Source of the DNA: Candidatus Acidiferrales bacterium
GTDB taxonomy: Bacteria > Patescibacteriota > Microgenomatia > Levybacterales > UBA12049
DNA length: 64,000 nucleotides
Assembly (NCBI GenBank): GCA_035533875.1
Contig: DATLSZ010000029.1
Span: 31,636-95,635 of the forward strand
Direction: 5' to 3'
The translations under genes were made by a program, and so were the position numbers. The notes below the pieces were generated by a model, which did no database searches, was not told the DNA's origin, and worked only from the letters and a program-made list of their open reading frames with translations. Numbering within the stretch: position 1 is the stretch's first letter; the number at the start of each line of letters is the position of its first letter. Shown in pieces: positions 1 to 64,000 of the stretch.

Positions 1-834
1 CCGGTGTATTCCCAAAAGGATCCGACACAGCTTCCCTGGGGACAGCTCAATGTTGATGTCGTTATCGAATCAACAGGACATTTTACCGATGCCGAGAAGA
101 TAAAACAGCACATCACGGCGGGAGCAAAAGCTGCAGTTCTCTCTGCTCCGGCAAAAGGCGACGGAGTGTCGACATATGTTATTTCAGTCAACGATAATAA
201 TTATAATGGTGAAAATATCATCAGCAATGCTTCCTGTACGACCAATTGTATAACCCCGCCGGCAAAAGTCATCAGCGATCATTTCGGCATTGAGAAAGCA
301 ATGATGACTACCATTCATGGTTACACTTCCGATCAAAGGCTTCATGACGGGGGACACAAAGATTACCGACGTGCCCGCGCAGCTGGACTCAATATCATTC
401 CGACTTCAACGGGTGCGACTATTGCTGCTGGTCTTGCGCTGCCGGCATTGAAAGGAATTTTTGCTGGACTTTCTATACGAGTTCCTGTTCCGGTTGGATC
501 TCTCTCCGATTTTACTTTTTTGCTCAAGAAGGAAGTTACCAAAGATGAAGTCAACCAGACGTTCCGTCAGGAAGCGGAAAATCCTGTTTTTAAAGGGATA
601 CTCGCAGTAACCGATGAACCACTTGTCTCAAGTGACATTATTGGTAATTCTCATTCCAGTATTGTTGATCTGTCACTGACGCAGGTTGTGGGCGGTAATA
701 TGCTCAAAGTGATCGCGTGGTATGATAACGAATATGGCTATGCAAATAGGCTGGTGGAAGAAACGATCATGGTCGGAAAGAGGACTGCTCCGGCTCCGAC
801 AACGACACCCCCACCAACCCCGCAACAAGGTTAA
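1..834 (+). CDS. gap: glyceraldehyde-3-phosphate dehydrogenase, C-terminal part (5' end outside window)
   Basis: Contains the GAPDH active-site motif SCTTNC and the conserved C-terminal WYDNEYGY. The reading frame continues to base 1, so the CDS is 5'-truncated. Confidence 0.9.
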   Translation, partial: PVYSQKDPTQLPWGQLNVDVVIESTGHFTDAEKIKQHITAGAKAAVLSAPAKGDGVSTYVISVNDNNYNGENIISNASCTTNCITPPAKVISDHFGIEKAMMTTIHGYTSDQRLHDGGHKDYRRARAAGLNIIPTSTGATIAAGLALPALKGIFAGLSIRVPVPVGSLSDFTFLLKKEVTKDEVNQTFRQEAENPVFKGILAVTDEPLVSSDIIGNSHSSIVDLSLTQVVGGNMLKVIAWYDNEYGYANRLVEETIMVGKRTAPAPTTTPPPTPQQG

Positions 835-867
835 CGTTCAAAGTGATATTGAACGGCGAATTTATTT

Positions 868-1443
868 ATGGATAGGCCTGTAGAAATTTCCGGTGTTCGT
901 AATATTACCATTTCAGGCAGAATTGCTAGCGGAGCAACAACGCTTGCGCAACATCTGTCTTCTCATTTAGGATGGGAAATTCTTGACGGCGGTAAGTTAT
1001 TCCGCGCATTTACTCATGATCATGGATATGCTGATGAGCGTTCCGATCAATTTGATCTTGATTATGAAGAGAAGATTAAAAAAATTCTCAGGAATGAAGA
1101 GCATCACATTATCCAAAGCCATTTAGCAGGATTTGATGCACAAGGTATAGAAGGTGTCTTCAAAATTTTAGTCATCTGTGATGATGTGAATGGTGAAGAT
1201 AAAGCAGATATCCGTATTGACCGTTTGGCCAACCGTGATGCTTTTCCAGTCGAACAAGCCAAACAGGAAGTCATTGCAAGAGAAGAGCAGAATTTAAAAA
1301 AATGGCGTAGGCTTTATGCAGACGATAATCCGGAGTGGGTTTATTGGGATGAAAAATATTATGATCTTGTAGTGAATACGTTCACCCACAATCAGGAGGA
1401 AAGTATGAAGTTAGTTCTGGAAAAATTGGAGTTACATAAATAA
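868..1443 (+). CDS. cytidylate kinase-like P-loop NTPase family protein
   Basis: The N-terminal segment ITISGRIASGATTLAQHL resembles the Cmk-like fold (IAIDGPAGAGKST), but the Walker A lysine is missing. Confidence 0.45.
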   Translation: MDRPVEISGVRNITISGRIASGATTLAQHLSSHLGWEILDGGKLFRAFTHDHGYADERSDQFDLDYEEKIKKILRNEEHHIIQSHLAGFDAQGIEGVFKILVICDDVNGEDKADIRIDRLANRDAFPVEQAKQEVIAREEQNLKKWRRLYADDNPEWVYWDEKYYDLVVNTFTHNQEESMKLVLEKLELHK

Positions 1444-1462
1444 TAGTTTTTCGTCTATAGTA

Positions 1463-2032
1463 GTGCTTATGAATATAAAACAATTTGTATTATCGGCAAC
1501 AGTCCTTTTTATCGCAATCCAAATTACGTTAGTCACCGCATATGCGCAAGTCGTCACATCTTCATCATCATTATCTGATGCAAGTGCATCAGGTGCAGCA
1601 GATTATCAGCTTGCATATCCAGGTCTACTGCCGGATAATCCGTTTTATTTTTTGAAGGTCATACGGGATAATCTGGCAGCGTTTTTTATCAGTAAGCCGA
1701 TTGATAAAGCCAGTTTTGATTTACTGCAGGCGGATAAAGACGTGGAAGCGAGTTATTTACTGGTAACCAGCGAGCAAGGGAAAGGAGATTTGGCATTCAA
1801 GACCTTTTCCCAGTCACAGGATTATTTCGCGGACGCCATAAGCCAAACGGCAAATGCCAAAAAACAAGGTTATAGTATTACAGATATTAGTAGAAAACTT
1901 CAGATAGCAAGCAAAAAGCATGAACAAATATTGCAAGCAGTGGCACGGGAGACGCACCAGGAGAACACAACAGTCTATAAAAGTGAGCTTAGCAGGTCGG
2001 AAGAGTTGTCCAAAATGGCGTGGGCATTATAG
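1463..2032 (+). CDS. secreted hypothetical protein
   Basis: N-terminal signal peptide (hydrophobic stretch followed by AYAQ); no recognisable catalytic motif. Confidence 0.5.
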   Translation: MLMNIKQFVLSATVLFIAIQITLVTAYAQVVTSSSSLSDASASGAADYQLAYPGLLPDNPFYFLKVIRDNLAAFFISKPIDKASFDLLQADKDVEASYLLVTSEQGKGDLAFKTFSQSQDYFADAISQTANAKKQGYSITDISRKLQIASKKHEQILQAVARETHQENTTVYKSELSRSEELSKMAWAL

Positions 2033-2159
2033 CAGTAAATCTCAATAACTCTGCTATTTTGAATCATTTTTTGTAACAATTTTTTCCCAGTGTAAGAAAA
2101 TATAAATAGAAAATTATTCAATCGAAGCTGGCGACATATTTTGATATAATTAGCGTTAG

Positions 2160-2188
2160 TTGACACTATAGATGTAGTGGCATATGAT
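2160..2188 (+). promoter_or_regulatory. sigma70-type promoter (TTGACA-N17-TATGAT) upstream of nrdR
   Basis: Hexamers and spacing read directly: TTGACA at 2160-2165, a 17-nt spacer, TATGAT at 2183-2188. Confidence 0.45.
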
Positions 2189-2207
2189 TTTTATGGCACT
2201 AAATAAC

Positions 2208-2315
2208 AAGCGTCTAGAAGTTAGCGTCTAGCGTCTAGTTTGCTCTTCATTATAGAGAGAGAAGAATAAACTAAATGGTTTAACTAAACGCTAGGAGCTA
2301 AACGCTAAACGCTAG
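2208..2315. repeat. two inverted 30-nt arrays of heptamer/9-mer repeats (AGCGTCTAG and AAACGCTAG units) in the nrdR leader
   Basis: Array 1 is at 2208-2238 and array 2 at 2286-2315. Each is built as a 9-mer, a 5-nt spacer and a 16-mer. The two arrays are mutually inverted, and the second ends 3 nt before the nrdR ATG. Confidence 0.6.
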
Positions 2316-2318
2316 TAT

Positions 2319-2783
2319 ATGCATTGTCCGTACTGTGGAAGTAAAGAATCAGAAGTAGTCGAAACACGTGAGAGCTCCGATATGGATACAATTAGAAGAA
2401 GGAGAGCGTGTCTGGTCTGCACCAAACGGTTTACGACATATGAACGGGTCGAGCATGTCCAGCTGATCGTTATCAAAAAGGATGGCAAGCGGGAACAGTT
2501 TGCTCTTGAGAAACTTAAGAGCGGTATTCTCAAAGCATGTGAGAAGACAACTGTTCCGGCAGATACTATAGAGAAGATGGTGCATGAGATCGCACGGGAG
2601 CTGCGTACCATGGGGTCGCTTGAAGTGAAAAGCGAATTGATTGGCGATATGGTAGCCAAGCGTCTGAAGAAACTTGATAAAGTTGCCTATATCCGCTTTG
2701 CCAGTGTCTTCAAAAGGTTTGTCGATGTAGAAGATTTTGAGAAAGAAGTAAAACAATTAATAGTAAATAAGCAGACATTATGA
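2319..2783 (+). CDS. nrdR: transcriptional repressor NrdR (Zn ribbon plus ATP-cone)
   Basis: Starts MHCPYCG and carries a second CxxC (CLVC), as in NrdR. The following ATP-cone region matches the NrdR pattern (RRRxC, VIKKDGxRE). Confidence 0.9.
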   Translation: MHCPYCGSKESEVVETRESSDMDTIRRRRACLVCTKRFTTYERVEHVQLIVIKKDGKREQFALEKLKSGILKACEKTTVPADTIEKMVHEIARELRTMGSLEVKSELIGDMVAKRLKKLDKVAYIRFASVFKRFVDVEDFEKEVKQLIVNKQTL

Positions 2784-3190
2784 AGTTACACACAGAAATA
2801 ATTACTTTATGCGATTATGCACTGATATCGCGAGAAGGGAAATTAAGTATCAACGGAATTTTTGATGAGCTCCGGGTGCAGAAATTTCCCGGCGGCATCG
2901 CACGAGCTTTTTTTGTCGCGACACTGAGGGGGAAAGCGGATACATCATATAAATTGACGATCAAGACGGAGAACGGCAGTAAGGCGCTTAATACACTCAA
3001 TCTTGAAGTGCATACAAGTATGAACGGGAAGAACAATATTATTTTGGAGTTGGTGAATTTGGGGTTTGAGAAAGAGGGAGAGTACAAGTTTGTTATTTAT
3101 GATGGAAAAGATGAAGTCGGCTCGACACAGTTAAAAGTGATGGCAGCCGAACAGCCGAGTGAGGGAGTAAAATACAAGTTACCGAATTAA
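2780..3190 (+). CDS. hypothetical protein translationally coupled to nrdR (ATGA overlap)
   Basis: Its ATG overlaps the nrdR stop codon. It is a 136-aa ORF with no recognisable motif. Confidence 0.5.
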   Translation: MKLHTEIITLCDYALISREGKLSINGIFDELRVQKFPGGIARAFFVATLRGKADTSYKLTIKTENGSKALNTLNLEVHTSMNGKNNIILELVNLGFEKEGEYKFVIYDGKDEVGSTQLKVMAAEQPSEGVKYKLPN

Positions 3191-3195
3191 TAAAT

Positions 3196-3480
3196 ATGAA
3201 TAATATTGGCGGAACTACTATAATATATGATGCAAAAATGCATTTGTCGAATGAAGGAACTTCAGGAACTTTGTCACCTACGCATAAAGTGTTAGGGAGT
3301 ATTTCTTCTATGGGTAGTCAGTTGGGTACAGTTGCTGGTACAGCGACAGTTAATTTGCAAACTAAAGAAATATATGGAAAAAGAGAATTTCATGTCGAGG
3401 GAAACGCAAATCCTATGTTTGGAAACTTAGGATTTAGGTTTACTTATAAACAAGAACAAGGAACACTAATAAAAGGATAA
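3196..3480 (+). CDS. small hypothetical protein between orfX and nrdJ
   Basis: 94-aa ORF rich in G/T/S, separated by 5-nt gaps from both neighbours. It could alternatively be a non-coding leader of nrdJ. Confidence 0.3.
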   Translation: MNNIGGTTIIYDAKMHLSNEGTSGTLSPTHKVLGSISSMGSQLGTVAGTATVNLQTKEIYGKREFHVEGNANPMFGNLGFRFTYKQEQGTLIKG

Positions 3481-3485
3481 ATATT

Positions 3486-5921
3486 ATGAAAATTGATGGC
3501 GTAAGAGAAAAAGTATTTTTAGACAGATATGCACTCAAAGGTGCAGAAGGCGAGCTCTTGGAGAACACTCCGCAGGAGATGTGGCAGCGTGTCGCCAGTG
3601 GCATTGCCAAACAAGAGAAAAAAGTCAAACAAGCCAAGTGGGAAAAAGAATTCTACCGTGTCCTTGAAGACTTCAAATTTGTTCCTGGCGGACGTATCCT
3701 TTCCGGTGCCGGCACCGGCTATCAGGTGACATACTTTAATTGTTTTGTCATCCCAAATCCCAAAGATTCCCGGCATGGTATCCTTGAATCACTCGGGCAG
3801 CTGATCGAGATACAGTCTCGATCCGGCGGTGTGGGGTTGAACCTTTCATCCCTGCGACCTCGCGGAGCCCGGGTCAAGAAAGTTAACGGTACCTCATCAG
3901 GTCCGGTGAATTGGGCAACACTCTTCTCAGTCGCGACACATGATATCGTCCAGCAAGGTGGATCCAGACGCGGCGCGACGATGCTGATGCTGCATGATTG
4001 GCATCCTGATGTTGAGGAATTTATTACCGTCAAACAGGATCTGACCAAGATCAATGGTGCTAATTTATCGGTCTGTGTCTCAGATGGGTTCATGGAAGCG
4101 GTCAAAGCAGATAAAGATTGGGATTTGGTCTATCCTGAGCTGAGTGATCCGCATTATGATGCGGAGTGGGATGGCGATATCAACGAATGGAGAGAAAAAG
4201 GATACAAAATCAAAGTTTACAAAACAGTCAAAGCAAAAGACCTGTGGGAGCTCATCTGCACCGCTGCATGGCGCTCTGCCGAACCGGGTTTACACTTTTT
4301 GGAACGCAGCAACAAGAGAAGCAACACCTGGTATTTTGAGAAATTGCTTGCCACCAATCCATGCGGCGAGCAGCCGCTTGGCGGATGGGCTGTGTGTAAT
4401 TTGGGCGCGATGAATCTGGCTGCCTATGTCAAAGATGCGGACCTCAAGAATGACAAAGCAGGCTGGTTTGATTATGAGGCGTTCGGAAAAGATGTCCAAG
4501 TCGCGATGCGATTCCTGGATAACGTGATCGATGACACGTATTACTTCTTTAAAGAAAATGAGAAAGTTGCCAAAGATATCCGCCGGACAGGGCTGGGCAT
4601 CATGGGAATTGCCGATACCTTTATCCAGATGAAGATCCGATATGGATCGGAAGAGTCGGAGAAAGTATCCAAAAAGATTTTTAAAGCCCTCCGCGACAAT
4701 GCGTATATCGCGTCTTCCGATCTGGCAAAAGAAAAAGGTGCATTCCCGAAGTTCGATCGCGATAAATATCTGAAAGGCTATCATATCAAAGCCCTGCCGC
4801 CTGAAATCCGCAAGAAGATCGCTGATCAGGGGATCAGAAATGCTGTTCTTTTAACGATCGCGCCGACCGGTACCACCAGTCTTTTGGCAGGTGTTTCAAG
4901 TGGCGTTGAGCCGGTGTATGAATTTGAATATTCTCACAATGGGCGGCTTGGCAAACAAATGGTTTACCACGGTCTTTATGGTGAATGGAAAGAAGCACAT
5001 CCTGATGAAGAACGTCCCGATTACTTTGTCGGCGCCAATGATCTGACACCTGATGATCATGTAAAGATTCAGGCGATCGCGCAGGAATATATTGATTCCT
5101 CGATCTCAAAGACCGTCAATGCGCCCAACTCCCACACGGTTGAAGACGTCAAAAATCTCTATATGTCTGCATATGATAACGGACTCAAAGGGGTGACATA
5201 CTTCCGTGACGGATCACGGATGGGCGTACTGCAGCGTGAGGAAAAAAAGGAAGAGAAAGTGCAGGAACAAGTGCCTACCGTCATCGAAAAACCGGTTGTT
5301 CCGATAACACCTCGTATCGCACGTCCGATGGTACTTACCGGGGTGACCTACAAAGCAGAAAGTCCGACAGGAAAAGTGTATGTCACGATTAATAATGATG
5401 AAAAGGGTGATATGTTTGAGGTTTTTATCAATCATGGAAAGAGCGGATCTGATCTTATGGCACTTGCGGACGCGCTCGGCCGGATGGTTTCATTTGTCCT
5501 TCGAATCCACAGTCCGGTTCCTGCCCGGGAGCGGGTCCGCGAAATCGTGTCAGAACTCGCGGGTATCGGCGGCAGCCGCAGCAGCGGTTTTGGGGAGAAC
5601 AGAGTCCGGTCACTGCCTGATGCTATTTCAAAAGTCCTTGCCAGGCATTGCGAATTCCGCGTTAACGGTAAAGTCGAAGACAGCGTGCAATTTTTGCAGC
5701 GGATGAGCAACGGACATGGCAATAACCATGCACAGATCGCACAGTCAATTGAGGAGCCACATGAAGAGGTTGTCTCCAGCCAATTGGCACTGCCGCAAAC
5801 CGGTGTGCACAGCGGCGCCTCAACATCACTCTTTGATATCTGTCCTGAGTGTGGATCGGGGAGCTTTGCGTACGAAGAAGGCTGCAAAAAATGCTATGCA
5901 TGCGGATACTCTGAGTGTTAA
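3486..5921 (+). CDS. nrdJ: adenosylcobalamin-dependent ribonucleoside-triphosphate/diphosphate reductase (class II RNR) with C-terminal Zn-ribbon tail
   Basis: Class II RNR hallmarks are present: NCFVIP, the catalytic region NPCGEQPL, and a C-terminal CPECGSG...CKKCYACG. No intein is apparent. Confidence 0.9.
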   Translation: MKIDGVREKVFLDRYALKGAEGELLENTPQEMWQRVASGIAKQEKKVKQAKWEKEFYRVLEDFKFVPGGRILSGAGTGYQVTYFNCFVIPNPKDSRHGILESLGQLIEIQSRSGGVGLNLSSLRPRGARVKKVNGTSSGPVNWATLFSVATHDIVQQGGSRRGATMLMLHDWHPDVEEFITVKQDLTKINGANLSVCVSDGFMEAVKADKDWDLVYPELSDPHYDAEWDGDINEWREKGYKIKVYKTVKAKDLWELICTAAWRSAEPGLHFLERSNKRSNTWYFEKLLATNPCGEQPLGGWAVCNLGAMNLAAYVKDADLKNDKAGWFDYEAFGKDVQVAMRFLDNVIDDTYYFFKENEKVAKDIRRTGLGIMGIADTFIQMKIRYGSEESEKVSKKIFKALRDNAYIASSDLAKEKGAFPKFDRDKYLKGYHIKALPPEIRKKIADQGIRNAVLLTIAPTGTTSLLAGVSSGVEPVYEFEYSHNGRLGKQMVYHGLYGEWKEAHPDEERPDYFVGANDLTPDDHVKIQAIAQEYIDSSISKTVNAPNSHTVEDVKNLYMSAYDNGLKGVTYFRDGSRMGVLQREEKKEEKVQEQVPTVIEKPVVPITPRIARPMVLTGVTYKAESPTGKVYVTINNDEKGDMFEVFINHGKSGSDLMALADALGRMVSFVLRIHSPVPARERVREIVSELAGIGGSRSSGFGENRVRSLPDAISKVLARHCEFRVNGKVEDSVQFLQRMSNGHGNNHAQIAQSIEEPHEEVVSSQLALPQTGVHSGASTSLFDICPECGSGSFAYEEGCKKCYACGYSEC

Positions 5922-5924
5922 TTG

Positions 5925-5954
5925 AGCGTCTAGCTGCTAGCGTTTAGCGTCTAG
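5925..5954. repeat. third copy of the 30-nt AGCGTYTAG repeat array
   Basis: AGCGTCTAG-ctgct-AGCGTTTAGCGTCTAG, the same 9-mer/N5/16-mer architecture as the array at 2208-2238. Confidence 0.6.
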
Positions 5955-5961
5955 TTTTACA

Positions 5962-6105
5962 ATTTAAGAGGAAATCACGGTGGAAATCCGTGGCTGTGCC
6001 GCAACTGTTCCCGCAAGGGATCCCCGAGAGGGGAAAAGCCAGAAAACGTTTTATCCCGAGCAGGAAATTATGACATAATCCTTCTGTTCGTGGAAGGATT
6101 TTTTT
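5962..6105 (+). ncRNA. cobalamin (AdoCbl) riboswitch with intrinsic-terminator expression platform
   Basis: Contains GGTGGAAATCCGTGGCTGTGCCGCAACTGT, which is close to the B12-box consensus (GGTGnnAAnCC...GCTGnnCCCGCAACTGTAA), and a downstream AGCCAGA. A hairpin ATCCTTC-tgttcgtg-GAAGGAT followed by T7 ends immediately before the ATG at 6106. Confidence 0.8.
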
Positions 6106-6654
6106 ATGCCGATTTATACAAGAACTGGAGACAAAGGAAAAACCTCGCTTTTTGACGGCACTCGCGTTCTGAAATCTCATAAGCGAGTTGAAACATATGG
6201 TACCATTGATGAGCTCAACAGTACCATTGGGGTTGCCGTTGCTGAGATTAAGGATTTAGGATTAAAGATTAAAGATTTGCCAGAAGAGTTAGAGAACATA
6301 CAGCATGATTTGTTCGCAATTGGTTCGGCACTGGCGATGCCGCATCCGATTCCTGTTGCAGGCCTGGAGAAGCGTGCGAAAGAGTTTGAAAAACTTATTG
6401 ATAGTCTCACGGGAGAAATGCCTGAATTAAAACAATTTATCCTCCCCGGCGGTGGAAAAGCAGGATCCCTTCTACATGTCTGCAGGACAATTACCCGCAG
6501 AGCCGAGAGGCAATTGGTTGCTCTTATTCAGAAAGAAGAAGTTGATGAGTCAATTGTTGTGTACCTTAATAGGCTATCGGATTTGTTCTTCACGATGGCG
6601 AGATATGTTAATCAAATTGAAAAGAGAAAAGAAATTATTTGGAAAAAGAAATAA
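6106..6654 (+). CDS. pduO: PduO-type ATP:cob(I)alamin adenosyltransferase
   Basis: The N-terminus MPIYTRTGDKGKTSLFDG is the signature of the PduO/MMAB family. Confidence 0.88.
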   Translation: MPIYTRTGDKGKTSLFDGTRVLKSHKRVETYGTIDELNSTIGVAVAEIKDLGLKIKDLPEELENIQHDLFAIGSALAMPHPIPVAGLEKRAKEFEKLIDSLTGEMPELKQFILPGGGKAGSLLHVCRTITRRAERQLVALIQKEEVDESIVVYLNRLSDLFFTMARYVNQIEKRKEIIWKKK

Positions 6655-6674
6655 GATTTAAGATTAATGATTGA

Positions 6675-6719
6675 AGATTAAAGAATATTCTTAAATCCTA
6701 AATCTTATATCTTTAATCT
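6675..6719 (+). other. hairpin after pduO (AGATTAAAG ... CTTTAATCT stem with inner palindrome AAGAATATTCTT)
   Basis: A 9-bp inverted repeat at 6675-6683 and 6711-6719. No clear T-run follows it, so it may be a terminator or a structural element. Confidence 0.35.
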
Positions 6720-6720
6720 A

Positions 6721-6899
6721 ATTTGGGTGAATCTCGTGTAAATCGAGAGCTGTGCCGCAACTGTGAACTCCTCTAATGGAGTGAGCCAGATCCCCACATC
6801 CCGTTTGACGGGATAAAAAATCTTCCGAGCAGAAGTCCTTTTTTTGTGGACTCCTCGGATGGCCCTACGGCAAGCTCAGGGCAAGCGAGGAGTTTTTTT
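6721..6899 (+). ncRNA. second cobalamin riboswitch; expression platform sequesters the RBS GAGGAG in a 7-bp stem followed by T7
   Basis: Contains GGTGAATCTCGTGTAAATCGAGAGCTGTGCCGCAACTGTGA plus AGCCAGATCCCC. ACTCCTC (6851-6857) pairs with GAGGAGT (6887-6893), followed by TTTTTTT and the ATG at 6900. Confidence 0.75.
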
Positions 6900-8273
6900 A
6901 TGGCAGGAAAAGAAGGGTATACGCAACCTTTTACTGTAAACAATCTAAAACAGTTTATTCCTTCTCTGTATATTTCTCCTGAGAGTAGGATACCTTATGT
7001 GTGGGATGCGAGAGAGATAGAGAGACGAGGTTTTTCTGGAGGTTTGCTTGATCAGCATATCAGGCATTTTGATAGAAATTGGAAGGTCGAAGGACTACCA
7101 CCTGATTGGTTTCGGTTACAAAGTAAGACTGGCAGGCATATAGGATTTAGTATGAATTCTCAAATGGATCTTTTAGGTAATGTAACAAATTCAGAAGTAG
7201 CAACATGGATTCCAAAAACCGTACAGGATTTGCGCGGTTTTAAGCTGGAATATCTGACAGATCATATCGTATATCCCTGTAAGTATGAACGAAGCAGCAG
7301 TGATCCTACACGACTTGAAAATAGGCATTATGGGTACACCGATATCATTGATACGGTTTCAGCAGATGAGCGTGGTGGTTCGGTACGACGGAGTTTGCAA
7401 GAAATGAAAGCGTTTTTTTTGGACGATGATACTCCAGATGGCTCCATTGCTGTTATGGTAAGTCCGAGAGGAGAGACAGGGTTGAGAACCGACGATGGCA
7501 AACTCATACAGTACCCCGACTCTTATTTTTTCTTTATGGTTAAAGAGGGGGATACCGTTCATAATTTTACTTTGAAAACTGATTTTAGTATTGCTGAATG
7601 TCGAGACGTTATCGCGCGATTAACAGGTGTTACGCTGCCTGTTGATGCTCCACTTGAACAATATGTCCGGACAATTGCAAAAATTAAGCCCGGAGGTCAC
7701 GATGCAACTCCTGATGTAACGGAAATTGTTGGCGTCCTTGAACAGGTTCGACCGGAATATGCTTTTACATCTGAAGGCAGAAATGAAAAAATAACGTGGC
7801 GTGATGTCTATCAAGACATCCGTCAAAGAGATCAACTGTACGAGTTTAGTGAAAAAACAAACATGATTATTAATGAATTTGAAGCATATTGTCTTCAGGG
7901 CAATCATACAAAGTTGGAGTATCAAAAAGCCCTTGCGGCAACAATCCTACGAATGTCAAAGGTATTTTTTCTCGAAGAAAACTATCCGGAAGGGGCGGTT
8001 CCTTTAGTATCCAATCAATGGTCAACGGTGAGACCTCCGTTGGCTACGTATGGTGACGTTCTTACAGCTACAACAAAGCGTCCCGGCTGTTCGGGAGGAG
8101 GTTCCGGTGAATCTCTCTTTGTTAAGTCTCCTGACGGGGTAAGACGTGGTGAAACTGATTGGTTTACTTGTCCGAAGTGTCACTATAAAGCGGATGGTCC
8201 GATAGGCGATACGTGTCCAAAATGTAAAATAACAAAACAAGAATATGCCGAATCAGGAGGTAAGGCATGTTAA
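6900..8273 (+). CDS. hypothetical 458-aa protein with C-terminal double-CxxC zinc ribbon, under cobalamin-riboswitch control
   Basis: The six-frame ORF begins at 6846, inside the riboswitch. The ATG at 6900 follows the sequestered GAGGAG RBS. The C-terminus is CPKCHYKADGPIGDTCPKC. No recognisable catalytic motif. Confidence 0.6.
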   Translation: MAGKEGYTQPFTVNNLKQFIPSLYISPESRIPYVWDAREIERRGFSGGLLDQHIRHFDRNWKVEGLPPDWFRLQSKTGRHIGFSMNSQMDLLGNVTNSEVATWIPKTVQDLRGFKLEYLTDHIVYPCKYERSSSDPTRLENRHYGYTDIIDTVSADERGGSVRRSLQEMKAFFLDDDTPDGSIAVMVSPRGETGLRTDDGKLIQYPDSYFFFMVKEGDTVHNFTLKTDFSIAECRDVIARLTGVTLPVDAPLEQYVRTIAKIKPGGHDATPDVTEIVGVLEQVRPEYAFTSEGRNEKITWRDVYQDIRQRDQLYEFSEKTNMIINEFEAYCLQGNHTKLEYQKALAATILRMSKVFFLEENYPEGAVPLVSNQWSTVRPPLATYGDVLTATTKRPGCSGGGSGESLFVKSPDGVRRGETDWFTCPKCHYKADGPIGDTCPKCKITKQEYAESGGKAC

Positions 8274-8280
8274 TAACGTC

Positions 8281-8430
8281 ATGAAGAATACCAATGATTG
8301 TGATATCTGTTACAAAATTATTTGCCGGCAGTGCGGGTGGGAAGCTGATGACGGTGCTGTGTTACAGATACAAAAAGGAGAGATGACTGCTTGCCCTCTA
8401 TGTGGTTGGCAACCCGGAGAAGATAGGTAA
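8281..8430 (+). CDS. rubredoxin-like small metal-binding protein (three CxxC pairs)
   Basis: CRQCGWEADDG and CPLCGW resemble the rubredoxin CxxCGY...CPxCG knuckles. Spacing between them is shorter than in canonical rubredoxin and there is an extra CDIC. The start is ambiguous (8245 or 8281). Confidence 0.4.
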   Translation: MKNTNDCDICYKIICRQCGWEADDGAVLQIQKGEMTACPLCGWQPGEDR

Positions 8431-8526
8431 TAAAGAGAAGATCAAAAGCTGCATCAAAACTATAAGTTTATTTAATAATTAAAGGACATATTCTTCTCGT
8501 CTTAAAAAGACCTACTATAACCGCAT

Positions 8527-8555
8527 TTGACATCCCATAATATTTATACTATAAT
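8527..8555 (+). promoter_or_regulatory. consensus sigma70 promoter TTGACA-N17-TATAAT, 9 nt upstream of the ATG at 8565 (leaderless transcript predicted)
   Basis: Exact consensus hexamers with a 17-nt spacer read in the sequence. The -10 ends 9 nt before the start codon. Confidence 0.55.
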
Positions 8556-8564
8556 ACCTTCATT

Positions 8565-8906
8565 ATGTCAGCAGAATGGCGAGTTACTCGTCCAGAAAAT
8601 GTAGACCCTAGAATCAAAGAAGCAAGGGTAGAAGCGCAACTTAATGAATTTGCGTCTAATAGGCGTGCTTTAGCAACAAGTAGAGGTTTGAAGGCTTGGG
8701 GTTTTGGTACAGCACTTGCTGGAGGAGCAGTTGTTTTAGCTGCTACTGCATTACTACCTTTCGTCCCGGCCGCCGCAGTTACCTATGTTGCTGCATCCGC
8801 AGCAGTAGGTAGTTTTGCATGGCCATTGGGTCTTTTGGTCATGGGCTTTGGTAAAGCAAAAGAATCTGTTAACGGTTTCACAAGAAACAAGCTAGCTAAA
8901 GCCTAA
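8565..8906 (+). CDS. small membrane protein (two TM helices)
   Basis: Hydrophobic Ala/Gly/Leu-rich segments; no other motif recognised. Confidence 0.5.
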   Translation: MSAEWRVTRPENVDPRIKEARVEAQLNEFASNRRALATSRGLKAWGFGTALAGGAVVLAATALLPFVPAAAVTYVAASAAVGSFAWPLGLLVMGFGKAKESVNGFTRNKLAKA

Positions 8907-8917
8907 ACTTTACCACT

Positions 8918-9247
8918 ATGGAACCTTCATATAAAGATCTGCTTTTACAAGTTCTTACGGTAATGGGTTACCGAAACAAAGAGACCTATGCTACGGAATT
9001 TGAAGAGACGAATCATATAGAAGCAGTGACGAACTGTATGGAGATGCTTCCTGTTTCTCTACGAGAAAAAATAAAAACAAAAGAGATTGATGCTGCAGAG
9101 GCTATAAAGAATATCCCTCATGACCTCTATGAAAAGGAATTAACAACAGTATCCACAACCGCGCTTTTTTCATTACTTGATTATATGAGACCAGTGCTTA
9201 CCAATGACCAAAAGCAAGAAATAGTCGATATCATTACCGCTTATTAA
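8918..9247 (+). CDS. hypothetical protein
   Basis: 109-aa ORF lying in the operon between 8565 and 10013. Confidence 0.45.
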   Translation: MEPSYKDLLLQVLTVMGYRNKETYATEFEETNHIEAVTNCMEMLPVSLREKIKTKEIDAAEAIKNIPHDLYEKELTTVSTTALFSLLDYMRPVLTNDQKQEIVDIITAY

Positions 9248-9293
9248 TCTGCATTTCATTGTTTCGGGAGCCTTATCATGTTAATATAGGAGT

Positions 9294-10010
9294 ATGGATC
9301 CGAGTACACCTGCTGCCCAAGACGTGCAGAATCAAACGCCTGCTGATCAGCCTGTAAATCAAGCGCAACAGGCGACATCAGTGCCTCCTGATAATACGGC
9401 ACAACCTGCGTCGCAACCGCCACTACCGAAGCCGCAAGCGCCAAAGCATCAGATATCAGTGGGTAATATAGAAGCAGGATCTTCTGTCGTTGAGGATGGA
9501 GATGAGGATGACGATGACGAAGAATTGATGGTTTCTCCTCAGGAAACCAAGAATCGGATGGTTCTGGGACAGAATGAAGGAGAAGACGAAGATGAGACAG
9601 CCACAGTTGTCGCAGGTCAGCAAGGTGTCGCAGATATCCAGGAAAATGTGGAGTTACAACCTTCAGCGCCCGAATTGTCAGTAACAGGGAGTCCTGAGGT
9701 TGAGAAAGTTATTGAGCGTACTGCAGATCAGGAGAAGCCTGCGATACCGAAAGAAGTGATGGATGCGGGAGTTACCCATTCCGGTCCTGGTGTGATCATG
9801 GTTGAGCAGCAGAATAACTTTGGAGTTACGCAGATGCCGATATCCTATCAGCAGGCAGCTGTGCAGATAAAAAAAACAAAGTTTAAACAGTCCAAGCACT
9901 GGCTTTTGGGAAAGATCATGTATATCTGGAGGAAGCTGCAAACAAAAACAAGTAAGGAGAAAATGCCAGAAGAAGATACGCAAGAAGAAAACAGTATAGT
10001 ATTACCATAA
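9294..10010 (+). CDS. acidic, low-complexity (Q/P/D/E-rich) hypothetical protein
   Basis: Runs of DGDEDDDDEE and a Pro/Gln-rich N-terminus. It stops 3 nt before the next gene. Confidence 0.45.
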   Translation: MDPSTPAAQDVQNQTPADQPVNQAQQATSVPPDNTAQPASQPPLPKPQAPKHQISVGNIEAGSSVVEDGDEDDDDEELMVSPQETKNRMVLGQNEGEDEDETATVVAGQQGVADIQENVELQPSAPELSVTGSPEVEKVIERTADQEKPAIPKEVMDAGVTHSGPGVIMVEQQNNFGVTQMPISYQQAAVQIKKTKFKQSKHWLLGKIMYIWRKLQTKTSKEKMPEEDTQEENSIVLP

Positions 10011-10012
10011 TT

Positions 10013-12394
10013 ATGCAGTTACAATCAATAACATCACAAAATATAACAAGCGTTATTTTATCGGCATTTTTGATTCTCATAGGACTCGTTCTTTTGGCGG
10101 GGCTTTTGTGGGGGCTATTCTTCATTTTTGTTCTTTGGCTTCGCTACCGAAATCGTGAATCCGAATCGCTTAATTCTATTCTCTTGCAGGTAACCGTTCC
10201 AAAAGAAAATGAAATCAAAATCGATGCAGCCGAACAACTTTTTGCAAGTCTTTATGCGCTTTATGGAACGACAAGATTTGAATATTTCAGACATCAGCCG
10301 CACATTTCTTTTGAGATTGTCGGGTTGCCCGGAGACATACGATTTTACGTCAATGTCCCGGCAAAATACCGTGATTTTGTTGAAAAACAAATAAATGGTG
10401 CATATCCTGAAGCGGATATCCTGCCAGTAAATGATCCTGCCGCCAAGCAGCGTGATGGTACAGTGATCGGAACGGAATATAATATTTTTTCAGAGAATGG
10501 CAAAGTCGCCTTCATGTGGATGAATTTGAAAGGAGCAAATTATTTACCGATTAAAACATACAAAGATCTTCCTGTTGACCCGCTAGCACAAATTACTACT
10601 ATTTTGGGGAAGATGAGTGAAGGAGAGGGCGCTGCTATTCAGATACTTATCCAGCCCTCGGGTCCAGAATGGCAAAAAGTAGGTCGTGGGTATATCGGCA
10701 ATGTCAAAAAAAATGAATCAAATCCTGAGAAGGCAAGTTATAAAACCGATGCTAAGGAACTTGAAGCAGTTGAAAACAAACTCAGCAAGCCTGGATTTTA
10801 TACAACGATCAGGGTGGTCGTCTGCTCCAATACACAAGAACAGGCAAATGCACATCTTAATAACATCAGAGGAGCATTCAGTCAATTTAATTATGTAAAT
10901 TCCTTCAAAAAACGCTGGCAATTTTTCAGAGGCTTATTTATGACTGATTTCATTTATCGTTATTTCCCAATGTTCCGAGAGTCATCGGTATTAACTAGTG
11001 AAGAATTAGCTAGTATTTACCATTTTCCCAACAAAAGCATCGGCACACCAGGCATTCACTGGCTTTATTCTAAACGCTATGCTGCGCCATCCACTATTGC
11101 AACATCGGGATTATATCTGGGAAAAAGCACATTCAGAGGATCATCGCGTCCCATTTTTGTCGATCGTGAGGACAGGAGGCGGCATTTCTATATCATCGGA
11201 AAGACCGGTACCGGTAAAACTGAGTTTCTCAAGACGATGATCACACAGGATATTCTCAATGGTGAGGGCTGCGCTGTAATTGACCCGCATGGAGACTTGG
11301 TGGAAGACATTCTTAAGATTATTCCTCCAAAACGTGCTGAAGACGTCATTCTTTTTGATCCTTCAGATTATGATCGCCCGATGGGCTTTAATATGCTGGA
11401 AGCGGAGACTGAGCAGCAGAAGCATTTCGCCGTCAACTCTATCATAGGACTTATGTATAAGTTGTTTGATCCGAACAAAACCGGTATCGTTGGACCGCGG
11501 TTTGAGCATGCCGTCCGAAACGCTATGTTGACCGTCATGTATGAAAAGGGGAGTACCCTTATTGAGGTTATGCGTGTTCTGACTGATCCTACCTATGTAC
11601 AGGAAATGCTGCCGAAAGTTCAGGATCCGATTATTAGGAGATATTGGACGGATCAGATTGCGCAGACATCAGACTTTCATAAATCGGAAGTCTTGGATTA
11701 TATTACATCAAAATTTGGGCGGTTTGTTACGAACAAAATGATCCGTAATATCATCGGTCAGTCGGATAGTGCGTTTTCATTCCGCAAAGTCATGGATGAA
11801 CAAAAGATACTCCTTATCAATCTTTCCAAAGGAATCATCGGTGAAGAAAATTCCAACTTTTTGGGGCTTGTTCTTGTTCCGAAGATCTTGATTGCCGCTA
11901 TGTCACGGCAAGATATGCCAATGAGTGAAAGGAAAGATTTCTTCCTGTATGTCGACGAGTTCCAGAATTTTGCAACTCCTGATTTCGCGCAGATTCTTTC
12001 AGAGGCCCGAAAATACCGGCTTAACTTGATCGTTGCCAATCAGTTCATCGGTCAGATGGAAGAGGAGATCAAAAACGCTATCTTCGGTAACGTCGGTACC
12101 GTTGCCTCATTTCGTGTCGGTGTGACCGACGCAAGTTACCTGCAGCACGAGTTCCAACCAATATTCAGTGAACAGGATTTGATTAATGTTGATAAATTTA
12201 ACGCATATGTGCGGACCATTATCGGAGGAGAAACGGCAGAACCGTTCTCTCTTGACACAACCAAAGATCTCTCAAAAGAAAAATCGATGGAGAATCCGCG
12301 TGTTGCTCAGCTGGTGAAAGAATTATCGCGCTTGAAGTATGGGAAGACTGTGGCAACTGTCGAGGCTGAAATTGCTCAACGGTCACGACTTTAA
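10013..12394 (+). CDS. membrane-anchored FtsK/HerA/TraD-VirD4 superfamily P-loop ATPase (type IV secretion coupling-protein-like)
   Basis: Two N-terminal TM helices, Walker A GKTGTGKT near aa 395 and Walker B YVDEFQNF. The overall layout resembles TrwB/VirD4 with an extra roughly 300-aa N-terminal domain. Confidence 0.6.
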   Translation: MQLQSITSQNITSVILSAFLILIGLVLLAGLLWGLFFIFVLWLRYRNRESESLNSILLQVTVPKENEIKIDAAEQLFASLYALYGTTRFEYFRHQPHISFEIVGLPGDIRFYVNVPAKYRDFVEKQINGAYPEADILPVNDPAAKQRDGTVIGTEYNIFSENGKVAFMWMNLKGANYLPIKTYKDLPVDPLAQITTILGKMSEGEGAAIQILIQPSGPEWQKVGRGYIGNVKKNESNPEKASYKTDAKELEAVENKLSKPGFYTTIRVVVCSNTQEQANAHLNNIRGAFSQFNYVNSFKKRWQFFRGLFMTDFIYRYFPMFRESSVLTSEELASIYHFPNKSIGTPGIHWLYSKRYAAPSTIATSGLYLGKSTFRGSSRPIFVDREDRRRHFYIIGKTGTGKTEFLKTMITQDILNGEGCAVIDPHGDLVEDILKIIPPKRAEDVILFDPSDYDRPMGFNMLEAETEQQKHFAVNSIIGLMYKLFDPNKTGIVGPRFEHAVRNAMLTVMYEKGSTLIEVMRVLTDPTYVQEMLPKVQDPIIRRYWTDQIAQTSDFHKSEVLDYITSKFGRFVTNKMIRNIIGQSDSAFSFRKVMDEQKILLINLSKGIIGEENSNFLGLVLVPKILIAAMSRQDMPMSERKDFFLYVDEFQNFATPDFAQILSEARKYRLNLIVANQFIGQMEEEIKNAIFGNVGTVASFRVGVTDASYLQHEFQPIFSEQDLINVDKFNAYVRTIIGGETAEPFSLDTTKDLSKEKSMENPRVAQLVKELSRLKYGKTVATVEAEIAQRSRL

Positions 12395-12402
12395 ATTTAT
12401 TA

Positions 12403-12469
12403 GGGATAGAGACTAGTGATTTCTACAAGAAAATTAATTAATGCACTAACCACTAGTCTCCCTTTTTAA
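12403..12469 (+). terminator. intrinsic terminator (GAGACTAGTG ... CACTAGTCTC stem plus TTTTT) between convergent genes
   Basis: A 10-12 bp inverted repeat at 12403-12418 and 12451-12462, followed by a T-run at 12463-12467. Confidence 0.6.
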
Positions 12470-12636
12470 ATCCCAACATGCGGGAAAAAAGCCCACTTGA
12501 GAAGTACTACGATAAATACCAACGTTAAGAAAAAGATGCTCAGTCCAATAGGTGAGTCCCAACTGTACCACTTGCTCATATTTTCAAGAGATTTCATTTT
12601 TGCTAACTGTTCAAAATGTTTGTCGTCTATATTCAT
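12466..12636 (-). CDS. small (56-aa) single-TM protein with strong RBS
   Basis: TAAGGAGGTGATCTCT-ATG on the minus strand. The ATG at 12636 lies 8 nt after the GGAGGTGA Shine-Dalgarno, which overlaps the stop codon of the upstream gene. Confidence 0.45.
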   Translation of the reverse strand: MNIDDKHFEQLAKMKSLENMSKWYSWDSPIGLSIFFLTLVFIVVLLKWAFFPHVGI

Positions 12637-12649
12637 AGAGATCACCTCC

Positions 12650-13159
12650 TTAGATATCCAGATATTCGACTGGATTTTCAAAACGGGTTTCCAAATCTTC
12701 TAACGTAGAAAAGAGCGATTTCGGTAATTTCTTTTCAAGAGAGGAAAGATTTTCTCCGACAATAAGTTCTGTACCGTTTGTCTGCTCGAGGTAATCAGCG
12801 TTTTTGGACCATTCTTTAGGATTTGTTAACAATGTTGCTTTTGCAGATTGATGTAATAATATTGCCCAGTTCTCTTTTTGAGTACGATAGATTTTAGCAT
12901 CCATTAGCCACACTTTATCATCCGAAAAGCCTGACCATTTACCAACTTCCTGTCCGATAAAGCGTTGTTCCCTTTGAGAATTGCTCTGTCCAATTTTTAC
13001 TGAAATTTCTTTCATGCCCTTTTCTTTTTCTTCATGACGGGATACATATTCTCTGAGTGCTCTGGCAATCACCGAAGATAATGCCTCACCGGCAATTTCT
13101 TTTGCTCGGTTAAAGAGGGATTCGTCTTTGTCGCTTACATAGATTGTCTTATTTCCCAT
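12650..13159 (-). CDS. ribbon-helix-helix-like N-terminal domain protein ending in E-Y-L-D-I (EXLDI-family-like)
   Basis: N-terminus TIYVSDKDESLFNRAKEIAGEALSSVIARALREYV fits an RHH/antitoxin-like fold. The protein ends ...PVEYLDI. Confidence 0.45.
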   Translation of the reverse strand: MGNKTIYVSDKDESLFNRAKEIAGEALSSVIARALREYVSRHEEKEKGMKEISVKIGQSNSQREQRFIGQEVGKWSGFSDDKVWLMDAKIYRTQKENWAILLHQSAKATLLTNPKEWSKNADYLEQTNGTELIVGENLSSLEKKLPKSLFSTLEDLETRFENPVEYLDI

Positions 13160-13241
13160 ATACGTATATTATATATATATGCATATATTTGTCAAGTACT
13201 ATCCTGTTTTAAGGTTTCGTTGAAATTACGTTTGAATATAT

Positions 13242-13478
13242 TTAATAGATTTTCGTCAGGAGAAAGAAGGCGATGAGAAAAGCGGTAAAAATTGCATTTG
13301 CGATACTGACTCTAACCAAAACTTTGATATACTCCGGTGCGTGCAGACCGATTGCTTTTGTAACTCTGATAGTTCTTATAAGATAGAGCCACGTAAGAAG
13401 AATAACAACGATTACTACGAGAAAATAAAAAACAAGTATAAAAGCTTTTATATGAGTTAGTGTAAATAGCATAGTCAT
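13242..13478 (-). CDS. small membrane protein
   Basis: 78 aa with two hydrophobic helices. Confidence 0.4.
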   Translation of the reverse strand: MTMLFTLTHIKAFILVFYFLVVIVVILLTWLYLIRTIRVTKAIGLHAPEYIKVLVRVSIANAIFTAFLIAFFLLTKIY

Positions 13479-13504
13479 AATGGTATTAGTTAGAAAATAA
13501 CCGA

Positions 13505-14143
13505 TTAATAATTTGTTACATTATTTGTGCTATGTTGTTTGAACCATATAGTATTCTGAATCATTTGCGGTTGTTGAGCGCCTCCATCCATTAACTGTTG
13601 TGTTAAGTATGTTGTGAGTTCATGAGACCCTTGAATATCTTTCAGGATAAATTCTTCCTGGTGTGTTGGTCGATCAAAGGTAATAAGGATGTCTCCCATA
13701 TCGATGATTTCATTCATAAAACCACTGCTCACAAGATCAATTTCTGTGCAATTGACTCTGTCCAGCATGACATCATTTGCAATATATGAGGTGAGTGGCG
13801 TATATCGGAGTTCAAGAATTTTTCGGTTGGTTAAGATATACATATGGAAATACCACTCAATAATGACTTTTGTTATAAGGCTTATTGCGATGCTAATGAG
13901 AAGAAGTGTTGTGGTAAAGAAGAGTGAAGAGGAAACAAAGAAATTATTGAACAGTACAAAGGCACTTGAGACAAAAAAGACTGTCAAACAACAAATGACA
14001 ATAATTGGAGTAATAACAACAAAAGGATGTTTTCTTTTGACGAGAAGCAACTGTTCGTCTTTCAGCGTTAGGAAAATATTCCAGTTTCCTCTGGTTATCA
14101 TACCATTTTGCATAAGAAAATTTTTCCTTTCTGGGCTATCCAT
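13505..14143 (-). CDS. membrane-anchored bacterial PH-domain (YdbT/bPH_2-like) protein
   Basis: Two TM helices followed by a soluble domain. The architecture resembles YdbS/YdbT-family proteins. Confidence 0.45.
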   Translation of the reverse strand: MDSPERKNFLMQNGMITRGNWNIFLTLKDEQLLLVKRKHPFVVITPIIVICCLTVFFVSSAFVLFNNFFVSSSLFFTTTLLLISIAISLITKVIIEWYFHMYILTNRKILELRYTPLTSYIANDVMLDRVNCTEIDLVSSGFMNEIIDMGDILITFDRPTHQEEFILKDIQGSHELTTYLTQQLMDGGAQQPQMIQNTIWFKQHSTNNVTNY

Positions 14144-14295
14144 ACGTGACGTGAGAGTATGCTCTTGTTATAAGTTATAAAAGAATAAAATTAAGTGTTT
14201 GAGTATTTAAAGGAGATCTAGCGTAATCTATACGTAGCATATTGGTTAGGAGTGATAAATACATGATAAATCTATAAGAATACCGTAAGAGTAGC

Positions 14296-15237
14296 TTATT
14301 GAGGTAGGATATTACTGAGTGTTTGCTTCAAAGAATCGATCGCAAGAGAGATACTTTCACCAGCGAGTTCAAAGACGCTTCGTTTTTTGCAAACAACGGC
14401 GAGTGCATTTTCATCATCAGCAGATGGGGTAGTAGATAAATTGGTTTGAGGATACATGATCGACTGTGGATTACTATTATGCCCCAAACCAATGGCATGT
14501 CCCATTTCATGCGCGAGAGTATGAATAAGTTCCTGCTGCGAGTTATTAAAGTAGATATCTATTTTTCTATTTGATCCATCGACACTATACAAACCCTCTT
14601 CAGGTTTATATGAGAGTACATTATTATAGCTGTTGACTGTTTGGTTGAGCTGATCAATTTGCTGGTTGTACTGGTCGGTTGACTGATTCAGTTGATCTGC
14701 TTCCTGCTGCAGGTCGACAGACTCATTTTGCAGCGACTGCTGCTTTGCAGTCAGTTGTTTATAGATATCCGGCGGTGCGCCTCCTTTGCTGTTCCAGTAT
14801 TGAATCTCCGCGTTCAAATCGTTACTTTCTTTCTTAAAAGCAGCAACTTTTTGTTCATAATCAGCTATTTTGGGCTTCAGTGCATTTTTTTGCTGTGAAA
14901 CTTGATTGTCCATACTATTAATTTGGGAATCAAGTGATTGACGCTGGTCATATACCATATTGATCGGCATTGAAGCGTTTGGATCGTATTGCATTAGCGC
15001 TATGCCATGACTGTTTTTCCAGACATTGCCTGCTTGTTCGGCATCTTGGATTAATTCGGATTTGGATATATTAAATCTTGGATCGATGGTTCCGATACGG
15101 AACGTTTGCGGCTTATCACAGGGTAAGTAATAGAGAAGGGTATTTGCTTCTTTGGCAATTGCAGCTTCGTTAAAATAACCAAACACAAGTATTCCGATAA
15201 TAATAATTAGTCCTATCAGTTTCTTCATCAATCTCAT
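14296..15237 (-). CDS. secreted matrixin-like (M10) zinc metalloprotease with Q/N-rich coiled-coil insertion
   Basis: Signal peptide, the zinc-binding motif HEMGHAIGLGH, and the Met-turn SIMYP. A roughly 110-aa Q/N-rich heptad region lies between the N-terminal part and the catalytic motif. Confidence 0.7.
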   Translation of the reverse strand: MRLMKKLIGLIIIIGILVFGYFNEAAIAKEANTLLYYLPCDKPQTFRIGTIDPRFNISKSELIQDAEQAGNVWKNSHGIALMQYDPNASMPINMVYDQRQSLDSQINSMDNQVSQQKNALKPKIADYEQKVAAFKKESNDLNAEIQYWNSKGGAPPDIYKQLTAKQQSLQNESVDLQQEADQLNQSTDQYNQQIDQLNQTVNSYNNVLSYKPEEGLYSVDGSNRKIDIYFNNSQQELIHTLAHEMGHAIGLGHNSNPQSIMYPQTNLSTTPSADDENALAVVCKKRSVFELAGESISLAIDSLKQTLSNILPQ

Positions 15238-15347
15238 TCTAGCCTAAGTTTGTTCAAGCCGCAAGAAAGAGTGTAAGAATTAATAAGTATCCTTATAGTG
15301 TTAGTTTTAAGAGACAATAGATGTTTTATATCTGCTAGGATACATAT

Positions 15348-17084
15348 ATGGAGGAGTTTTCTTTTAAGAAATTTTTCTATCCGTTGACATCTGTTAAAGC
15401 AGTTCATTTTATTATCCTCACCGGGCTGATTGTTTATTTCAAGAGTTTATTTAACGGATTTGTGTGGGATGATGCAGATCAAATTGTCAATAATCCGTTG
15501 ATTCTTCATCTGGGTAACATCCCTTATTTTTTTACCCACAGTACGTTTTATACGGGCGGAGCACAGTCTGCGTTATCGGGACTTTATTATCGTCCAACAA
15601 TGATGGTTTTGTTTGCACTAACAGCTTCAATGTGGGGAGTCTCTTCATTTATGTTTCATCTCAATACTATTGTGCTGCATATTGCGAACAGTATCTTAAT
15701 TTATTTTTTTATCAAAAAGCTCCTCGGTGTCAATAAATTAAAATATGCAATTCCTGCATCTTTTTCTGCAGCAATGCTCTATCTTGTCCATCCGGCGAAT
15801 GTAGAAGCAGTGGCGTATGTGTCTGCAACATCGGAATTACTCTACACATTTTTTCTTTTAGTTGCATTGAATGCGACTCTTTCTTTTGGATTCAGTAGTA
15901 AATATTCATTTGCCAAGCTGCTGCTGATATTCATTAGTGTTACTTTGTCGCTTTTTTCAAAAGAATCAGCGCTTTTAACGGTACTTTTTGTCCTTTTCCT
16001 TTCTTTTTTCTTCTTCCGTGGTAAGATAAAGATCCTTCTTATACCCAGTTTGCTTGGTGTTGGTTTGTATAGTTTTTTCCGTTTTATTCTATCACATCTT
16101 TCGGCTCCTCAGAATAATATTGGTTTACCGATTGCAAAAGCACCATTAACACAACGGCTTTTTACGGTGCCGTACGAACTCTTTTCGTATATACGGATTA
16201 TCTTATTCCCCAAAGACCTGCATATATCACAAGCGTATATTGTCACAAATCCTTCATCGGTACAATTTTATCTGCCGTTTTTTGCTGATTTTATTATGCT
16301 GTTCATAGGATTGTATTATTTGATTAGAGCAAAATCCAGACTACTTTATTTTTTTACCCTATGGCTTTGTTTGTCTTTGGGACTCGTTCTCAATATCATT
16401 GTACCCTTAGATTTTACTATTGAGGAGCGGTGGCTCTATGTCCCGCTTATCGGCGTTTTTGGTATTGCTGCTGTTATCTTTTCTAACATTTTCGGCAGCA
16501 AATGGAAGTTTTTAAAACAAATATCAGTTGTAGTTGTGATAATAGCAATCATTTTGTTTTCTCTTCGGACAATGATAAGGATAGGTGACTGGGTTGATTC
16601 ATTGACATTATACCGGCATGATATTGTACTTTCACACGATTCATTTGAGCTATATACCAATTATGGATCGACACTATACAGTGTCGGAGAATTAGCACAG
16701 AGTGAAGATGCCTACCGAAAAGCAATCCAATTGGAGCCAAATGATTTATGGGCACTGAATGATCTCGGATCAATTTATGCCAATCAAGGAGACTATAAAA
16801 AAGCAATGCCGCTTTATCAGAAATCAATGCAAATTGCCCCAACATATGCCTCATATGAAAATCTTGCGGAAATATATTATTTGACCGAAAAACCGTTTCA
16901 AGTGATTCCTGTTCTCAAACAATATCTTCAAGTCTTTCCAAATAGCGCAAAACTTAACCAGCTGACAGCATTGGAATACAGTGCAGTAGGAGAGATAGAT
17001 CTCGCTAAAGCATATGCCCGTAAGTCGGCAGCACTTAATTCTACATCGGATAACGTGACACCCTTACTGCCGCTACTACAATAA
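15348..17084 (+). CDS. TMTC-like polytopic membrane protein with C-terminal TPR repeats (putative protein O-mannosyltransferase-like, DUF1736)
   Basis: Signature NGFVWDDADQIVNNP, 9 or more TM helices, and a C-terminal TPR region (YANQGDYKKAMPLYQKSMQIAP). Confidence 0.7.
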   Translation: MEEFSFKKFFYPLTSVKAVHFIILTGLIVYFKSLFNGFVWDDADQIVNNPLILHLGNIPYFFTHSTFYTGGAQSALSGLYYRPTMMVLFALTASMWGVSSFMFHLNTIVLHIANSILIYFFIKKLLGVNKLKYAIPASFSAAMLYLVHPANVEAVAYVSATSELLYTFFLLVALNATLSFGFSSKYSFAKLLLIFISVTLSLFSKESALLTVLFVLFLSFFFFRGKIKILLIPSLLGVGLYSFFRFILSHLSAPQNNIGLPIAKAPLTQRLFTVPYELFSYIRIILFPKDLHISQAYIVTNPSSVQFYLPFFADFIMLFIGLYYLIRAKSRLLYFFTLWLCLSLGLVLNIIVPLDFTIEERWLYVPLIGVFGIAAVIFSNIFGSKWKFLKQISVVVVIIAIILFSLRTMIRIGDWVDSLTLYRHDIVLSHDSFELYTNYGSTLYSVGELAQSEDAYRKAIQLEPNDLWALNDLGSIYANQGDYKKAMPLYQKSMQIAPTYASYENLAEIYYLTEKPFQVIPVLKQYLQVFPNSAKLNQLTALEYSAVGEIDLAKAYARKSAALNSTSDNVTPLLPLLQ

Positions 17085-17117
17085 TTATGTTGAGAAGATA
17101 TCTGCTAGGATAAAGAT

Positions 17118-18887
17118 ATGGACGAGTTCATAAAAGCAACAGAGAGAAAAGAAGTTGAAGAAGCGTTTTCTTTCAGGAACTTTTTTGTTCCTTTGACGAC
17201 AGTAAAGGCAATTCATTGGATTGTTATTATCGGGGTTATCGTTTTTGCGAACAGTTTATTTAATGGATTTGTGTGGGATGATAAGACTTATGTTCTCAGT
17301 ATTTCTCAGACGATTGGTTTACATATCATAAAACTCTTCGGACAAAATATCATTACCTTATCTGGCTATTACCGTCCGATTGGCTTATTCTATTTTAGCG
17401 TACTGTATAGTATTTTCGGACAAACACCCTTTTACTATCATCTTCCGCAAATCATCCTTCATATAGTTAATACAGTATTGGTATTTCTTTTATTTGCATC
17501 CTTTTTCAGAAAAAATATTGCTTTTTTTCTCTCCCTTATTTTTTTAGTTCATCCAATCCAGACAGAATCAGTCATCTATATTGCCCCCACTGATGGTATT
17601 CTTTTCTTCTTTTTCGGAATATTGACACTTGTTATCACTAATAATAAACAAACATATCGTTTATGGATTATCACAGGAATATTAATCTTCCTTGCGTTAT
17701 TGACGAAAGAATCGGCAATTGTGTTTATTCTCTTGCTGCTTATCTTCAGAATACTTTTTAATAAAGGTAAAGTTGTACTGTATGGTTTGATAAGCCTTTG
17801 TGCGATGAGCGTGTATTTTTTTATCAGGTTCTTTATATTTCATGTTTATTTTTATCACATTACGTTCATTCCGATGGCACGAGTATCATTTGTTGACAGG
17901 TTATTAAATATTCCTGCAATAACCTGGTATTATTTGAAAACATTTTTTTATCCCACGCACTTGATCATCGACCAGCAATGGGTGATTACGCAGTTCAATT
18001 TTCAAACGTTATATCTTCCGTTATTTATTGATTGTGCCTTCTTTTTTCTCGTTATTTTTTTTAGTATATATCTCTTAAAACATAAGAGCACATTGTTTCG
18101 CGTCTATTTGTTCTTTGTTTTGTGGTTTGGTATCGGACTTGGGATTTACGAACAGATTATACCGCTTGATATGACTGTTGCTAACAGGTGGTTTTATGTG
18201 CCGATTGTCGGTCTGATTGGTATGATCGGCATTGCCATCGAAACATTTTTATTAAAAACTAAAACCAGTAAAAAAACAGTCTATATAGTTTTAATACTTA
18301 TTATAGTTTTACTTTCCGCAAGAACTATGGTCCGAAATACGGATTGGCAAAATGCTCTTATTCTTTATGAACATGACAGCATGCTCACAAGCAGTTATGA
18401 TCTGGAAGGTAATCTTGGTGAAGAATTATACTTGGCTGGCTATAAAGATAAGGCACTGTATCATTATAAAAAATCAGTGAATCTTTTGCCGTTTGACAGG
18501 ACGCTGAATAATATCGGCGTTATCTACGAACGAGAAGGAAAGTATCAACTGGCAAAACAATATTATCTTAAAGCAATCAACGCAGTAGATCCCATGCCGC
18601 CGTATCACCATGATGTAACGCTTTATCAGAATGTGTCACGAATGCTAATATATTTTGGAAATCCTGAAGATGCGGTTACATATCTTAACCAGGGATTGAA
18701 AATATATCCACATGATTATGTATTACTTCTTTTGAAGGGAATGGATGAATATAAATTGCAAGAAACAGAAAAGGCAAAATTATCTTTGCAAAAATCATAT
18801 TCTCTTGCACCAAACGATGCAGCAAAGAAAGTTATTCTGCAGTTCATGAATGATCCCACTCAGCAAATACCGCTGCAAGATTTTTAA
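17118..18887 (+). CDS. TMTC-like polytopic membrane/TPR protein (tandem paralog)
   Basis: NGFVWDDKTYVL motif and the same architecture. The 5' region ATATCTGCTAGGATA upstream of the start is shared with the gene at 15348. Confidence 0.7.
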   Translation: MDEFIKATERKEVEEAFSFRNFFVPLTTVKAIHWIVIIGVIVFANSLFNGFVWDDKTYVLSISQTIGLHIIKLFGQNIITLSGYYRPIGLFYFSVLYSIFGQTPFYYHLPQIILHIVNTVLVFLLFASFFRKNIAFFLSLIFLVHPIQTESVIYIAPTDGILFFFFGILTLVITNNKQTYRLWIITGILIFLALLTKESAIVFILLLLIFRILFNKGKVVLYGLISLCAMSVYFFIRFFIFHVYFYHITFIPMARVSFVDRLLNIPAITWYYLKTFFYPTHLIIDQQWVITQFNFQTLYLPLFIDCAFFFLVIFFSIYLLKHKSTLFRVYLFFVLWFGIGLGIYEQIIPLDMTVANRWFYVPIVGLIGMIGIAIETFLLKTKTSKKTVYIVLILIIVLLSARTMVRNTDWQNALILYEHDSMLTSSYDLEGNLGEELYLAGYKDKALYHYKKSVNLLPFDRTLNNIGVIYEREGKYQLAKQYYLKAINAVDPMPPYHHDVTLYQNVSRMLIYFGNPEDAVTYLNQGLKIYPHDYVLLLLKGMDEYKLQETEKAKLSLQKSYSLAPNDAAKKVILQFMNDPTQQIPLQDF

Positions 18888-19984
18888 TGAATTCCAGAAA
18901 TTGTTGATGCTTTTTTGTGGATCTTGGCGATAAAAAATCCTTCCATTGTTTCACTTGGGAAAACTCTAGCGCAGTTTTGTGTATGCTTGAAATTTTTCTT
19001 TTTCCATGCTGTTAAACTGTTTTGCAATTGCACATTTGGCATTGTTATTTTTTCAACTGTTAGCGCGTCTGGTGTTTTATCAACGACCCATTCAATTACT
19101 TCTTCGTTTTCTTCTGGCGAAAGAGTACATGTTGAGTAAACAATGATTCCTCCTACTCTTGTCGCGGATATAGCTGAGCGAAGTAAATACTTTTGCAATT
19201 TTGATAATTGTTTTACTTTTTTCGGCGACCAATCCTGATACGTTTTTGGATCACCACAACGGACCCGTCCTTCCATAGAGCAGGGGACATCAACAAGTGT
19301 TTTATCAAAATATTCAGGATAAAATTGCCAGATTCGTTCACCATGTATGTTGGTGATCAGAAAACTCGGAATACCCTGGGAATCGGATGACCTGAGAGTC
19401 AGAAATTCAGAGATGCTGGCAATCTGATTGCTCTGAGTTTTCTGGAAAGGAATACCATAGTCGTTTAATATTCGCTCCATTTTATATAACCGTGGACGAC
19501 TGATATCGTTTGCAACTATAGTAGCTTTATTTTTTGTGATTGCTGCGATCATTGTTGCTTTGCTTCCAGGGGCAGCGGTAATATCAAGAATTTTTTCATT
19601 TGTTTGAGGATCAAGTGTCAAGACAGGTATCATACTTGAGAGATTTTGGATATATAACAACCCATTTTTATATTCATCCGTTCCTGTTAGCTCAGGGATG
19701 GATTTGTTTTTGAGAATGAATGCATCGGGATACCAGGATACCCTTTCAACATCAAATCCTTGTTTGATTAATGATTTATTTAACGATTCTGTAGTAGTTT
19801 TTATTGTATTGGTCCGAAAAGATGGAAGCGTATTGTTCGAAAGCGCCTCAAGTAAATTATTAAATTCTTTCTCGGAATATATTTTTTTCCATCTATCCAG
19901 CATTTGTTCAGGTAAATTTTGACAGAGATTCATAGTTCTTATTATACAATATTGATTGTACAGGAGTAAAATTACCTCTTGCAT
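18884..19984 (-). CDS. RsmB/NOP2/Sun-family RNA m5C methyltransferase
   Basis: SAM-binding and catalytic motifs IVANDISRPR and DVPCSMEG ... YSTCTLSPEENEEVI. An alternative start lies at 19933. Confidence 0.75.
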   Translation of the reverse strand: MQEVILLLYNQYCIIRTMNLCQNLPEQMLDRWKKIYSEKEFNNLLEALSNNTLPSFRTNTIKTTTESLNKSLIKQGFDVERVSWYPDAFILKNKSIPELTGTDEYKNGLLYIQNLSSMIPVLTLDPQTNEKILDITAAPGSKATMIAAITKNKATIVANDISRPRLYKMERILNDYGIPFQKTQSNQIASISEFLTLRSSDSQGIPSFLITNIHGERIWQFYPEYFDKTLVDVPCSMEGRVRCGDPKTYQDWSPKKVKQLSKLQKYLLRSAISATRVGGIIVYSTCTLSPEENEEVIEWVVDKTPDALTVEKITMPNVQLQNSLTAWKKKNFKHTQNCARVFPSETMEGFFIAKIHKKASTISGIH

Positions 19985-20014
19985 TAATTATTATATACTA
20001 GTATAATAGTACGT

Positions 20015-20299
20015 ATGAATAAGCCCAGTCTTACTCATTTAATTGAGTTATTGTTTTCAGTGCAGTCCAAGAAAGAAATGGAAGCGCTGCTTCGTGCTAT
20101 ACTGACTCCGCAGGAATTGGAGGAATTACCGAAACGGCTGATGATTTTTGAACAATTGAAAAAAGGTACTCCGCAGCATGAGATTGCCAAAAAAATTGGA
20201 GTGGGTGTCGCGACTGTTACCCGCGGATCTCTTGAAATACAGCGGGGACAAATTCAGAAAACTTCCTGGTGGCAAAACCTTTCTCAAATGAGAGGCTGA
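20015..20299 (+). CDS. Trp-repressor-like (TrpR/YerC/YecD family) DNA-binding protein
   Basis: LTPQELEELPKRLMIFEQLKKGTPQHEIAKKIGVGVATVTRGS matches the YerC/TrpR helix-turn-helix. A TTGCAT-N18-TATAAT promoter ends 6 nt before the ATG. Confidence 0.7.
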   Translation: MNKPSLTHLIELLFSVQSKKEMEALLRAILTPQELEELPKRLMIFEQLKKGTPQHEIAKKIGVGVATVTRGSLEIQRGQIQKTSWWQNLSQMRG

Positions 20300-20364
20300 T
20301 TGCCGCGTTTATTTAATCATAAATGTATCAATGAACCTCCCATCATGAGAGTTTTTTTATTTTT

Positions 20365-21717
20365 ATGAAAGTATTACCGAAAATAACAATTGGACAAAAA
20401 CCATCATATGTTACCTTTGCAAAAGATGTTGATATCTATTCATTGTTTCAAAAGATAGAACAGACATTTGACAGGTGTTTTATTTTTGAGTCACTTGGTG
20501 AGGAAGGGAAGTTTTCCCGCTATTCAATTATTGGTTTTGAACCGCAACATATAATATCGGCAAGAGAAAACGTTTTAAAGATCGATAAGACCGAATATCC
20601 TGTCGATAATCCGTATACTGTCCTCCGTCAAATTATGCCGGAAACGGTTATTGCCAGGGAGTATGCCGGAGGTCTTGTCGGATATCTTAGCTATGATGCA
20701 GTTAATTATTTTGAACCGTCTATACAAGTTAAGGTCCATGATGCGTTTGACCAATTTATGTTTGGTGTTTATACGGACGGGCTTATTTATGATAAAGTAA
20801 CCAATGAACTCCAATATTTTTACTATGATACAAACAGGCTGCCGATGATTAAAGCAATAATGCAGCAAAAGAAACCCTCGAAAAACAAATTGAAAGTAAC
20901 ATATCTGAGAGATACATCGACAAAAAAAGAACATGCGGTAACTGTTGAAGGAGTTAAAGAGCAGATTAGAGCCGGTAATACATTTCAATGTGAAGTCGGA
21001 TTCAAAACAGAATATCAGATAGAAGGCGATGCATTGGAAATTTATGAACGGTTGCGGGAGACAAATCCTTCTCCGTTTATGTATTATTTAAAGTTTGATT
21101 CCAAGAAAATTATCGGTTCGAGTCCCGAATTATTATTCTCTTTGCGTGACGGAGAGATGACAGCAAAGCCACTCGCTGGAACGATAGGTAGAGGGAAAAA
21201 TAAGCTAGAAGATCAGAAGTATGCTCGAGAATTGATTCATGACCCCAAAGAGATTGCAGAACATAATATGCTTGTCGATTTGCATCGTAACGATATCGGA
21301 CGGGTGGCACAATTCGGCACGGTGAAGATACGAGAATTATTGGGAATTAAAAAGTTCAGTCACGTACAGCATATTTCAAGTGAAATTGTCGGTATAATAA
21401 AAAACGGTGAAGATATGTTCTCCGGACTTGCTGCAAATTTTCCTGCAGGTACTTTGAGCGGTGCACCGAAAATTGAATCGATGAAAATCATAGATGGAAA
21501 TGAAAAAGAAGCAAGAGGTCCATACGGCGGGGGAGTAGGCCATTTCGGATTTAACGGAGATTGTACATTTGCTATTGCAATTCGGTCTTTGTTTGTTTCC
21601 GGCAAATACGCATATGCACAAACAAGCGGTGGGATTGTTGCAGATTCGATTCCTGAAAAAGAATATGAAGAAATACAGAATAAGCTAGCAGCGATGAGGA
21701 AGGTTTTGAAAATATGA
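20365..21717 (+). CDS. trpE: anthranilate synthase component I
   Basis: Chorismate-binding enzyme motifs are present: LVDLHRNDIGRV and GTLSGAPK. Confidence 0.9.
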   Translation: MKVLPKITIGQKPSYVTFAKDVDIYSLFQKIEQTFDRCFIFESLGEEGKFSRYSIIGFEPQHIISARENVLKIDKTEYPVDNPYTVLRQIMPETVIAREYAGGLVGYLSYDAVNYFEPSIQVKVHDAFDQFMFGVYTDGLIYDKVTNELQYFYYDTNRLPMIKAIMQQKKPSKNKLKVTYLRDTSTKKEHAVTVEGVKEQIRAGNTFQCEVGFKTEYQIEGDALEIYERLRETNPSPFMYYLKFDSKKIIGSSPELLFSLRDGEMTAKPLAGTIGRGKNKLEDQKYARELIHDPKEIAEHNMLVDLHRNDIGRVAQFGTVKIRELLGIKKFSHVQHISSEIVGIIKNGEDMFSGLAANFPAGTLSGAPKIESMKIIDGNEKEARGPYGGGVGHFGFNGDCTFAIAIRSLFVSGKYAYAQTSGGIVADSIPEKEYEEIQNKLAAMRKVLKI

Positions 21718-22310
21718 ATGTTTTAATTATCGATAATTACGATTCATTTACGTTTAATCTCTACCAGTATATTGGTGAAATTTTGATGAAAGAAAATAGT
21801 CAGTTTACGATAGACGTTGTGCGAAATGACGAACTAACTATAAACGAAATTAAGAAACGAAACTATGACCGGATTGTTATCTCACCCGGTCCGGGTGATC
21901 CGAGTGACAAGAAATATTTTGGTGTCTGCTCTGATGTTATTCCTAAGTTAGGAAAAGATGTTCCAATACTTGGGATTTGTCTTGGGATGCAAGGGATTGC
22001 GTCGTCATTCGGCGGGGATATAACCAAGGCAAAAAAACCGATGCATGGCAAGACAAGTATTATTGTTCATGATGGCAAGGGAATATTTACTTCATTACCA
22101 CAGGATTTGGAAGTGATGCGGTATCATTCGCTTATTGTTTCGAAAAATAACTTGCCTACTAGTCTGGAAATAACAGCAACCACAGGAGCTGAAATAATGG
22201 GATTGCGGCATAAAACGTGTCCAATCGAAGGCATCCAATTCCATCCCGAGTCTTTTGCGACAGAAGCAGGAAAGAAGATGCTTGAGAATTTTCTTTCTGG
22301 TGTAAAGTAA
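21714..22310 (+). CDS. trpG: anthranilate synthase component II (glutamine amidotransferase)
   Basis: IDNYDSFTFNL, the catalytic GICLGMQ, and the HPES histidine motif. Confidence 0.9.
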   Translation: MNVLIIDNYDSFTFNLYQYIGEILMKENSQFTIDVVRNDELTINEIKKRNYDRIVISPGPGDPSDKKYFGVCSDVIPKLGKDVPILGICLGMQGIASSFGGDITKAKKPMHGKTSIIVHDGKGIFTSLPQDLEVMRYHSLIVSKNNLPTSLEITATTGAEIMGLRHKTCPIEGIQFHPESFATEAGKKMLENFLSGVK

Positions 22311-22312
22311 CT

Positions 22313-23332
22313 ATGAACACGATTTATTATTTAAACAAACTGGTTGATAAACAAGATCTTACGGGAGATGAGATACGGTCATTATTTGCTGCTGTTTCAA
22401 AAGGTGAACTTGATCCAATACAGATTGCAGCGGTTCTTATTGCGTTACGGATGAAAGGAGAAACGGTTGAGGAAATTGGCAGTTTGATACAGGAGATGCG
22501 GTCACATATCGTTGACTTTCCTGCATATCCTGATGCAATAGATACGTGCGGGACAGGGGGAGACGGCACAGGGACATTTAATATCTCTACAACTGTTGCA
22601 TTTGTTGCCGCAGGTGCGGGGATTCAAATTATCAAACACGGCAATAAAGCAGCGAGCAGTAAGTGCGGCAGTGCTGATGTTTTGTCGGAACTCGGGGTCA
22701 ATATTATGCTTACTCCAGAGCAAGCGAATAATGTCTTTAAAAAGGTCGGGATGGTGTTTCTTTATGCATCGCTTTATCATCCAGCGATGAAATATATCGC
22801 ACCTGTCAGAAAATCTCTCGGGACGAGAACTGTCTTTAATTTCCTCGGACCATTTCTAAATCCTGCGCAGGTAAAGCGGCAACTGATCGGTGTCCCCAAT
22901 GCAGAATTGGCTGAGAAATTGGCAAAAGTTGCTGCAACATTGCAATATGAACATGCTGTTATAGTTTCAAGTAATAGCGGGATGGATGAGATGGATGTAT
23001 CCGGCGCAACAACAATATATGAAATACGAGGGAAGAGTGTTTTAAAGAAAAGCGTTAATCCGCAAACGCTAGGATTTAAAAAAACTAATTCTCAAGAAAT
23101 GCATGGAGGGAGTATGGCTGAAAACGCACAAATTATCCGAGACATTCTCTCAGGTAAAAAAGGGGCAAAGAGAGACGTTGTTGTCTTGAATAGTGCATAT
23201 GCATTGTATGTTGCAGGAAAAGTAAAAGATATTCGTGATGGTATGAGACTGGCAGAATTATCAATTGACAGTGGCGAAGCGAAAAATATTTTGGATAACC
23301 TAGTAAAGGAGACAAGGAAATATGAAAAGTAA
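22313..23332 (+). CDS. trpD: anthranilate phosphoribosyltransferase
   Basis: CGTGGDGTGTFNISTTVAFVAAGAG matches the TrpD phosphoribosyl-binding region. Confidence 0.9.
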   Translation: MNTIYYLNKLVDKQDLTGDEIRSLFAAVSKGELDPIQIAAVLIALRMKGETVEEIGSLIQEMRSHIVDFPAYPDAIDTCGTGGDGTGTFNISTTVAFVAAGAGIQIIKHGNKAASSKCGSADVLSELGVNIMLTPEQANNVFKKVGMVFLYASLYHPAMKYIAPVRKSLGTRTVFNFLGPFLNPAQVKRQLIGVPNAELAEKLAKVAATLQYEHAVIVSSNSGMDEMDVSGATTIYEIRGKSVLKKSVNPQTLGFKKTNSQEMHGGSMAENAQIIRDILSGKKGAKRDVVVLNSAYALYVAGKVKDIRDGMRLAELSIDSGEAKNILDNLVKETRKYEK

Positions 23333-24806
23333 ATCTCAAGAACCAAATAATAAATCACAAAAGTTTTTAGAAAAAATTATTGCGAAGAAAACTAAAGAGT
23401 TTGTTCGGACAACTCAGAAGACTCAGAAACCCAGCATGTCAGATTTTCAGATAGTCAGAATTTCAGATATTCCGAGTAATCAGAGTTTTCTGAAGATCTT
23501 TGATTTGGAAAACAAAAAGAAGATCGGGCTGATCGCCGAAGTGAAATTCGCGTCGCCGACGAATCCGCATCTTGGCTCTCCAGATGATTTATTACAACGA
23601 GTTGAACAATATGATCAAGCGGGTGCAGGTGCAATTTCTTTTATTACGGAAAAACATTATTTTAAAGGAGATACTCGTTTTATTCCGCAGATTAAAAAGG
23701 CGGTAGATCTACCAATTCTGCAGAAAGATTTTATCATCGATGAACAGCAGATTTATGAAGCAAAACAAATAGGGTCCGATGCGCTGCTTTTAATCGCGCG
23801 TCTCGTTGATAAAGAAACTCTTAAACAATTTGTCGATCTCTGTTTGGAATTGCATGTTGAGCCGGTGGTTGAAATTAATTCCGACGACGATTTGAAAAAA
23901 GCTGTTGCAACAAAGACAAATATTATCGCAGTTAATGCTCGGGACTTGGAAACATTTGAGATTGATGTAAAGAAAGCATGTCTTTTGATGAGAAAGATTC
24001 CGGACCGGTTTATTAAGCTTGGTTTCTCAGGCATTCAGTCTGTAAAAGAAGTTTTGCAATATAAAAATGCAGGAGCAAACGGGGTACTGGTAGGAACAAG
24101 TTTGATGCAGGCGAAAGATATTAAAATGTTTGTTAAGAGTTTGCAGGTTTTGCCAGAAGCTCCTTCCCGACGTACTCACCAAGACGGACAAGTACAAGTG
24201 AAAATTTGTGCGACAAGAAGTATTGAAGCGGCACAAATTGCAGTAGATAATGGTGCGGAATTTTTGGGATTGGTGTTCACACCACTGATTAAGACGCATA
24301 CTGTTGATCGGAAAGTAGCTGCGCAAATCGGAAAAGAAATGAAAGGGAAAATTCAGTTAGTCGGTGTATTTCAAAATATGCCGCTTGAAGAAGTCCAAGC
24401 GATAATAGCTGAATGTAATTTGGATTATGCGCAATTTCATGGAGATGAGACGCCGGAATATATTAATCAAATAAAGATAAAGATCATAAAAGCGTTCCGG
24501 TTCCCAGGTGTTGTTAATCTTAAGCAAGCAAGGAAGCAGATGAAACAGTATACTGTGGACTATTACTTAGTCGATCGTATTAAACAAAGTGAAGGGCCAA
24601 TACTTGATCTGAATATAGTCAGTATCCTTGCGAAAGAGTTTCCTTTAGTTTTCGCCGGTGGTTTGAACACCGAAAATGTAACTGATGTTATAAAAATAGT
24701 AAAACCAAAAATGGTCGATGTTGCATCTGGGGTGGAGACAAACGGACAGCAAGATATGAAAAAAATAAAACAGTTTATTAAAAATGCAAAAGGAGTAACT
24801 ATATGA
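23322..24806 (+). CDS. trpCF: bifunctional indole-3-glycerol-phosphate synthase / phosphoribosylanthranilate isomerase
   Basis: The N-terminal half has IGPS motifs (IAEVKFASP, SFITEKHYFKG). The C-terminal half has a PRAI motif (VKICATRS...). Confidence 0.85.
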   Translation: MKSKSQEPNNKSQKFLEKIIAKKTKEFVRTTQKTQKPSMSDFQIVRISDIPSNQSFLKIFDLENKKKIGLIAEVKFASPTNPHLGSPDDLLQRVEQYDQAGAGAISFITEKHYFKGDTRFIPQIKKAVDLPILQKDFIIDEQQIYEAKQIGSDALLLIARLVDKETLKQFVDLCLELHVEPVVEINSDDDLKKAVATKTNIIAVNARDLETFEIDVKKACLLMRKIPDRFIKLGFSGIQSVKEVLQYKNAGANGVLVGTSLMQAKDIKMFVKSLQVLPEAPSRRTHQDGQVQVKICATRSIEAAQIAVDNGAEFLGLVFTPLIKTHTVDRKVAAQIGKEMKGKIQLVGVFQNMPLEEVQAIIAECNLDYAQFHGDETPEYINQIKIKIIKAFRFPGVVNLKQARKQMKQYTVDYYLVDRIKQSEGPILDLNIVSILAKEFPLVFAGGLNTENVTDVIKIVKPKMVDVASGVETNGQQDMKKIKQFIKNAKGVTI

Positions 24807-24867
24807 AAAGTTCCTTCGGCTCACTGCGTTCGCTCAGGATGACTTTAGTTATTAGAAGGGAGAATCA

Positions 24868-26088
24868 ATGAGATCACATTTTGGGAAATTTGGAGGGAAA
24901 TATGTTCCGGAGATGCTGATTCCTGCTCTTGAAGAATTGGAGGCGGCTTATGAAAAGGCAAAAAAAGATAAAGAGTTCAGGAAAGAATTTCAGCATTTGT
25001 TAAAAAATTTTTCAGGGCGTCCGACGCCGCTGGTCTATGCTGAAAGTCTCACTAAGAAGCTTAATGGTGCAAAAATTTATTTGAAAAATGAGGGACTCAA
25101 TCACACAGGGGCACATAAAATAACCCATTGTATCGGGCAGGCATTGATTGCAAAGAGACTCGGGAAAACACGTCTTATTGCTGAAACTGGTGCCGGTATG
25201 CATGGTGTCGCGACAGCGACAATTGCTGCGAAATTTGGATTTTCCTGCACAGTCTATATGGGAGAAACAGATGTTGCCAGACAGCGGCCGAATGTCTTTT
25301 TGATGGAACAGTTGGGAGCAACGGTCGTGCCGGTTAGTTTTGGAAATAGAACACTCAAAGATGCGGTGAATGCTGCGATAAAAGATTGGATAGAACATAT
25401 CGAAGATACGCATTATTTGTTGGGTTCTGTTCTTGGTCCGCATCCGTATCCGACAATGAATCGTGATTTCCAGTCTATTGTCGGGAGAGAAATAAGAAAG
25501 CAATTGAAAGAGTTTGAAAATAAGATGCCCGATGTTGTTATAGCGTGCGTATCTGGAGGCAGCAACGCGATGGGAGCTTTTACCGATTTTATCAAGGAAG
25601 ATTCGGTTGAACTAATCGGTGTTGAAGCAGGAGGTACTGGAAAGAATATCGGAGAGCACGCAGCACGATTTGGCGGGAGTGGAACAGTCGGTGTTGCGCA
25701 GGGATACAAAACATATTTCTTGCAGGATGAAGACGGGCAATTACAAAAGACACATAGTATTTCGGCAGGACTTGATTATGCCGGAGTAGGACCGGAAATT
25801 TCGTATCTGCAGGGAAAAGGAAGGCTGCAGATGGTGTCAGCGACAGATAAAGAAACACTTAACGCTGTCCAGACACTGGCAAAGACAGAAGGGATTATCC
25901 CGGCGCTTGAGTCTGCACACGCAATTGCACATGCAATAAAACTTGCACCGACACTTCCGAAGGACAAAGTCATTGTTGTCAATGTTTCGGGAAGAGGAGA
26001 TAAGGATCTTTTTATTCTGACAAGAGCATTCAAGGATAAGAAATTTTATGAGTTTATGCAAGATGAGGTGGAGCATGGGTATGAATAA
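24868..26088 (+). CDS. trpB: tryptophan synthase beta chain
   Basis: GKFGGKYVPE and the PLP lysine motif HTGAHKI. Confidence 0.92.
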   Translation: MRSHFGKFGGKYVPEMLIPALEELEAAYEKAKKDKEFRKEFQHLLKNFSGRPTPLVYAESLTKKLNGAKIYLKNEGLNHTGAHKITHCIGQALIAKRLGKTRLIAETGAGMHGVATATIAAKFGFSCTVYMGETDVARQRPNVFLMEQLGATVVPVSFGNRTLKDAVNAAIKDWIEHIEDTHYLLGSVLGPHPYPTMNRDFQSIVGREIRKQLKEFENKMPDVVIACVSGGSNAMGAFTDFIKEDSVELIGVEAGGTGKNIGEHAARFGGSGTVGVAQGYKTYFLQDEDGQLQKTHSISAGLDYAGVGPEISYLQGKGRLQMVSATDKETLNAVQTLAKTEGIIPALESAHAIAHAIKLAPTLPKDKVIVVNVSGRGDKDLFILTRAFKDKKFYEFMQDEVEHGYE

Positions 26089-26872
26089 GATTGATCAACA
26101 GTTACAGGTAATAAAAAAAGAAAAGCGTATCGCTCTTATGACGCATGTCGTTGTCGGGTATCCGAGTGTGCAGGATACGGTTTCAATAGTCAGCGCTATG
26201 GGAGAGTCGGGTGTTGATTTTGTAGAACTGCAGATCCCGTTTTCTGATCCTTTGGCGGACGGGCCGACTATTATGAAGGCATGTGAAGAGTCGCTGGCAA
26301 ACGGAACAAAGGTTGCGGATGCGTTTCGTGTTATGCAGGAGCTTTCATCACAAGTTATGATCCCATTATTATTTATGGCATATTACAATACGGTTTTTAC
26401 GTATGGTGTTGAGAAGTTTTGTCGGGACGCAAAAGCAGCTGGGGTAAGCGGTTTGATCGTCCCTGATATGTCAATTGATGAGGAACAACATGAGCATTTC
26501 TATGCGCTTGCAAAAAAGTATGGTCTTCATGTTATTCATGTCATCTCACCGGTATCAACGCCGGAGCGTCTCAAGAAGAACGCAGCAATGGCCAGAGGGT
26601 TTGTTTATTGTACCGCTCGTCAGGGGATAACCGGTGCAAAGAGAGATCTTGATCCCACTCTCAGGAATTATCTTAAGAAGGTGAAGACTTATTTCTCTAT
26701 TCCTGTTGCTGTTGGATTTGGTATTTCAAAAAAAGAGCACATAGAAGCTTTGCAAAATGAAGCAGATATAGCGGTGATCGGAAGTGCGTTGATTGATGTT
26801 CTGAGAAACACAGAGAAGAGCAGTCGAGGAGCGGCAGTCAAGCAATTCCTCAATGACTTACGCATTGAATAA
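26081..26872 (+). CDS. trpA: tryptophan synthase alpha chain
   Basis: The TrpA fold is evident (YPS..DTV, ELQIPFSDPLADGPTI). The start overlaps the trpB stop (ATGAATAA). An alternative start is at 26075. Confidence 0.88.
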   Translation: MNKIDQQLQVIKKEKRIALMTHVVVGYPSVQDTVSIVSAMGESGVDFVELQIPFSDPLADGPTIMKACEESLANGTKVADAFRVMQELSSQVMIPLLFMAYYNTVFTYGVEKFCRDAKAAGVSGLIVPDMSIDEEQHEHFYALAKKYGLHVIHVISPVSTPERLKKNAAMARGFVYCTARQGITGAKRDLDPTLRNYLKKVKTYFSIPVAVGFGISKKEHIEALQNEADIAVIGSALIDVLRNTEKSSRGAAVKQFLNDLRIE

Positions 26873-26900
26873 GTTTTGCGGATGACTTACAATACAACGT

Positions 26901-27887
26901 ATGAAGCAAAAACGAGTATTATCAGGAATTAGAGCGACCGGGAGACTGCATCTCGGGAATTATTTGGGTGCGATAAAAGGGATGCTTGCATTGCAGAACG
27001 ATCCTGATTTTGAAACGCTCTATATGGTCGCTGACTTACATACGATTACAACGCCATATGCTGTTGAGGAGCTCAAAAAGAACAGACGAGAAGTAATTAT
27101 TGATTATCTTGCGGCAGGACTTGATCCGCAGAAGAGTATTCTTTTTCAGCAAGCTGCCAATCCGCATCATGCAGAGCTCGCATTTTATCTCTCAAGTGTT
27201 GTGACGATTGCCAAGATGCAGCATTTGCCGACCTTTAAAGATAAGGTCAAACAACATCCTCAGCATGCAACGATGGCACTTCTGAATTATCCGATTCTCA
27301 TGACAGCAGATATTCTTGCGTATAAAGCATCGGATGTCCCGGTCGGTATTGATCAGGAACCGCATCTGGAAGTCGCAAGAGAAATAGCACGACGGATGAA
27401 TCAGGATTACGGGACTGATTTTCCCGAACCAAAGAGTTTTAAATCGACAGGTGACTATGTGCCGTCTCTCACCGGAGAAGGGAAGATGAGCAAATCTGTC
27501 GAGGGAAGTTATGTTAATTTGGTTGATGATTTGGAGACGATTAAAGCAAAATTGGCAAAAGCACCGACTGACTCAGGTAAAGGTACGCTTACTGCTATGG
27601 TGGCAGGAGTTTCTTCGCTGCTTACGTTTGTGCAATTATTTGAAGGGAAAGAAAAAAGAAATGCTTATGAAGATGCATATCAAAAAGAGGGAATCCGGTA
27701 TGGAGATTTAAAGAACGAATTGGCAGAAGCAATATTTAAAGAATTACAGCCGATTCACGAGAAGAGAAAAGAACTTGAAGCGAATCCGAAAGAAGTTGAT
27801 CGGATTATAGAGGAGGGCAATGAAAAAGCACGTACAATTGCTGCAGAGACAGTAAATGAAGTTAGAGAAAAAATGGGGCTCTTGTAA
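26901..27887 (+). CDS. trpS: tryptophan--tRNA ligase
   Basis: A HIGH-class motif variant (TGRLHLGNY) and KMSKS; the length is typical of TrpRS. Confidence 0.9.
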   Translation: MKQKRVLSGIRATGRLHLGNYLGAIKGMLALQNDPDFETLYMVADLHTITTPYAVEELKKNRREVIIDYLAAGLDPQKSILFQQAANPHHAELAFYLSSVVTIAKMQHLPTFKDKVKQHPQHATMALLNYPILMTADILAYKASDVPVGIDQEPHLEVAREIARRMNQDYGTDFPEPKSFKSTGDYVPSLTGEGKMSKSVEGSYVNLVDDLETIKAKLAKAPTDSGKGTLTAMVAGVSSLLTFVQLFEGKEKRNAYEDAYQKEGIRYGDLKNELAEAIFKELQPIHEKRKELEANPKEVDRIIEEGNEKARTIAAETVNEVREKMGLL

Positions 27888-27926
27888 AAGTATCAAGAGT
27901 ATCAGGGGTATCAAAAGTATCAAGGG
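27887..27926. repeat. tandem 9-bp repeat (GTATCAAGA-like, about four units)
   Basis: AAGTATCAAGAGTATCAGGGGTATCAAAAGTATCAAGGG read directly, lying between convergent genes. Confidence 0.7.
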
Positions 27927-27952
27927 CTTACATTATTTTTAGAGAATAGAAT

Positions 27953-28723
27953 CTAGATTGTAATTTCTGCTGTTAATCCGAAATGATCGGAGAGATCTTC
28001 ATCAATTACTGCAAATTTTTTTACCTCCAAATCCTTACTGGTAAAGATATAATCGACTGCAAGCCCTTTGGGAAATAATTGTTTGGCTCGATGGTTTTTT
28101 GGATCCAAGGTATTTGTTATCTTATGTTCTGTAATAAGATTGCGGGTGAGTGTGTCGATTTTTTTGATAAGCGGCTGATCCGGGGTGATATTGAAATCAC
28201 CCGAAAGCACAAACGGTGGCGTCACCGTTTGCAAATAGTCAAAGAGCATTTCACCTTGTTTGGTCTGAAACGGTTTTTCAATATGATCTCCTCCCCAGGC
28301 AGCATGAGTATTGATGCATGAGATCTGTTTGTTCTCAATTTCAAAGGTAAGATGCAACACTGTCCGCCCAACATTCTCGTATGCTGTTGAATCTGAGGGA
28401 AACGGTGCAAATTTTGAAAGGATAAGTTCTTTTTTAGCTAGAAGTTTATAATGATTTTTATAAAATATTCCGTTGCCCATATATGCATCCGAGCTTGAGG
28501 TATAGCGCTGTGCGATTGAAAGTACGCCGTAATATTTGTCCTGCAGGATTTTTTGTAATTCTGCGAACGTGTTGCGACGTGAGTGGATATTTCCGACAAT
28601 TGTATCTTTTCCCGTTAATTCCTGCAGGTGTATGATGTCAAAATCATGAGAAGTTATATAATGAATTTGCTTGTCCCAATAGTTGTCTGCATTGATATTG
28701 AGCTGGAGCAGTTTTATTATCAT
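27953..28723 (-). CDS. endonuclease/exonuclease/phosphatase (EEP) family protein
   Basis: LQE...SGDFN...SDH motif distribution typical of the EEP fold. Confidence 0.7.
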   Translation of the reverse strand: MIIKLLQLNINADNYWDKQIHYITSHDFDIIHLQELTGKDTIVGNIHSRRNTFAELQKILQDKYYGVLSIAQRYTSSSDAYMGNGIFYKNHYKLLAKKELILSKFAPFPSDSTAYENVGRTVLHLTFEIENKQISCINTHAAWGGDHIEKPFQTKQGEMLFDYLQTVTPPFVLSGDFNITPDQPLIKKIDTLTRNLITEHKITNTLDPKNHRAKQLFPKGLAVDYIFTSKDLEVKKFAVIDEDLSDHFGLTAEITI

Positions 28724-28796
28724 TCTTTGAGTATAGCATGGAATTAGTAAAGAGTATTTAATAGAGGGTTAAGAAATATGTTATTACTCTTATTAT

Positions 28797-29639
28797 TTGT
28801 TAAAATACATGCAGATGATTTCGAGAAAGAAAATTACCTCTTTTCAAAAACACATTCTTGATTGGTATTCAGTGCATAAAAGAGATCTTCCGTGGCGGGA
28901 ATTGCCGTTTGACACAGTAAAAGGTGCACGTGATCCCTACAAAATACTTGTGTCGGAAATAATGTCACAGCAGACACAACTTTCGCGAGTGATCCCGAAA
29001 TATGAAGCATGGGTGAAAAAATTTCCGAGTACAGAGCATCTTGCACAAGCCAAGACAGCGGAGGTTTTACACTATTGGAATGGACTTGGGTATAACAGAA
29101 GGGCGCTGCATTTAAAAAAAACAGCAGAAATTATTGCTGCAAAATATCATGGTGAGTTTCCACGAAGTGAGAAAGAATTGATGATATTGCCGGGAATAGG
29201 GAAGTATACGGCACGAGCGATTTTGTGTTTTGCATTTGATCAGCAGGTTGCGGTTGTGGATACCAATGTAAGGAAAGTGATATTGACGCAGTTTGCTGTT
29301 CCAGAAAAAGAAATCGCTGAAATTGCGGATGCACTGCTGCCGCAGGGCAGTGCTTACAATTGGAATCAGGCGCTGATGGATTATGCTGCGTCTGTTTTGA
29401 AAAAAGAAAAGATATCGATTCCCAAACAGTCACAATTTATCGGTTCACACCGGTATTACCGCGGACAGGTACTCAAACTATTATTGCAGAAGAGAAAAGT
29501 TCCAGTTGATGATGTTGGGTTCTTGATCAAAAAAGATTATACAGATAAAGATAAAAAATGGCTGTTGAAACTTTTGGAAGAACTTGAAAAAGAGGGGTTT
29601 ATTATTGCTAATCATAATCTGATTGAGTTGGTTGCTTAA
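28797..29639 (+). CDS. HhH-GPD family DNA glycosylase (MutY/Nth-like, no evident 4Fe-4S cysteine cluster)
   Basis: Helix-hairpin-helix LPGIGKYTA followed by the catalytic Asp region VDTNVRKV. No C-x6-C-x2-C-x5-C cluster was found. Confidence 0.7.
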   Translation: MLKYMQMISRKKITSFQKHILDWYSVHKRDLPWRELPFDTVKGARDPYKILVSEIMSQQTQLSRVIPKYEAWVKKFPSTEHLAQAKTAEVLHYWNGLGYNRRALHLKKTAEIIAAKYHGEFPRSEKELMILPGIGKYTARAILCFAFDQQVAVVDTNVRKVILTQFAVPEKEIAEIADALLPQGSAYNWNQALMDYAASVLKKEKISIPKQSQFIGSHRYYRGQVLKLLLQKRKVPVDDVGFLIKKDYTDKDKKWLLKLLEELEKEGFIIANHNLIELVA

Positions 29640-29648
29640 TAGGAGAAT

Positions 29649-30119
29649 CTATTGTTTGGATAATTCATCAAACGACACGCGGATATATTCAGGATCTTTG
29701 ATGCCCAATCTTTCTGTAAAGAATTCTTCTGTTGGATTTGCACCGGTTAGGATCAAAAAGTCTCCCACGTCGTCGATGTGGTTGAAGGTAATTTTATACA
29801 TATCCAGCTGAAAGATTTTTCGGGTTCCCTTCAGGATTTTTTTGACACCAAATTCTTGTGTCAATTCTTTCCCTTTCTCTTCAACGATTTCTTTGTTGAT
29901 CCGCTGTTTTTCTCCAACATCAAATGTGCCATCTATTGCAAATAGCGCTTGAATAAAATAGGTATCATTTACTTTTGCTAGTTTCAGTACATGACCGGGC
30001 GGCTGATTGAAATACGTGTCAATAAATGATTGTTCTTCAATAAAATCGGCACCAAGAGGCTTGAGTTTTTCCTCAATTGTTTTAAAGTCCGAAAAGCGAA
30101 TTTTTAGTTCCCGCGCCAT
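29649..30119 (-). CDS. CYTH-domain protein (class IV adenylate cyclase / triphosphatase-like)
   Basis: LKIRF near the N-terminus and HIDDVGDFLILTG match CyaB/CYTH signatures. Confidence 0.55.
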   Translation of the reverse strand: MARELKIRFSDFKTIEEKLKPLGADFIEEQSFIDTYFNQPPGHVLKLAKVNDTYFIQALFAIDGTFDVGEKQRINKEIVEEKGKELTQEFGVKKILKGTRKIFQLDMYKITFNHIDDVGDFLILTGANPTEEFFTERLGIKDPEYIRVSFDELSKQ

Positions 30120-30676
30120 TATTTATATTCCTCTTTCACTTCATCTTTAAAATCCTTCATCAATTTCCGGAGTTTGGGATCGATGACGACTGTGCAGTAG
30201 TCCGGCCGTCTGCCACTTTCATAGAAATTCTGATGTTCTGCTTCTGCTTGATAAAAATTGGTAAACGGCACAATTTCCGTAACGATAGGATTTTCATATT
30301 TTCCTGATTTATCCAACTTTTTTTTTGATGCTTCTGCAAGTCTCTTTTGCTCGTCATTGTGATAAAAAATAATAGAGCGGTATTCGGGACCTATGTCGTA
30401 TCCTTGCTGATTACGTGTCGTAGGATCATGCGTTGCCCAAAAGATATCCAGAAGCTTTTCGAACGATATTATACGTGGATCATATTGTAGTTGTAGCGAC
30501 TCTGCATGTCCGGTCCTTTTCATAGCAACATCCCAGTATGTTGGATTTTCAAAATTACCGCCTGCATATCCTGAAACAACCGATTCAACCCCTTTGATTC
30601 GTTTGAAGACTGCTTCGGTGCACCAGAAGCATCCATTGGCAAATGTCGCGGTTTCTAATTTTTTTGCAGTAGCCAT
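30119..30676 (-). CDS. msrA: peptide-methionine (S)-S-oxide reductase
   Basis: Active-site GCFWC. The start is taken at the internal Met (MATAKK, 30676). Confidence 0.88.
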   Translation of the reverse strand: MATAKKLETATFANGCFWCTEAVFKRIKGVESVVSGYAGGNFENPTYWDVAMKRTGHAESLQLQYDPRIISFEKLLDIFWATHDPTTRNQQGYDIGPEYRSIIFYHNDEQKRLAEASKKKLDKSGKYENPIVTEIVPFTNFYQAEAEHQNFYESGRRPDYCTVVIDPKLRKLMKDFKDEVKEEYK

Positions 30677-30864
30677 ATTTATATTATACAGAGAAAAAGC
30701 TCGGAACGAAATTTTTTCTTGGACCAACCTTTTGAGTTTTAATAGTAGTAGCGCCTCCGCTTTCCGAGGGTCACAGAATTTTTATTGTAATAATAAAAGG
30801 CATTCGTCCTAGCGAAAAAAATTTGTTCCTCACTTATTTATGTTATTAGAAATAAAACGTTAGA

Positions 30865-31323
30865 TTACATTGATTGGAGATCGGTGATGGGTTTGATGTC
30901 TGAAAAGTAAATTTCTTTTCCATCGCTGTTAACAGCTGAAATTTGGTATTCATAGTTGACCCCTTTTTTCAGATCGGAAATAGTGTAGTTGTGTACACTC
31001 AACGGGATGTTTCGGACAGCATTGGTAAAGGTTTGTTCACCGGTTTGCCGATAATAAATGTTGTATGATGCGGCATTGGGAACTGGCGGTAGCGAAACTG
31101 TTGCTTGATTAAACAGTCCATTCATAATTTGAGCGCCTGCGACTGCTTGAGTAACGCTGTGTCTGTTGATTGATACAACTCCGATGACAAATAATACAAG
31201 GCACGCACTGATAATTACAATCCTACGGAAGAGGTATGTTTCGTTTCCGGATGATCGGGGAGTTGTACGCTTTACTGTTTTCCTCGCAGTTGCTTTTTTT
31301 GGTGCAGTTTTCTTTTTCATCAC
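30865..31323 (-). CDS. membrane-anchored protein with fibronectin-III-like domain
   Basis: Basic N-terminus, one TM helix, then a beta-rich domain. Confidence 0.45.
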   Translation of the reverse strand: MMKKKTAPKKATARKTVKRTTPRSSGNETYLFRRIVIISACLVLFVIGVVSINRHSVTQAVAGAQIMNGLFNQATVSLPPVPNAASYNIYYRQTGEQTFTNAVRNIPLSVHNYTISDLKKGVNYEYQISAVNSDGKEIYFSDIKPITDLQSM

Positions 31324-31374
31324 TATATTTAGTAGATCAAAAAACAGTACCTATTGTCAAGCCCTAGATGATTT

Positions 31375-32034
31375 TTAGAGCCCATTTGGCATGGTTCCTG
31401 TATGGGTATAGTAATCAACTTCACGGACTCCCTTTTTCTCCCTGGCTACTTCCACAATTTTTCTAATTTTTTCTCTTAAAAATCTGCCGTTGGTGATGCC
31501 GGGAATATACTCATTTGGCCAGCTCACATCCGAAGTGATAAGTTGGATATTGGAAAGCCCAAACCGTCCTAGAATAAAAGGCTGAATAAATGTTGTATCT
31601 TTGATTCTATAAAGCTCAACATCATCAATGCGTTTGACAAATATCCCTGAATATATCCGCAAACGCTGATCGGTGATGACATAGGTCGTATTTTTGGTTT
31701 GTAAATAAATATAGTAAGCAATCAGTAAAGGAAATAATAACCAGCAAAAAAGAAAACAAAAGAAGTATGCGGTAAGATGAATCAACTGGGAGGATTTGCC
31801 AATCCATATTATCGTTTCATCCGGATCAAGTTCTCGCAGCTCGTCATAGATATCTTGATATTCGTTCTGGGTAATAGGTTTGGGATGAATTTTTTTCTTG
31901 ACTTTTTCTTTCAGCGATGCGGGTTTGGGGTCAATTATTTGTGGAGTATGGAATTCGGTTTTGAGAGAATCAGAAGTAAAGACATCCAGAGGCTCTTGGT
32001 GTCGGGAGTTACGATTAGCTTTGATAGTATTCAC
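31375..32034 (-). CDS. membrane-anchored bacterial PH-domain (YdbT-like) protein
   Basis: Central 2-TM hairpin followed by a PH-like domain (YVITDQRLRIYSG). Confidence 0.45.
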   Translation of the reverse strand: MNTIKANRNSRHQEPLDVFTSDSLKTEFHTPQIIDPKPASLKEKVKKKIHPKPITQNEYQDIYDELRELDPDETIIWIGKSSQLIHLTAYFFCFLFCWLLFPLLIAYYIYLQTKNTTYVITDQRLRIYSGIFVKRIDDVELYRIKDTTFIQPFILGRFGLSNIQLITSDVSWPNEYIPGITNGRFLREKIRKIVEVAREKKGVREVDYYTHTGTMPNGL

Positions 32035-32077
32035 CCGCGATTCCTTTCTTTGGAGATAATTATAACATACTCATTTA

Positions 32078-34561
32078 TTATAAATTGTATTTCTTTAGGA
32101 AAGTACTTTTGATAACGGCAACCAAGAATAGATAAGTTGTGGTCAGTAGCGCTAAAATGACAAAATAGAGCGGGGGAGGGACAACCATTCCCAAGGAACC
32201 AGCAAGTGGAGTAAAGGGCAAAAGAATACCGATCGCAACAACTGCTAGTGATGTAATCGTAAGCCAGATGCTCGGACGGCTTTTATAGAACGGGTTTCTT
32301 GCTGTTCTGATCACAAATACGACGAGAATTTCTGTCGCCAGTGATTCCATAAACCAGCCTGTTTGGAAGAGCCCGCCCTTTGCGTGGAACAGAAAAATTA
32401 ATGCACTAAACGTCAGATAATCATAAATAGAACTAAGCGGACCGAAAAATAACATATAATCTTTGATAAAGGAGATATTCCAATGTCTTGGTTTTATCAG
32501 TGATTCGGGATCAACATTATCCGATGGGATTGTCAGCTGCGATACATCATATAAGGTGTTGGTGAGCAAGATCTGAACCGGTGTCATAGGAAGGAAGGTA
32601 AAGAAGAACGATGCGCCGGCAGCAGAAAACATATTGCCGAAATTCGAGCTTGTACTCATTAGGATATATTTGATAGTGTTGCTGAACGTTTTGCGTCCTT
32701 CCACAATACCGTCTGCTATCACATCAAGTCCTTTTCGAAGCAGTACGACGGAGGCGGCATTTTTGGCGACATCCACTGCTGAGTTGACTGATATCCCGAC
32801 TTCGGCATTGTGCAGCGAAGGGAGATCATTGATGCCGTCTCCGAGATAGCCGACAGTATGGCCGTTTGCCTGCAGGGCCTGAATGACTTGCAGTTTTTGC
32901 AACGGTGAAACTCGTGCAAAAATATCCAGATCGTTCACTTTTTCTTTGAGCTGAAGCGGTGTTAATTTTTCCATCTCATCTCCTGTGATAAGACGTGTTG
33001 TATCCATGCCGACTTCTGCACAGATTTTTTGTGTGACAATCTCATTATCACCCGTGATAACTTTGGTCAGGACATTAAGTGCATGTAATTTATCCAGTGC
33101 TTCTTTAGCCGTCTTTTTTGGTATATCAAGGAAGGTAATATACCCATGAAACTCAAGATGATTGACATCATCCCAGGAGTATTCCTTCTTCTCAGGTATC
33201 GATTTTTTCCCAAGACAAATAACCCGGTAGCCGTTTTTCCGTGCTGCAAGGAGTTCTTTTTGTAATTGAGCTTGATTAGTAAGGTTACAGAGCGGTAGTA
33301 TTGCTTCAGGTGCACCTTTAGCAAGAAGTGCTGTTTGGTTATCGTCTTTTACGACGGTATACATGGCTTTTTTGTTGTAATCAAATGGCTCTTCATGGAG
33401 TTTCTTGGTTTTTTGTATAGAGATCTTTTGTTTGAGTGCGTAGTTCCAAAGCGCGACATCGATACCATTGCCATGGGGCTTGGCATTGATAATTGCCGTA
33501 TTACAAACGAGCGCATCGATAAGGACATGCTGATCTTTTTTTCCATGTTTATCCAAGTAATCAACCACGGTTATTTCTCCTTCGGTAAGTGTCCCGGTTT
33601 TGTCGGTGCAGAGTACATCCATATTGCCGAGATTCTCAAGCGATAAAAGCCTTTTGACAACTACGTGTTTTTTTGCGAGTTTGCCAGCACCATGAGACAG
33701 ACTGACGGTTACGATTACAGGAAGCAGCTCTGGAGTTAGTCCAACAGCGATTGCCAGACTAAAGAGAACAGATTGAAGAATTGGGTGACCAACTGCGGCG
33801 TTGATCAAAAAAATGGCAATGGTGAGAAGCACAATAATTCTGAGAATAAAATTCCCAAAGCGCGACAATCCTTTTTGGAATTCGGTTGCGGGTTTGATAA
33901 ACGTCGCACTTTTTGCGATCTTGCCAAATTCCGTTTGTTTGCCTATCTGTAGAATGACCCCTTTGCCCGATCCATTTTCAACACTGGTCCCCATGTAACC
34001 GATATTGTCAGTCCCCGGTGCCGTTTGTTTGAGAATTGTTTTTGCCTCACCGGTCAGCGCAGATTCATTAATTTCAATGTTATTTGTTTCAAGGAATCTG
34101 ATATCCGCCGGGATAATACTTCCCTGTGCCAGAAGAATGATATCTCCCATTGTCAGATGTGATGCAGGCACTTCTATTTTTTCTCCGTTGCGGATGACAA
34201 GAGTTGTTGGCGTAATGCGTTTCATTAAGCCTTCAACAGTTTTTTCAGCACTATACTCATTCCAAAAACCAAGAAAGATGCTGACCACAATAATTCCTAG
34301 AATATAATACGAACTGACCTGTTCTCCCAAAAAAAGTGAAACCATTGCCGCTGCGGTGAGGATAATGATTAACGGATTCCCTGTCAGCTGGCGGAAAAAA
34401 AGGCTGAACATATTGGTACGCGTCATATGGATTGTATTTAATCCATATTGTCTGATCCGCTGTTGTGCTTCTTTGTCAGTAAGTCCGGTATCGGATGAAG
34501 TAATTTGTTTGAGAACTTCTTCAGCTGTCTGCAATTTAGCAGTATGCACATTGTAATTCAT
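32078..34561 (-). CDS. cation-transporting P-type ATPase (P2-type, Ca2+/Mg2+-like)
   Basis: Phosphorylation motif CTDKTGTLT, TGDN, the hinge GDGINDLPSL, and about 10 TM helices. Confidence 0.9.
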   Translation of the reverse strand: MNYNVHTAKLQTAEEVLKQITSSDTGLTDKEAQQRIRQYGLNTIHMTRTNMFSLFFRQLTGNPLIIILTAAAMVSLFLGEQVSSYYILGIIVVSIFLGFWNEYSAEKTVEGLMKRITPTTLVIRNGEKIEVPASHLTMGDIILLAQGSIIPADIRFLETNNIEINESALTGEAKTILKQTAPGTDNIGYMGTSVENGSGKGVILQIGKQTEFGKIAKSATFIKPATEFQKGLSRFGNFILRIIVLLTIAIFLINAAVGHPILQSVLFSLAIAVGLTPELLPVIVTVSLSHGAGKLAKKHVVVKRLLSLENLGNMDVLCTDKTGTLTEGEITVVDYLDKHGKKDQHVLIDALVCNTAIINAKPHGNGIDVALWNYALKQKISIQKTKKLHEEPFDYNKKAMYTVVKDDNQTALLAKGAPEAILPLCNLTNQAQLQKELLAARKNGYRVICLGKKSIPEKKEYSWDDVNHLEFHGYITFLDIPKKTAKEALDKLHALNVLTKVITGDNEIVTQKICAEVGMDTTRLITGDEMEKLTPLQLKEKVNDLDIFARVSPLQKLQVIQALQANGHTVGYLGDGINDLPSLHNAEVGISVNSAVDVAKNAASVVLLRKGLDVIADGIVEGRKTFSNTIKYILMSTSSNFGNMFSAAGASFFFTFLPMTPVQILLTNTLYDVSQLTIPSDNVDPESLIKPRHWNISFIKDYMLFFGPLSSIYDYLTFSALIFLFHAKGGLFQTGWFMESLATEILVVFVIRTARNPFYKSRPSIWLTITSLAVVAIGILLPFTPLAGSLGMVVPPPLYFVILALLTTTYLFLVAVIKSTFLKKYNL

Positions 34562-34593
34562 AATAGGGGAGGTAAGAATTTGTTCTAAGAATC

Positions 34594-35388
34594 CTACGCG
34601 AATGCTAATTTATGTTTCTCAAATTCTTTTTTGACAAAATACCGGTATCGTCTTGCAATTTCCTTACGGCGCACAGGATTGGTTGTTAGCGTAACACGGA
34701 ACGTCATGATCTCAGGATTACTAAAGCCATCGATCCCATTCACTATGGATCCAGGCAGCAATGAATCGGTAAATTCAGGATCTTTCTGTAATTGGGCCAT
34801 GGCTGTTTCTGCCGCTTTTATCACTTTATCGATATCCTGATTTGCTTTTATCGTCAAATCAATGAAATTGTTAAACCGATGTCTCGAGTAGTTAATGATT
34901 TTTTTTATTTGTCCATTAGGGATAACATGGGATGAGCCATTTTCGGCACGGATTGTCAATGTACGCGCGCCAATATGTTCAACAACTCCTTCTGACATGT
35001 CGCTTTGAATAAACGTTGTGCCGATCTGAATATAGTCACCTATAGCAATAGAATTCAGCGATAGTAAAAAAAGCCCATTTACAAAATCTTCAATGATTTC
35101 GCGTGCCCCGATACCGATAATGATACCGATGACACTGGCAGATGCCAAGAGGGGAGTAAGATTGATGCCAAAGAGTGTAAGAATAATATAAAGCGCAAAG
35201 ATATAGACAATAATCGTTATGATATTGCGGATTATCGCAGCGACCGTCTGGGTACGTTTGCTGTCAAAGTGCTTGGGTACTCTCACCAGAGCTCTGAGGA
35301 CAAAATCCAAAAGAACTGCGATCAAAAGCGTAACGCCGGCGTACAGGTATGTCTTGATCATTGCGGCAGAAAAGATATCAATATTCAT
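34594..35388 (-). CDS. mechanosensitive ion channel (MscS family)
   Basis: Three TM helices followed by the MscS beta-domain. A typical pore-helix glycine/alanine pattern is present. Confidence 0.8.
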   Translation of the reverse strand: MNIDIFSAAMIKTYLYAGVTLLIAVLLDFVLRALVRVPKHFDSKRTQTVAAIIRNIITIIVYIFALYIILTLFGINLTPLLASASVIGIIIGIGAREIIEDFVNGLFLLSLNSIAIGDYIQIGTTFIQSDMSEGVVEHIGARTLTIRAENGSSHVIPNGQIKKIINYSRHRFNNFIDLTIKANQDIDKVIKAAETAMAQLQKDPEFTDSLLPGSIVNGIDGFSNPEIMTFRVTLTTNPVRRKEIARRYRYFVKKEFEKHKLAFA

Positions 35389-35450
35389 GGCTTCTTAAAG
35401 CATAAAATGCTGAAGGAACAAAGTCAAGGAAAGAGTAGTACAAGGTTCAA

Positions 35451-36707
35451 TTATGAAATGCGTGCTGTCAAGGAATTGGTTCTGGGGAAGTTTTTCTTTG
35501 ACCGAAGTAGTTTTTGCGTAGTCATCAATCTAAAATCACTGACTTCATTGACAAATTCATTAAGCAGCATTTGTTCCTGATCTTTTTTTATCACAATTCT
35601 GAAGCCTTCCTGTTTTAGTCCATGTACTTTATAGGCATGTTGTAGCCATCCCTGCTCTTCCAAATACTTTGAGAGTTTAATAACATCATTTCCATAAACA
35701 AAAATTTGCGGTGCATACGGCGAACCGGGATAGGTTGAAAACCCGAGACCATTTAATATTTCCATGAGTTCTTTTTTAACTTTAAGATATCTCTTGGCAA
35801 AACTTTTATAGCCTTGATATTTATAAAGCATGATATTCGTGTATAAACTAAAGACCCCCAAGGATGATCCGGTAACTGTTAAGCTTGCCATTTTTTTATT
35901 ACCCGAACTAAGATATTCAATACTTCCGGTGTATTTCTGTGTTATTTCTTTATCACGCAGCAATAAGACACCGCCGCCGCATAACGAGAGACCAAACTTA
36001 TGACAGGAGATATTCATTGAGAATAGTCTGTCTAGCTGAGAAAATTTATATTTTAGATCGGTATCAAGATAGGGGATAATAAAACCGCCGATAGCACCAT
36101 CAATATGAAGATAGGTGTTATATTCACGAGCAATTGCGTTTAACTCCGTAAGATCATCAATAACGCCTAATTCTGTAGAGATCATTATGCCAGCAATAAG
36201 AATGGTGTTATTATCAACTTTTCGTTTGGCATCTTCAATATCGGCTGAATAATTTTCATTTTTGTCTATCTCGCGGACTTCAATGCCCAGCATCTTGGCG
36301 CATCGTTTCAGACTATAATGTGCATGTTTTGGGATAAGCATATTGGGTTTTGTGATGTTTTTTTCGTCACGCGCTTGCTCTCTGGCATAATGAAATGCGA
36401 GAAGGATACTTTCTGTCGAACCTGAAGTCAAGATGGTGGTCCCGCCTTGATTATCAAATATTTTTTTGAAATATCTATCGATTACTTCTTCAAAATACGT
36501 GAGTGATTTATATCCTTTTCTATCCACGACATTTTTATTTAAATAGTGAAAAAGATACTTATAGACAAATGGGTTTTTGTGGATGGCAGTAAATGTTCCG
36601 ACATTTTTTTTCTCGCTCGGATCTTCTAGTATTAATTTATCAAGCTTAAATTGCAGATTTTGCAGATCTTTCATCGTTTTGAGAGCAACCATGTATAAGC
36701 GTATCAT
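35451..36707 (-). CDS. group II pyridoxal-phosphate-dependent decarboxylase (MfnA / sphingosine-1-P-lyase-like)
   Basis: PLP-lysine motif SCHKFG (S-x-H-K) and the fold pattern of group II decarboxylases. Confidence 0.7.
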   Translation of the reverse strand: MIRLYMVALKTMKDLQNLQFKLDKLILEDPSEKKNVGTFTAIHKNPFVYKYLFHYLNKNVVDRKGYKSLTYFEEVIDRYFKKIFDNQGGTTILTSGSTESILLAFHYAREQARDEKNITKPNMLIPKHAHYSLKRCAKMLGIEVREIDKNENYSADIEDAKRKVDNNTILIAGIMISTELGVIDDLTELNAIAREYNTYLHIDGAIGGFIIPYLDTDLKYKFSQLDRLFSMNISCHKFGLSLCGGGVLLLRDKEITQKYTGSIEYLSSGNKKMASLTVTGSSLGVFSLYTNIMLYKYQGYKSFAKRYLKVKKELMEILNGLGFSTYPGSPYAPQIFVYGNDVIKLSKYLEEQGWLQHAYKVHGLKQEGFRIVIKKDQEQMLLNEFVNEVSDFRLMTTQKLLRSKKNFPRTNSLTARIS

Positions 36708-37072
36708 AAGTAGTTAAAGAATGTCAACGTGAAAACACTTTTTTCATTACGTAATCCTTACGTATTTTTTGCGTATTTCTTAGCACTGCAGTTTATACTA
36801 CTTATGATGTCTATGAAGCATCGTAAAGGGGGAGCGGTTATCACATAGTCACTCCGGAGCGACCCTTGCAAGAGAACAACGCCTGGCAATGACTGATAAC
36901 CAATCCTAAAGGAAGTTTTATTATGAAAAAGAGATACTACTATAGAGAGGAGGGGAGTATGGAGAAGTTGTTTAATTTTATAGAAAGAAGTTTCAGAAAT
37001 GTATTACTGTCTTTCTTTACCGTTTTTTCTGCCCCAATTCGGTAAAGAGAAATCCTACTATGAGCTGCCTTT

Positions 37073-37108
37073 TTAGCACTTGACAAGTAACACTGCTAAT
37101 TCTACAAT
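37073..37108 (+). promoter_or_regulatory. consensus promoter TTGACA-N17-TACAAT overlapping a CIRCE-like inverted repeat (TTAGCACT-N9-ACTGCTAA), 8 nt upstream of the clpB ATG
   Basis: Hexamers at 37080-37085 and 37103-37108. The inverted-repeat arms TTAGCACT and ACTGCTAA match 7 of 8, with the N9 spacing typical of CIRCE. Confidence 0.5.
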
Positions 37109-37116
37109 AGGGAAGT

Positions 37117-39258
37117 ATGGACGGTAACCAAGTACCAGATTTTCTCAAACCTGTTTCACCCGTTGAAGCGTTGAAGAAATTTACTGTTAATCTAACGGAT
37201 TCTGCAAGACAACACAAGATAGATCCTATCGTTGGTCGTGAGGTTGAAATCCGCCGCGTCATGGAGATTTTGTCACGGCGTACAAAGAACAATCCGGTTC
37301 TTATCGGCGATCCTGGTGTCGGAAAGACTGCAATTGTTGAAGGACTCGCGCAAAAAATTGTTGAAAACGCCGTTCCAACGCCGCTCCGCGATAAAGAAGT
37401 TATTGTCTTGGATTTTGCATTATTGCTTGCTGGTGCAAAGTTCCGTGGTGAATTTGAGGAGCGGCTCAAAGGCGTTATCAAAGCCGTTGAAGAAGCAAAC
37501 GGCAAATATATCATGTTTATTGATGAGCTTCATACATTGGTAGGAGGGGGAGCCGCAGAAGGGTCCAGTGACGCCGCCAATATCCTCAAACCGGCACTCG
37601 CTCGCGGAACGCTTCGGATGATCGGTGCCACAACAGTCAATGAATACCGCAAATATATTGAAAAAGATCCGGCACTCGCCCGCCGTTTTCAGCAAGTTCT
37701 TATTGATGAGCCGACAATTGAAGATACCATTTCAATTCTTCGCGGTATCAAAGAAAAATATGAGCTGCATCATGGGATTCGTATCACAGACAATGCTCTC
37801 ATTGCAGCTGCCAAATTATCCGCGCAGTATATCCCCCAGCGTTTTCTTCCGGACAAAGCGATTGATCTTATTGATGAGGCAGCTGCAGCGATAAAAATAG
37901 AAACCGAAAGTATGCCGGCAGAACTTGATGAATTAAAACGCAGGATCATGCAGCTTGAGATCGAATTGGCAGCGCTCAAACGAGAAAAGACTGAGATTGC
38001 CAAGTCACGTAAAAAACAGCAGGAAGAGCATCTGGAAAAGTTAAAAAAAGAAGCATCAGTAATTGAAGAACGCTGGAACAAACAAAAGGTTCTTATTCAG
38101 AAAATCCAGGAGATCCGGGCCAAGATCGATGGCTATCGAATTGAGCTTGAAAAGGCTGAAAGGAATGTCGATCTGCAAAGAGCTGCAGAGATCAAATACG
38201 GCAAGATCCCCGAGTTTGAGAAAAAGTTGCAGGAACAAGACGCCATCTGGAAAAAAATTCCTACGGAAGAACGGGTTCTCCGGGAAGAAGTTGATGAAGA
38301 TGATATTGCTCGTGTTGTCTCCCGCTGGACCGGCATTCCGGCAACCCGCATTCTGTCAACAGAATCAGAACGACTTCTCCGGCTTGAAGAAGAACTCAAG
38401 TCATATGTTGTTGGTCAGGATGAAGCTGTCAGTGTTGTTTCGCGTGCGATCAGGAGGTCTAGATCAGGTTTGGGCAGTAAAGACAAGCCAATCGGATCCT
38501 TTCTTTTCTTAGGTCCTACCGGTGTTGGTAAGACTGAAACTGCCAAGGCGCTCGCCCGTATTTTATTCAGTGATGATCACGCGATAACTAGGATCGATAT
38601 GAGTGAATATATGGAGTCCCATGCGGTTGCACGTCTGATCGGTGCGCCTCCGGGCTATGTCGGGTACGAAGAAGGCGGGCAGCTGACCGAAGCTGTAAAG
38701 CGTCGTCCCTACTCTGTTATCCTTTTTGATGAGATCGAGAAAGCTCATCCGCAGGTCTTTAATATCTTTCTGCAGATTTTTGATGAAGGACGGCTTACCG
38801 ACAGCAAAGGTGTGACAGTGGATTTTCGCAATACGATCATTATTATGACCAGCAATTTGGGTGGCGACGTGATTCGCGATGCGAAAAATAAGCAAACAGC
38901 TGAAAAAGAAGTTTGGGAACTGTTGCACGGACATTTCAAACCTGAATTTCTCAACCGGCTTGATTCGGTCGTGATTTACAATCCCCTCTCCCCTAAAGAA
39001 TTGGTCCGGATTGCGGAGCAGCAGCTTGAGAAGGTTCAGGAACGGATGGCAGAGAATGGTGTTTCATTAACGATTACCGATGATCTCTCAATGTATTTTG
39101 CAGAAGTCGGTTATGATCCGGTCTTTGGCGCACGGCCGCTCAGACGCGCGATTGAAGAGAAACTGGTGGATGAGATCGCAACGAGAATCATCGAAGGAAC
39201 CGTCAAGCCCGGCGACACCATCGAGCCGAAGGTGAAGGATGGGAAGATTGTGTTATAA
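37117..39258 (+). CDS. clpB: ClpB-type AAA+ disaggregase lacking the N-terminal Clp_N domain
   Basis: Two AAA+ modules (GDPGVGKT and GPTGVGKT) and a long coiled-coil M-domain between them. Only about 28 aa precede the conserved [13 protein letters not shown]. Confidence 0.88.
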
Positions 39259-39265
39259 TTTGTGT

Positions 39266-39841
39266 ATGAGTATAGACGACGGTGAAGGCTTACCAATTCC
39301 TATTGGAGATCCACATCATACAAAGGAAGAACCTCCTGTAACTGAAGATACAAAAAGGGATTTAGTAAAAGTTTTGGACGATTGGTGTACTATTGCCGGT
39401 AATCCACTTCCATCTTTAATTGCAGGTATAGATAATGGAAAAGATGTTCGATATGTACCTTTATCTGCTGTTGAAGACAGAATACCATTAGAAATAGAGG
39501 TATTCAATATGCCGGAAGGAACTTCTGATAACCCAAATCTCCGTTGGGCAGTTGTCCTTGATGATAATACAGGGCTTTTAAGACAATTTTTCGTAAATGA
39601 AATTCCTGACGGGCTTGATCTGGAATATCACGAGCGTAAACATGAAGAAGCAGATCAGCTGGATGTAGAATTAGCCGTAATGACAGAAGACGGAGCATTT
39701 TTTGATGAAAAATATACAGAAGGACAAGCAAAACAACAGCAAGATCGGGAGCAGGATAGAGCTCGTACATCCGATACGAAAGTAAAAAAACTAATCGGTG
39801 TTCTTAGATCTGCAGAAAAACGAGAAATGTCAGAGGAATAA
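39266..39841 (+). CDS. acidic hypothetical protein
   Basis: The ORF follows clpB and has no recognisable motif. The start is chosen at MSIDDGEG. Confidence 0.4.
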   Translation: MSIDDGEGLPIPIGDPHHTKEEPPVTEDTKRDLVKVLDDWCTIAGNPLPSLIAGIDNGKDVRYVPLSAVEDRIPLEIEVFNMPEGTSDNPNLRWAVVLDDNTGLLRQFFVNEIPDGLDLEYHERKHEEADQLDVELAVMTEDGAFFDEKYTEGQAKQQQDREQDRARTSDTKVKKLIGVLRSAEKREMSEE

Positions 39842-39873
39842 AAAAAAGAAAAGCAATAAAAATAATGGCGAAT

Positions 39874-40935
39874 TTACGTTATCGGATTGGGGTGTTCTTT
39901 GTGGATTGCTTCTATTTCTTGTAATACCTCATCAGAAAGCTTTATATCAATACTCCCGATATCTGCTTTCAGCTGCTCAACAGATGTTGCTCCAATGATG
40001 ACGCTTGTCACAAATTCACGGGACGCTGCAAATGAGATCGCCATTTGCGCGGGATCAAGTCCGTGCTTCTTGGCCAGCTCAACATATTTCTTTATGACAG
40101 GCTGTGCATGTGCTGGATTGTAACGTGCACCGTTTCTTTGATAATAATTTTTATAGGTATAACGGGATCCCGGAGGGAATTCCCCACTGAGATATTTGCC
40201 GCTGAGTACGCCCATAGATAATGGTGAATAGACGAGCAAACTAATTTTTTCTTTTATGCTTATTTCTGCAAGCGCGGTCTCAAATTCCCGCATAATCAAA
40301 CTATACGGATTTTGGATGCTTTGTATTTTTGGCAGTTTTTTTTCTCGGGATAATTGTAGATACTCCATAATCCCCCACGCTGTTTCATTGGATACTCCGA
40401 CATGTCGGATCTTCCCCTCTTGGATAAGCTCTTGCATCACAGATAATGTTTCTTCAATCGGAACCGATTTATTTTTGGGATCATGGACATATCCCCTTCT
40501 GCCAAAGTAATTGGTATTGCGATCCGGCCAATGGAGCTGGTAAAGATCGATATAGTCTGTTTGCAGGCGGCGGAGAGATCCCTCGATACCCTTTCGTATA
40601 TTTTTCTTATCAAAACAAGGTGTTTCCCCGTTTCTTATATAAGAAAGACCAGGATCACGCCCGACGACTTTGGAAGCAATAATCAGATCATCGCGCTTTT
40701 TCCGTTTTCGCAACCAGGTGCCGATGTATGTTTCCGTTCTTCCCTGTGAGTCTGCATTTGGCGGTATGGGATAAATTTCCGCGGTATCGATGAAGTTGAC
40801 GTTTTGACTGATAGAGTAATCCAGCTGTTGATGCGCATCTTTTTCGGTGTTCTGTTCTCCCCAATTCATGGATCCGAGACAAATGACTGAGACTTCAAGA
40901 TCAGTTGTTCCGAGTTTGCGGTATATCATGTGCAA
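39874..40935 (-). CDS. aldo/keto reductase (Tas-like NADP(H)-dependent oxidoreductase)
   Basis: AKR signature region (GTTDLEVSVICLGSMNWG, IDTAEIY) and a conserved C-terminus. Confidence 0.85.
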   Translation of the reverse strand: MHMIYRKLGTTDLEVSVICLGSMNWGEQNTEKDAHQQLDYSISQNVNFIDTAEIYPIPPNADSQGRTETYIGTWLRKRKKRDDLIIASKVVGRDPGLSYIRNGETPCFDKKNIRKGIEGSLRRLQTDYIDLYQLHWPDRNTNYFGRRGYVHDPKNKSVPIEETLSVMQELIQEGKIRHVGVSNETAWGIMEYLQLSREKKLPKIQSIQNPYSLIMREFETALAEISIKEKISLLVYSPLSMGVLSGKYLSGEFPPGSRYTYKNYYQRNGARYNPAHAQPVIKKYVELAKKHGLDPAQMAISFAASREFVTSVIIGATSVEQLKADIGSIDIKLSDEVLQEIEAIHKEHPNPIT

Positions 40936-40979
40936 CTCATTCTAGCAAATATGGTAGAATTAAAAAATATTATAACCGA

Positions 40980-41621
40980 ATGAAAGAAGAAATTTGTAAG
41001 AACTGCGGACACACATTGGAAAAACGAGCGACCAAACGCACTGTCGCACAGCTTCAAAAGCCTTATTATTATACGGCATATTACTATTGCCCCAGCTGCA
41101 GCAAACTCTATCATGATGAGAAGTTTAAGGTAGTAAATGAAGGAGTATCAAGAGTAGCAAAAGTATCAAGAGTATCAGAGGCTTTGCATATGTTTGATTC
41201 ACGTGAAGGTTCTTCTTATGATGCGGAAATCTGGACAGATGGAGCGTGTGTCTCTAACGGTACACCTCGTGCGAAAGCAGCTTGGGCGTTTGTTTCAGGG
41301 AAAACAGAACAGGCGGGCAGAGTTGAAGGCAAACAGACCAATAATGTTGCCGAAGGGTTGGCAATCTATCATGCTCTTTTGTGGGCTGCGGAAAAAGGAT
41401 ATAAAAAAATAGCATTGCATACCGATAGTCAGATCTCACTGCATAATCTAAATAAGCCTGCCAGTAAAGTGAAGGTGAACCGGGAGATTTTTGAAGATAT
41501 TGAAAAGATAATCGCGGCGAATCAATTGGAAGTTGATTATAAAAAAGTCCTCGGTCATTCAGGTGATCCAAACAATGAGCGGGCGGATGCGTTGGCAAAT
41601 AGGCTTGCTTCTACTGATTAA
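40980..41621 (+). CDS. rnhA: ribonuclease HI with N-terminal Zn-ribbon (CxxC...CxxC) and an in-frame 9-bp-repeat linker
   Basis: RNase H catalytic residues in IWTDGAC, the region NNVAEGLAIYHAL, and HSGDPNNERADALA. An N-terminal CKNCGH...CPSC is present. The start is taken at MKEEICK. Confidence 0.7.
   Translation: MKEEICKNCGHTLEKRATKRTVAQLQKPYYYTAYYYCPSCSKLYHDEKFKVVNEGVSRVAKVSRVSEALHMFDSREGSSYDAEIWTDGACVSNGTPRAKAAWAFVSGKTEQAGRVEGKQTNNVAEGLAIYHALLWAAEKGYKKIALHTDSQISLHNLNKPASKVKVNREIFEDIEKIIAANQLEVDYKKVLGHSGDPNNERADALANRLASTD
41142..41180. repeat. tandem 9-bp repeat (GTATCAAGA-like) inside the rnhA-fusion CDS, same family as 27887-27926
   Basis: GTATCAAGAGTAGCAAAAGTATCAAGAGTATCAGAGG, which encodes the linker VSRVAKVSRVSE. 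Confidence 0.65.
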
Positions 41622-43328
41622 TTACTGCCCGAGATTAATATTCACTGGAAGATTTTGCTGCAGACGGCTATAAAAGATGGCATATTGTTGATCGGGATAG
41701 ATACGATATGCTTGTGCTGCCGCATCAATCGCTTTCTGATGATCGTTTGCTTTGTAATATGCGTAGGCCAAAAGAATAGAGAGCGTATGGCTTGTCGGAA
41801 GCTTCTTCAGCGCTTGATCGGCCAATATTGTTACAGCAGCGTGAGGATGGCCTGTCCGCAATTGTATTGCCGCTAGATTGATATAATATTGTTGCAGGTC
41901 TCCAGCGTATTGTTCTGTCTCATCCGGTCCGATGAGAGTTATAGCCTTTTGATATTCATTCGTTGCAGGACCAAATTGTTTCTGTGCATAGTAAATGTTG
42001 GCAAGATGCCCAATGGTTACAATTTGCGGTGAAAGAGCTATTGATTGTTTATCATAGCGAAGTGCATCAGTGGTATCCCCCTCTCGAAAAAGTGCCATTG
42101 CCAGATCGTCCATGATTATATAATTATCTTTCTGGTCAGCAAGATCATGCATATTTATCATGACGTCATCATGCCAATCAAATGTCCGCACAAAAGTCCG
42201 AAGCGATAATACGATTATTATTATAATTGCCCCAATGGAGAGATAGCGTTTGTTTATTTTTACTGTTACTGCAAGGACTCCCAACATCCCGAGCACACCG
42301 ATCAGTGGTACATAAAACCACCTGTCAGCAACAGTCATCTCCAAAGGAATAATTTGCAGGATCGGCAGCAAATTAATAAGATACCATACGAAAAAGAAAA
42401 CAAATGCTGTGTAATAAGCTGAATGCTGCTTTTTCATTTTGAATAGCACAATGAGGACACCTGCGCCAAGTAAGAGACAAATGAAAAACGGGACAAGAAA
42501 ATTTATTGATGCGACAGATGTAACAACCCATATCTGGTAGATAGAAAGCTTGAGTGGGAAGATAACTGTTTGTAGATAATATATGATAATTGCGGGAATG
42601 TTCAGGATACGTAGTGGAAGTGAGACATTCGCGATTGGCACCCAGCTGTAGATGTTATTAAACGAGAGACTGTTAATCACTCTCAACAAAGAATATATCA
42701 GGATGACTCCTCCTCCGATAACAATAAACGTTTTCAGTTTGTTTACTTTATAAAGATATCGGTAGGTGAGGATAAGAAGAAAAACCAATGCTCCCGTCTC
42801 TTTTGTCATTATGCCTAGCATGAGTAATAATGCGATCCCAAATAATCGTTTGCTTGAAAGATGCTTGGCAGTCGAGAGCAAGAACGCAGTGAGCGCAAAA
42901 AAGAGGGAAAGTTCACTTGCAATGGATGAGATAAAAGCGACCGATTCGACGTTGATCGGATGGGCAAGAAACAGTAATGATAAGATAAAAGACGTTCTTT
43001 TTCCAAAGAATAACCTGAACAGCACAAAGACAAGATATGCATCAATACAATGCAGCAGCAGTTGGAGAAAATGATAGAAAAATGCGTTTTGTCCAAAGAT
43101 TGCATAGAGAAGTGCAAAATATGTTGCCGGTATCGGTCGGTAAAAAGGGATGGTGTTAAAAATATTAGGACCAAATGCGGTGACCAGATTGAACGTGTGC
43201 ACTTGGGGATTGAGCAGAATGAATGCAATATCATCCCAGACAAATCCATTGAAAAAAATTGGGAAGTAGACGATGATGCCAATCAGGAGGATGAGAAAGA
43301 AGTAGTTTCGGTTTTTTGCACTGAACAT
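41622..43328 (-). CDS. TMTC-like polytopic membrane/TPR protein (third paralog)
   Basis: NGFVWDDIAFILLNPQV motif, multi-TM N-terminus and C-terminal TPRs. Confidence 0.7.
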   Translation of the reverse strand: MFSAKNRNYFFLILLIGIIVYFPIFFNGFVWDDIAFILLNPQVHTFNLVTAFGPNIFNTIPFYRPIPATYFALLYAIFGQNAFFYHFLQLLLHCIDAYLVFVLFRLFFGKRTSFILSLLFLAHPINVESVAFISSIASELSLFFALTAFLLSTAKHLSSKRLFGIALLLMLGIMTKETGALVFLLILTYRYLYKVNKLKTFIVIGGGVILIYSLLRVINSLSFNNIYSWVPIANVSLPLRILNIPAIIIYYLQTVIFPLKLSIYQIWVVTSVASINFLVPFFICLLLGAGVLIVLFKMKKQHSAYYTAFVFFFVWYLINLLPILQIIPLEMTVADRWFYVPLIGVLGMLGVLAVTVKINKRYLSIGAIIIIIVLSLRTFVRTFDWHDDVMINMHDLADQKDNYIIMDDLAMALFREGDTTDALRYDKQSIALSPQIVTIGHLANIYYAQKQFGPATNEYQKAITLIGPDETEQYAGDLQQYYINLAAIQLRTGHPHAAVTILADQALKKLPTSHTLSILLAYAYYKANDHQKAIDAAAQAYRIYPDQQYAIFYSRLQQNLPVNINLGQ

Positions 43329-43330
43329 GA

Positions 43331-44065
43331 TTATGAATGATTGTCTTCAAGGATTTTTTTTGCGGTTTTTTTCAGTGACTCCTCTGTTTCTTTTTGGTAC
43401 TCTTGATACAAATACCAGATGCAAAAGATAGTAATAAAAAGAAGTGTGTAGGAGAAAAGAAAAACAATTGTTGCTGACAAACTTTTGATAATCCCCTCCC
43501 CTGTCGTTGTCAGCGAATAGAGAAAAAATCCGATGAGCGCAAAGGGGAGTAAGAGCAGATATCCATGGACCCAATCATTCTTGCTGTGATGCCGATAACG
43601 TCTGGGGACGTGTCTGAAGATATGGGTAAATTCTTTGGGTACATAGAGTGTATAGATAATAAATCCGGTAAAGAAGATGAGACCAAGCAGGGTATTGATA
43701 ACTGCAGTAACTAATCCTTCGACAAAAAAACTCCAAAGGAAAATAAAACTCATCAGTATGGCACCGCTGGCCAGGATGATAGTCCGGAGTTCTTTTTTTG
43801 CCAATTTGCGTGTTTTGGGTACAAAGGATTTGTGCAGCCAATGCTTTGCTTCTTGTTCTTCCTGCATGTAGCGAACTGCGCGTTTGAGACTTTCGTCATT
43901 CTCTTTTTGTATCTCTTTATACAGGTACCAGCTGACAATGAGCATCAAAAGCAGCATGGGGAAGAGGAACACAAATGACGTGCTATTTTGCATTGTTAAC
44001 AGGAGAAGCGCAATGATGATAAAGGCGATTGCAGTGAGACGGGCTTTATGCAATTGATCCAGCAT
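43331..44065 (-). CDS. membrane protein with internal tandem duplication
   Basis: Two similar halves, each with a 2-TM hairpin followed by a LYKEIQKENDESLKR / LYQEYQKETEESLKK-type helix. Confidence 0.45.
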   Translation of the reverse strand: MLDQLHKARLTAIAFIIIALLLLTMQNSTSFVFLFPMLLLMLIVSWYLYKEIQKENDESLKRAVRYMQEEQEAKHWLHKSFVPKTRKLAKKELRTIILASGAILMSFIFLWSFFVEGLVTAVINTLLGLIFFTGFIIYTLYVPKEFTHIFRHVPRRYRHHSKNDWVHGYLLLLPFALIGFFLYSLTTTGEGIIKSLSATIVFLFSYTLLFITIFCIWYLYQEYQKETEESLKKTAKKILEDNHS

Positions 44066-44274
44066 ATTTTTATTATACCTCTCTCATCGTATTATGTCTT
44101 GCAATCAGTTTGGGAAATAACTTGTTTTATAATGTGCGGGTCCTGTCCCGGGCTCCTCCCGTCAGTGCACCCGCATTAATCTATAGCGAAAAAAGTTATT
44201 CCTCGTTCACTTTTTTCTGTTTTATTTTTTATGAACAGCTTGCATTTCTTTTGATAAAGCGTTATATTATTTTT

Positions 44275-44688
44275 ATGTTTGTTGTTTCCTCGTTATTCCT
44301 AAAATTGCTTCCTACCCAGACCGCCTATGCTCATTGTGATCTTCCTTGCGGTGTCTATGATCCGGCACAAGCGAGAATTGAGGCGGAAAGCGTAATGAAG
44401 ATCATGGAGAAGTATTCGGGTTTTCATGAAGATGAACAGAAATGGCGTGCTATCTTTATTAAGGAAGAGCGTGCAGAACTAGTAAAGCATCATCTGTGGG
44501 TATTGTGGACTGATTATTTCAAGCCCGAGCATCTGGAAAAGTTTCCTAATCTGCATGACCTTTTTTGGCGAGCAACCAAAGCTGCAGGCCAAGCAAAAAA
44601 GTCGGTTGACCCTGCAGATGGACAAAAGCTCTTGGATCTCATCGCCGAGATTACAGAGATTTTTAATAAGACAAAACAAGTTAAATAA
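44275..44688 (+). CDS. sodN: nickel superoxide dismutase precursor (Ni-hook HCDLPCGVYDP)
   Basis: Exact Ni-hook motif His-Cys-Asp-Leu-Pro-Cys-Gly-Val-Tyr preceded by a 20-aa pro-peptide. The precursor is about 137 aa, as in Streptomyces SodN. Confidence 0.85.
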   Translation: MFVVSSLFLKLLPTQTAYAHCDLPCGVYDPAQARIEAESVMKIMEKYSGFHEDEQKWRAIFIKEERAELVKHHLWVLWTDYFKPEHLEKFPNLHDLFWRATKAAGQAKKSVDPADGQKLLDLIAEITEIFNKTKQVK

Positions 44689-44767
44689 TTACGTCATTGC
44701 ATGGTCTCGCAATGGCGAAGCAGTCCCCAACGTTATGAGATTGCCGCGCTCCTTTCAGTCGCTCGCA

Positions 44768-45103
44768 ATGACGAATGTTATACAAAAGAAAATTTTAAAA
44801 GTACTACTTTATTTCTCTCCTCTTTATAAATATAAAATTTCCGGTGACAGTATGTCTCCTACCCTTCATAATGGACAAATTGTTTTGGTTAACAGGTTCA
44901 TCTATCTGTTTGCAGCTCCAAAAAAAAATGACATTATTGCAGTTCGGGATCCTCGAGATGGCAAAGTCTTGATCAAGCGGATTAAAAAGATTGAAGACAA
45001 GCGATATTTTGTGTTGGGAGATAACAAAAAAGCCAGTACGGACAGCAGAGTTTTTGGTATGATAGAAAGACAAGATATTGTGGGAAAAGTATGGTTGTCT
45101 TAA
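44768..45103 (+). CDS. sodX: S26 signal-peptidase-like NiSOD maturation protease
   Basis: Catalytic Ser motif GDSMSPTL and a lysine region. It is short (111 aa) and lies immediately downstream of sodN. Confidence 0.65.
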   Translation: MTNVIQKKILKVLLYFSPLYKYKISGDSMSPTLHNGQIVLVNRFIYLFAAPKKNDIIAVRDPRDGKVLIKRIKKIEDKRYFVLGDNKKASTDSRVFGMIERQDIVGKVWLS

Positions 45104-45630
45104 TTCTCTGTTTGCTTGTTATTGTTATTCTACTGTTTCTTCTTTCCATGCTCTGGCCGCCGGATAGTCCGTGGTCGCCTTGGTGGCGGACTACGCCAAA
45201 GCTCGCACGGGTTGAATGTGATCTTGCCAAAGTAAAGAAAGGAGATGTCATTTATGATCTCGGGTCGGGTGAAGGAATTGCGCTTATTACCGCAGCAAAG
45301 GAATACGGAGCGCGGGGAGTAGGGATTGAGATTGACCCGCTCAGAGTGTTTATTGCAAAAATCAGGATTAAACTTGCGGGAGTTGCGGACAAAATTGAAA
45401 TCAGACGGGATAATTTTTGGAATCAGGATATTTCGGAGGCGACTGTTATTTTTATGTATCTAATCCCCAGAACGCTAATCAAGCTTCGTCCAAAGTTTCT
45501 TAAGGAATTAAAACCAGGTACCCGAGTCGTGACCTTTGTCTACAAGATGGATCTGCCCATGATCGCAAAGGATGATGCAGCAGAGCTGTATGTGTACGAA
45601 ATACCGAAGAAGAATAAGATTGGAGATTAA
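45091..45630 (+). CDS. membrane-anchored class I SAM-dependent methyltransferase
   Basis: N-terminal TM helix followed by the SAM-binding motif VIYDLGSGEG. Confidence 0.55.
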   Translation: MVVLILCLLVIVILLFLLSMLWPPDSPWSPWWRTTPKLARVECDLAKVKKGDVIYDLGSGEGIALITAAKEYGARGVGIEIDPLRVFIAKIRIKLAGVADKIEIRRDNFWNQDISEATVIFMYLIPRTLIKLRPKFLKELKPGTRVVTFVYKMDLPMIAKDDAAELYVYEIPKKNKIGD

Positions 45631-45649
45631 GGATTTAAGATTAAAGAGG

Positions 45650-46660
45650 TTATTTTTTCATCCTCAAATACAGCCACCTCAGTTTGTCTGCAACTTTGAA
45701 CCCTTGATACAGGACAGGATTGATAACCAGGTCATAGCTGCCGATAAATTCAGTATGCTCCGGTCCGAATTTTCGTTTGAAATCATGGAATCCATACCAC
45801 GGGTCTTTAGTATCAGGTTCTCCACCAAGTGCGCCCCACATATCAAATTTTTTTAGACCCAATTTTTTCCCAAACCGGATTCCTTCCCACATCGCGAGAT
45901 TGGAGTGCATCACATTGCGGTGCTGATTGCTTGAAGCACCATAGGGATAATAGAGTGTGTCATGGAAGACAAAAAAGAGAAGAGCTGTCAGTACTTTGCC
46001 CTCATACGTTGCAGTGAAAAGGTGAGAACTAAGCTTGTTCGTATCAGTATCATGTGCAAACGTTTGAAATTGCAATTCGTGATAGTGTTTGGTGTGTGCG
46101 TAAAAGCCTTGCCTTAGGGTTGTTTCCTTAGTGAGTCTCCAATAGTCTTCAAACACTTTGTCGGAATTATCCTCGGCTACTTGCACTTTATGTCTCATTG
46201 CGACTTTGATATTGTATCGCCCTTTCGGATGCATATCTTTTAATAATTCGTCTTCGGATTTGGTAAGATCCAGGACAAAGGTGTATTTGGTGAATAAGGG
46301 ATGAGCAGCAGGTTGGAGTTTTAAGCTCTTGATTTTTGTTTCTTCGTGCTTCGTCACATTTGGCTCCAGCTGGATAAATATGCAGTTTTCTTCTTTGCCA
46401 ATTTTTCGCAGCTCTTGGATAAGTTCTGTATCCGGCATGTCCCCTTTCGGGAGGTAGCCTATCGTAAAATTAGTTTTTGGTATGTTATGGATAGTTAACT
46501 GAAAGCCGGATACAAGTTTGCCATTATTGAAAAAACCGCGGCGGATGACTTTGATCCCTTCTTTCTCTCGGAATTCTCCCCACTCATAACTCTGCAGCGG
46601 GTGAGTGACGGTGGTATTATACGCATCTTTTTGGTCCTGTGTAATTGGCAAGACGTTCAT
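45650..46660 (-). CDS. FemAB-family peptidoglycan interpeptide-bridge aminoacyltransferase
   Basis: [12 protein letters not shown]-terminal motif and length typical of FemX/FemAB. Confidence 0.75.
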
Positions 46661-46723
46661 GGTTCTAGTTCTATATTAACAGATGCACTTGTTTTTATAC
46701 AGAAAGTGCGGTATAAAGGTACA

Positions 46724-47632
46724 GTGAAAAACGGAGAAAGTAAAGCTACCAAACAAACCTCCACGTGGGAAGTAAAAAAAGGACTCGCCCAGATGCTTAA
46801 AGGCGGCGTCATCATGGATGTTGTTAATGTTGAGCATGCCAAGATTGCCGAAGATGCCGGTGCGTGTGCTGTCATGGCGCTTGAACGGGTTCCCGCAGAT
46901 ATAAGGCAAGCAGGCGGCGTTGCGCGGATGTCAGATCCTGAGATGATCGAGAAGATTATGAAAGCGGTATCTATTCCGGTTATGGCAAAATGCCGGATCG
47001 GTCATTTTGTTGAAGCACAGGTTCTGCAAGCGATGGGAATTGATTATATTGATGAATCAGAAGTGCTGACTCCAGCAGATGAGGAAGCACATGTTGACAA
47101 GCATCCATTCAAAGTTCCTTTCGTCTGTGGCTGCCGCAACTTGGGTGAAGCGCTCCGCCGGATTCATGAGGGAGTGGCAATGATCCGCACCAAAGGAGAA
47201 GCTGGAACTGGCAATATCGTTGAGGCGGTACGTCATCAAAAAGCAATCACCGGCGAGATCGCGCTGCTTCGAAAAATGAGTAAAAAAGAACGGGAGAAAA
47301 AAGCTGAAGAATACCGTGCTCCGGTGGAACTTGTTGAAGAAGTAGCGTCACTCGGACGGCTGCCTGTTGTGAATTTTGCGGCCGGTGGTATCGCAACACC
47401 TGCCGATGCGGCACTGATGATGCAGCTTGGCAGTGATGGCGTCTTTGTCGGATCAGGCATTTTTAAATCTAGTGATCCGCTGAAGCGGGCAAAAGCAATT
47501 GTTATTGCGACGACACAATATAATGATCCTGAGATTATTGCCAAGGTATCAAAAGGTCTTGGTGAACCAATGCAAAGTCTTGACGTCAGGACACTTCCCG
47601 AAGAACAACTGCTCGCAAAAAGAGGATGGTAA
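46724..47632 (+). CDS. pdxS: pyridoxal 5'-phosphate synthase lyase subunit
   Basis: Near-collinear with Bacillus PdxS (GGVIMDV...[12 protein letters not shown]...[11 protein letters not shown]...[12 protein letters not shown]). A GTG start is proposed. The annotated ATG at 46601 would overlap the divergent femAB gene. Confidence 0.85.
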
Positions 47633-48222
47633 AGAATATTTCAATCGGTGTACTCGCTCTTCAAGGTGATTTTTGGGAACACGTACAAATTTTATCCCAA
47701 CTTGGAATATCTGCAAAAGAGATCAGACTTCCTAAAGATCTCGAAAACATTGATGGTATTATTTTCCCCGGCGGTGAGAGTACGACCATCGCCCAGTTGA
47801 TGGATGTTTTTCATTTGCGAAAACCACTTATAGAGCAGATTCAAAAAGGCATGCCAGTATGGGGAACATGCGCAGGAATGATTCTTCTCGCAAAAAAATT
47901 AGTACAAGCCCGTCCGACACCGCTTGGTGTAATGGATATTATTGTAGACCGTAATGCGTTCGGTAGACAAATTGACAGTTTTACCGTGCCACTATCAATA
48001 AAACCGTTGGGTCAAAAAACAATGGAGGCGACATTTATCAGAGCACCGATAATAAATGAAGTTGGATCGGGAGTTTCAATACTTTCTCAGCTTGATGACG
48101 GAACGATTGTTGCCGCTCAGCAAAACAATATGCTCGCGACGTCGTTCCATCCTGAGCTGACACAAGAAACACGAGTTCATGAATATTTTCTCTCTTTGGT
48201 GGAAAAGAGAAAAACCTTGTAG
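47626..48222 (+). CDS. pdxT: pyridoxal 5'-phosphate synthase glutaminase subunit
   Basis: [10 protein letters not shown] and the catalytic GTCAGM, as in PdxT/YaaE. Confidence 0.88.
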
Positions 48223-48231
48223 AAGTTTATA

Positions 48232-48948
48232 TCAAACTATCCTGCTGCTTTGTCCAAATTTTTGCAGCACCTCAACGACTTCTTCTGGCGGAAGTTTGGC
48301 AATGTCAATATCTTCAGCTTTTGCAACAAGCACCCCTTTGAGAATATTTTTTGCCTGGAGAGCATCGGTCCGAGTCAAGTTGGGAATTTTTACCACAATC
48401 GGGTTATTCATTCCCGGACTTGCTGACTGCGGCATATAGCGTATCGTAATGGTTGCGAGGAAAAGAAACGTCTGTACATTGACGTCTGATAAATCTTTGA
48501 GCGGAATGGTTGTGATATATTCTGTGGCAAAAAGCTGCTTTTTGGCAATACTCACTTTTGTTGTATCAATACTGAGCGTATCAGTGAATATGGTAAACGG
48601 GAAAACAGACTGGACGTGCAGCATTTCAATATCATGACGGGCGGTGATCGTTTGGACACGCTGCCTGTTCTCTTCTGTTTCTTTTGCATGGATCTGTATC
48701 GCTTCTTCTTTTCCTTTTTGCCGAATTCCTTTATCTCTATTTTTATTTACTTTTTTTTCTAGCTCTCTCCGCTCATCTTTTCGTCCCTCTCGATAAGCTG
48801 CCTCGATGATTTTTCTGTATTCAATACGCGATAAAGTAAGGACATTTTTATTTACTGTTCTATATGCTGTTTCTTTTCTTTGCTCTTCAGAAAATATTAC
48901 TGCATTTTTTATCATGCACATGAGCATAGCAAGGTTATGAAAGAACAA
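48232..48948 (-). CDS. hypothetical protein
   Basis: 238-aa ORF with a charged K/E/R-rich N-terminal half; no motif recognised. Confidence 0.4.
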   Translation of the reverse strand: MFFHNLAMLMCMIKNAVIFSEEQRKETAYRTVNKNVLTLSRIEYRKIIEAAYREGRKDERRELEKKVNKNRDKGIRQKGKEEAIQIHAKETEENRQRVQTITARHDIEMLHVQSVFPFTIFTDTLSIDTTKVSIAKKQLFATEYITTIPLKDLSDVNVQTFLFLATITIRYMPQSASPGMNNPIVVKIPNLTRTDALQAKNILKGVLVAKAEDIDIAKLPPEEVVEVLQKFGQSSRIV

Positions 48949-49007
48949 AAGCGTAATGCGGTAAGAGATCGTTAAGAATGACTACTCAGAACTGATATAA
49001 TTGAAAA

Positions 49008-49904
49008 ATGAAATTTTCAGTGAAACAGAAAGCAATTGCCGCAGTATGTATTGTTGCTTTGAGTTATGTTTTGCTTAATGTGGCAACCCGTTTTATGAAT
49101 GCTGGTTTTGGACCGTTTACACAGGTCTATCTCCGGATCGGATTGGGACTCATGTTGACAGCTCTCTTTTTCATGAAAGAAATTCATCCAGCTAAATTTT
49201 TGAAAACCGGCACGAGAGACTGGTTATTACTTCTCTTGATGGGAACAGCGGGATATGGACTTGCTGTTGATTTCATAACACTTGGGATATTGCATACCAA
49301 GCTTCTTAATGTCTCCGTTATTACTGCAACAACGCCTCTTTTTGTTTTTCTTTTTACTATTTTCATGCTGCGAAAAAAAATCCGGTATTCTTTGCTGTTC
49401 TATTTAATTTTGTCGTTTTATGGCGTATATGTTATCGCGACGAAATCATTCCTCGCTGCTATTTCTAACTTCGGCATAGGTGATCTGTATGTACTGTTCT
49501 TTGCGATGGGATTGGGTGCGTATATTCTGGGAAGAAAATTTCTTTCCAAGCATCTTAATAATTCGGAAATAACGCTCATAGTTCTTGTTATTGCATTTGT
49601 GTGTTCACTCATTACTGCTTTGATTTTTGGAGAACAGTTATCTGCTTCAGGTTTTTTCAATTCGGCTGCTCTTTTTGGACTGATCTTGGCTGGAATGTTG
49701 ATTCTTGTTGCGACAAAGCTGCAGAATTTTGGTTTTGACAAACTTGACTCTGTTGTTGGATCACAGATCATGCTCCTTCAGATTGTTGTAGCGCCTGTGT
49801 TGGGGTTTGTTTTATACAAAGAAACGATACTTCCGGTGGAATTTGCGGGAGCAGCGCTTGTCGTTATCGGTGTCTGGGCGTATATCAGGCAGGCGAAAGA
49901 TTAG
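49008..49904 (+). CDS. DMT-superfamily (EamA-like) transporter
   Basis: Ten predicted TM helices arranged as two EamA-like halves. Confidence 0.7.
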   Translation: MKFSVKQKAIAAVCIVALSYVLLNVATRFMNAGFGPFTQVYLRIGLGLMLTALFFMKEIHPAKFLKTGTRDWLLLLLMGTAGYGLAVDFITLGILHTKLLNVSVITATTPLFVFLFTIFMLRKKIRYSLLFYLILSFYGVYVIATKSFLAAISNFGIGDLYVLFFAMGLGAYILGRKFLSKHLNNSEITLIVLVIAFVCSLITALIFGEQLSASGFFNSAALFGLILAGMLILVATKLQNFGFDKLDSVVGSQIMLLQIVVAPVLGFVLYKETILPVEFAGAALVVIGVWAYIRQAKD

Positions 49905-49973
49905 TGGTTTAGCATCTCGTGTTTAAACAGTTTGGTATATTCATTTTTTGTGACCCACTTCATTTGGTTAAAT

Positions 49974-50033
49974 TTCGGGGTATTGCACTAGCACCACAAG
50001 TGTCTATTATCATGGCAAGGTGGCATTCGTCAC
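49974..50033. repeat. dispersed roughly 65-bp element, copy A (TTCGGGGTATTGCA...GGCATTCGTC)
   Basis: About 85% identical to copy B at 54053-54118. Lies between convergent genes. Confidence 0.6.
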
Positions 50034-50072
50034 TGCAAAATGCACACACAAAACTGGTTCTTTATTAAAAGA

Positions 50073-51959
50073 TTAAAAGAGATCTTCTGTGGCTATTCGT
50101 TGTGTGATGACGTGTTCGGGAAGTTCTGTAATAAATCGAGAGACCGTATTGGCTGTCCGCTGTCCGAAAAAGAGCCGGCGTCTTGCATACGTCAGAAAAA
50201 GTTTTTCTTTTGCCCGGGTCATGCCAACATAACACAGTCTCCGTTCTTCTTCGAGCTCAGATTTATCCATAAGAGATCGTGAATGCGGGAAGAGTCCCTC
50301 TTCCATGCCGATGATAAAAACGATCGGGAATTCAAGCCCTTTTGCTGCGTGGAGAGTCATCAGCGTGATTGCGTTTTTCTTCTCACCGTCAGGTTGTTTA
50401 TCCGAATGATATTCTTGTTCAACAAGTGCCACATTTTCCAGAAAATCCGTCAGATCGGGAAATTCGATCGCAACGGATCTTAATTCTTTAATATTTTCCA
50501 GACGTGCACGATCTTCTTCACTCTTTTCATCATAGAGGTCGAGATAGCCGGTTGCCTTGATAACTCCATCTAGGACATCTATGGTTTTGGGAAAACTCGG
50601 AGAATTCAGAGTTTCAGATAGCTCGGAATCTTCGATTTTCTGATCTTCAGATTTTTCTGGAGGCTGAGTATTCTGAGTTTTTAGGATTGTTTCCTGAAAT
50701 TCCAGAAACCGCTGGAGTCTCCCCTTTCCGAGTTTTTCAATCCTTCTATATGACACCATGTCTTTGGGATTATTAATAACGCGGAGATAGGCGAGGATAT
50801 CTTTGATTTCTTTCCGTTCGTAAAATCTCGTACCCCCTATCAAAAGATACGGCAATCCATGATGCAGTAATGCTTCTTCGAGGACGCGGGATTGGGCGTT
50901 GGTTCTGTACAAAACAGCTACGTGGTTGAGCCGTTTTAATCCAAGATTGGCGACAGTGCGTATGATGAAATCCGCTTCATCTTGTTCGTTCTCCGCTTCA
51001 TACAGTTCAATTTCTTCTCCCAGTGGATTCTGGGTCCACAGTTTCAAAACAGGATGACTGGTGTTTCTTGCAATGACCGTTGACGCACCGTCAAGGATTT
51101 TTTGTGTCGAGCGATAGTTTTGTGAAAGTGAAAACGTTTTTGTTCCCGGGAAATCATCCTTGAACCGGCTGAGATTACGGTAATCAGCACCACGCCAGCT
51201 ATAAATACTTTGTGAGAAATCACCGACGACACAGATATTGTTCCACTTTGCTGCTAAGAGTTTGGTCAGCACATATTGTGCGCGGTTGGTATCCTGGTAT
51301 TCGTCAACCAGAATATATTGAAAATTATGTTGATAACGCTTGAGAATCTGATCATGCTCACGGAAAAGCCGGATTGTATGTAAAATCAGATCATCAAAAT
51401 CCAGTGCGTCATTTTCTTTGAGGATTGCCTGATAGACAGGATAAATTTTTGCAACAGTATCCTGAAAATACCCGCGCGCAAAGTTTTTATAATCAGCTGC
51501 AGTTATGATCTCGTTTTTTGCCTGTGAGATAGTTGCATGGATTGAATGGGGTTTGAAATCTCTTGTTGAGATATCAAGTCGCTGCATTGCTTCTTTCACT
51601 GCATCCAGCTGGTCCTGTGAATCATAAATGATAAAATTGTGGGAAAATCCCAGATGATGGCTTTCCCGGCGGAGGATTTTTGCACACATAGCATGGAATG
51701 TTGCAATCCAGGGAAGCGGCTGGTCAGGCAAGAATTTCCTCATGCGCTCTTTCATTTCTGCGGCAGCTTTGTTGGTAAACGTGATCATGAGGATTGCTTC
51801 CGGCGCAATTTTTTTCTCAAGCATCAGATACATGACTTTATACGTGAGTACGCGAGTTTTGCCTGATCCCGCTCCTGCAAGAATGATCATCGGGCCGTCT
51901 GTTGTCAGGACTGCTTTTTGCTGCTCGGCATTTAAATCCTTGAGTAATATGTCTTTCAT
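50073..51959 (-). CDS. pcrA: UvrD/PcrA-type ATP-dependent DNA helicase
   Basis: Walker A AGAGSGKT and helicase motifs (TFTNKAA, VDEYQDTN). The start is taken at MKDILLKDLNAEQQ (51959). Confidence 0.85.
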   Translation of the reverse strand: MKDILLKDLNAEQQKAVLTTDGPMIILAGAGSGKTRVLTYKVMYLMLEKKIAPEAILMITFTNKAAAEMKERMRKFLPDQPLPWIATFHAMCAKILRRESHHLGFSHNFIIYDSQDQLDAVKEAMQRLDISTRDFKPHSIHATISQAKNEIITAADYKNFARGYFQDTVAKIYPVYQAILKENDALDFDDLILHTIRLFREHDQILKRYQHNFQYILVDEYQDTNRAQYVLTKLLAAKWNNICVVGDFSQSIYSWRGADYRNLSRFKDDFPGTKTFSLSQNYRSTQKILDGASTVIARNTSHPVLKLWTQNPLGEEIELYEAENEQDEADFIIRTVANLGLKRLNHVAVLYRTNAQSRVLEEALLHHGLPYLLIGGTRFYERKEIKDILAYLRVINNPKDMVSYRRIEKLGKGRLQRFLEFQETILKTQNTQPPEKSEDQKIEDSELSETLNSPSFPKTIDVLDGVIKATGYLDLYDEKSEEDRARLENIKELRSVAIEFPDLTDFLENVALVEQEYHSDKQPDGEKKNAITLMTLHAAKGLEFPIVFIIGMEEGLFPHSRSLMDKSELEEERRLCYVGMTRAKEKLFLTYARRRLFFGQRTANTVSRFITELPEHVITQRIATEDLF

Positions 51960-52037
51960 AGAGTATAATGAAACAATTATAGACTGTTCGGGGTGTCTCC
52001 CCTTGCACAAGAAAAAGGGTACATTTGATTGTAACAC

Positions 52038-52748
52038 ATGAAAAAAATTTATATTGTTGGTAATTGGAAATCCTATAAAACAGTTCAAGAAGCAAAAGCA
52101 TGGCTTGAGAAATTCCAACAGTTACAGCTTCAGTTATCTCCGGATGAGAAGGAAGTAGTTATTTGTCCGTCATTCACCCTACTGCCGTTTATGAGATCTT
52201 TTATTGATGAGAATAAGCTTCTCTTAAAACTTGGCACACAGGATATCTCTCCATTTGATGAAGGAGCGTATACCGGTGCGATCTTTGCAAGAGAGGTGAA
52301 AGAATTCGTGACACATGCAATCGTCGGACATTCCGAACGAAGAAAGTATTTTCACGAAACAGACGCGGATGTCCTTGCAAAAATCAAACAGCTTTTGGCA
52401 AACGATATTACTCCGGTCCTCTGCATCAGTGACATGAAACAGCTTGAATTTTATCTGAAAGAAGATGATGTGCTGATTACCAATGCGGAAAAGATAATTT
52501 TTGTTTATGAGCCGCCGAGTGCTATCAGCGGCGGCGGAGCTTTCCACGCGGCATCTGCTCAAGATATCGATATAAACACTGCAAAGATAGGAAAGATGAT
52601 TGGCAAGACAGTTATTACCCTTTACGGAGGGAGTGTCAATCCCGATAACGCGCATGAGATATTTGCTTTAGAACATGTATCAGGCGGACTTCCTGGACAG
52701 GCGAGTTTGGATCCAGAAAAATTCGCCGCGATCATTAAGGCAATCTAA
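52038..52748 (+). CDS. tpiA: triosephosphate isomerase
   Basis: GNWK, AIVGHSERR and YGGSV motifs. Confidence 0.9.
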   Translation: MKKIYIVGNWKSYKTVQEAKAWLEKFQQLQLQLSPDEKEVVICPSFTLLPFMRSFIDENKLLLKLGTQDISPFDEGAYTGAIFAREVKEFVTHAIVGHSERRKYFHETDADVLAKIKQLLANDITPVLCISDMKQLEFYLKEDDVLITNAEKIIFVYEPPSAISGGGAFHAASAQDIDINTAKIGKMIGKTVITLYGGSVNPDNAHEIFALEHVSGGLPGQASLDPEKFAAIIKAI

Positions 52749-52777
52749 AGATTAATTATTCTACTATTTGCTAACTC

Positions 52778-53977
52778 ATGGATAATGATTATAGACCACA
52801 AACAAGGCGTCGGAGACCAGCCCGCAAGCGGGTGTTTTTTGCTTTATTGGTAGCATTTATTCTTATCTTCGGCGTTTTGATCTGGAAGAGCAGTACTATC
52901 ATTGCGCTTCTCTGGAATACGGGGGTCAGTCAGGTAGCACACTTAGCTCCACATGCTCCTCCTCAGCCAATTAATTTACTCCTTCTGGGTGTTGGCGGAG
53001 CCAAGCATGATGGCCCTGATCTGACCGATACGATAATTTTTATGCATATCGATCCGGTACATAAAAAAGTAATGCTCGTGTCACTCCCGAGAGATCTCTG
53101 GATCCCCGACCTGCATGCCAAAGTCAACGCAGCATATACGTTTGCAAATGAAAAAAGTCCTGGAAGTGGCTTGCTTTATACCAAAACACAGATTGGCAAT
53201 ATACTCGGACAACATATTGATTATGCAATAAAGCTTGATTTCGGGGGGTTTGTGAAAGCGGTCGATATTATGGGCGGACTCGATATCGATGTTGCCCGGA
53301 CGTTTGATGATTATGCATACCCAATCACCGGGAACGAAGATGCAACCTGCGGATTAACAGAAGAGCAAATCGCAAGTGATTCGGCTGCCATTGCTTCGGG
53401 AAGCGCGACAGAGCTTGAATCATTTCCCTGCCGGTATAAGCATATTCATTTTGATAAAGGGATATCGCATATGGACGGTGAGACAGCGCTTGAGTATGTA
53501 CGGTCGCGTCATGCACTTGGTCCCGAGGGATCAGATTTCGCACGGTCCAAACGCCAAGAAAAAGTGATCAGTGCATTTAAAGCAAAACTGTTTTCATTAG
53601 GTACTCTTTCAAATCCGGTGAAAGTAATCGATCTGGTTAATACCCTTCAGGGAAGTTTTGAAACAGATATTCCTCAGAGCAAATATAGTGATTGGATTAC
53701 GATAGCCCAGGATATGAAGGGTGCAAAGATATCCAGTGCAGTTATTGATACAGGTGACACGGAAAATGACCAATATGGGCTTCTTACCAATCCGCCAATA
53801 AGTGATGATTACGGCGGCGCATGGGTGCTCGTCCCTCGGGCTGGCCCGACAGATTATTCGGAGATTCAACAGTATGTGTCATGTCAGGTAGCGGGAAAGA
53901 ATTGTATTGTGGGGCAGTACGGCATCGTTACACCGACGCTCGCTCCAAAGCCCACAAAGGCAGTTACGAAGCAATAG
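52778..53977 (+). CDS. LytR-CpsA-Psr (LCP) family cell-envelope polymer transferase
   Basis: N-terminal TM helix followed by the LCP domain (INLLLLGVGG...DTIIFMHIDP...VSLPRD). Confidence 0.8.
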   Translation: MDNDYRPQTRRRRPARKRVFFALLVAFILIFGVLIWKSSTIIALLWNTGVSQVAHLAPHAPPQPINLLLLGVGGAKHDGPDLTDTIIFMHIDPVHKKVMLVSLPRDLWIPDLHAKVNAAYTFANEKSPGSGLLYTKTQIGNILGQHIDYAIKLDFGGFVKAVDIMGGLDIDVARTFDDYAYPITGNEDATCGLTEEQIASDSAAIASGSATELESFPCRYKHIHFDKGISHMDGETALEYVRSRHALGPEGSDFARSKRQEKVISAFKAKLFSLGTLSNPVKVIDLVNTLQGSFETDIPQSKYSDWITIAQDMKGAKISSAVIDTGDTENDQYGLLTNPPISDDYGGAWVLVPRAGPTDYSEIQQYVSCQVAGKNCIVGQYGIVTPTLAPKPTKAVTKQ

Positions 53978-54052
53978 TAAGTTTTATTTAGAATTTCTTT
54001 TTTCGCTCGGTATACAAATTTTCTTGGACCCTCCTCTATTTGAAGCCGTACA

Positions 54053-54118
54053 TTCGGGGTATTGCATTAGCATCACATTTGTTTATGATCATAGCAAGGT
54101 GGCATTCGTCCTAGCGAA
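54053..54118. repeat. dispersed roughly 65-bp element, copy B
   Basis: Matches copy A at 49974-50033 and a partial copy at 30799-30817. Lies between convergent genes. Confidence 0.6.
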
Positions 54119-54163
54119 ATTTATATACCTCGCTTTTAAATATTGGTAAGAAAAAAACTAGTT

Positions 54164-56431
54164 CTAGTTTATCTTATAGATCCTCGTATTTCCATGTTCG
54201 TAGACAATGTGTCCGAGCGTCAGGAATTTTTGTTCACTCAAGTTGGGATATTTTTGGACTTCAAGTGTTCCGATATAGACATACTGGATATGATATTTGC
54301 TGATAAGCAGTTTGGCAGTTTGCAGGTCGGTTGTATTATAGAGCGTTTTGACTTCTTCGATTCTTGGTGCGGGTATATCATAGGTTCCCCTCCAAAGCCA
54401 CTCATGGACAGTCCATCCAAGCACTGTCGGAAGTCCTGTATTTGCAGAAATTCTTGCATAGTCTGTATAAGAATCACCCTGCGCCTCAAGTATCACCGGC
54501 TGGCCTTTGATGTTTTTATTCAGCCATTGAATAGCGTCATAGTCATCCGGATATAATGTCTTTAAATAATTAATACCATCAAGCCCTTGATAATTTTTAA
54601 AATTACCATAATATGCATTGACTGCCAGGTACGGATAAGTCATCACGAGACATACAAGAACCGTCGATACAGCCAAGAAAAAGATAGTAATGATCCGCTG
54701 TTTTATTTGTTGATACATCAGGTTGGTTGCCATTCTGACAATAATATACGCGCTGCTAAGGGCGAGCATCATAAATGCCTGGAAGACGAGTTTGAACATT
54801 GTGTTGGCACGATAATAAGTCGGGTAAATATCCTTCAAATAGAAAAATTCCGGAATGAGGATAAGAAACGTTGAAAGGATGATCAGAAGAATAACAAATA
54901 CATCGGTCTGGGTCTGACGCTTGGAACGAAAGATAAATATTGCAAAAGAGATGACAAAGAAATAAAAGAATCCATAAAGGGTGAGTAGTTCCCACCAATA
55001 CGACCGCTCACAGTGACTTGGCTCAAAAAGAAATGGTCCGATTTTGCCGATATGCGTGAGAAAGTCCGGCGCACAGATAACGCCAATCCCTGACGCAAAT
55101 GGTTTAAAAAAGATATTGTACGGCGTTGAGAAAAGGAAGACCGCCGCAGTCATGAGGATAATTAAGAGGAAATAATCACGTCCCCAGGCAATATGCCATT
55201 CATTCGGCAGCTTTAAAATACCGCTCTTTTTTTTGTTCTTCGTGATGATTTTATAAGCCGCTTCTTCTTTTCCGAATGCTTTTTTGTAGAGCGGCGTTCT
55301 CCGGGCCTGCACATACATGATTGTCATTGCTGCAAGCATCCAGTAGATAGCGCCGTCCCACGCGTTGGTCATATACATACAGGCAAGCAGAAGTCCGATA
55401 AAAAGGAGATACAGTGGATGTATTTTGAATGTCTGATCAACGGTAACTTTCTTTTCAAATTCTTGGTCGGTTTGCTTGATAAGTAGTGAGAAAAGAAATG
55501 CTATCGTCAATAGAACAAAAGGGATATCCAGCACGTGCCCGTGGAGATCAGCAACCGTCCATGAATAGATCGGGAACTCATGGATCGTATGATAGATAAA
55601 GCGAGTGGCATTAGGATACCAATAACTATTGGGGAATGAAAACGGTTTGAATGCCAGCTGCCACATCGGCACAACATTGTTCGTATCATATGGTTTGAAA
55701 AACGCATAAAGAATATGCAGATTGCCTCCCATTGTAACAAGACACGCGGTAAGAATACCCGAAAGGACGAGTTTTAATTTTAGCACTTTGTCGGTTTTGA
55801 CAAGGTGATAATATAAATTTGCGCCGAGTGAAAAAGTCTGCGTAAAACAAAATGCGACAATCGATGAAAGCATAAGATTGAATGTAATATATGAAGGAAG
55901 GCCTGAGAGTTTGGTAAGCATCGCGGTTGCCAAATGACCAAAGTAATAATAATTTATGGTATATGGCGTGAACCACATGTCTTTAGGCGGAAAGTAATCG
56001 GAGCGGAGCAGTGAATTGACAAACCCAAAATCCATGAATTTTTCAAGACCATGGATATCAGGAGCAAACGAGTGGATATATGCCCAAACAAAAAGTACCG
56101 CGAGGAACAATGCTTCTTCAAAAGCAAATGTCAGCCATGAATGCTTCACTATATTCCAGAATTTCCACTTTTGCGGAAAAAGAAAGTACGATCCGAGAGC
56201 AAGGATAACTGCTATTGCGATAATTGTAGGATAAGTGAACGGCGCGATATGAAAGGTTCCGAGAACTAAAACTCCATAACCGACAAGAATGACACCGATT
56301 ATTTTTGAAAATAGATAGCCTTTATCAAAAAAAAGTGAAAAAAGCCTGAATGTTACCGGCGTGAAAGCAATGCCCAAGATAACGAGCACCAGCCACCATT
56401 GTAATACCGCATAGATGTCGGAATGAAGCAT
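54164..56431 (-). CDS. large polytopic membrane protein, possible GT-C-fold glycosyltransferase/polymerase (YfhO/DUF2298-like)
   Basis: 755 aa with more than 15 TM helices and aromatic-rich loops. No exact family motif was identified. Confidence 0.45.
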   Translation of the reverse strand: MLHSDIYAVLQWWLVLVILGIAFTPVTFRLFSLFFDKGYLFSKIIGVILVGYGVLVLGTFHIAPFTYPTIIAIAVILALGSYFLFPQKWKFWNIVKHSWLTFAFEEALFLAVLFVWAYIHSFAPDIHGLEKFMDFGFVNSLLRSDYFPPKDMWFTPYTINYYYFGHLATAMLTKLSGLPSYITFNLMLSSIVAFCFTQTFSLGANLYYHLVKTDKVLKLKLVLSGILTACLVTMGGNLHILYAFFKPYDTNNVVPMWQLAFKPFSFPNSYWYPNATRFIYHTIHEFPIYSWTVADLHGHVLDIPFVLLTIAFLFSLLIKQTDQEFEKKVTVDQTFKIHPLYLLFIGLLLACMYMTNAWDGAIYWMLAAMTIMYVQARRTPLYKKAFGKEEAAYKIITKNKKKSGILKLPNEWHIAWGRDYFLLIILMTAAVFLFSTPYNIFFKPFASGIGVICAPDFLTHIGKIGPFLFEPSHCERSYWWELLTLYGFFYFFVISFAIFIFRSKRQTQTDVFVILLIILSTFLILIPEFFYLKDIYPTYYRANTMFKLVFQAFMMLALSSAYIIVRMATNLMYQQIKQRIITIFFLAVSTVLVCLVMTYPYLAVNAYYGNFKNYQGLDGINYLKTLYPDDYDAIQWLNKNIKGQPVILEAQGDSYTDYARISANTGLPTVLGWTVHEWLWRGTYDIPAPRIEEVKTLYNTTDLQTAKLLISKYHIQYVYIGTLEVQKYPNLSEQKFLTLGHIVYEHGNTRIYKIN

Positions 56432-56517
56432 AATAATAAGTTCTAATTCCTAGGTTCTAATTCCTAAAGTGTTATTATATTTTGATTATCAATAATTAAA
56501 TTTTGGGTCTTGTTTAG

Positions 56518-57093
56518 CTATTTGGAATTAGGTATTAGGTTTTTTGTATTTGCAAAGATATCTGCCAAGTTTGAAATAGCACTGATATTATCCCCGATTT
56601 TGTCCGGTCGAGTATGTTCATCAAGCCAAAAAAATTTGGTCTGTGGATTATCTTTGGCAACATACCGAACAAGGGACAAGTCATCATCCACAAAAATATC
56701 AAGATTGAGCTTTTTCAAGATGTCATTTTTAAATTCATGCGGCTGCTTATTGTCATAGTTAAAATAGAGTTTATCAAAAATTTTATCCAAATGATATTTA
56801 TTTATGAGCCGTTGTGTTTCTGGTTCTAGAAATTTAAATCTGCTTGAAATAAGAAAAAGTTGGTTGTTTTTATCTTTTGCAAGCTCTTTTAAGAAAGATA
56901 GGTTTTGTTTCATCGGCGGTCGAAGAAATGGGTGATGTGATGGCTTTCTCAGTATCAGTTGTTCTGCACGTGAAGGAATTCTGTACAAGAGTATGCCATT
57001 GTCCCGCTGCTTATAAAATTTGTTAATGATGGAAATGGGTACAAATGGCGGCGTGTTGATGAAAATTTTGTCCAGATCAAAACCTATTTTCAT
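56518..57093 (-). CDS. HAD-superfamily hydrolase-like protein
   Basis: Motif I FDLDK near the proposed start MKIGFDLD, and motif IV FVDDD. Confidence 0.45.
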   Translation of the reverse strand: MKIGFDLDKIFINTPPFVPISIINKFYKQRDNGILLYRIPSRAEQLILRKPSHHPFLRPPMKQNLSFLKELAKDKNNQLFLISSRFKFLEPETQRLINKYHLDKIFDKLYFNYDNKQPHEFKNDILKKLNLDIFVDDDLSLVRYVAKDNPQTKFFWLDEHTRPDKIGDNISAISNLADIFANTKNLIPNSK

Positions 57094-57159
57094 ATGTGAA
57101 CTTAAAATACAACTGTCCTTTATTATATACAAAATATGACTGTTAATGCCAGAGAAGTT

Positions 57160-58983
57160 TTAATAATAAATACGTATCGTACCGGAATAATTGAGCGGGC
57201 AGGTAAAATTATTACCTGTTGCGCATGAAATAGTATAGGTATGGTGTGTTGTTGTATAGGTATTTCCGTTGGAACATTGGCCTGACACTATGTATACTTC
57301 ATTATTATGTATGGCTCTGTTTTTCATGTAATCGATCGTTGCGTTCGGCAAGAGGAATTGCTGCTGCTGAGAATACGCTTCATAATTGCTCATGTAATTT
57401 TGATAATTATCTGGTGATACAGCAAGACAGATATGAGAAAGGGAATTAGGAGACTGGAGAGACTGCTGCATATAGCGTAGGGACATTGTCGGTGAGAGCT
57501 GATATTGTTTTTCTTGCTGAAGAAAATAAAACATATGCATATCCAAATACCCTGGCATACCGACATTTTTATTTGCAGGCTGTTTGGTATAAAACGTAAG
57601 TAGTTGAATTAACAGATAACAGATCATAACAGTGATAAAGAGATAGCGTAGGTTTTTATGTCTAATTGCTGAGATACAATAAGTAATGCCGATGGCGACA
57701 AAAATTGAAGCAATAGCAAACAGCGGGCTTACTCTGTGGGAGGCATTTATCCAGTCAGTTATCGCACTGGTGAAGAACGGGAGAACAATAAGTAAAAACA
57801 ACAGGATATTTAAGAAAGAATTTTTAAGAACAAAAAAAGCATACCCTATTCCCAATAGAAAGAATATTGCCAAAAACGGAGTGAAAATAGGTTTGACATC
57901 AGGATAGAAAAAGGTTGTGGGTTCATAAATATATACCATTATTGATCGTATATAGTTATTTTTTAATGTTGATATATTTTGTGCAGTAATAGGTGAGCTT
58001 TCTTGCATTTGATTCTCAAATACAAATCTGCTGCTGTGAAAGAAATCCTGCGTGCCGGTAAAAAGCAACCTTGGCCCAAATCCTACAAAGAAGAATATCA
58101 GCAAAACAGCAAGCTTGCCAAAACGGAGAGCACGTTTTTCTTCAAGCGCAAATTTTTTTACAATCATCTCCCGGAACTCAAGAAAGAAAAGGATAAGGAG
58201 GATGAGACAGGCAAATACTCTAATTGCTGCATGAAACCCGGAAGCAAACCCGAGCACAGTGCCAAAGAATGCATAATCAACAAAACGATGCCGTTTTAAC
58301 AGGATAAATAATACGAGAAGAATTACTGGTACCCAAAAGAGGTTAAATGCAACAACGACCTGGGTATGCGCAAAATACATATGCAATGGGAGTGTGGCAA
58401 GAACCAAGGCACTCCAAAATGCAGTCGATCTATTGAGAACAAGCCGTATTAAGAAGTACAACAAGATAACATCTGCGGTTGATAACAGTGCGGCGGGAAA
58501 TCTGTACGCTAAGGTGCTATTGCCAAAAAGATAATAGAAGGGTATCGTAAGTGTTGGAATGATCAGCCCATGGGCATCATAGCTGCCGTATCCGAAAATG
58601 TTCCCCAGGACACCGGAGGCAATTTTCATAGCATAAAGCCCCCCGTCCCGTAACTCATCAGCGATACTAACATATGGATAAATTGAGAGAAACAGAAAAT
58701 TTGCCAGGACCGAGATCAGTACGATAATGATGAGAGGGTTAATTTCTTTCTCTGTAACTATTTTTTTTAAAGGTATTTTTGATACATTCTGTAAGATATA
58801 GAGAAAGAGTACGGCTAACAGTGAAATAATATGCAGTCCAAAAGAGAGCCAGCGGAAGTAAAAGTATGGATCGCTGCTGACTATTCTGAGTGAATATAAA
58901 TAGGTTATAATGCTAACAATAACAACAATCCATGGGAAGTTTTTTGATTGTATTAGTTTGGTAAAGTTCATGGTAAAGAACAC
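57160..58983 (-). CDS. GT-C glycosyltransferase (ArnT/PMT, GT39/GT83-like)
   Basis: Polytopic membrane protein with an acidic loop motif ADELRDGG near the first periplasmic loop. Confidence 0.65.
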   Translation of the reverse strand: MFFTMNFTKLIQSKNFPWIVVIVSIITYLYSLRIVSSDPYFYFRWLSFGLHIISLLAVLFLYILQNVSKIPLKKIVTEKEINPLIIIVLISVLANFLFLSIYPYVSIADELRDGGLYAMKIASGVLGNIFGYGSYDAHGLIIPTLTIPFYYLFGNSTLAYRFPAALLSTADVILLYFLIRLVLNRSTAFWSALVLATLPLHMYFAHTQVVVAFNLFWVPVILLVLFILLKRHRFVDYAFFGTVLGFASGFHAAIRVFACLILLILFFLEFREMIVKKFALEEKRALRFGKLAVLLIFFFVGFGPRLLFTGTQDFFHSSRFVFENQMQESSPITAQNISTLKNNYIRSIMVYIYEPTTFFYPDVKPIFTPFLAIFFLLGIGYAFFVLKNSFLNILLFLLIVLPFFTSAITDWINASHRVSPLFAIASIFVAIGITYCISAIRHKNLRYLFITVMICYLLIQLLTFYTKQPANKNVGMPGYLDMHMFYFLQQEKQYQLSPTMSLRYMQQSLQSPNSLSHICLAVSPDNYQNYMSNYEAYSQQQQFLLPNATIDYMKNRAIHNNEVYIVSGQCSNGNTYTTTHHTYTISCATGNNFTCPLNYSGTIRIYY

Positions 58984-59012
58984 TTAGTATAATAATAACA
59001 TTATCAGTTGAT

Positions 59013-60155
59013 ATGAATACATATAGAAAAAAACAGCGGGTTCTTTTGGTGACTGACTTTTTTTATCCACATTGGACAGGGATCGCAAAATCGGTTTTCT
59101 CCTTAACCAAAGCATTGCAGGATGTATTTGCTATCACGGTTCTTACCGTCCGTTTTGATAAAAATTTGAAACAAAAAGAAAAAGTTGACGATATTTCGAT
59201 AATACGGAGTGATTATCTTTTGACGGTCAGCCGGTCCAAATATTCATTTATGATTATTGTGGATTTTCTCCGACTTGTCGGGAAGACTGATTGTGTTCTG
59301 ATTAATTCACCATCAGCAAATATTGTTGTCTTTTCGATTTTAACAAAAATCTTTGGCAAACGGCTTATTATATTTCATCAGGGAGACTTGATCCTCCCTC
59401 ATGGATTTCACAACAGGATCATTGAAAAGATATTTGATTTCTCTTGTTATGTTTCTTTTTCTCTTGCCGACAAAGTAGCTACGTATACATCCGATTATGC
59501 CAAACACTCCCGTGTGATCAAGCCGTTTCTTACTAAATTTACACCAGTACTTTTGCCTATCAGTATTGAGAAAAAAGAACAACGAATCCTGCCGGTGATT
59601 GAAAAATTTACGCGGCAAAATAAAATTGTTTTCGGATTCGCCGGAAGATTTGTCGAGGAAAAAGGATTTGATATCTTATTCCGTGCGATTCCTCTTGTGA
59701 TGGAACAACTGCCAAATGCGCATTTTGTTATTGCAGGACAGGAAATGCAATACGAAGATTTTTTCGGAAAGAATAAAGCACTGTTTGAAAGTGTAAAAAA
59801 TCATCTCACATTTCTTGGCCTCTTAAACGGAAAGGAGCTGCAGCAGTTTTATTCTGGTATTGATTGTATTGTTGTTCCTTCAAGATCTGATTGTTTCAAT
59901 CTTGTCCAGGCAGAAGCAATGCTGTGCGGAACGCCGGCAATAGTTTCGGACATCCCGGGACTCCGGTATCTGGTGAAAGAATCAGGCTTTGGCATGACAT
60001 TCAAATCCGAATCTTCTGAATCTCTGGCAGAAGCGATAGTGGCATGCAGCAACAAGAAGCAATCGATCATGAAAAATGAAAAGAAATTGCGAGAATTGTT
60101 GGATAACGAACAAATTATTTTGCACGCTAAAAAGTTTATTGCTTTCCCGAAATAA
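59013..60155 (+). CDS. glycosyltransferase family 4 (GT-B fold)
   Basis: C-terminal GT4 signature FGFAGRFVEEKGFD ... PSRSDCFNLVQAEAMLCGTPAI. Confidence 0.8.
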   Translation: MNTYRKKQRVLLVTDFFYPHWTGIAKSVFSLTKALQDVFAITVLTVRFDKNLKQKEKVDDISIIRSDYLLTVSRSKYSFMIIVDFLRLVGKTDCVLINSPSANIVVFSILTKIFGKRLIIFHQGDLILPHGFHNRIIEKIFDFSCYVSFSLADKVATYTSDYAKHSRVIKPFLTKFTPVLLPISIEKKEQRILPVIEKFTRQNKIVFGFAGRFVEEKGFDILFRAIPLVMEQLPNAHFVIAGQEMQYEDFFGKNKALFESVKNHLTFLGLLNGKELQQFYSGIDCIVVPSRSDCFNLVQAEAMLCGTPAIVSDIPGLRYLVKESGFGMTFKSESSESLAEAIVACSNKKQSIMKNEKKLRELLDNEQIILHAKKFIAFPK

Positions 60156-61677
60156 TATATGCGATATTCCAGCCGTTATTGATGAGCATATGCGATTTTT
60201 GCTTTTTCATACACAGGTTTGTAGAATGTAATTGCTGCTGGTCATTTGGATCACTGATAAGCAAGATTTGTTTTCCATGCTCGGGAGTTTGACAAAGCAA
60301 TTGCTGTGCTTGCCCGACTGTTTGGAAAAAGAATTCAAACGGATGATCTTTTTGTTGAAGGATTGGAATTCCTGCGACTTCGGGCTGCGCATACTGTCCC
60401 CATCCTGCGCCGACGATAAGGACTTTTGTACTTGCAGGATACGTGTCAATTGTCCGGGCAATGTTTTTTGCAAACGGTGTGTTGCCATTGGGAAGTGTTT
60501 TAGGATAGATAATAAAATAATTGTAGAAATTGAGCAGCAAAATAATAGAAAGAATTCCGCCATAAAGACAATAACGTATTATTTTTTTTACTCCCTGTTT
60601 TTGTATTTTTGATGCAGTTTTTTCTCCGAGGAGAAAGATACTATATGCAATACTCATATATATAAAAGGAATAACCCCAATCATCCGGCTGATATTTGGC
60701 TGTACGAAATAATTATGAATATCCAAAAAAGAAGGAACTTGGACAAAAAAGAACGGTAGAATAAAATACAGAAGAAATATTTTTTGTTTCTTTTTTATAC
60801 TACGGTAGAGAATGAGTAAAAATCCGATATCAAAAAGAATGCCGCTGAGGGTATCAAGGTGGGGATGGCCGGGGATATTCATCCTGAATGTTTCATCACC
60901 TTTTATATTAAAGGAAAGAATATTGGCAACGATGTTGTGGACAATCGCCATGATTGCCTGAAGAAGCGGTGTATGGACTGCGAGTTTTTCTCCGAAGTAT
61001 GACCCGTGTGAAAAGAAACTGACCGGATTATAGATAAATGAATAGACAAGCGGTATTGTGAGGACAAGCCCGATAAGAAGCGTGCGTATATTTCGCCAAT
61101 AAGTAAAGATCATTCCCCAAATACTTGCCTGCGTATACATGCCAATCCCCAACAAAATACCTGCGATCGTATTTCTTTTTTTCAGCGTATAAATAAGCGT
61201 AAGACTGATAAAGAGCGGCACCAGTATCCTCGCGTGCGGTTGCCTTGCAAAGTCGATTGTCCAGAACGATATGGCACTGATTGTCGTTGCCAAAAGCGCG
61301 ATCGTTTTGTTATGGAAAAATTCCTTAGTGAGAAAATACATTGACAGGACAAAAAAGAATCCGATGAATACGGCAGTGAGTTTTAAGCTATAGAAAGATA
61401 AGGGAACAAAATTGGTCAGAAAGACTGCTAAATAGGTGAAGACAGGACCGTCGCCACCGTATTCATAATCAAAGAACAGATGTCCGTGAAGCACTTTTTG
61501 CACGAGTCCATAATGAAAGATCGCGTCTCCCCAAATCGCACCGGGAATGGTGTCAAGCTGATAGAGCGCCAAAAAAAGATATATAAGAAGGATTGCGATG
61601 AGACTTAGATATGTACGGTTTTTCAATGTGCCGCTCAAACGGTTGACGTTACTCATTTTGTGGAGTGAGTGTTTCAT
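60136..61677 (-). CDS. GT-C glycosyltransferase (ArnT/PMT-like)
   Basis: Polytopic membrane protein with a first-loop aspartate-rich region (IWGDAIFHYG). Confidence 0.65.
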   Translation of the reverse strand: MKHSLHKMSNVNRLSGTLKNRTYLSLIAILLIYLFLALYQLDTIPGAIWGDAIFHYGLVQKVLHGHLFFDYEYGGDGPVFTYLAVFLTNFVPLSFYSLKLTAVFIGFFFVLSMYFLTKEFFHNKTIALLATTISAISFWTIDFARQPHARILVPLFISLTLIYTLKKRNTIAGILLGIGMYTQASIWGMIFTYWRNIRTLLIGLVLTIPLVYSFIYNPVSFFSHGSYFGEKLAVHTPLLQAIMAIVHNIVANILSFNIKGDETFRMNIPGHPHLDTLSGILFDIGFLLILYRSIKKKQKIFLLYFILPFFFVQVPSFLDIHNYFVQPNISRMIGVIPFIYMSIAYSIFLLGEKTASKIQKQGVKKIIRYCLYGGILSIILLLNFYNYFIIYPKTLPNGNTPFAKNIARTIDTYPASTKVLIVGAGWGQYAQPEVAGIPILQQKDHPFEFFFQTVGQAQQLLCQTPEHGKQILLISDPNDQQQLHSTNLCMKKQKSHMLINNGWNIAYIISGKQ

Positions 61678-63360
61678 TTATTTGCTTTCATTTTTGAATA
61701 TGATGACTTTTGGATGGTCATAGACAGTGAATGCTTCCTCAGCGGCGTCATCTGAAGTAGTAAGCGGAATTCCCATATAGGTAAGTGACGGATAGGAAGT
61801 AAATACTGCGACTTCTTTATACTGTGTTTTTCCTGCCAATAAATCATGATAGAACTTCATCATTTTCGGATAGCGTTCAGGAACGGTTGGGATACTGCCA
61901 TACCCGCGATTGGACGAAAGGATGAGATAGTTTCCTTTTTTCAACAGTGCATTCATGGTATTCCATTTTTGAGTAGTATCCGGATCAAAAACAGGAAGCT
62001 GTTTGGGGATATAGTTTCTGCTGGACATATCGAAGATCGGAAGCGGGAGGCCGTCATCCCAGCTTTCAGTCAGCAGAATACTATTTGCCGGGATGTGCTG
62101 ATAGATCCATTCTGATGCGCTGACGCGGGTGACAGGTTTGGTATACAATGAAAAAAATAGCATCGGCCAGATGATGGTAAACAAAAGAAGCAGAGCTTGT
62201 ATGAATGTTGGGATCCGTTTGGGAAAATAAGCAAAGCCGATGCCGGCAAAAAGAGCGAGGAACGGGTAAATGAAAATAAAGTACCGCATTGTTTGGACAG
62301 TCTGCATGCCCTGATAGATAAAAAATAATACCACCCAGGCCAATATGATGTACAGATCGGCATTTCGGATTTTTTTGAAAATAATGGAGATTCCTAGAAG
62401 TATGCAGAGCATATAGCCGATACCGACACCGAACAGTGTAAGATTTTTCCAAGCAAAAAGGATTGGTGTCTTATGGATCCACTGGACGCTAGGCGGGTAC
62501 CAGGCCTGCGGACTACTCCAATATGAGAGCTCTTTGAGATTTTGTAAAAATAACTTGCTCGGGCTAGGGTCAAGAAAATTGTTTGATTGGAAGAGGTATG
62601 GATCGGCAATCCGTCCGACAATATAGGTGACGATGCCGAAAAGCAGCATATTACCAAAAAGCGGCACGAGGTCACTTCTTGCGATTTTCTTTTTTTCCGT
62701 ATATGCGTTGACGAAAAAATATAAAAGAAGTGGCGCAAGAAAGATAGCTGTTGCTTTTGATGCAATACCGAGCCCCAAAAAAATCCCGCCGAAAATGATC
62801 CATTTGCTTTGTCTTGTAAAGGAAAAACGGAGCGAGAAATAAAAAGTAAGATAAACGAAGGCACTCATGAAGGTATCAACAGTAAAAAAATGTGAAAGCT
62901 GGATAGGTAAGACGGAAATTGCATAAAAAAATGCTGCCCAGTATTTGACCTTTTTGTTGAGTTTGTATCGCCTCTCAAAAAGCTCGCATGTTTTGAATAC
63001 AATTGCTACTATCAGAAGATCCACAAAACCTGAGAGCATTCTTCCAAGCAGTGTGAAGTTGTTATACGTGTCATTGCCGGTTGCGATTGCAAGAAGCTTG
63101 TTCGCGATAACCGGAAATGTTCCGTAGACATAAAAGGAATGGCCGATATTTGCCGGATTCATCGGTGAGTTTTGCGGAGAAAGATAATTGATAATGGAAT
63201 GAGGAATTTTCATATCTGTCCCGACCATGGTGAGGAACCGTTCATCAGGATGCAGATGTTGGTTTGCGTCCCAGTTAAGGTCATAAAATCTGAGGAATGC
63301 ACCGAGGAGGATTATCGCAAGCAGCAACAATTTTTTCTTCATTCCTCTATTGTATAACAC
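61678..63360 (-). CDS. GT-C glycosyltransferase (PMT/ArnT, GT39-like)
   Basis: HPDERF loop motif, as in the DE motif of the PMT/ArnT family, plus 10 or more TM helices. Confidence 0.7.
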   Translation of the reverse strand: MLYNRGMKKKLLLLAIILLGAFLRFYDLNWDANQHLHPDERFLTMVGTDMKIPHSIINYLSPQNSPMNPANIGHSFYVYGTFPVIANKLLAIATGNDTYNNFTLLGRMLSGFVDLLIVAIVFKTCELFERRYKLNKKVKYWAAFFYAISVLPIQLSHFFTVDTFMSAFVYLTFYFSLRFSFTRQSKWIIFGGIFLGLGIASKATAIFLAPLLLYFFVNAYTEKKKIARSDLVPLFGNMLLFGIVTYIVGRIADPYLFQSNNFLDPSPSKLFLQNLKELSYWSSPQAWYPPSVQWIHKTPILFAWKNLTLFGVGIGYMLCILLGISIIFKKIRNADLYIILAWVVLFFIYQGMQTVQTMRYFIFIYPFLALFAGIGFAYFPKRIPTFIQALLLLFTIIWPMLFFSLYTKPVTRVSASEWIYQHIPANSILLTESWDDGLPLPIFDMSSRNYIPKQLPVFDPDTTQKWNTMNALLKKGNYLILSSNRGYGSIPTVPERYPKMMKFYHDLLAGKTQYKEVAVFTSYPSLTYMGIPLTTSDDAAEEAFTVYDHPKVIIFKNESK

Positions 63361-63442
63361 ATTTCTATGATTTTGTTATTAAAATGATCAGTTGTGTTTA
63401 TTAAGCATACGTATGAGTTCTGAAAGATTTGCGTAAATTTCA

Positions 63443-63769
63443 TTGATTTATGAATCGGTAAATATTAGTATCCAAGATATGGAAAGTGGACAAATTTTTG
63501 GGCGGCTTGTACCAAACGGAGATCGACCTTTATCTGCAATTGCACGGAGAATTGAAGAGTCACATGGTATCCGTGACAAAAAGGAAAGGAGACCGCCAAC
63601 TACAAAGGTTCATGTGAGAGGAATCCCGGCGAGATCAAGTGAAACACTAAGATTACCGGTCATGAGAGAAGTCAGAGAAGGGTATGCAATAGTTGAAGGA
63701 GGTCTCTCTCAACTGCTTTCAGTAGTGCAATCAGTAGTTGAATCGAAAAGAGGAGCAAATCCTAAATAA
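63443..63769 (+). CDS. small hypothetical protein
   Basis: 108-aa ORF with no motifs; weak support. Confidence 0.3.
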   Translation: MIYESVNISIQDMESGQIFGRLVPNGDRPLSAIARRIEESHGIRDKKERRPPTTKVHVRGIPARSSETLRLPVMREVREGYAIVEGGLSQLLSVVQSVVESKRGANPK

Positions 63770-64000
63770 ATCTCTGTTTTTCTCATGCTGCATTTGTAAA
63801 TTTGTAACGTACATACGCAAAAAGACTAAATCGAAGATTTTTCAGTATCTACACCAAAGCTTTGCGATTCAGATAATAGTATTAAATAATTGTTATTTAA
63901 AAATAAATAACTAATAAATTATATTTAATATCTTGACATTTATATTAAATATGATTATATTAAATTATACATGCATCAGGCAATTAATTCAGGAGATACT

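Follow-up and report, generated by a model that had tools for sequence, protein, structure and literature searches.

Class II cobalamin riboswitches, which we take to be those of Rfam RF01689 (AdoCbl-II, clan CL00101) and to include the Cbl-IIa and Cbl-IIb types, e.g. env8 (PDB code, 4FRN), are the nearest RNA kin of the leaders described here. On the protein side, MMACHC/CblC and MMADHC/CblD exemplify a chemistry in which, ahead of adenosylation, the cobalt or its upper ligand is acted on by a thiolate, from either the protein or glutathione. The published features of the Cbl-II aptamers comprise (i) the absence of the P2 arm, (ii) a small P6 extension, and (iii) an L5-L13 kissing loop (PMC7367189). 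Cys80-Co ligation in BtuM decyanates B12 (PMC6072759), and the CRD of NrdJ is a flexible tail structured by Zn(Cys)4 and bearing a terminal Cys, which shuttles electrons to the active site and for which thioredoxins and glutaredoxins are reported not to be the reductant (PMC5704485).

The window, i.e., the whole 64-kb stretch of DNA analysed, displays the gene order nrdR-nrdJ-[RS1]-pduO-[RS2]-X-mini49, where RS1 and RS2 are two cobalamin-class leaders, X is a soluble protein, and mini49 a cysteine-rich mini-protein. The genes preceding X and the flanking elements are as follows:

2319..2783, + strand, nrdR, transcriptional repressor, first gene of the conserved block (TIGR00244, 195.9 bits)
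3486..5921, + strand, nrdJ, AdoCbl-dependent class II ribonucleotide reductase (TIGR02504, 574.7 bits; cutoff 400)
6106..6654, + strand, pduO-type ATP:cob(I)alamin adenosyltransferase (PF01923, 202.9 bits; TIGR00636, 199.6 bits)
6649..6724, no strand assigned, palindromic AT-rich spacer of 76 nt in the interval between pduO and aptamer 2 (inverted repeat with 39-nt arms, 79% complementary)
8527..8555, + strand, perfect sigma70-like promoter (TTGACA-17-TATAAT, 12/12 matches)

The nrdR product comprises Zn_ribbon_NrdR and ATP-cone domains by Pfam, and its synteny is kept in the related loci L001, L002, L020, L022, and L024. NrdJ displays the RNR barrel and TSCPD by Pfam, followed by a C-terminal tail with six cysteines (CPEC...CKKCYACGYSEC), equal in number and order to those of the six-Cys CRD pattern (PMC5704485). 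An earlier reading made from the sequence only had described NrdJ as B12-dependent and endowed with a C-terminal Zn-ribbon redox tail, and both the 575-bit TIGR02504 match and the six cysteines agree with it. NrdJ is the only obvious B12 consumer beside X, and its gene lies upstream of both riboswitches, outside their control. The 76-nt palindromic spacer is missing in most related loci, and the promoter at 8527..8555, which would open the next transcription unit, sets the 3' limit of the X-mini49 unit.

The regulatory elements comprise two aptamers, each followed by a hairpin that abuts a start codon:

5972..6067, + strand, RS1 aptamer, cobalamin class, 5' of pduO (custom covariance model, 37 bits, E 4e-7)
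6077..6105, + strand, RS1 terminator/sequestor hairpin plus T-run, abutting the pduO ATG (terminator scan: 10-pair stem 6077-6100, then TTTTTATG)
6721..6836, + strand, RS2 aptamer plus P13, 5' of X (custom covariance model, 97.3 bits, E 1e-21)
6822..6859, + strand, predicted anti-sequestor, ON state (CUUCCGAG 6822-6829 with CUCGGA 6854-6859)
6850..6899, + strand, predicted sequestor/terminator, OFF state (ACUCCUCG 6850-6857 with CGAGGAGU 6886-6893)

At the Rfam gathering thresholds (GA), the whole window gives zero matches, the window copies differing in this respect from the Rfam class II members. At a permissive threshold, the RS2 region (6704-6847) matches RF01482 AdoCbl with 36.1 bits (GA 50; E 1e-4) and the RS1 region (5935-6057) matches RF00174 with 25.8 bits (GA 31.5; E 2.4e-4). 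A custom covariance model, trained on 12 leaders taken from other loci and none from the window, recovers RS1 and RS2 as its sole matches in the 64 kb. Moreover, orthologous leaders attain at least the RF01689 GA of 36.5, with 38.5-52 bits in L002, L004, L006, L007, L009, L014, and L024, and lie above the RF00174 GA in L005 and L025; the orthologous copies of RS1 exceed the RF01689 GA in L002, L004, L006, and L007. The window copies, below the Rfam GA, are recovered at the permissive threshold and by the independent model, and the tandem arrangement proposed earlier, with one cobalamin riboswitch before pduO and one before X, holds with 37 and 97 bits in the custom model and orthologs above GA. 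These scores support RS1 and RS2 as genuine cobalamin riboswitches.

The RS2 aptamer comprises P3 (6725-6727/6792-6794), P4 (6732-6736/6744-6748), P5-L5 (6751-6759), P6 (6761-6763/6787-6789) with an extension hairpin (6767-6782), and P13 (6822-6835). In an alignment of 13 leaders, window included, the four-way junction P3-P6 with its conserved core is paired in 97.1% of cells, against 37-51% for slid-partner controls, and 10 pairs in P4, P5, P6, and the P6 extension are changed on both sides. Throughout the alignment, the GGG of P3 is preceded by an unstructured AU-rich 5' flank with no P2 loop-stem-loop, and on P6, 6 leaders bear a 6-nt loop, whereas the other 7, the window among them, bear a hairpin of 4-7 bp. 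Between L5 (UGCCG) and L13 (CG(A)GCA), 97% of cells can pair, but both loops are nearly invariant and hence devoid of covariation. Taken together, the covariation supports a Cbl-II-type aptamer, and the leaders resemble class II riboswitches in (i) the P3-P6 four-way junction, the GGUG.AA.UCC L4, and the GCCGCAACUG core; (ii) the lack of the P2 arm and a P6 with loop or short hairpin only; and (iii) the L5-L13 hairpin complementarity combined with an RBS-burying OFF platform. Since orthologous copies alternate between a loop-only, IIa-like P6 and a short-hairpin, IIb-like P6, the ligand preference is not readable from the P6 type. In contrast to class II riboswitches, a single hairpin here would act as both terminator and RBS sequestor, and the switch is located inside a polycistronic block, in most loci directly 3' of the pduO stop codon.

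The sequestor helix of RS2 comprises 8 bp, paired in 98% of cells across the 13 leaders, and the hairpin also appears when the window leader is folded to its centroid structure; the GAGGAG RBS (6887-6892) lies inside its 3' arm, and the stem is followed by U7 (6893-6899) and the ATG of X at 6900. The burial of GAGGAG and the T-run had been proposed from the letters alone and are upheld, the stem measuring 8 bp and not the 7 bp initially given. The anti-sequestor helix (118-123/166-171) is paired in 98.7% of cells over the 13 leaders, and L001 and L011 carry insertions or changes that preserve the pairing. The two pairings are mutually exclusive, and their covariation supports the predicted OFF platform. 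In the ligand-free state, the 5' half of P13, CUUCCGAG, would pair with CUCGGA, which belongs to the 5' side of the hairpin, leaving the GAGGAG RBS exposed; with cobalamin bound, P13 would form and may dock on L5 through the UGCCG / CG(A)GCA kissing loop, allowing ACUCCUCG to pair with CGAGGAGU in a terminator-like hairpin with U7 that would bury the RBS as well. As RS2 is a predicted OFF switch, the expression of X-mini49 would be confined to scarce cobalamin, and in most loci the pair stands behind two switches in series. The earlier regulatory reading, a B12-repressed unit, is supported by this leader architecture.

Related loci were collected with a 12-sequence alignment, and the 20 distinct loci compared include members of X and of Y, a shorter family homologous to X (hhalign probability 99%, E 8e-18). 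The aptamer lies directly upstream of X or Y in 17/20 of them, a strongly positive outcome for the linkage of X to the riboswitch, and X/Y adjoins pduO in 18 of the 20, in both orientations, the exceptions being L027 and L025, the latter on a contig too short for a verdict. Family Y takes the position of X after pduO and is preceded by the same riboswitch. Several rearrangements preserve the association: in L024, X is inverted and convergent with pduO, the aptamer still being upstream; in L027, X is away from nrdJ and pduO (no pduO within 6 kb) and the riboswitch is kept; and L004 and L010 have X directly next to pduO, downstream of RS1. Overall, the link between riboswitch and X survives rearrangements and a fall in protein identity from 100% to 22%, and it recurs in the sister family Y; by this gene-order comparison, the X superfamily keeps a closer association with the B12 riboswitch than with any of its gene neighbours. 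In related loci, the uptake genes DUF4430, prenyltransferase-type α/α toroid, and DUF6580 accompany pduO behind RS1; no homolog of DUF6580, DUF4430, the toroid, or DUF1653 was found in the window. X often lies near a T4CP/T4SS-type DNA-translocation ATPase, an association that we treat as lineage synteny, because it is lost in L025 and L027.

The products of the RS2-controlled unit display the following features:

6900..8273, + strand, X, 457 aa, soluble, uncharacterised superfamily (homologs found; no family or fold match)
8085..8102, + strand, GCSGGG hinge of X, residues 396-401, with invariant Cys397 (GC[AN]GGG in all X members)
8169..8225, + strand, C-terminal Cys4 zinc-ribbon of X, CPKC-x11-CPKC (residues 424-427 and 439-442)
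8281..8430, + strand, mini49, six-Cys ribbon protein of 49 aa (kept after X in 10 loci)

X comprises a disordered N-terminus (residues 1-40), a structured core (about 50-398), a disordered linker (399-420), the Cys4 ribbon (424-442), and a C-terminal Cys457. The AlphaFold model (pLDDT 82.9, pTM 0.72; pLDDT<50 in the linker 399-420) displays a five-stranded antiparallel sheet and helical bundles. E117 and S188 are invariant, and the core polar residues E117, R158, S188, and Y205 are invariant or near-invariant; the counterpart of the hinge in family Y reads G[ST]C in all members inspected. The superfamily comprises approximately 300 clusters, from CPR/Patescibacteria bins wherever the source names the organism. 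The ORF had been read as a 458-residue protein with a CPKC...CPKC end; the end is confirmed and the length is corrected to 457 aa at 6900-8273.

Searches of X against Pfam, NCBIfam, PHROGs, and PDB sequences (phmmer) found nothing, structural comparison of the AlphaFold model disclosed no significant fold match, and when the X and Y alignments were used as profiles against the PDB, the only matches were eL43-type ribbons or spurious. A deeper profile search with a 105-sequence alignment added no new or annotated relatives, and no domain fusions were found among 10 long members. X shows no sequence or fold similarity to CblC, CblD, PduS, CobR, BtuM, Rossmann-type or other known B12-binding domains, or Cob/Cbi proteins, and lacks an NTPase motif or P-loop of the kind found in known B12 chaperones. 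In the literature searched, neither the X family nor the way these CPR lineages handle B12 had been described. X/Y is a superfamily without detectable relatives or fold match, and the impression that X resembles neither Btu/ECF transporters nor Cob enzymes nor known isozymes proved correct in every library tried. Three assignments are rejected: (i) a B12 transporter (Btu, ECF-CbrT, BtuM, DUF6580), as X has no TM segment (maximum 19-residue hydropathy 0.79) and no Pfam or NCBIfam match; (ii) a B12-independent RNR isozyme, as X has no RNR domain, no ten-stranded α/β barrel, and no RNR among its fold matches; and (iii) an NTPase chaperone, as X is devoid of a P-loop.

The four cysteines of the X ribbon are at least 95% conserved over 105 sequences, and its similarity to eL43-type ribbons is weak (E 0.03). 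The ribbon is swappable, with at least six unrelated types among X members; Cys4 and a C-terminal Cys coexist in 61/105 members, the C-terminal Cys missing in about 40%. mini49 follows the motif CxxC-x4-CxxCGW-x19-CPxCGW, with all six cysteines conserved in homologs, and is 43-44% identical to the C-terminal tails of the X members P0134 and P0042 (E 5e-14 and 2e-13). It is like rubredoxin and zinc-ribbon mini-proteins in its conserved CxxCG and CPxCG knuckles, but it differs from rubredoxin in the 19 residues separating the knuckles, the additional N-terminal CxxC, and the homology to X tails. Its membership in the rubredoxin family is rejected, with no match to PF00301 at E<=1 in Pfam, where only weak zinc-ribbon/zf matches (E 0.003-0.8) appear, and a resemblance confined to the knuckle motifs. 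The rubredoxin-like protein proposed at first thus survives in size and knuckles and not in family, and judging from these alignments mini49 is better described as a free-standing copy of the ribbon that forms the C-terminal tail of some X homologs.

The best overall explanation, which we judge to have nearly an even chance of being correct, is that X-mini49 is B12-repressed and that X handles cobalamin together with PduO. More specifically, we tentatively propose that X carries out a cytoplasmic, thiol-based processing of cobalamin or its hand-off to PduO. A corrinoid would be held in a putative pocket formed by E117, R158, S188-P-x-G191, Y205, and D207, where the thiolate of Cys397, on the Gly-rich hinge, may ligate the cobalt or reduce it, so that the upper ligand is lost or exchanged and cob(II)alamin results; a redox or docking function may fall to the tethered Cys4 ribbon, aided by the C-terminal Cys or by mini49 supplied in trans; and PduO would then receive the product and adenosylate it for NrdJ. 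The likeness to CblC, CblD, and BtuM is limited to this proposed thiol working principle, X differing from them in sequence and fold, and from BtuM, a membrane protein, in being soluble. X resembles the NrdJ CRD in its flexible C-terminal arm, putative Zn(Cys)4, and extra cysteines including the very C-terminal residue, but differs in Cys spacing and sequence, in its replaceable ribbon, and in that the second Cys of the putative pair is the hinge Cys397, outside the ribbon. The interchangeable ribbons could have a purely structural or docking role and not a redox one. If RS2 were HOCbl-selective, it would be odd that a HOCbl-processing enzyme is repressed by its own substrate.

These loci share with B12-riboswitch salvage operons (btuR/cobA/pduO with Btu/ECF uptake genes) the putative B12 repression of an adenosyltransferase and, in sister loci, of uptake proteins, but add the soluble X/Y family with its own second riboswitch, for which we know of no counterpart in characterised B12 salvage operons. 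Since X is soluble and cytoplasmic and dedicated uptake genes stand behind RS1 in related loci, a role in corrinoid capture is less likely; with uptake and adenosylation already accounted for, X would therefore be a further soluble component. Among the functional ideas of the sequence-only reading, which included corrinoid capture, we favour a corrinoid processing factor. It is possible, albeit doubtful, that X/Y and the detachable ribbon mini49 represent a new kind of cobalamin-trafficking enzyme, a non-homologous counterpart of MMACHC/MMADHC in the ultra-small CPR bacteria that turns scavenged cobalamins into a substrate for PduO, and hence for NrdJ, with the hinge Cys ligating or reducing cobalt and the metal ribbon as its redox or docking partner.

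The repression of X by B12 fits a B12-sparing substitute equally well, in which X, with mini49, would supply independently of B12 what is otherwise obtained through NrdJ/AdoCbl, e.g., by providing deoxynucleotides through salvage or the processing of imported DNA or nucleotides. The OFF-switch logic equals that of known B12-independent isozymes, as metE and nrdDG/nrdAB are switched off in other bacteria when B12 is available; the riboswitch of X is kept away from pduO and nrdJ in L027, the DNA-translocation ATPase often adjoins X, and the conserved polar core (E117, R158, S188, Y205) is enzyme-like. Nevertheless, we consider such a substitute unlikely, as no catalytic fold can be recognised in X, be it an RNR barrel, a kinase P-loop, a nuclease, or another, X/Y stays beside pduO in 18/20 loci irrespective of orientation, the grouping of pduO with uptake genes suggests a supply-chain regulon, and L025 and L027 do not keep the T4CP synteny.

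A dedicated partner of NrdJ, by which X/mini49 would load or repair its cofactor, as the MMAA/MMAB system does for methylmalonyl-CoA mutase, or supply the missing electron donor for its CRD, is distinctly improbable. The nrdJ-pduO-X neighbourhood is conserved, the Cys hinge, Zn(Cys)4 ribbon, and C-terminal Cys of X mirror the CRD, and mini49 has an additional CxxC besides its four ribbon cysteines; yet a reductant or loader would be most needed when B12 is present, the condition under which X is predicted to be repressed, nrdJ escapes both riboswitches, X in L027 is distant from nrdJ, and the NTPase motif found in known B12 chaperones is absent from X. Finally, that X is unrelated to B12, being a structural or regulatory zinc-ribbon protein or a T4SS-like partner whose riboswitch is a lineage-specific accident, is very improbable: no B12-related domain is detectable in X, its ribbon weakly resembles the eL43 type, whose members often bind nucleic acids, and T4SS/T4CP genes are frequent neighbours, but the riboswitch-X association persists so widely, from 100% to 22% identity, through rearrangements, and in Y, that it can hardly be accounted for unless B12-responsive expression is under selection.

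The preferred reading, cobalamin processing by X in concert with PduO, is of interest because B12 riboswitch regulons have repeatedly been the source of missing steps in cobalamin uptake and processing, and the locus points to an undescribed step in CPR B12 handling. CPR bacteria have minimal genomes and rely on scavenged cofactors, so a dedicated and tightly regulated protein such as X is unlikely to be dispensable. To our knowledge, the cytoplasmic step in which the upper ligand is removed or reduced is poorly defined outside eukaryotes. The Cys hinge and the swappable ribbons provide clear experimental handles on X, whose function, once known, could close the gap between import and adenosylation in bacteria and may shed light on the reportedly unidentified reductant of CRD-type NrdJ.

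The conserved nrd-pduO-X block lies on a single strand, with X, the 457-aa ORF behind riboswitch 2, followed by a 49-aa ORF (mini49):

2319-2783, + strand: nrdR (TIGR00244)
2780-3190, + strand: small DUF6941 gene between nrdR and nrdJ, function unassigned (domain match)
3486-5921, + strand: nrdJ (TIGR02504, 575 bits vs cutoff 400)
184 nt, + strand: nrdJ-pduO leader, carrying riboswitch 1
6106-6654, + strand: pduO (PF01923 and TIGR00636)
245 nt, + strand: pduO-X leader, carrying riboswitch 2
6900-8273, + strand: X, ORF of 457 aa
8281-8430, + strand: mini49, ORF of 49 aa
8527-8555, + strand: sigma70-like promoter TTGACA-17-TATAAT (12/12), just 5' of a 113-aa ORF at 8565

The promoter opens the next transcription unit, comprising small ORFs and a type IV coupling protein (T4CP)-like ATPase. 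The coordinates and descriptions of the sequence-only reading were essentially right, with the ORF corrected from 458 to 457 residues and the sequestering stem from 7 to 8 bp. Related loci (L001 to L027) show (i) a DUF1653 gene between nrdJ and pduO in L024 (7897-8307), a small inserted gene like the DUF6941 gene of the window; (ii) a LAGLIDADG-endonuclease intein splitting nrdJ of L022 (1831-5364; product of 1177 aa); and (iii) RF00028 group I intron matches near the syntenic block in L020 (12258-12450, 56 bits, above the gathering threshold, GA) and L024 (685-888, 47 bits, below GA). No tRNA gene was detected by Rfam and ARAGORN in the whole 64-kb window.

At Rfam gathering thresholds, no match was obtained anywhere in the window. 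Permissive thresholds return 6704-6847 as RF01482 AdoCbl (36.1 bits vs GA 50, E ~1e-4) and 5935-6057 as RF00174 (25.8 bits vs GA 31.5, E ~1e-4), matches which, taken alone, are suggestive. The comparison set comprises 20 distinct loci encoding X relatives. Between pduO and X, RF01689 AdoCbl-II exceeds its GA (36.5) at 38.5-52 bits in L002, L006, L007, L009, L014, and L024, and RF00174 does so in the orthologous leaders of L005 and L025; between nrdJ and pduO, RF01689 is also above GA in L002, L004, L006, and L007. A covariance model (R1) built from 12 leaders (alignment A6), all from other loci with the window left out, scores 6721-6836 at 97.3 bits (E 1e-21) and 5972-6067 at 37 bits (E 4e-7), with no further match in the 64 kb. 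This comparative evidence settles that both window leaders are riboswitches, as had been proposed from the sequence; the proposed Rfam check falls below GA on the window copies themselves, and R1 recovers the second element.

The architecture of riboswitch 2 conforms to class II cobalamin riboswitches as defined in the literature: P3-P6 form a four-way junction, a P2 arm is absent, and P6 bears only a loop or a short hairpin (PMC7367189). Across 13 distinct leaders (alignment A4), standard pairs occupy 97.1% of the cells of an explicit structure comprising P3, P4, P5, P6, the P6 extension, P13, and the downstream hairpin. Ten pairs change on both sides, e.g. in P4 (UCUCG/CGAGA, CCAGG/CCUGG, GCUCG/CGAGC, GUUGG/CCAAC), the observed covariation score is matched by 0/500 shuffles, and control structures with slid partners pair at just 37-51%. 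L5 (UGCCG) is complementary to the P13 hairpin loop CG(A)GCA, as the universal L5-L13 kissing loop predicts, both loops being invariant and thus devoid of covariation. A single orthologous riboswitch-2 set straddles the published Cbl-IIa/IIb peripheral split: at A4 columns 54-75 (window 6765-6783), P6 is loop-only, IIa-like, in L002, L007, L009, L011, L014, and L022, and carries a short-hairpin extension, IIb-like, in the window, L001, L006, L008, L015, L019, and L020. Because the P6 type alternates among orthologs, it does not report the preferred cobalamin form.

Downstream of the aptamer, a sequestor helix pairs ACUCCUCG (6850-6857) with CGAGGAGU (6886-6893), is 98% paired and present in the centroid fold, and buries the GAGGAG RBS, followed by U7 and then the ATG. 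An alternative helix joins CUUCCGAG (6822-6829, the 5' half of P13) to CUCGGA(AG) (6854-6859), is 98.7% paired, and shows compensating changes in L001 (CCGGAG with CUCUGG) and L011 (U with G). The sequestor and anti-sequestor are mutually exclusive. By analogy with characterised Cbl-II switches, bound ligand would stabilise P13, free the 5' arm, and allow the sequestor/terminator to form (OFF), whereas the ligand-free RNA would adopt the anti-sequestor and expose the RBS (ON). X and mini49 very likely form one unit that cobalamin represses through an OFF riboswitch of class II type. The aptamer directly follows the pduO stop in most loci, placing X behind two switches in series. In the window, an AT-rich 76-nt palindrome (6649-6724; 39-nt arms, 79% complementary) intervenes, made of GATTWAAGA-like units, which recur within pduO (6245-6275) and there code KDLGLKIKDL; L009 carries a similar spacer. 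The palindrome may be an inserted element, or a hairpin with an insulating role.

X returns no match in Pfam, NCBIfam, PHROGs, or PDB sequences, bearing out its description as unrecognisable. An index of 5.8 billion proteins contains 47 full-length homologs, all unnamed, and searching 1.84 billion representatives exhaustively with HMMER yields 297 matches at E<=1e-3 (141 at E<=1e-10), typically of 400-530 aa; their source labels comprise Levyibacteriota, Gottesmanbacteria, Patescibacteria, and generic MAG names. No annotated relative emerged from a broad profile search, and long members contain no extra Pfam domains. A shorter family, Y (345-405 aa, JGI label 'rubrerythrin'), occupies the slot of X exactly, as nrdR-nrdJ-pduO-Y with the same riboswitch and platform upstream. 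The first impression that Y shares only the last 40 residues of X was overturned by a 300-column homology (hhalign probability 99%, E 8e-18). E117 and S188 do not vary among 105 diverse X and Y sequences, and conservation is at least 90% at F83, R158, P189, G191, G396, G399, G401, and each of the four ribbon Cys. A hinge Cys occurs in every sequence inspected (GC[AN]GGG in X, G[ST]C in Y), a disordered linker leads to a ribbon that comes in at least six unrelated sequence types, and a Cys lies at or adjoining the C-terminus in 61 of the 105.

The aptamer lies directly 5' of X or Y in 17/20 distinct loci according to the single R1 model, so that the check proposed for linkage in related genomes gives a positive answer; the remaining three comprise L004 and L010, where X abuts pduO behind riboswitch 1, and L023, whose sequence is incomplete. 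In L024, X (22% identity) is inverted and convergent with pduO, with its own RF01689 aptamer above GA. In L027, X (~23-25% identity) lies away from nrdJ and pduO, beside T4SS genes, yet an aptamer still stops 4 nt short of the X start. The riboswitch is thus the most constant companion of X, and selection acts on the B12-responsive expression of X itself. In most loci the nrd-pduO-X block is syntenic with a coupling ATPase of VirD4/TraD type (10013-12394; TrwB_AAD_bind, DUF87), which follows three small conserved ORFs (region 8565-12394). The association of this ATPase with X is probably lineage synteny and less likely functional, as it is lost by homology in L025 and L027, X adjoining PrgI/TraC/VirB4-like genes instead in the latter (259-5634).

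In 10 loci X is followed by the conserved 49-aa protein, whose six Cys never vary; the Y loci lack it, as do L005, L007, and L008. The tails of five X members (P0042, P0063, P0131, P0134, and P0169) are homologous to it (43-44% identity for P0134 and P0042, E 5e-14 and 2e-13), a Rosetta-stone link identifying mini49 as a free-standing X tail module; its earlier description as rubredoxin-like finds no rubredoxin match in Pfam.

Four sister loci carry further genes after riboswitch 1 and before pduO, encoding secreted DUF4430 proteins, a prenyltransferase-type alpha/alpha-toroid protein, and a DUF6580 membrane protein that is weakly ECF-S-like; no copies occur within the 64-kb window.

Putative B12-uptake genes in sister loci
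L008: 401-2917
L009: 4224-5209
L010: 4142-5215
L015: 2033-5229

DUF4430 proteins and alpha/alpha toroids resemble the two domains of transcobalamin-type B12 binders, and we read these genes as putative uptake components. With uptake and adenosylation covered by other genes, X, which is soluble (19-residue hydropathy maximum of 0.79) and contains no P-loop, would be an additional component. We tentatively favour a cytoplasmic role for X in cobalamin processing or hand-off, upstream of or with PduO. Cobalt or its upper ligand would be the target of the invariant Cys in the glycine hinge, and the role of a redox or docking arm might fall to the tethered Cys4 ribbon, together with a C-terminal Cys or mini49 in trans. 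Such chemistry has two precedents in other proteins: Cys80 of BtuM ligates cobalt and leads to decyanation (PMC6072759), and the Cys-rich C-terminal domain (CRD) of NrdJ is a flexible tail structured by Zn(Cys)4, whose terminal Cys pair shuttles electrons (PMC5704485). The OFF logic would fit a B12-sparing back-up function equally well, but no enzyme fold can be recognised in X and X/Y stays persistently close to pduO, leaving that reading unlikely. Somewhat more doubtful still is an NrdJ-dedicated loader, repair factor, or reductant, attractive given that the CRD reductant is reported unknown, but at odds with B12 repression of a factor needed in turnover. A function of X unrelated to B12 seems highly improbable.

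Regulons in which B12 represses salvage are already known, and the riboswitches are fresh additions to an already known class. Sequence searches and the fold libraries examined, of solved structures and viral proteins, detect no relative of the X/Y superfamily, full-text literature searches found no paper describing it, and it may represent a component that is categorically new.

What the first reader, a model, noticed from the sequence alone, without database searches (positions are those of the whole stretch)
8527..12394. Leaderless four-gene operon ending in a membrane-anchored VirD4/TraD-like ATPase
A perfect TTGACA-N17-TATAAT promoter ends 9 nt before the first ATG. The operon encodes a 2-TM protein, a small soluble protein, a disordered acidic protein and a 793-aa ATPase. 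The ATPase has two N-terminal TM helices, Walker A GKTGTGKT and Walker B DEFQNF, which is the architecture of T4SS coupling proteins. It also carries an extra roughly 300-aa N-terminal domain. No VirB4, relaxase or pilin genes are nearby. This could be a minimal DNA-translocation or uptake module rather than a conjugative system.
Basis: partly seen in the sequence, partly recalled or inferred. Interest (0 to 1): 0.6.

Follow-up and report, generated by a model that had tools for sequence, protein, structure and literature searches.

The report
Orphan coupling-protein ATPase in a Patescibacterium
This is a chromosomal, very highly conserved copy of the "coupling-protein" motor ATPase of conjugation-type secretion systems in a Levybacteria-like ultra-small bacterium; orphan genes of this kind have already been counted in print, and the new details here are the fold of its extra N-terminal domain and its constant small partner gene.

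Summary
The sequence features are real. A perfect TTGACA-N17-TATAAT promoter lies 9 nt before the first ATG, followed by four tightly spaced + strand genes. The last encodes a 793-aa P-loop ATPase that groups with type IV coupling proteins (TrwB, VirD4, TraD), not with FtsK or HerA.

Three points need correction:
- The ATPase has one N-terminal membrane helix, not two.
- The "extra" 300-aa domain is Pfam DUF8128. Its predicted fold matches only the N-terminal domain of VirB4 (TrwK).
- The "operon" is two modules. ORF1-ORF2 is a lineage-restricted cassette that also occurs elsewhere in related genomes. ORF3-ATPase is a conserved pair (59 of 84 related loci, always adjacent) with its own conserved leaderless extended -10 promoter.

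Leaderless starts are common across this window, so they are not special to this locus.

Full-length homologues on Bacillus plasmids sit in the coupling-protein position, first in the operon and next to a relaxase, ahead of TcpC, TcpE and a VirB4-like ATPase.

Thousands of VirD4-like homologues encoded away from virB4 in Patescibacteria have been published (PMC12102498).

Most likely role: the substrate-receptor or motor ATPase of the Patescibacterial type IV secretion system, or an exapted derivative of it. A stand-alone DNA-uptake module is untested and less likely.

The parts
8527..8555 (+). P1: perfect sigma-70-type promoter TTGACA-N17-TATAAT, ending 9 nt before the ORF1 ATG (leaderless layout)
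   Evidence: Read directly. Unique in the window with 0.01 expected by chance. The same architecture lies 8-9 nt before the ORF1 homologues in L006, L008 and L010.
8565..8906 (+). ORF1: 113-aa small membrane protein, rich in G and A, probably two TM helices. First gene of a separable ORF1-ORF2 cassette.
   Evidence: ORF list. Hydrophobic stretch at residues 46-93. Family alignment A5 of 8 sequences. The iterative HMM found it in only 5 of 84 loci. No Pfam, PHROG or PADLOC match.
8918..9247 (+). ORF2: 109-aa soluble protein, second gene of the cassette
   Evidence: Alignment A4 has 54% mean column identity and 10 invariant positions. Present in 8 of 84 loci, always between the small Zn-ribbon gene and ORF3, and sometimes duplicated. 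Also found with ORF1-like genes between recG and tyrS, with no ATPase within 5 kb (L096, L097).
9259..9287 (+). P2: promoter-like element TTGTTT-N17-TAATAT with TG upstream (extended -10), ending 6 nt before the ORF3 ATG
   Evidence: Read from the sequence. Of 56 distinct ORF3 upstream regions, 45 have a TAnnnT box 5-8 nt before the start. Of these, 31 have exactly 6 nt plus the TG, and TTG lies near -35. Function is inferred; no transcript data are available.
9294..10010 (+). ORF3: 238-aa acidic, largely disordered protein. Short conserved motifs (PEVE, LPxT/S) and a basic amphipathic W-containing C-terminal helix. Constant partner of the ATPase.
   Evidence: The iterative HMM finds one member in 59 of 84 loci, in every case the gene immediately upstream of the ATPase and nowhere else. 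Alignment A1 has invariant P182 and W203. A profile search found 237 database relatives, all 'hypothetical' with no Pfam domain. Identity to L002 is 36% where the ATPase is 77% identical.
10013..12394 (+). 793-aa membrane-anchored P-loop ATPase of the type IV coupling protein branch. Its ATG lies 2 nt after the ORF3 stop.
   Evidence: Pfam TrwB_AAD_bind 5.9e-10, DUF87 1.7e-8, T4SS-DNA_transf 1.4e-7 and TraG-D_C 1.8e-5, all above gathering scores. NCBIfam best matches are TraD and the CD1115 VirD4-like family. AlphaFold pLDDT 87.6. TrwB TM-score 0.61-0.66.
10052..10141 (+). Single N-terminal transmembrane helix (about residues 14-43), followed by the basic stretch RYRNR
   Evidence: Hydropathy and family comparison. 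AlphaFold models one helix, 11-53.
10175..11017 (+). N-terminal domain (about residues 55-335), Pfam DUF8128, with a VirB4 N-terminal-domain-like fold
   Evidence: PF26449 DUF8128 in precomputed annotation. Domain-only AlphaFold model has pLDDT 91.7 and pTM 0.91. In Foldseek against PDB the top 14 hits are all TrwK/VirB4 of R388 (E 1.7e-8 to 2.6e-6, TM-score normalised to the query 0.46-0.56). The next hits are unrelated, at about 4e-4.
11198..11221 (+). Walker A motif GKTGTGKT (residues 396-403)
   Evidence: G396, G401 and K402 are invariant in alignment A2.
11411..11755 (+). All-alpha insertion of seven helices (residues 467-581) inside the nucleotide-binding domain, as in TrwB
   Evidence: Secondary structure of the AlphaFold model. 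The Pfam TrwB_AAD_bind match spans residues 387-684.
11954..11971 (+). Walker B motif DEFQNF (residues 648-653)
   Evidence: D648, E649 and F650 are invariant in A2.
12403..12467 (+). Terminator-like hairpin (GGGA..GAGACTAGTG / CACTAGTCTCCC, large loop) followed by TTTTT, between convergent genes
   Evidence: Sequence. Fold energy -18.4 kcal/mol. The simple terminator scan did not report it because of the long loop.

Best explanation
The window is chromosomal DNA of a Levybacteria-like member of the Patescibacteria (CPR, class Microgenomatia). The functional core of the finding is a conserved two-gene unit, ORF3 plus the ATPase.

The ATPase is a member of the type IV coupling protein (T4CP) branch of the FtsK-HerA superfamily. 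It has one membrane-anchor helix (N-out, C-in). This is followed by a cytoplasmic domain with the fold of the VirB4 N-terminal domain (DUF8128). The rest is a TrwB-like RecA-type nucleotide-binding domain carrying a seven-helix all-alpha insertion.

By analogy with TrwB and VirD4 it would form a membrane-bound hexamer. That hexamer would use ATP to recruit and push a substrate, DNA or protein, toward a translocation channel. This step is inferred.

The channel is most likely the MPF-FATA-derived VirB4-type secretion system that most Patescibacteria encode elsewhere, typically near dnaA. This step is also inferred, and a repurposed T4SS-independent role is not excluded.

ORF3 is a fast-evolving acidic disordered protein with a basic amphipathic C-terminal helix. 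It is translated from the same, probably leaderless, transcript. It most likely acts as an adaptor, regulator or substrate-like partner supplied in trans. It may replace the acidic disordered C-terminal tail that plasmid homologues carry in cis. This is inferred.

ORF1-ORF2 is an unrelated small membrane-plus-soluble protein cassette with its own consensus leaderless promoter. It has been inserted upstream in this lineage and may add read-through transcription.
For: Family placement:
- Pfam and NCBIfam matches are to the coupling-protein branch.
- PDB sequence and profile searches give TrwB (2.3e-7 with the profile) and DotL best, HerA weaker, and no FtsK.
- Foldseek gives TrwB TM-score 0.61-0.66 and also hits Cagbeta.

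N-terminal domain:
- DUF8128 annotation.
- A VirB4/TrwK-only Foldseek signal for the isolated domain.

Coupling-protein role of homologues:
- The B. subtilis plasmid NZ_CP032854.1 protein aligns over query residues 74-747 (E 3e-56).
- It is the first gene of an operon continuing with a Replic_Relax relaxase, TcpC, TcpE and an AAA_10 VirB4-like ATPase.
- A Peribacillus plasmid has the same layout.
- 378 plasmid records of Bacillus, Streptomyces, Staphylococcus, Clostridium, haloarchaea and Sulfolobus hold relatives.

Vertical inheritance and constraint:
- The flanking genes are housekeeping and syntenic (GAPDH, NrdR, class II RNR, PduO, trp operon).
- The ATPase is 77% identical to L002, comparable with RNR (85%), NrdR (82%) and TrpRS (73%). 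RsmB is 53%.
- 22,946 50%-identity clusters match at E<=1e-3.

Partner:
- ORF3 is adjacent in 59 of 84 loci with a 2-5 nt gap or overlap.
- Its promoter-like element is conserved.

Literature (PMC12102498):
- 5,713 VirD4-type homologues in 2,918 of 3,035 Patescibacteria genomes, only 148 of them near virB4.
- VirB4 is present in 2,417 genomes, near dnaA and dnaN in Microgenomatia.
- Relaxases are rare.
Against: - No T4SS component, relaxase or pilin gene lies in this 64-kb window or in the 6-kb flanks of the related loci. Coupling to a T4SS is therefore inferred from family membership and literature only.
- Published counts show VirD4-like homologues in more genomes (2,918) than VirB4 (2,417). 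The Southlakia homologue was not essential although other T4SS genes were. Both points favour a role at least partly independent of the T4SS.
- Housekeeping-level conservation is unusual for a secretion-system accessory ATPase.
- The N-terminal membrane part (one helix) and the VirB4-like N-terminal domain differ from textbook VirD4 and TrwB.
- Scores against curated TraD, VirD4 and CD1115 equivalog models are far below their cut-offs (48 bits against 250-366).
- Nothing shows that ORF3 binds the ATPase.
- Oligomeric state and substrate were not tested.
Confidence: 0.55

Rival explanations
1. A stand-alone minimal DNA translocation or uptake module. The ATPase hexamer, with ORF3 and perhaps ORF1-ORF2, would move DNA across the membrane without any VirB4-type apparatus. 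This would be loosely comparable to archaeal Ced DNA import or to competence motors.
For: - No T4SS genes lie nearby.
- There are weak NCBIfam matches to CedB and CedD around the P-loop (5.8e-5 and 6.7e-5).
- VirD4-like homologues are more widespread than VirB4 in Patescibacteria, and the authors state that exaptation cannot be excluded.
- Conservation is at housekeeping level.
Against: - The CedB and CedD matches cover only about 70 residues around Walker A and are far below cut-off (22 bits against 600-700).
- A single-pass anchor offers no obvious channel, and no polytopic membrane partner is conserved next to the gene. ORF1 is present in only 5 of 84 loci.
- In Southlakia, transformation depends on ComEC and the com system.
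- Close full-length relatives work inside complete conjugation operons.
Confidence: 0.15
2. A VirB4-type assembly or energising ATPase paralogue rather than a coupling protein. The single helix plus VirB4-like N-terminal domain plus ATPase would resemble a VirB3-VirB4 fusion, and the protein would be a structural part of a T4SS inner-membrane complex.
For: - The best full-length Foldseek hits are TrwK/VirB4, aligned over about 890 columns across both domains (E 2e-16).
- The isolated N-terminal domain hits only TrwK/VirB4.
- An N-terminal membrane helix precedes it.
Against: - Sequence profiles for VirB4 fail. TIGR00929 scores 12 bits against a cut-off of 643. There is no AAA_10 or CagE_TrbE_VirB Pfam match, while coupling-protein families pass.
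- The ATPase domain alone matches TrwB better (E 4e-13, TM-score 0.61-0.66) and carries a seven-helix all-alpha insert.
- In Bacillus plasmids the homologue coexists with a separate AAA_10 VirB4-like ATPase and sits next to the relaxase.
- hhalign of the family profile against that VirB4-like protein is not significant.
Confidence: 0.12
3. A chromosome-handling translocase (FtsK/SpoIIIE-like or HerA-like) used in cell division or repair in a reduced genome. The resemblance to coupling proteins would then reflect only shared superfamily ancestry.
For: - Conservation and synteny are at housekeeping level, next to nucleotide-metabolism genes.
- DUF87 (HerA central domain) scores above its cut-off.
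- Foldseek lists HerA structures.
Against: - FtsK_SpoIIIE scores below its gathering score (19.3 against 24), and only over 36 residues at the P-loop.
- No FtsK structure appears in the sequence searches.
- HerA equivalog models are far below cut-off (16.5 bits against 970).
- No NurA-like partner gene is present.
- The N-terminal domain is VirB4-like, not a HerA HAS barrel.
- Plasmid homologues are conjugation genes.
Confidence: 0.06

Closest known systems
VirD4/TrwB/TraD type IV coupling proteins (for example TrwB of R388, PDB 1E9R; Cagbeta, 8DOL; DotL, 6SZ9)
   Same: - RecA-like nucleotide-binding domain with Walker A and B motifs and an inserted all-alpha domain.
- Pfam TrwB_AAD_bind, T4SS-DNA_transf and TraG-D_C all score above cut-off.
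- Membrane anchored at the N-terminus.
- Best solved relatives by sequence and by profile.
   Different: - One membrane helix instead of two.
- An additional domain of about 280 residues with a VirB4-like fold lies between the anchor and the ATPase.
- No acidic C-terminal tail.
- Chromosomal, with no relaxase or T4SS genes nearby.
- Scores are far below the curated TraD and CD1115 equivalog cut-offs.
'DUF87 domain-containing' coupling-protein-position ATPases of Bacillus-type conjugative plasmids (for example WP_121549396.1 on NZ_CP032854.1), with relatives on Streptomyces, Staphylococcus, Clostridium, haloarchaeal and Sulfolobus plasmids
   Same: - Collinear over both the N-terminal domain and the ATPase (25% identity, E 3e-56, query residues 74-747).
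- Same two-domain architecture.
   Different: - The plasmid protein heads a conjugation operon with relaxase, TcpC, TcpE and a VirB4-like ATPase.
- It lacks the N-terminal membrane helix.
- It carries an acidic disordered C-terminal tail of about 140 residues in cis.
- In a haloarchaeal plasmid the N-terminal domain is a separate gene.
VirB4/TrwK (R388; PDB 7O42, 8RTD)
   Same: - Two-domain layout: an N-terminal domain followed by a C-terminal ATPase.
- The N-terminal domain fold matches with Foldseek E 1.7e-8 and probability 1.00.
   Different: - VirB4 sequence models do not match.
- The ATPase domain is closer to TrwB.
- A separate VirB4-like ATPase exists in the plasmid operons that carry homologues.
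Orphan VirD4-like homologues of Patescibacteria reported by Quinonero-Coronel et al. 2025 (PMC12102498)
   Same: - Same phylum.
- Same situation: a VirD4-type homologue encoded far from virB4, no relaxase, and possible exaptation.
- This gene would very probably be counted among them. That is an inference from its Pfam profile.
   Different: - In the passages read, that paper does not describe the DUF8128 or VirB4-like N-terminal domain, the ORF3 partner, or the promoter layout.
- No paper in the searched library mentions DUF8128.

Membership tests
Type IV coupling protein (VirD4/TrwB/TraD) | P-loop NTPase of the FtsK-HerA superfamily with Walker A and Walker B motifs | tested here: met
   GKTGTGKT at residues 396-403 and DEFQNF at 648-653. 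These positions are invariant in the family alignment.
Type IV coupling protein (VirD4/TrwB/TraD) | Matches curated coupling-protein domain models above threshold | tested here: met
   Pfam scores against cut-offs: TrwB_AAD_bind 39.0 vs 20.5, T4SS-DNA_transf 31.2 vs 20.1, TraG-D_C 25.1 vs 22.
Type IV coupling protein (VirD4/TrwB/TraD) | Meets NCBIfam equivalog or subfamily cut-offs for TraD or the CD1115 VirD4-like family | tested here: not met
   48.5 bits against cut-offs of 366 (SXT_TraD) and 250 (conju_CD1115). It is therefore a divergent relative, not an equivalog.
Type IV coupling protein (VirD4/TrwB/TraD) | All-alpha domain inserted in the nucleotide-binding domain, and overall TrwB-like fold | tested here: met
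   Seven helices at residues 467-581 in the AlphaFold model. TrwB chains give TM-score 0.61-0.66 and E about 4e-13.
Type IV coupling protein (VirD4/TrwB/TraD) | N-terminal membrane domain with two transmembrane helices | tested here: not met
   A single hydrophobic segment and a single modelled helix. This holds across the family.
Type IV coupling protein (VirD4/TrwB/TraD) | Genetic association with a relaxase and/or T4SS genes | tested here: not met
   None in the window or in the flanks of the related CPR loci. It is met for plasmid homologues. The rest of this genome could not be searched.
Type IV coupling protein (VirD4/TrwB/TraD) | Hexamer formation, ATPase activity, and DNA or substrate binding | not testable with these tools
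   Needs biochemistry or multimer modelling.
VirB4 | VirB4-type N-terminal domain | tested here: met
   In Foldseek with the isolated domain, the top 14 hits are all TrwK/VirB4 (E 1.7e-8 to 2.6e-6). The next hits are unrelated, at about 4e-4. This is structural evidence only.
VirB4 | Matches VirB4 sequence models (TIGR00929, AAA_10 or CagE_TrbE_VirB) | tested here: not met
   TIGR00929 scores 12.3 bits against 643. No AAA_10 or CagE_TrbE_VirB match appears in Pfam. hhalign against a ConE-like VirB4 gives probability 2.4%.
FtsK/SpoIIIE | FtsK_SpoIIIE motor domain above threshold | tested here: not met
   19.3 bits against a cut-off of 24, over residues 376-411 only. No FtsK chain appears in the PDB searches.
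HerA | HerA equivalog score, HAS-barrel N-terminal domain, and NurA partner | tested here: not met
   helicase_HerA scores 16.5 bits against 970. The N-terminal domain matches VirB4, not HerA. No NurA-like neighbour is present. Only the generic DUF87 model passes.
Pfam DUF8128 (PF26449) | N-terminal domain assigned to PF26449 | tested here: inconclusive
   The assignment is listed in the precomputed annotation for this exact protein and all close relatives. The local Pfam copy did not return it, so it was not re-scored here.

The most novel reading that the evidence does not exclude
This family preserves a hybrid VirB4/VirD4 architecture: membrane helix, VirB4-like N-terminal domain, then TrwB-like ATPase with an all-alpha insert. 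In Patescibacteria it would have become a near-universal core gene evolving as slowly as housekeeping genes. It would work with a dedicated acidic disordered partner (ORF3) as a translocase that is independent of conjugation and possibly independent of the VirB4 apparatus, for example feeding host-directed or host-derived macromolecules across the membrane. It would then be both a window on how coupling proteins arose from VirB4-like ancestors and a central, unstudied part of the epibiotic lifestyle.
Probability: 0.15. Interest if true: 0.7.

Novelty: new variant of a known kind. Interest (0 to 1): 0.4.

Why it matters
Patescibacteria make up a large share of bacterial diversity and depend on other cells. 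In the one genetically tractable species, T4SS genes are essential for epibiotic growth. The role of the VirD4-like ATPases, which are even more widespread, is unknown.

This analysis adds three points:
- One such ATPase family has a VirB4-like N-terminal domain.
- It is as conserved as ribonucleotide reductase.
- It is always paired with an unannotated disordered protein.

These give concrete handles for experiments, such as interaction, localisation and depletion studies. They also bear on the evolutionary relationship between the two signature T4SS ATPases.

In itself, however, the locus is a member of a catalogued and already discussed class, not a new kind of system.

Tried and rejected
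- Rfam and tRNA scans of the window found nothing.
- Pfam, NCBIfam, PHROG and PADLOC searches gave no credible match for ORF1, ORF2, ORF3, the 475-aa protein or the 61-aa Zn-ribbon protein.
- The ORF3 HMM did not detect the small genes directly upstream of more distant DUF8128 ATPases. These ATPases are L085, L086 and L087, at 40-49% identity. Two of those small genes are similarly Q, P and E-rich with a hydrophobic C-terminus. The partner family is therefore shown only within Microgenomatia-type genomes.
- hhalign of the ATPase family profile against a single ConE-like VirB4 sequence was not significant. The link to the VirB4 N-terminal domain therefore rests on predicted structure alone.
- R388 (BR000038) is not in the annotated collections.
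- A metagenome scan with ORF2 alone found nothing. The alignment-based scan found 7 loci.
- No ORF3-like gene was found upstream of the Bacillus plasmid homologue.
- I found no paper on DUF8128, nor any in the searched library that describes leaderless transcription in CPR.
- A defence-system role was considered (PADLOC mad8 2.8e-16, HerA and DndH at the P-loop). I rejected it as generic ATPase similarity without any defence partner genes.
- A prophage or mobile-element origin was considered (phrog_5156 4e-85). I rejected it for this locus because of the housekeeping synteny conserved across species.

Full report
**What is in the sequence**

TTGACA (8527-8532), a 17-nt spacer, TATAAT (8550-8555) and 9 nt precede the ATG at 8565. 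The exact pattern occurs once in 64 kb, against 0.01 expected by chance.

Four + strand ORFs follow: 8565-8906 (113 aa), 8918-9247 (109 aa), 9294-10010 (238 aa) and 10013-12394 (793 aa). The gaps between them are 11, 46 and 2 nt.

- ORF1 has a hydrophobic stretch at residues 46-93, compatible with two membrane helices.
- ORF2 has no hydrophobic stretch.
- ORF3 is acidic and rich in P and Q.
- The ATPase carries GKTGTGKT at residues 396-403 and DEFQNF at 648-653.
- A hairpin followed by TTTTT lies at 12403-12467, between this unit and convergent genes.

**Organism and context**

The window is ordinary chromosomal DNA. It encodes GAPDH, NrdR, a class II ribonucleotide reductase, a PduO-type adenosyltransferase, a trp operon, TrpRS, ClpB, UvrD, several PMT_2/TPR glycosyltransferase-like proteins and a DUF5667 protein.

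The ATPase's closest relatives are 70-93% identical. They come from MAGs labelled Levybacteria/Levyibacteriota and other Microgenomates-type Patescibacteria. A few labels from other phyla look like binning or placeholder names.

None of the larger ORFs scanned against Pfam matches a VirB4, relaxase or pilin family. This covers about 49 of roughly 60 genes; several small ORFs were not scanned. No tRNA or Rfam family is present in the window.

**The ATPase: family**

Pfam places it in the coupling-protein branch. TrwB_AAD_bind, T4SS-DNA_transf, TraG-D_C and the generic DUF87 all score above their gathering scores. FtsK_SpoIIIE scores below its cut-off and matches only at the P-loop.

NCBIfam's best matches are TraD and the CD1115 VirD4-like family, but far below their equivalog cut-offs. 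Against solved structures, the best sequence matches are TrwB and DotL, both with the single sequence and with a 66-sequence profile. HerA is weaker and FtsK is absent.

That test is therefore not met.

The family is very large. A total of 22,946 clusters at 50% identity match at E<=1e-3, and 6,032 at E<=1e-30.

**The ATPase: architecture**

An AlphaFold model built on a diverse alignment is confident (pLDDT 87.6, pTM 0.77). It shows the following.

- One continuous N-terminal helix, residues 11-53.
- A mixed alpha/beta N-terminal domain, about residues 55-335.
- A RecA-like domain with a seven-helix all-alpha insertion, residues 467-581.

Hydropathy gives one hydrophobic segment followed by basic residues. 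Relatives with shorter N-termini have a single 20-24-residue segment. 'Two TM helices' is therefore not supported.

In Foldseek against the PDB, full-length TrwK/VirB4 ranks first (E 2e-16, both domains aligned). TrwB follows for the ATPase domain (E 4e-13, TM-score 0.61-0.66), then Cagbeta and HerA.

The N-terminal domain modelled alone (pLDDT 91.7, pTM 0.91) hits only TrwK/VirB4. All 14 top hits are TrwK chains, with E from 1.7e-8 to 2.6e-6. The next hits are unrelated proteins at about 4e-4.

Precomputed annotation calls this domain PF26449, DUF8128. No paper in the searchable library mentions that name.

It is best described as a VirB4-N-terminal-domain-like fold. This rests on predicted structure. 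A profile comparison with one ConE-like VirB4 sequence was not significant.

**What homologues do**

A tblastn search against 72,556 plasmids found 378 records. Many hold full-length relatives at 25-30% identity, in Bacillus, Streptomyces, Staphylococcus, Clostridium, haloarchaea and Sulfolobus.

On B. subtilis plasmid NZ_CP032854.1 the homologue aligns over query residues 74-747 (E 3e-56). It is the first gene of an operon that continues with these genes:

- a Replic_Relax relaxase;
- TcpC;
- TcpE;
- an AAA_10 VirB4-like ATPase;
- a large membrane protein.

A Peribacillus plasmid has the same layout. First in the operon and next to the relaxase is where ICEBs1-type elements encode their coupling protein; this comparison rests on my own knowledge of those elements. 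The position therefore supports a coupling-protein role for the family.

The Bacillus protein differs from the window protein in two ways. It lacks the membrane helix, and it ends in an acidic disordered tail of about 140 residues. In a haloarchaeal plasmid the N-terminal domain is a separate gene, overlapping the start of the ATPase gene.

**Linkage to the upstream genes**

I fetched 80 related loci from species-representative genomes, with ATPase identity of 57-86%, plus four places from assemblies. I then searched all their ORFs with iterative HMMs.

ORF3 relatives were found in 59 of 84 loci. Each time it was one copy, and each time it was the gene immediately upstream of the ATPase. No hit occurred anywhere else.

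ORF3 is poorly conserved overall, 36% identical where the ATPase is 77% identical. It does keep a PEVE-like motif, an LPxT/S motif, and a basic W-containing amphipathic C-terminal helix. A profile search of 5.8 billion proteins found 237 relatives, all unnamed and without Pfam domains.

ORF2 relatives occur in 8 loci and ORF1 relatives in 5, or 8 when divergent copies are included. They always lie between a small Zn-ribbon gene and ORF3, and are sometimes duplicated. The same cassette, as ORF1-like, ORF2-like, ORF1-like, also occurs between recG and tyrS with no ATPase within 5 kb.

ORF1-ORF2 is thus a separable module, and ORF3-ATPase is the conserved unit.

**Promoters**

The perfect promoter before ORF1 is conserved before ORF1 homologues, at 8-9 nt from the ATG.

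ORF3 has its own conserved element. In the window it is TTGTTT (9259-9264), a 17-nt spacer ending in TGT, TAATAT (9282-9287), 6 nt, then the ATG. Among 56 distinct ORF3 upstream regions, 45 have a TAnnnT box 5-8 nt before the start. Of these, 31 have exactly 6 nt plus the extended -10 TG.

Across the window, 10 of 60 genes have a box matching TATAAT at 5 or more of 6 positions, ending 5-9 nt before the start codon. Other offsets give about 3.4. Only 11 of 60 genes have a Shine-Dalgarno-like 4-mer.

Leaderless starts therefore look like this genome's habit rather than a property of this locus. All of this is inferred from sequence; no transcript data were available.

**Constraint**

Against the syntenic relative L002, identities compare as follows.

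| Protein | Identity to L002 |
|---|---|
| RNR | 85% |
| NrdR | 82% |
| ATPase | 77% |
| TrpRS | 73% |
| PduO | 69% |
| RsmB | 53% |
| ORF3 | 36% |

The ATPase evolves like a core enzyme.

**Published context**

Quinonero-Coronel et al. 2025 (PMC12102498) report the following.

- VirB4 is present in 2,417 of 3,035 Patescibacteria genomes. These form a clade nested in MPF-FATA, and in Microgenomatia the gene usually lies near dnaA and dnaN.
- Relaxases are found in only 103 genomes.
- There are 5,713 VirD4-type homologues in 2,918 genomes, of which only 148 lie near virB4.
- The Southlakia homologue was not essential, and exaptation cannot be ruled out.

A 2025 review repeats that the Patescibacterial T4SS is essential for epibiotic growth. 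It also notes that competence depends on ComEC.

**Interpretation**

Most likely (about 0.55), this is the Patescibacterial representative of a monoderm and archaeal coupling-protein family. It would be a membrane-anchored hexameric motor or receptor, working with the VirB4-type system encoded elsewhere or exapted from it. ORF3 would be a dedicated adaptor, regulator or substrate-like partner.

ORF3 may supply in trans the acidic disordered segment that plasmid homologues carry in cis.

Shown here:
- family placement;
- domain architecture, from predicted structure;
- plasmid synteny of homologues;
- the ORF3-ATPase linkage;
- the level of conservation.

Inferred:
- hexamer formation and the substrate;
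- coupling to the T4SS;
- ORF3 binding to the ATPase;
- leaderless transcription.

The rivals are a stand-alone DNA-translocation module (0.15), a VirB4-type paralogue (0.12) and a chromosome translocase (0.06).

**Verdict**

This is a real, well-delimited locus whose main gene belongs to a known and already discussed class.

The new observations are modest but concrete:
- the VirB4-like fold of DUF8128;
- the single anchor helix;
- the obligatory ORF3 partner with its own conserved leaderless promoter;
- housekeeping-level constraint.

Interest is 0.4. Novelty: a new variant of a known kind.

Noticed in passing
window 13168-13195 (- strand), before ATG at 13159: A second perfect consensus promoter, TTGACA-N16-TATAAT, ends 8 nt before the start of a 169-aa gene with no Pfam match (12650-13159, - strand). 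This is another apparently leaderless gene.
   Followed up: partly
whole window (for example starts at 37117, 26901, 49008, 43331-44065 (-), 18884-19984 (-), 27953-28723 (-)): Leaderless-type layout is common. Ten of 60 genes have a box matching TATAAT at 5 or more of 6 positions, ending 5-9 nt before the start codon, against about 3.4 at other offsets. Only 11 of 60 have a Shine-Dalgarno-like 4-mer. I found no paper in the searched library that describes leaderless transcription in CPR.
   Followed up: partly
window 6846-8273 and 8245-8430 (+): A 475-aa protein ending in a CPxC...CPxC zinc ribbon overlaps a 61-aa four-cysteine protein. Neither has a Pfam family. They are conserved just upstream of the ORF3-ATPase unit, in 18 and 25 of 84 related loci respectively. 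They may be functionally linked, and in L002 they abut ORF3 directly.
   Followed up: partly
L096 4668-5741 and L097 1357-2430: The ORF1-like, ORF2-like, ORF1-like cassette lies between recG and tyrS in other Patescibacteria-like contigs, with no ATPase nearby. The small 2-TM plus soluble protein pair is thus an independent module of unknown function.
   Followed up: partly
L090 8905-11565 (B. subtilis plasmid NZ_CP032854.1): The plasmid homologue of the ATPase has a highly acidic disordered C-terminal tail of about 140 residues and no N-terminal membrane helix. The CPR protein has the helix but no tail, and is instead paired with the acidic disordered ORF3.
   Followed up: no
L099 5923-10066 (Halorussus limi plasmid NZ_CP096663.1): In this haloarchaeal plasmid the DUF8128-like N-terminal domain is a separate 376-aa gene overlapping the start of the ATPase gene. 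A second 'TraM recognition domain' ATPase lies directly upstream.
   Followed up: no
window 10013-12394 (protein residues 234-791): There is a strong match to phrog_5156 (unknown function, E 4e-85) and a moderate one to PADLOC mad8 (2.8e-16). Relatives of this ATPase are therefore also catalogued in virus-derived and candidate-defence collections.
   Followed up: no
window 13505-14143 (-) and L087 497-1117: A 212-aa two-TM protein, whose C-terminal part resembles membrane-anchored bacterial PH-like proteins, lies near the ATPase. It is conserved in about 15 Levybacteria-type loci. By eye, a similar protein lies about 4 kb from the ATPase in the more distant locus L087. The similarity was not tested formally.
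   Followed up: no
window 15348-17084, 17118-18887, 41622-43328 (-), 57160-58983 (-), 61678-63360 (-): Four of these five paralogous large membrane proteins carry a PMT_2 glycosyltransferase domain, and three carry C-terminal TPR repeats. The first two share an identical upstream sequence, atctgctaggata, before the ATG.
   Followed up: no

Follow-up and report, generated by a model that had tools for sequence, protein, structure and literature searches.

A complete trp operon headed by a trpR-family gene, with candidate repressor and attenuator control of E. coli type, in a probable CPR bacterium

Eight intact, co-directional genes occupy positions 20015-27887 of the 64-kb stretch of DNA that was analysed (hereafter, the window): a trpR-family gene followed by trpE, trpG, trpD, a fused trpCF, trpB, trpA, and trpS (Table 1). 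They probably constitute a single Trp-regulated operon, trpR-trpE-trpG-trpD-trpCF-trpB-trpA(-trpS), controlled by E. coli-like repression and attenuation with the parts rearranged. From the genes, motifs, structures, conservation, and covariation described here, we infer the binding, stalling, termination, and transcription start sites of this scheme. Leaderless transcription would begin at the trpR ATG, and a Trp-bound TrpR dimer would bind a CTAG-type palindrome centred on the -10 box, thereby repressing its own gene and all downstream genes. With charged tRNA-Trp scarce, the ribosome would stall at W85-W86 and cover segment 1 of an RNA at the trpR-trpE junction, allowing segments 2 and 3 to pair as an antiterminator and RNA polymerase to continue into trpE. 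With Trp plentiful, it would get to the TGA stop and cover segment 2, leaving segments 3 and 4 to make a terminator ahead of a U-run; the TrpR C-terminal tail would be the equivalent of a leader peptide. Since two base changes weaken the terminator stem in the window, the attenuation layer is probably leaky, and TrpR repression is probably the main control in this genome. The enzymes are almost free of Trp, so that synthesis would still be possible under Trp starvation, while trpS would be reached by readthrough from the regulated promoter and receive basal expression from a leaderless-type promoter of its own.

All eight ORFs lie on the plus strand, lack internal stops, and were identified from Pfam and NCBIfam profile matches. 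This agrees with the original prediction of a complete co-directional trp block with trpS, and the search for frameshifts and stops revealed no broken trp gene. All seven activities leading from chorismate to tryptophan (TrpE, G, D, F, C, B, and A) are encoded and intact; no homologs of DAHP synthase, AroB, or AroQ were found within the 64-kb window. The genes are closely packed: trpE and trpG overlap by 4 nt, trpG and trpD are 2 nt apart, trpD and trpCF overlap by 11 nt, and trpCF is separated from trpB by 61 nt containing a GGGAG Shine-Dalgarno motif. The longest trpA ORF starts at 26048, but the ATG at 26081 is favoured by a GGAG at 26069-26072 and by lengths of 262-266 aa in relatives; given this start, trpB and trpA overlap by 8 nt. 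The operon had been described as fused to trpS, which does adjoin it (28 nt from trpA) but not as a protein fusion. A genuine TrpC-TrpF fusion is indicated by the presence of IGPS (residues 16-274) and PRAI (293-488) within one 494-aa ORF, according to Pfam and NCBIfam; in every relative examined, unlike the window, trpC and trpF are separate genes.

Table 1. Coordinates of the genes and regulatory features of the trp locus, numbered along the window.
Feature	Coordinates	Strand	Description
-35 hexamer TTGCAT, trpR/operon promoter	19979..19984	+	17-nt spacer to the -10 hexamer
Predicted TrpR-type operator TACTAGTATAATAGTA	19996..20011	.	CTAG and ATAG cores with 8 bp between them; -10 box at the centre
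-10 hexamer TATAAT	20002..20007	+	7 nt before ATG 20015; putatively leaderless transcript
trpR	20015..20299	+	94 aa; first gene of the operon; Pfam Trp_repressor PF01371
Tandem Trp codons W85 W86	20267..20272	+	Proposed stall site; the only Trp codons of trpR
Segment 1 CCUUUC	20278..20283	+	Pairs with segment 2; hairpin CCUUUC/GAGAGG, MFE fold of 20255-20367
Antiterminator (predicted)	20288..20343	+	Segment 2:3 pairing, enclosing helix AUUG/CAAU and inner hairpin 20305-20326
Degenerate terminator (predicted)	20333..20364	+	Weak hairpin GAACCUC..GAG-A-GUUU, then U7-A-U5
trpE, anthranilate synthase I	20365..21717	+	450 aa, 0 Trp residues; Anth_synt_I_N and Chorismate_bind
trpG, glutamine amidotransferase	21714..22310	+	198 aa; GATase
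trpD, anthranilate phosphoribosyltransferase	22313..23332	+	339 aa; TIGR01245, 402 bits
trpCF fusion, IGPS and PRAI	23322..24806	+	494 aa; Pfam/NCBIfam
trpB	24868..26088	+	406 aa; TIGR00263, 598 bits; GGGAG Shine-Dalgarno 5'
trpA	26081..26872	+	Probably 263 aa; TIGR00262, 228 bits
Internal leaderless-type promoter for trpS (predicted)	26865..26893	+	TTGAAT, 17 nt, TACAAT, 7 nt, ATG
trpS, bacterial-type tryptophan-tRNA ligase	26901..27887	+	328 aa, 0 Trp residues; TIGR00233, 291 bits

The first gene had been called TrpR/YerC-like. Its membership of the Trp-repressor family stands (PF01371, 65.4 bits against a Pfam gathering cut-off of 27, residues 6-88 matching positions 3-86 of the 88 in the model), whereas the YerC part of the label does not. 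The best NCBIfam match is the trp operon repressor model TIGR01321, with 57.7 bits; the YerC/YecD model TIGR02531 reaches 21.9 bits, below its cut-off of 42.2. The TIGR01321 score lies under the equivalog cut-off of 67.25, and this, with the weak TIGR02531 match, could be read as a sign that the protein is YerC/YecD-like, takes no part in Trp control, and is adjacent to trp genes by coincidence. Such a reading is extremely improbable, as both sequence and fold are much nearer to TrpR. The best PDB match is E. coli TrpR (E = 4e-9), against E >= 1e-3 for YerC-like entries, and identity is 30% to E. coli TrpR vs 20-23% to YerC/YecD proteins. The Firmicutes YerC/YecD proteins (PDB 3kor, 3frw, 3g1c) have the overall helical fold and the Pfam family in common with the window protein, but the similarity is much weaker. 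Recognition helix E reads GVATVTRGS, where E. coli has GIATITRGS. Residues R41, R70, T31, T67, and G71 align to E. coli Arg54, Arg84, Thr44, Thr81, and Gly85, which we take to be the corepressor pocket, so that both Trp-sandwiching arginines are kept in this alignment; the 23 homologs show no variation at R41, T67, R70, and G71 and very little at T31 (>= 90% conserved). An AF2 monomer model (pLDDT 91.5) has the six-helix TrpR fold (helices 3-15, 19-29, 32-49, 54-61, 65-77, and 84-92), its best Foldseek matches being the E. coli TrpR structures 1tro and 1trr (TM 0.79-0.80). Genomic context also argues against coincidental adjacency: same-strand trp genes lie 3' of the regulator in 60 of 80 other genomes, which sets it apart from YerC paralogs unlinked to trp genes. 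The commonest gene downstream of trpR homologs is trpS (45/80 loci), and many relatives carry exactly trpR-trpB(A). By sequence comparison, the regulator is TrpR-proper-like and not YerC-like.

An E. coli-like CTAG operator is a further argument against the YerC assignment. The near-consensus leaderless promoter originally predicted was recovered upstream of trpR (TTGCAT, 17 nt, TATAAT, 7 nt, ATG). Relatives mostly show TTGACA in place of TTGCAT and keep the spacing between -10 and ATG; a Shine-Dalgarno sequence is impossible. Aligned with its E. coli trp counterpart, the predicted operator has 13 of 18 positions in common and the -10 box in the same register. It is the sole match in the 64-kb window. 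When up to two mismatches to the 16-mer were allowed, it was found directly 5' of trpR in 74 of 80 related loci; elsewhere, 1.19 Mb of flanking sequence gave only two weak matches. The spacer between trpR and trpE, correctly given as only 65 bp (20300-20364), had been proposed as the place to look for an operator palindrome; none was found there, nor any CTAG, the operator instead overlapping the -10 box upstream of trpR. Control of the trp genes is probably protein-mediated, at least in part.

The original prediction held that so short a spacer cannot accommodate a T-box and that a protein probably mediates the regulation. The absence of a T-box was corroborated, with no Rfam match in the window or in nine related loci, but a reading of the spacer as too small for any control by RNA is not supported. 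The last 30 nt of trpR and the 65-nt gap, whose sequence is conserved among relatives, form what can be predicted from sequence as a conserved four-segment attenuator-like RNA. The tandem TGG codons are in frame, eight codons before the trpR stop. A predicted antiterminator of -16.8 kcal/mol (z = -3.6), compared with -21.6 kcal/mol in the related locus L003, joins segment 2 (UGAGAGG, 20289-20295, within the final codons of trpR) to segment 3 (CCUCCCA, 20336-20342). The RNAalifold antiterminator has 16 pairs, four of them with compensatory changes, and 97.3% of its cells are paired, against 92.0% in shuffles (0/500) and 38-56% when slid. A broader alignment was fitted to the CM, which matches in 41 loci, always at the same position relative to trpR and with TGG kept at the W85-W86 position. 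For the terminator arm, the upstream partner outperforms 95% of shuffled sequences in 28 of 46 loci, and across lineages the two co-vary. Inside the close clade there is little variation in segments 2, 3, and 4, so that the support from covariation comes largely from the inner helices and from contrasts among clades. Synonymous-site conservation rises modestly at the 3' end of trpR (0.64-0.67 vs 0.39-0.55). Rfam Trp_leader (RF00513) had no match in the window at gathering thresholds, and at E <= 10 only noise appeared, including Phe_leader with 17 bits (E = 3.7).

In relatives, the strong terminator as a rule lies directly against the next gene's start codon, leaving no room for a separate promoter; in the window, no promoter was seen in the trpR-trpE spacer, and the U7-A-U5 run (20352-20364) directly abuts the trpE ATG. 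The stem of the window's hairpin is degraded, at -3.2 kcal/mol vs -9.5 to -15.7 kcal/mol in all 13 close relatives; restoring two consensus bases brings it to -12.9 kcal/mol, and an independent assembly has the identical weak sequence. Attenuation may consequently be leaky here, or lost. In the latter case, this genome would respond to Trp solely through TrpR at the promoter, and the gap element would be a decayed relic without effect on regulation, as the low stem energy and the two lost consensus bases would suggest. We regard this as possible though rather unlikely: the window keeps an intact antiterminator, tandem Trp codons, and a long U-run, the CM score of the element (91.7 bits) falls within the range of relatives, and transcription may yet be paused or in part terminated by a weak hairpin with a perfect U-tract behind it.

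The hairpin might also act on translation, segment 4 (GAGAGG) being the trpE Shine-Dalgarno sequence masked by segment 3, or solely as a terminator of trpR, with no role for stalling at Trp codons. In relatives, GAGAGG does occur 8-15 nt 5' of the downstream start codon, and the two states of the switch would expose or hide it. Its distance from the ATG varies, however, and often exceeds what a Shine-Dalgarno sequence allows, and a U-run always lies 3' of the hairpin, as is typical of intrinsic terminators. Trp codons are moreover kept just 5' of segment 1 in the 41 loci, dedicated mini-ORFs included, and we consider both variants distinctly improbable relative to attenuation by ribosome stalling.

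These mini-ORFs belong to relatives with a short TrpR, in which the homologous RNA is preceded by a separate Trp-rich leader of 14-25 aa (for instance ...NWWWKK..., ...YWWII..., or ...NWQNLS...). The WQNLS motif and its nucleotides are common to the mini-ORF and the window's TrpR tail, and by this comparison the 94-aa TrpR resembles a fusion of repressor and leader peptide. If so, one ORF would encode a trans-acting repressor and a cis-acting sensor, with SWWQNLSQMRG-stop as the leader peptide; free Trp would be sensed as the corepressor and charged tRNA-Trp by way of stalling. The fusion would define a Levyibacteriota-like CPR clade within a wider, undescribed Microgenomates family of Trp/aromatic leader-peptide attenuators that has no Rfam model. 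We give this extended proposal an even chance. The structural Trp99 of E. coli TrpR is the counterpart of W85 in the alignment, and AF2 predicts a helical tail, so the Trp codons may exist for structural reasons. To our knowledge, a leader of 94 codons is without precedent, and on a leaderless mRNA it needs tight coupling of transcription and translation.

Downstream, the predicted trpS promoter recurs: TACAATACAAC..ATG is conserved in loci L002, L003, L006, L084, and L089, and a perfect TA[TC]AAT lies 6-8 nt 5' of the trpS ATG in 21 of 45 loci. The proteins encoded downstream of trpR contain a single W in 2,478 aa, compared with a Trp content of 1.16% in the rest of the window.

The host, for which the original prediction considered a reduced genome, is probably a CPR bacterium of Microgenomates type with just such a genome. 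Its nearest relatives are MAGs of Levyi-, Roizman-, and Daviesbacteria, the taxonomic labels of some of which conflict, and related complete or near-complete genomes measure 1.1-1.2 Mb. A complete pathway, whose retention had been called notable for such a host, proved to be recurrent in CPR rather than exceptional: TrpE homologs fall into > 120 clusters at >= 68% identity, and those named are mostly CPR. The block might nevertheless be an HGT island recently acquired by an otherwise auxotrophic CPR genome. Among relatives, trp genes are patchy, sister genomes with the same flanking synteny hold other cargo between trpR and trpS, and codon frequencies of the block correlate at 0.86 with those of the remaining window, compared with 0.97 between halves of the other genes. 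Recent acquisition is still very unlikely, given the large clade of TrpE homologs, whose named members are mostly CPR, and the recurrence in several relatives of both gene order and flanks (rsmF-like / trpR ... trpS / Exo_endo_phos / HhH-GPD). Composition likewise gave no sign of HGT, the GC content of the block being 0.406 vs 0.410 and its GC3 lying within 1 sd of the other genes.

CPR/Patescibacteria are usually portrayed as organisms in which regulation and biosynthesis are minimal. The present locus suggests that an entire group among them uses textbook two-layer Trp control, repressor and attenuator, with parts recognisably those of E. coli in another arrangement: trpR comes first, the transcript would be leaderless, trpS is the most conserved cargo, and in one clade the repressor would carry the leader peptide as a fusion. 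If true, the locus would be a compact natural case in which the 3' end of a protein-coding gene also serves as an attenuator leader, and would add a new RNA family for annotation. It would also offer a handle on the Trp-related functions that Trp limitation induces in these uncultured organisms, candidates being full synthesis, indole salvage of the trpB(A) type, or an uncharacterised 400-aa protein with a racemase.

The only earlier mention that we found of a trp repressor gene linked to a TrpRS gene in Microgenomates is a passing 2017 remark on archaeal-type TrpRS paralogs, which describes no operator, attenuator, or biosynthetic genes (PMC5370408). Among known systems, E. coli resembles the window in its Trp-repressor-family protein, whose recognition helix is nearly the same and whose Trp-pocket arginines are identical, in a palindromic CTAG-type operator with the -10 hexamer at its centre, and, before trpE, in tandem Trp codons and a U-run; its alternative 1:2, 2:3, and 3:4 hairpins have predicted counterparts in the window. 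The window differs in that trpR heads the operon rather than being unlinked, the transcript would be leaderless, the Trp codons end a 94-aa repressor ORF instead of lying in a 14-aa peptide, trpS is included, the terminator is weak, and the Rfam Trp_leader is not matched. In Chlamydia trachomatis trpRBA, trpR likewise heads the operon that it represses, under its own promoter, and an intergenic element separates it from the structural genes (PMC7755916, PMC6504234); the trpR-trpB(A) arrangement of many of the window's relatives resembles this indole-salvage layout. The chlamydial intergenic region spans 348 bp with a second promoter and a YtgR operator, and the TrpL annotated there (59 aa) is unvalidated and regarded as a poor attenuator (PMC7755916), whereas the window has a 65-nt spacer without a promoter and a candidate attenuator that is conserved and supported by covariation. 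The T-boxes on trpS and trp genes of Gram-positive bacteria follow the logic proposed here, with the tRNA ligase and the pathway induced when Trp-tRNA charging drops; they do so by binding uncharged tRNA, whereas the window, in which no Rfam T-box is matched, would sense charging through the ribosome and Trp through the repressor.

Eight co-directional ORFs occupy positions 20015-27887 of the window, and an ORF check found internal stops absent from all of them, so that the eight-gene tryptophan block originally described stands, with gene identities assigned by Pfam and NCBIfam; the 65-bp length given for the trpR-trpE gap was also correct. In all relatives examined, trpC and trpF are separate, overlapping genes, the fused ORF occurring only in the window genome. 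The trpCF-trpB spacer contains ...CTTCGGCTCACTGCGTTCGCTCAGGATGAC..., and strings of the type 'hairpin + CAGGATGAC(A)' are also intergenic in three loci from related genomes (L013, L061, L071); the hairpin-type string could represent a small dispersed repeat. The stretch separating the stop codons of trpS and a convergent Exo_endo_phos-like gene (27888-27952) contains four 10-nt repeats, aaGTATCAagaGTATCAgggGTATCAaaaGTATCAaggg, and lacks a canonical terminator.

Features of the trp operon in the window (positions on the window)
Feature	Position	Description
trpR promoter	19979-19984; 20002-20007	TTGCAT, 17 nt, TATAAT, 7 nt, ATG
Candidate operator	19996-20011	TACTAGTATAATAGTA; overlaps the -10 box; sole such site in 64 kb
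trpR		First gene of the operon; Trp_repressor family, PF01371, 65 bits (Pfam)
trpR-trpE junction	20300-20364	65-bp gap
trpE, trpG, trpD		Identified by Pfam and NCBIfam
trpE/trpG junction		4-nt overlap
trpG-trpD junction		2-nt gap
trpD/trpCF junction		11-nt overlap
trpCF	23322-24806	494-aa single protein; IGPS (residues 16-274) and PRAI (293-488), a TrpC-TrpF fusion
trpCF-trpB junction	24807-24867	61-nt spacer with GGGAG Shine-Dalgarno; exception to the otherwise tight junctions
trpB		TIGR00263, 598 bits (NCBIfam)
trpB/trpA junction		8-nt overlap, provided trpA starts at 26081
trpA	26081 (probable start)	Identified by Pfam and NCBIfam
trpS promoter-like site	26865-26870; 26888-26893	TTGAAT, 17 nt, TACAAT, 7 nt, ATG 26901; leaderless spacing
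trpA-trpS junction		28-nt gap
trpS		Bacterial-type TrpRS, TIGR00233, 291 bits (NCBIfam)

A relative of the regulator is encoded in 587 GTDB species genomes, and all locus counts out of 80 refer to the best 80 of these, which are nearly all Microgenomates-group CPR MAGs (Levyibacteriota, Roizman-, Davies- and Gottesmanbacteria). Judging by how the nearest relatives are titled in their records, the host is probably a Levyibacteriota-like CPR bacterium. The reduced-genome setting originally considered is borne out by these Microgenomates-type relatives, with genome sizes of 1.1-1.2 Mb (L075, a complete chromosome; L009, a 1.2-Mb contig), and other window content is typical of CPR (PMT_2/TPR glycosyltransferases, DUF2298, class II RNR). 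Synteny between the window and its closest relatives extends over more than 10 kb, in the order T4SS-like ATPase ... M10 peptidase, rsmF-like, trpR ... trpS, Exo_endo_phos, HhH-GPD. The composition check that had been proposed gave no sign of horizontal transfer of the trp block, as GC (0.406 versus 0.410 in the rest of the window) and GC3 (0.356 versus 0.386 ± 0.054) fall inside the range of the remaining window. At an identity of at least 68%, TrpE falls into more than 120 clusters, the named ones mostly from CPR, and trpA and trpB were earlier known from 15-18% of some groundwater Patescibacteria MAGs (PMC8672522). No aro (shikimate) genes were found within the window, 64 kb being too little to judge chorismate supply. 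A metagenome search with a single protein added little (2 loci), and one contig, L086, is an error-prone nanopore assembly. Taxon labels are in conflict: the identical regulator is on record from several assemblies, and the proteins identical to those of the window contig are named 'Candidatus Acidoferrales bacterium', while many clearly Microgenomates-like MAGs are filed as 'uncultured Gammaproteobacteria bacterium', which look like placeholder labels. The record labels of L002-L081 and P0001 should not be trusted for taxonomy.

The assignment of the regulator to the Trp-repressor family holds (PF01371), and both sequence and predicted structure place it with TrpR proper and not with YerC. 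Its NCBIfam scores were 57.7 bits for TrpR, below the equivalog cut-off of 67.25, and 21.9 bits for YerC/YecD, and E. coli TrpR topped the PDB sequence matches (E = 4e-9), YerC-like structures giving E values of at least 1e-3. The AlphaFold model (pLDDT 91.5) superposed best on 1tro, the complex of E. coli TrpR with its operator (TM 0.79, 30% identity). In the recognition helix, the window has GVATVTRGS and E. coli GIATITRGS, and residues R41, R70, T31, T67 and G71 align with the E. coli corepressor-pocket residues Arg54, Arg84, Thr44, Thr81 and Gly85; among 23 homologs R41, T67, R70 and G71 are invariant and T31 is kept in at least 90%.

The regulator is also trp-linked throughout the group. 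Trp genes lie downstream on the same strand in 60 of the best 80 loci, as full or near-full trpE..A (8 loci), trpE(G), often cut by the contig end (6), trpBA (3), trpB (16) or trpS only (27). The possibility that it belongs with YerC paralogs not linked to trp genes is thus contradicted by both linkage and resemblance to TrpR. With trpS present in 45 of the 80 loci, the most constant partner of the regulator is trpS, not the pathway.

The near-consensus promoter originally reported ahead of trpR, with its leaderless spacing, is present as described. An operator had been sought in the trpR-trpE gap; the search of 20300-20364 returned no CTAG and no palindrome of operator type, the candidate site lying instead upstream of trpR. 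The upstream layout in the 80 loci is strikingly conserved (TTGACA, ~4 nt, TACTAG nn TACTAGTATA(A/C)TAGTA, 2-4 nt, ATG), and the operator 16-mer, allowing up to 2 mismatches, adjoins trpR in 74 of them. Away from trpR, it matched only twice in 1.19 Mb of related flanks; both matches carry 2 mismatches and one lies inside a coding region, and as candidates for further regulon members they were judged chance. An 8-bp spacing of the CTAG cores is common to the window operator and the E. coli trp operator, the latter confirmed upstream of trpL in 5,422 of 5,426 genomes; in the comparison of the window and E. coli operators, GAACTAGTTAACTAGTAC and ATACTAGTATAATAGTAC are identical at 13 of 18 positions, and the dyad centre holds the -10 hexamer in both. 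As no operator occurs other than that at the trpR promoter, regulation would act on the trpR-headed operon, which would be autoregulated. The constant 7 nt from -10 box to ATG, together with the lack of a Shine-Dalgarno sequence, argues for a leaderless trpR mRNA with a predicted start site. The divergent rsmF-like gene on the minus strand (probable start ATG 19933, M18 of the longest ORF) has the same leaderless geometry, with TATAAT at 19941-19946 exactly 7 nt upstream of the ATG, and this CAT-N7-ATTATA pattern is kept in relatives. Across the window, TATAAT-N7-ATG occurs 3 times versus 1.2 expected, which alone is not significant.

Regulation had been predicted to be protein-mediated, the gap being considered too short for a T-box. 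The view that the gap lacks RNA control is contradicted by its conservation in alignment with close relatives, where it appears to form part of an attenuator-like RNA. In 13/13 close relatives, a canonical terminator lies 25-39 nt past the trpR stop (AACCUCUCA, 3-6 nt, UGAGAGGUU, U-run; -9.5 to -15.7 kcal/mol), usually abutting the next start codon, so that the downstream gene would be expressible by read-through only. Its 5' arm (segment 3, pairing with segment 4 in the terminator) is also complementary to segment 2, UGAGAGG, formed by the last trpR codons before TGA. The resulting 2:3 stem, the putative antiterminator, reaches -16.8 kcal/mol with two inner helices in the window (z = -3.6) and -21.6 kcal/mol in the related locus L003.

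RNAalifold on 14 sequences ending before segment 4 gave 16 pairs, 4 with compensatory changes. In a MAFFT alignment of the same sequences, 97.3% of cells were paired versus 92.0 ± 0.9% after shuffling (0/500 reaching the observed value), falling to 38-56% once the partner was slid, and the covariation score was 0.179 versus 0.079. A covariance model derived from the close clade and run over 1.36 Mb picked up the element in the window plus 41 further loci; all matches but one (L059) sit at the trpR 3' end or immediately beyond it. In an alignment fitted to the model itself, 94.8% of cells pair versus ~50% when slid, with several types of pair at most positions. Between lineages, changes in the terminator arm are matched by changes in its upstream partner (CCUCUC/GAGAGG, CCUCCC/GGGAGG, CCCUCC/GGAGGG, GCCGCC/GGUGGC, CCCCGC/CGGGG), the partner exceeding 95% of dinucleotide shuffles in 28/46 loci. 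A T-box, Trp_leader and other Rfam families were rejected, nothing reaching gathering thresholds in the window and 9 related loci, with noise only at E ≤ 10. Two further conserved leader classes downstream of trpR homologs, one with ...GGnCAGGGGTTAGTTTGGC... and the other ~130 nt long with ...GGAAGGTTGGAACCGG..., likewise had no Rfam match at gathering thresholds; the loci concerned are L016, L017, L029, L030, L040, L044, L062, L068 and L073 (just after trpR), and L015, L023, L028, L042 and L055.

In the window, segment 3 is CCUCCC and segment 4 GAGAG-U, the best hairpin reaching -3.2 kcal/mol; putting two consensus bases back gives -12.9 kcal/mol. An independent assembly carries the identical terminator sequence, and the antiterminator, Trp codons and U7-A-U5 tract (20352-20364) are all intact. 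Given this weak terminator stem, the window organism probably retains little or no attenuation, which would leave TrpR repression as its principal control.

The only Trp codons of trpR, the tandem W85-W86 (20267-20272), directly precede segment 1. A ribosome stalled there would cover segment 1 (20278-20283) and leave segment 2 (20289-20295) free to form the antiterminator, while one at the stop codon (20297-20299) would cover segment 2 and favour the terminator, a geometry that would fit the classical attenuation model. In loci with a short TrpR (82-84 aa, ending ...FKNV), the trpR stop codon is also the point at which a mini-ORF begins, encoding for example MKNIDKSKSSNWQSLLNREV..., MKKIINSSYWWIINSF..., MITKTIIILLNWWWKKVY... 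or MNIKIIYTYWQKWYFERRR..., and homologous RNA follows. These peptides share with the window TrpR tail, SWWQNLSQMRG, the WQNLS motif and the nucleotides TGGCAAAACCT(T/C)TC, and for this reason the 94-aa TrpR appears to combine repressor and leader peptide in a single ORF. In the related locus L088 an insertion shifts the frame, UUGAGAGGCUGA being nevertheless retained, and synonymous identity is higher in codons 81-94 (0.64-0.67) than in codons 1-80 (0.39-0.55); both point to some RNA-level constraint at the trpR 3' end. In a trpR-trpB(-trpS) subgroup (L033, L034, L036, L048, L049, L050, L063, L077, L081), TrpR ends ...NWR-stop, followed by a conserved GCCACCACTTCATTTCA...AACCT spacer without an obvious terminator, possibly a further form of Trp-codon sensing.

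Trp is absent from TrpE, TrpG, TrpD, TrpCF, TrpA and TrpS and occurs once in TrpB, amounting to 1 W in 2,478 residues of operon proteins versus 1.16% in 38 other window proteins, as would be expected if they were made during Trp starvation. Low Trp content holds in relatives too, non-biosynthetic cargo included. Sister genomes with matching flanks carry a 400-419-aa protein and an Asp/Glu racemase in place of trpEGDCFBA between trpR and trpS (L084 9352-11273; L089 375-2341), all Trp-free and behind the same candidate operator and putative attenuator. The 400-419-aa protein had no match in Pfam, NCBIfam or PDB, and with the racemase may constitute a Trp-salvage route of unrecognised type. At trpS, TACAATACAAC..ATG is kept in relatives despite a differing upstream gene, and a perfect TA[TC]AAT lies 6-8 nt ahead of the ATG in 21/45 loci; this site would supply basal TrpRS while the operon is repressed.

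The original prediction therefore stands for regulator family, promoter and reduced-genome context, and is revised for the operator, placed on the promoter, and for the gap, assigned to a putative attenuator; all of this is computational, with operator binding, start sites of transcription, ribosome stalling and termination inferred. A trp repressor gene adjoining a TrpRS gene in CPR appears as a passing remark in Mukai et al. (2017; PMC5370408), and no other earlier note of this pairing was found.

The L059 match lies off trpR (7318-7412, within a region of interest at 7250-9721): after trpA, a second promoter-like site is followed by a mini-ORF encoding the aromatic-rich leader MKISRQANYFWFYFTPQREVL and a homologous antiterminator/terminator. 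The genes beyond are probably DAHP synthase, aroB and aroQ. The element resembles a leader-peptide attenuator for aromatic amino acids, here in a CPR genome, and suggests wider use of leader-peptide attenuation in these bacteria.

Among known systems, Chlamydia trachomatis trpRBA has a similar layout, with trpR heading the operon, its intergenic TrpL being putative but doubtful (PMC7755916). The putative window leader does not resemble Rfam Trp_leader. In E. coli, TrpR and trpL exert dual control by the same logic as that proposed for the window operon, which differs in having trpR inside the operon, a predicted leaderless mRNA, and a putative leader that is the repressor tail.
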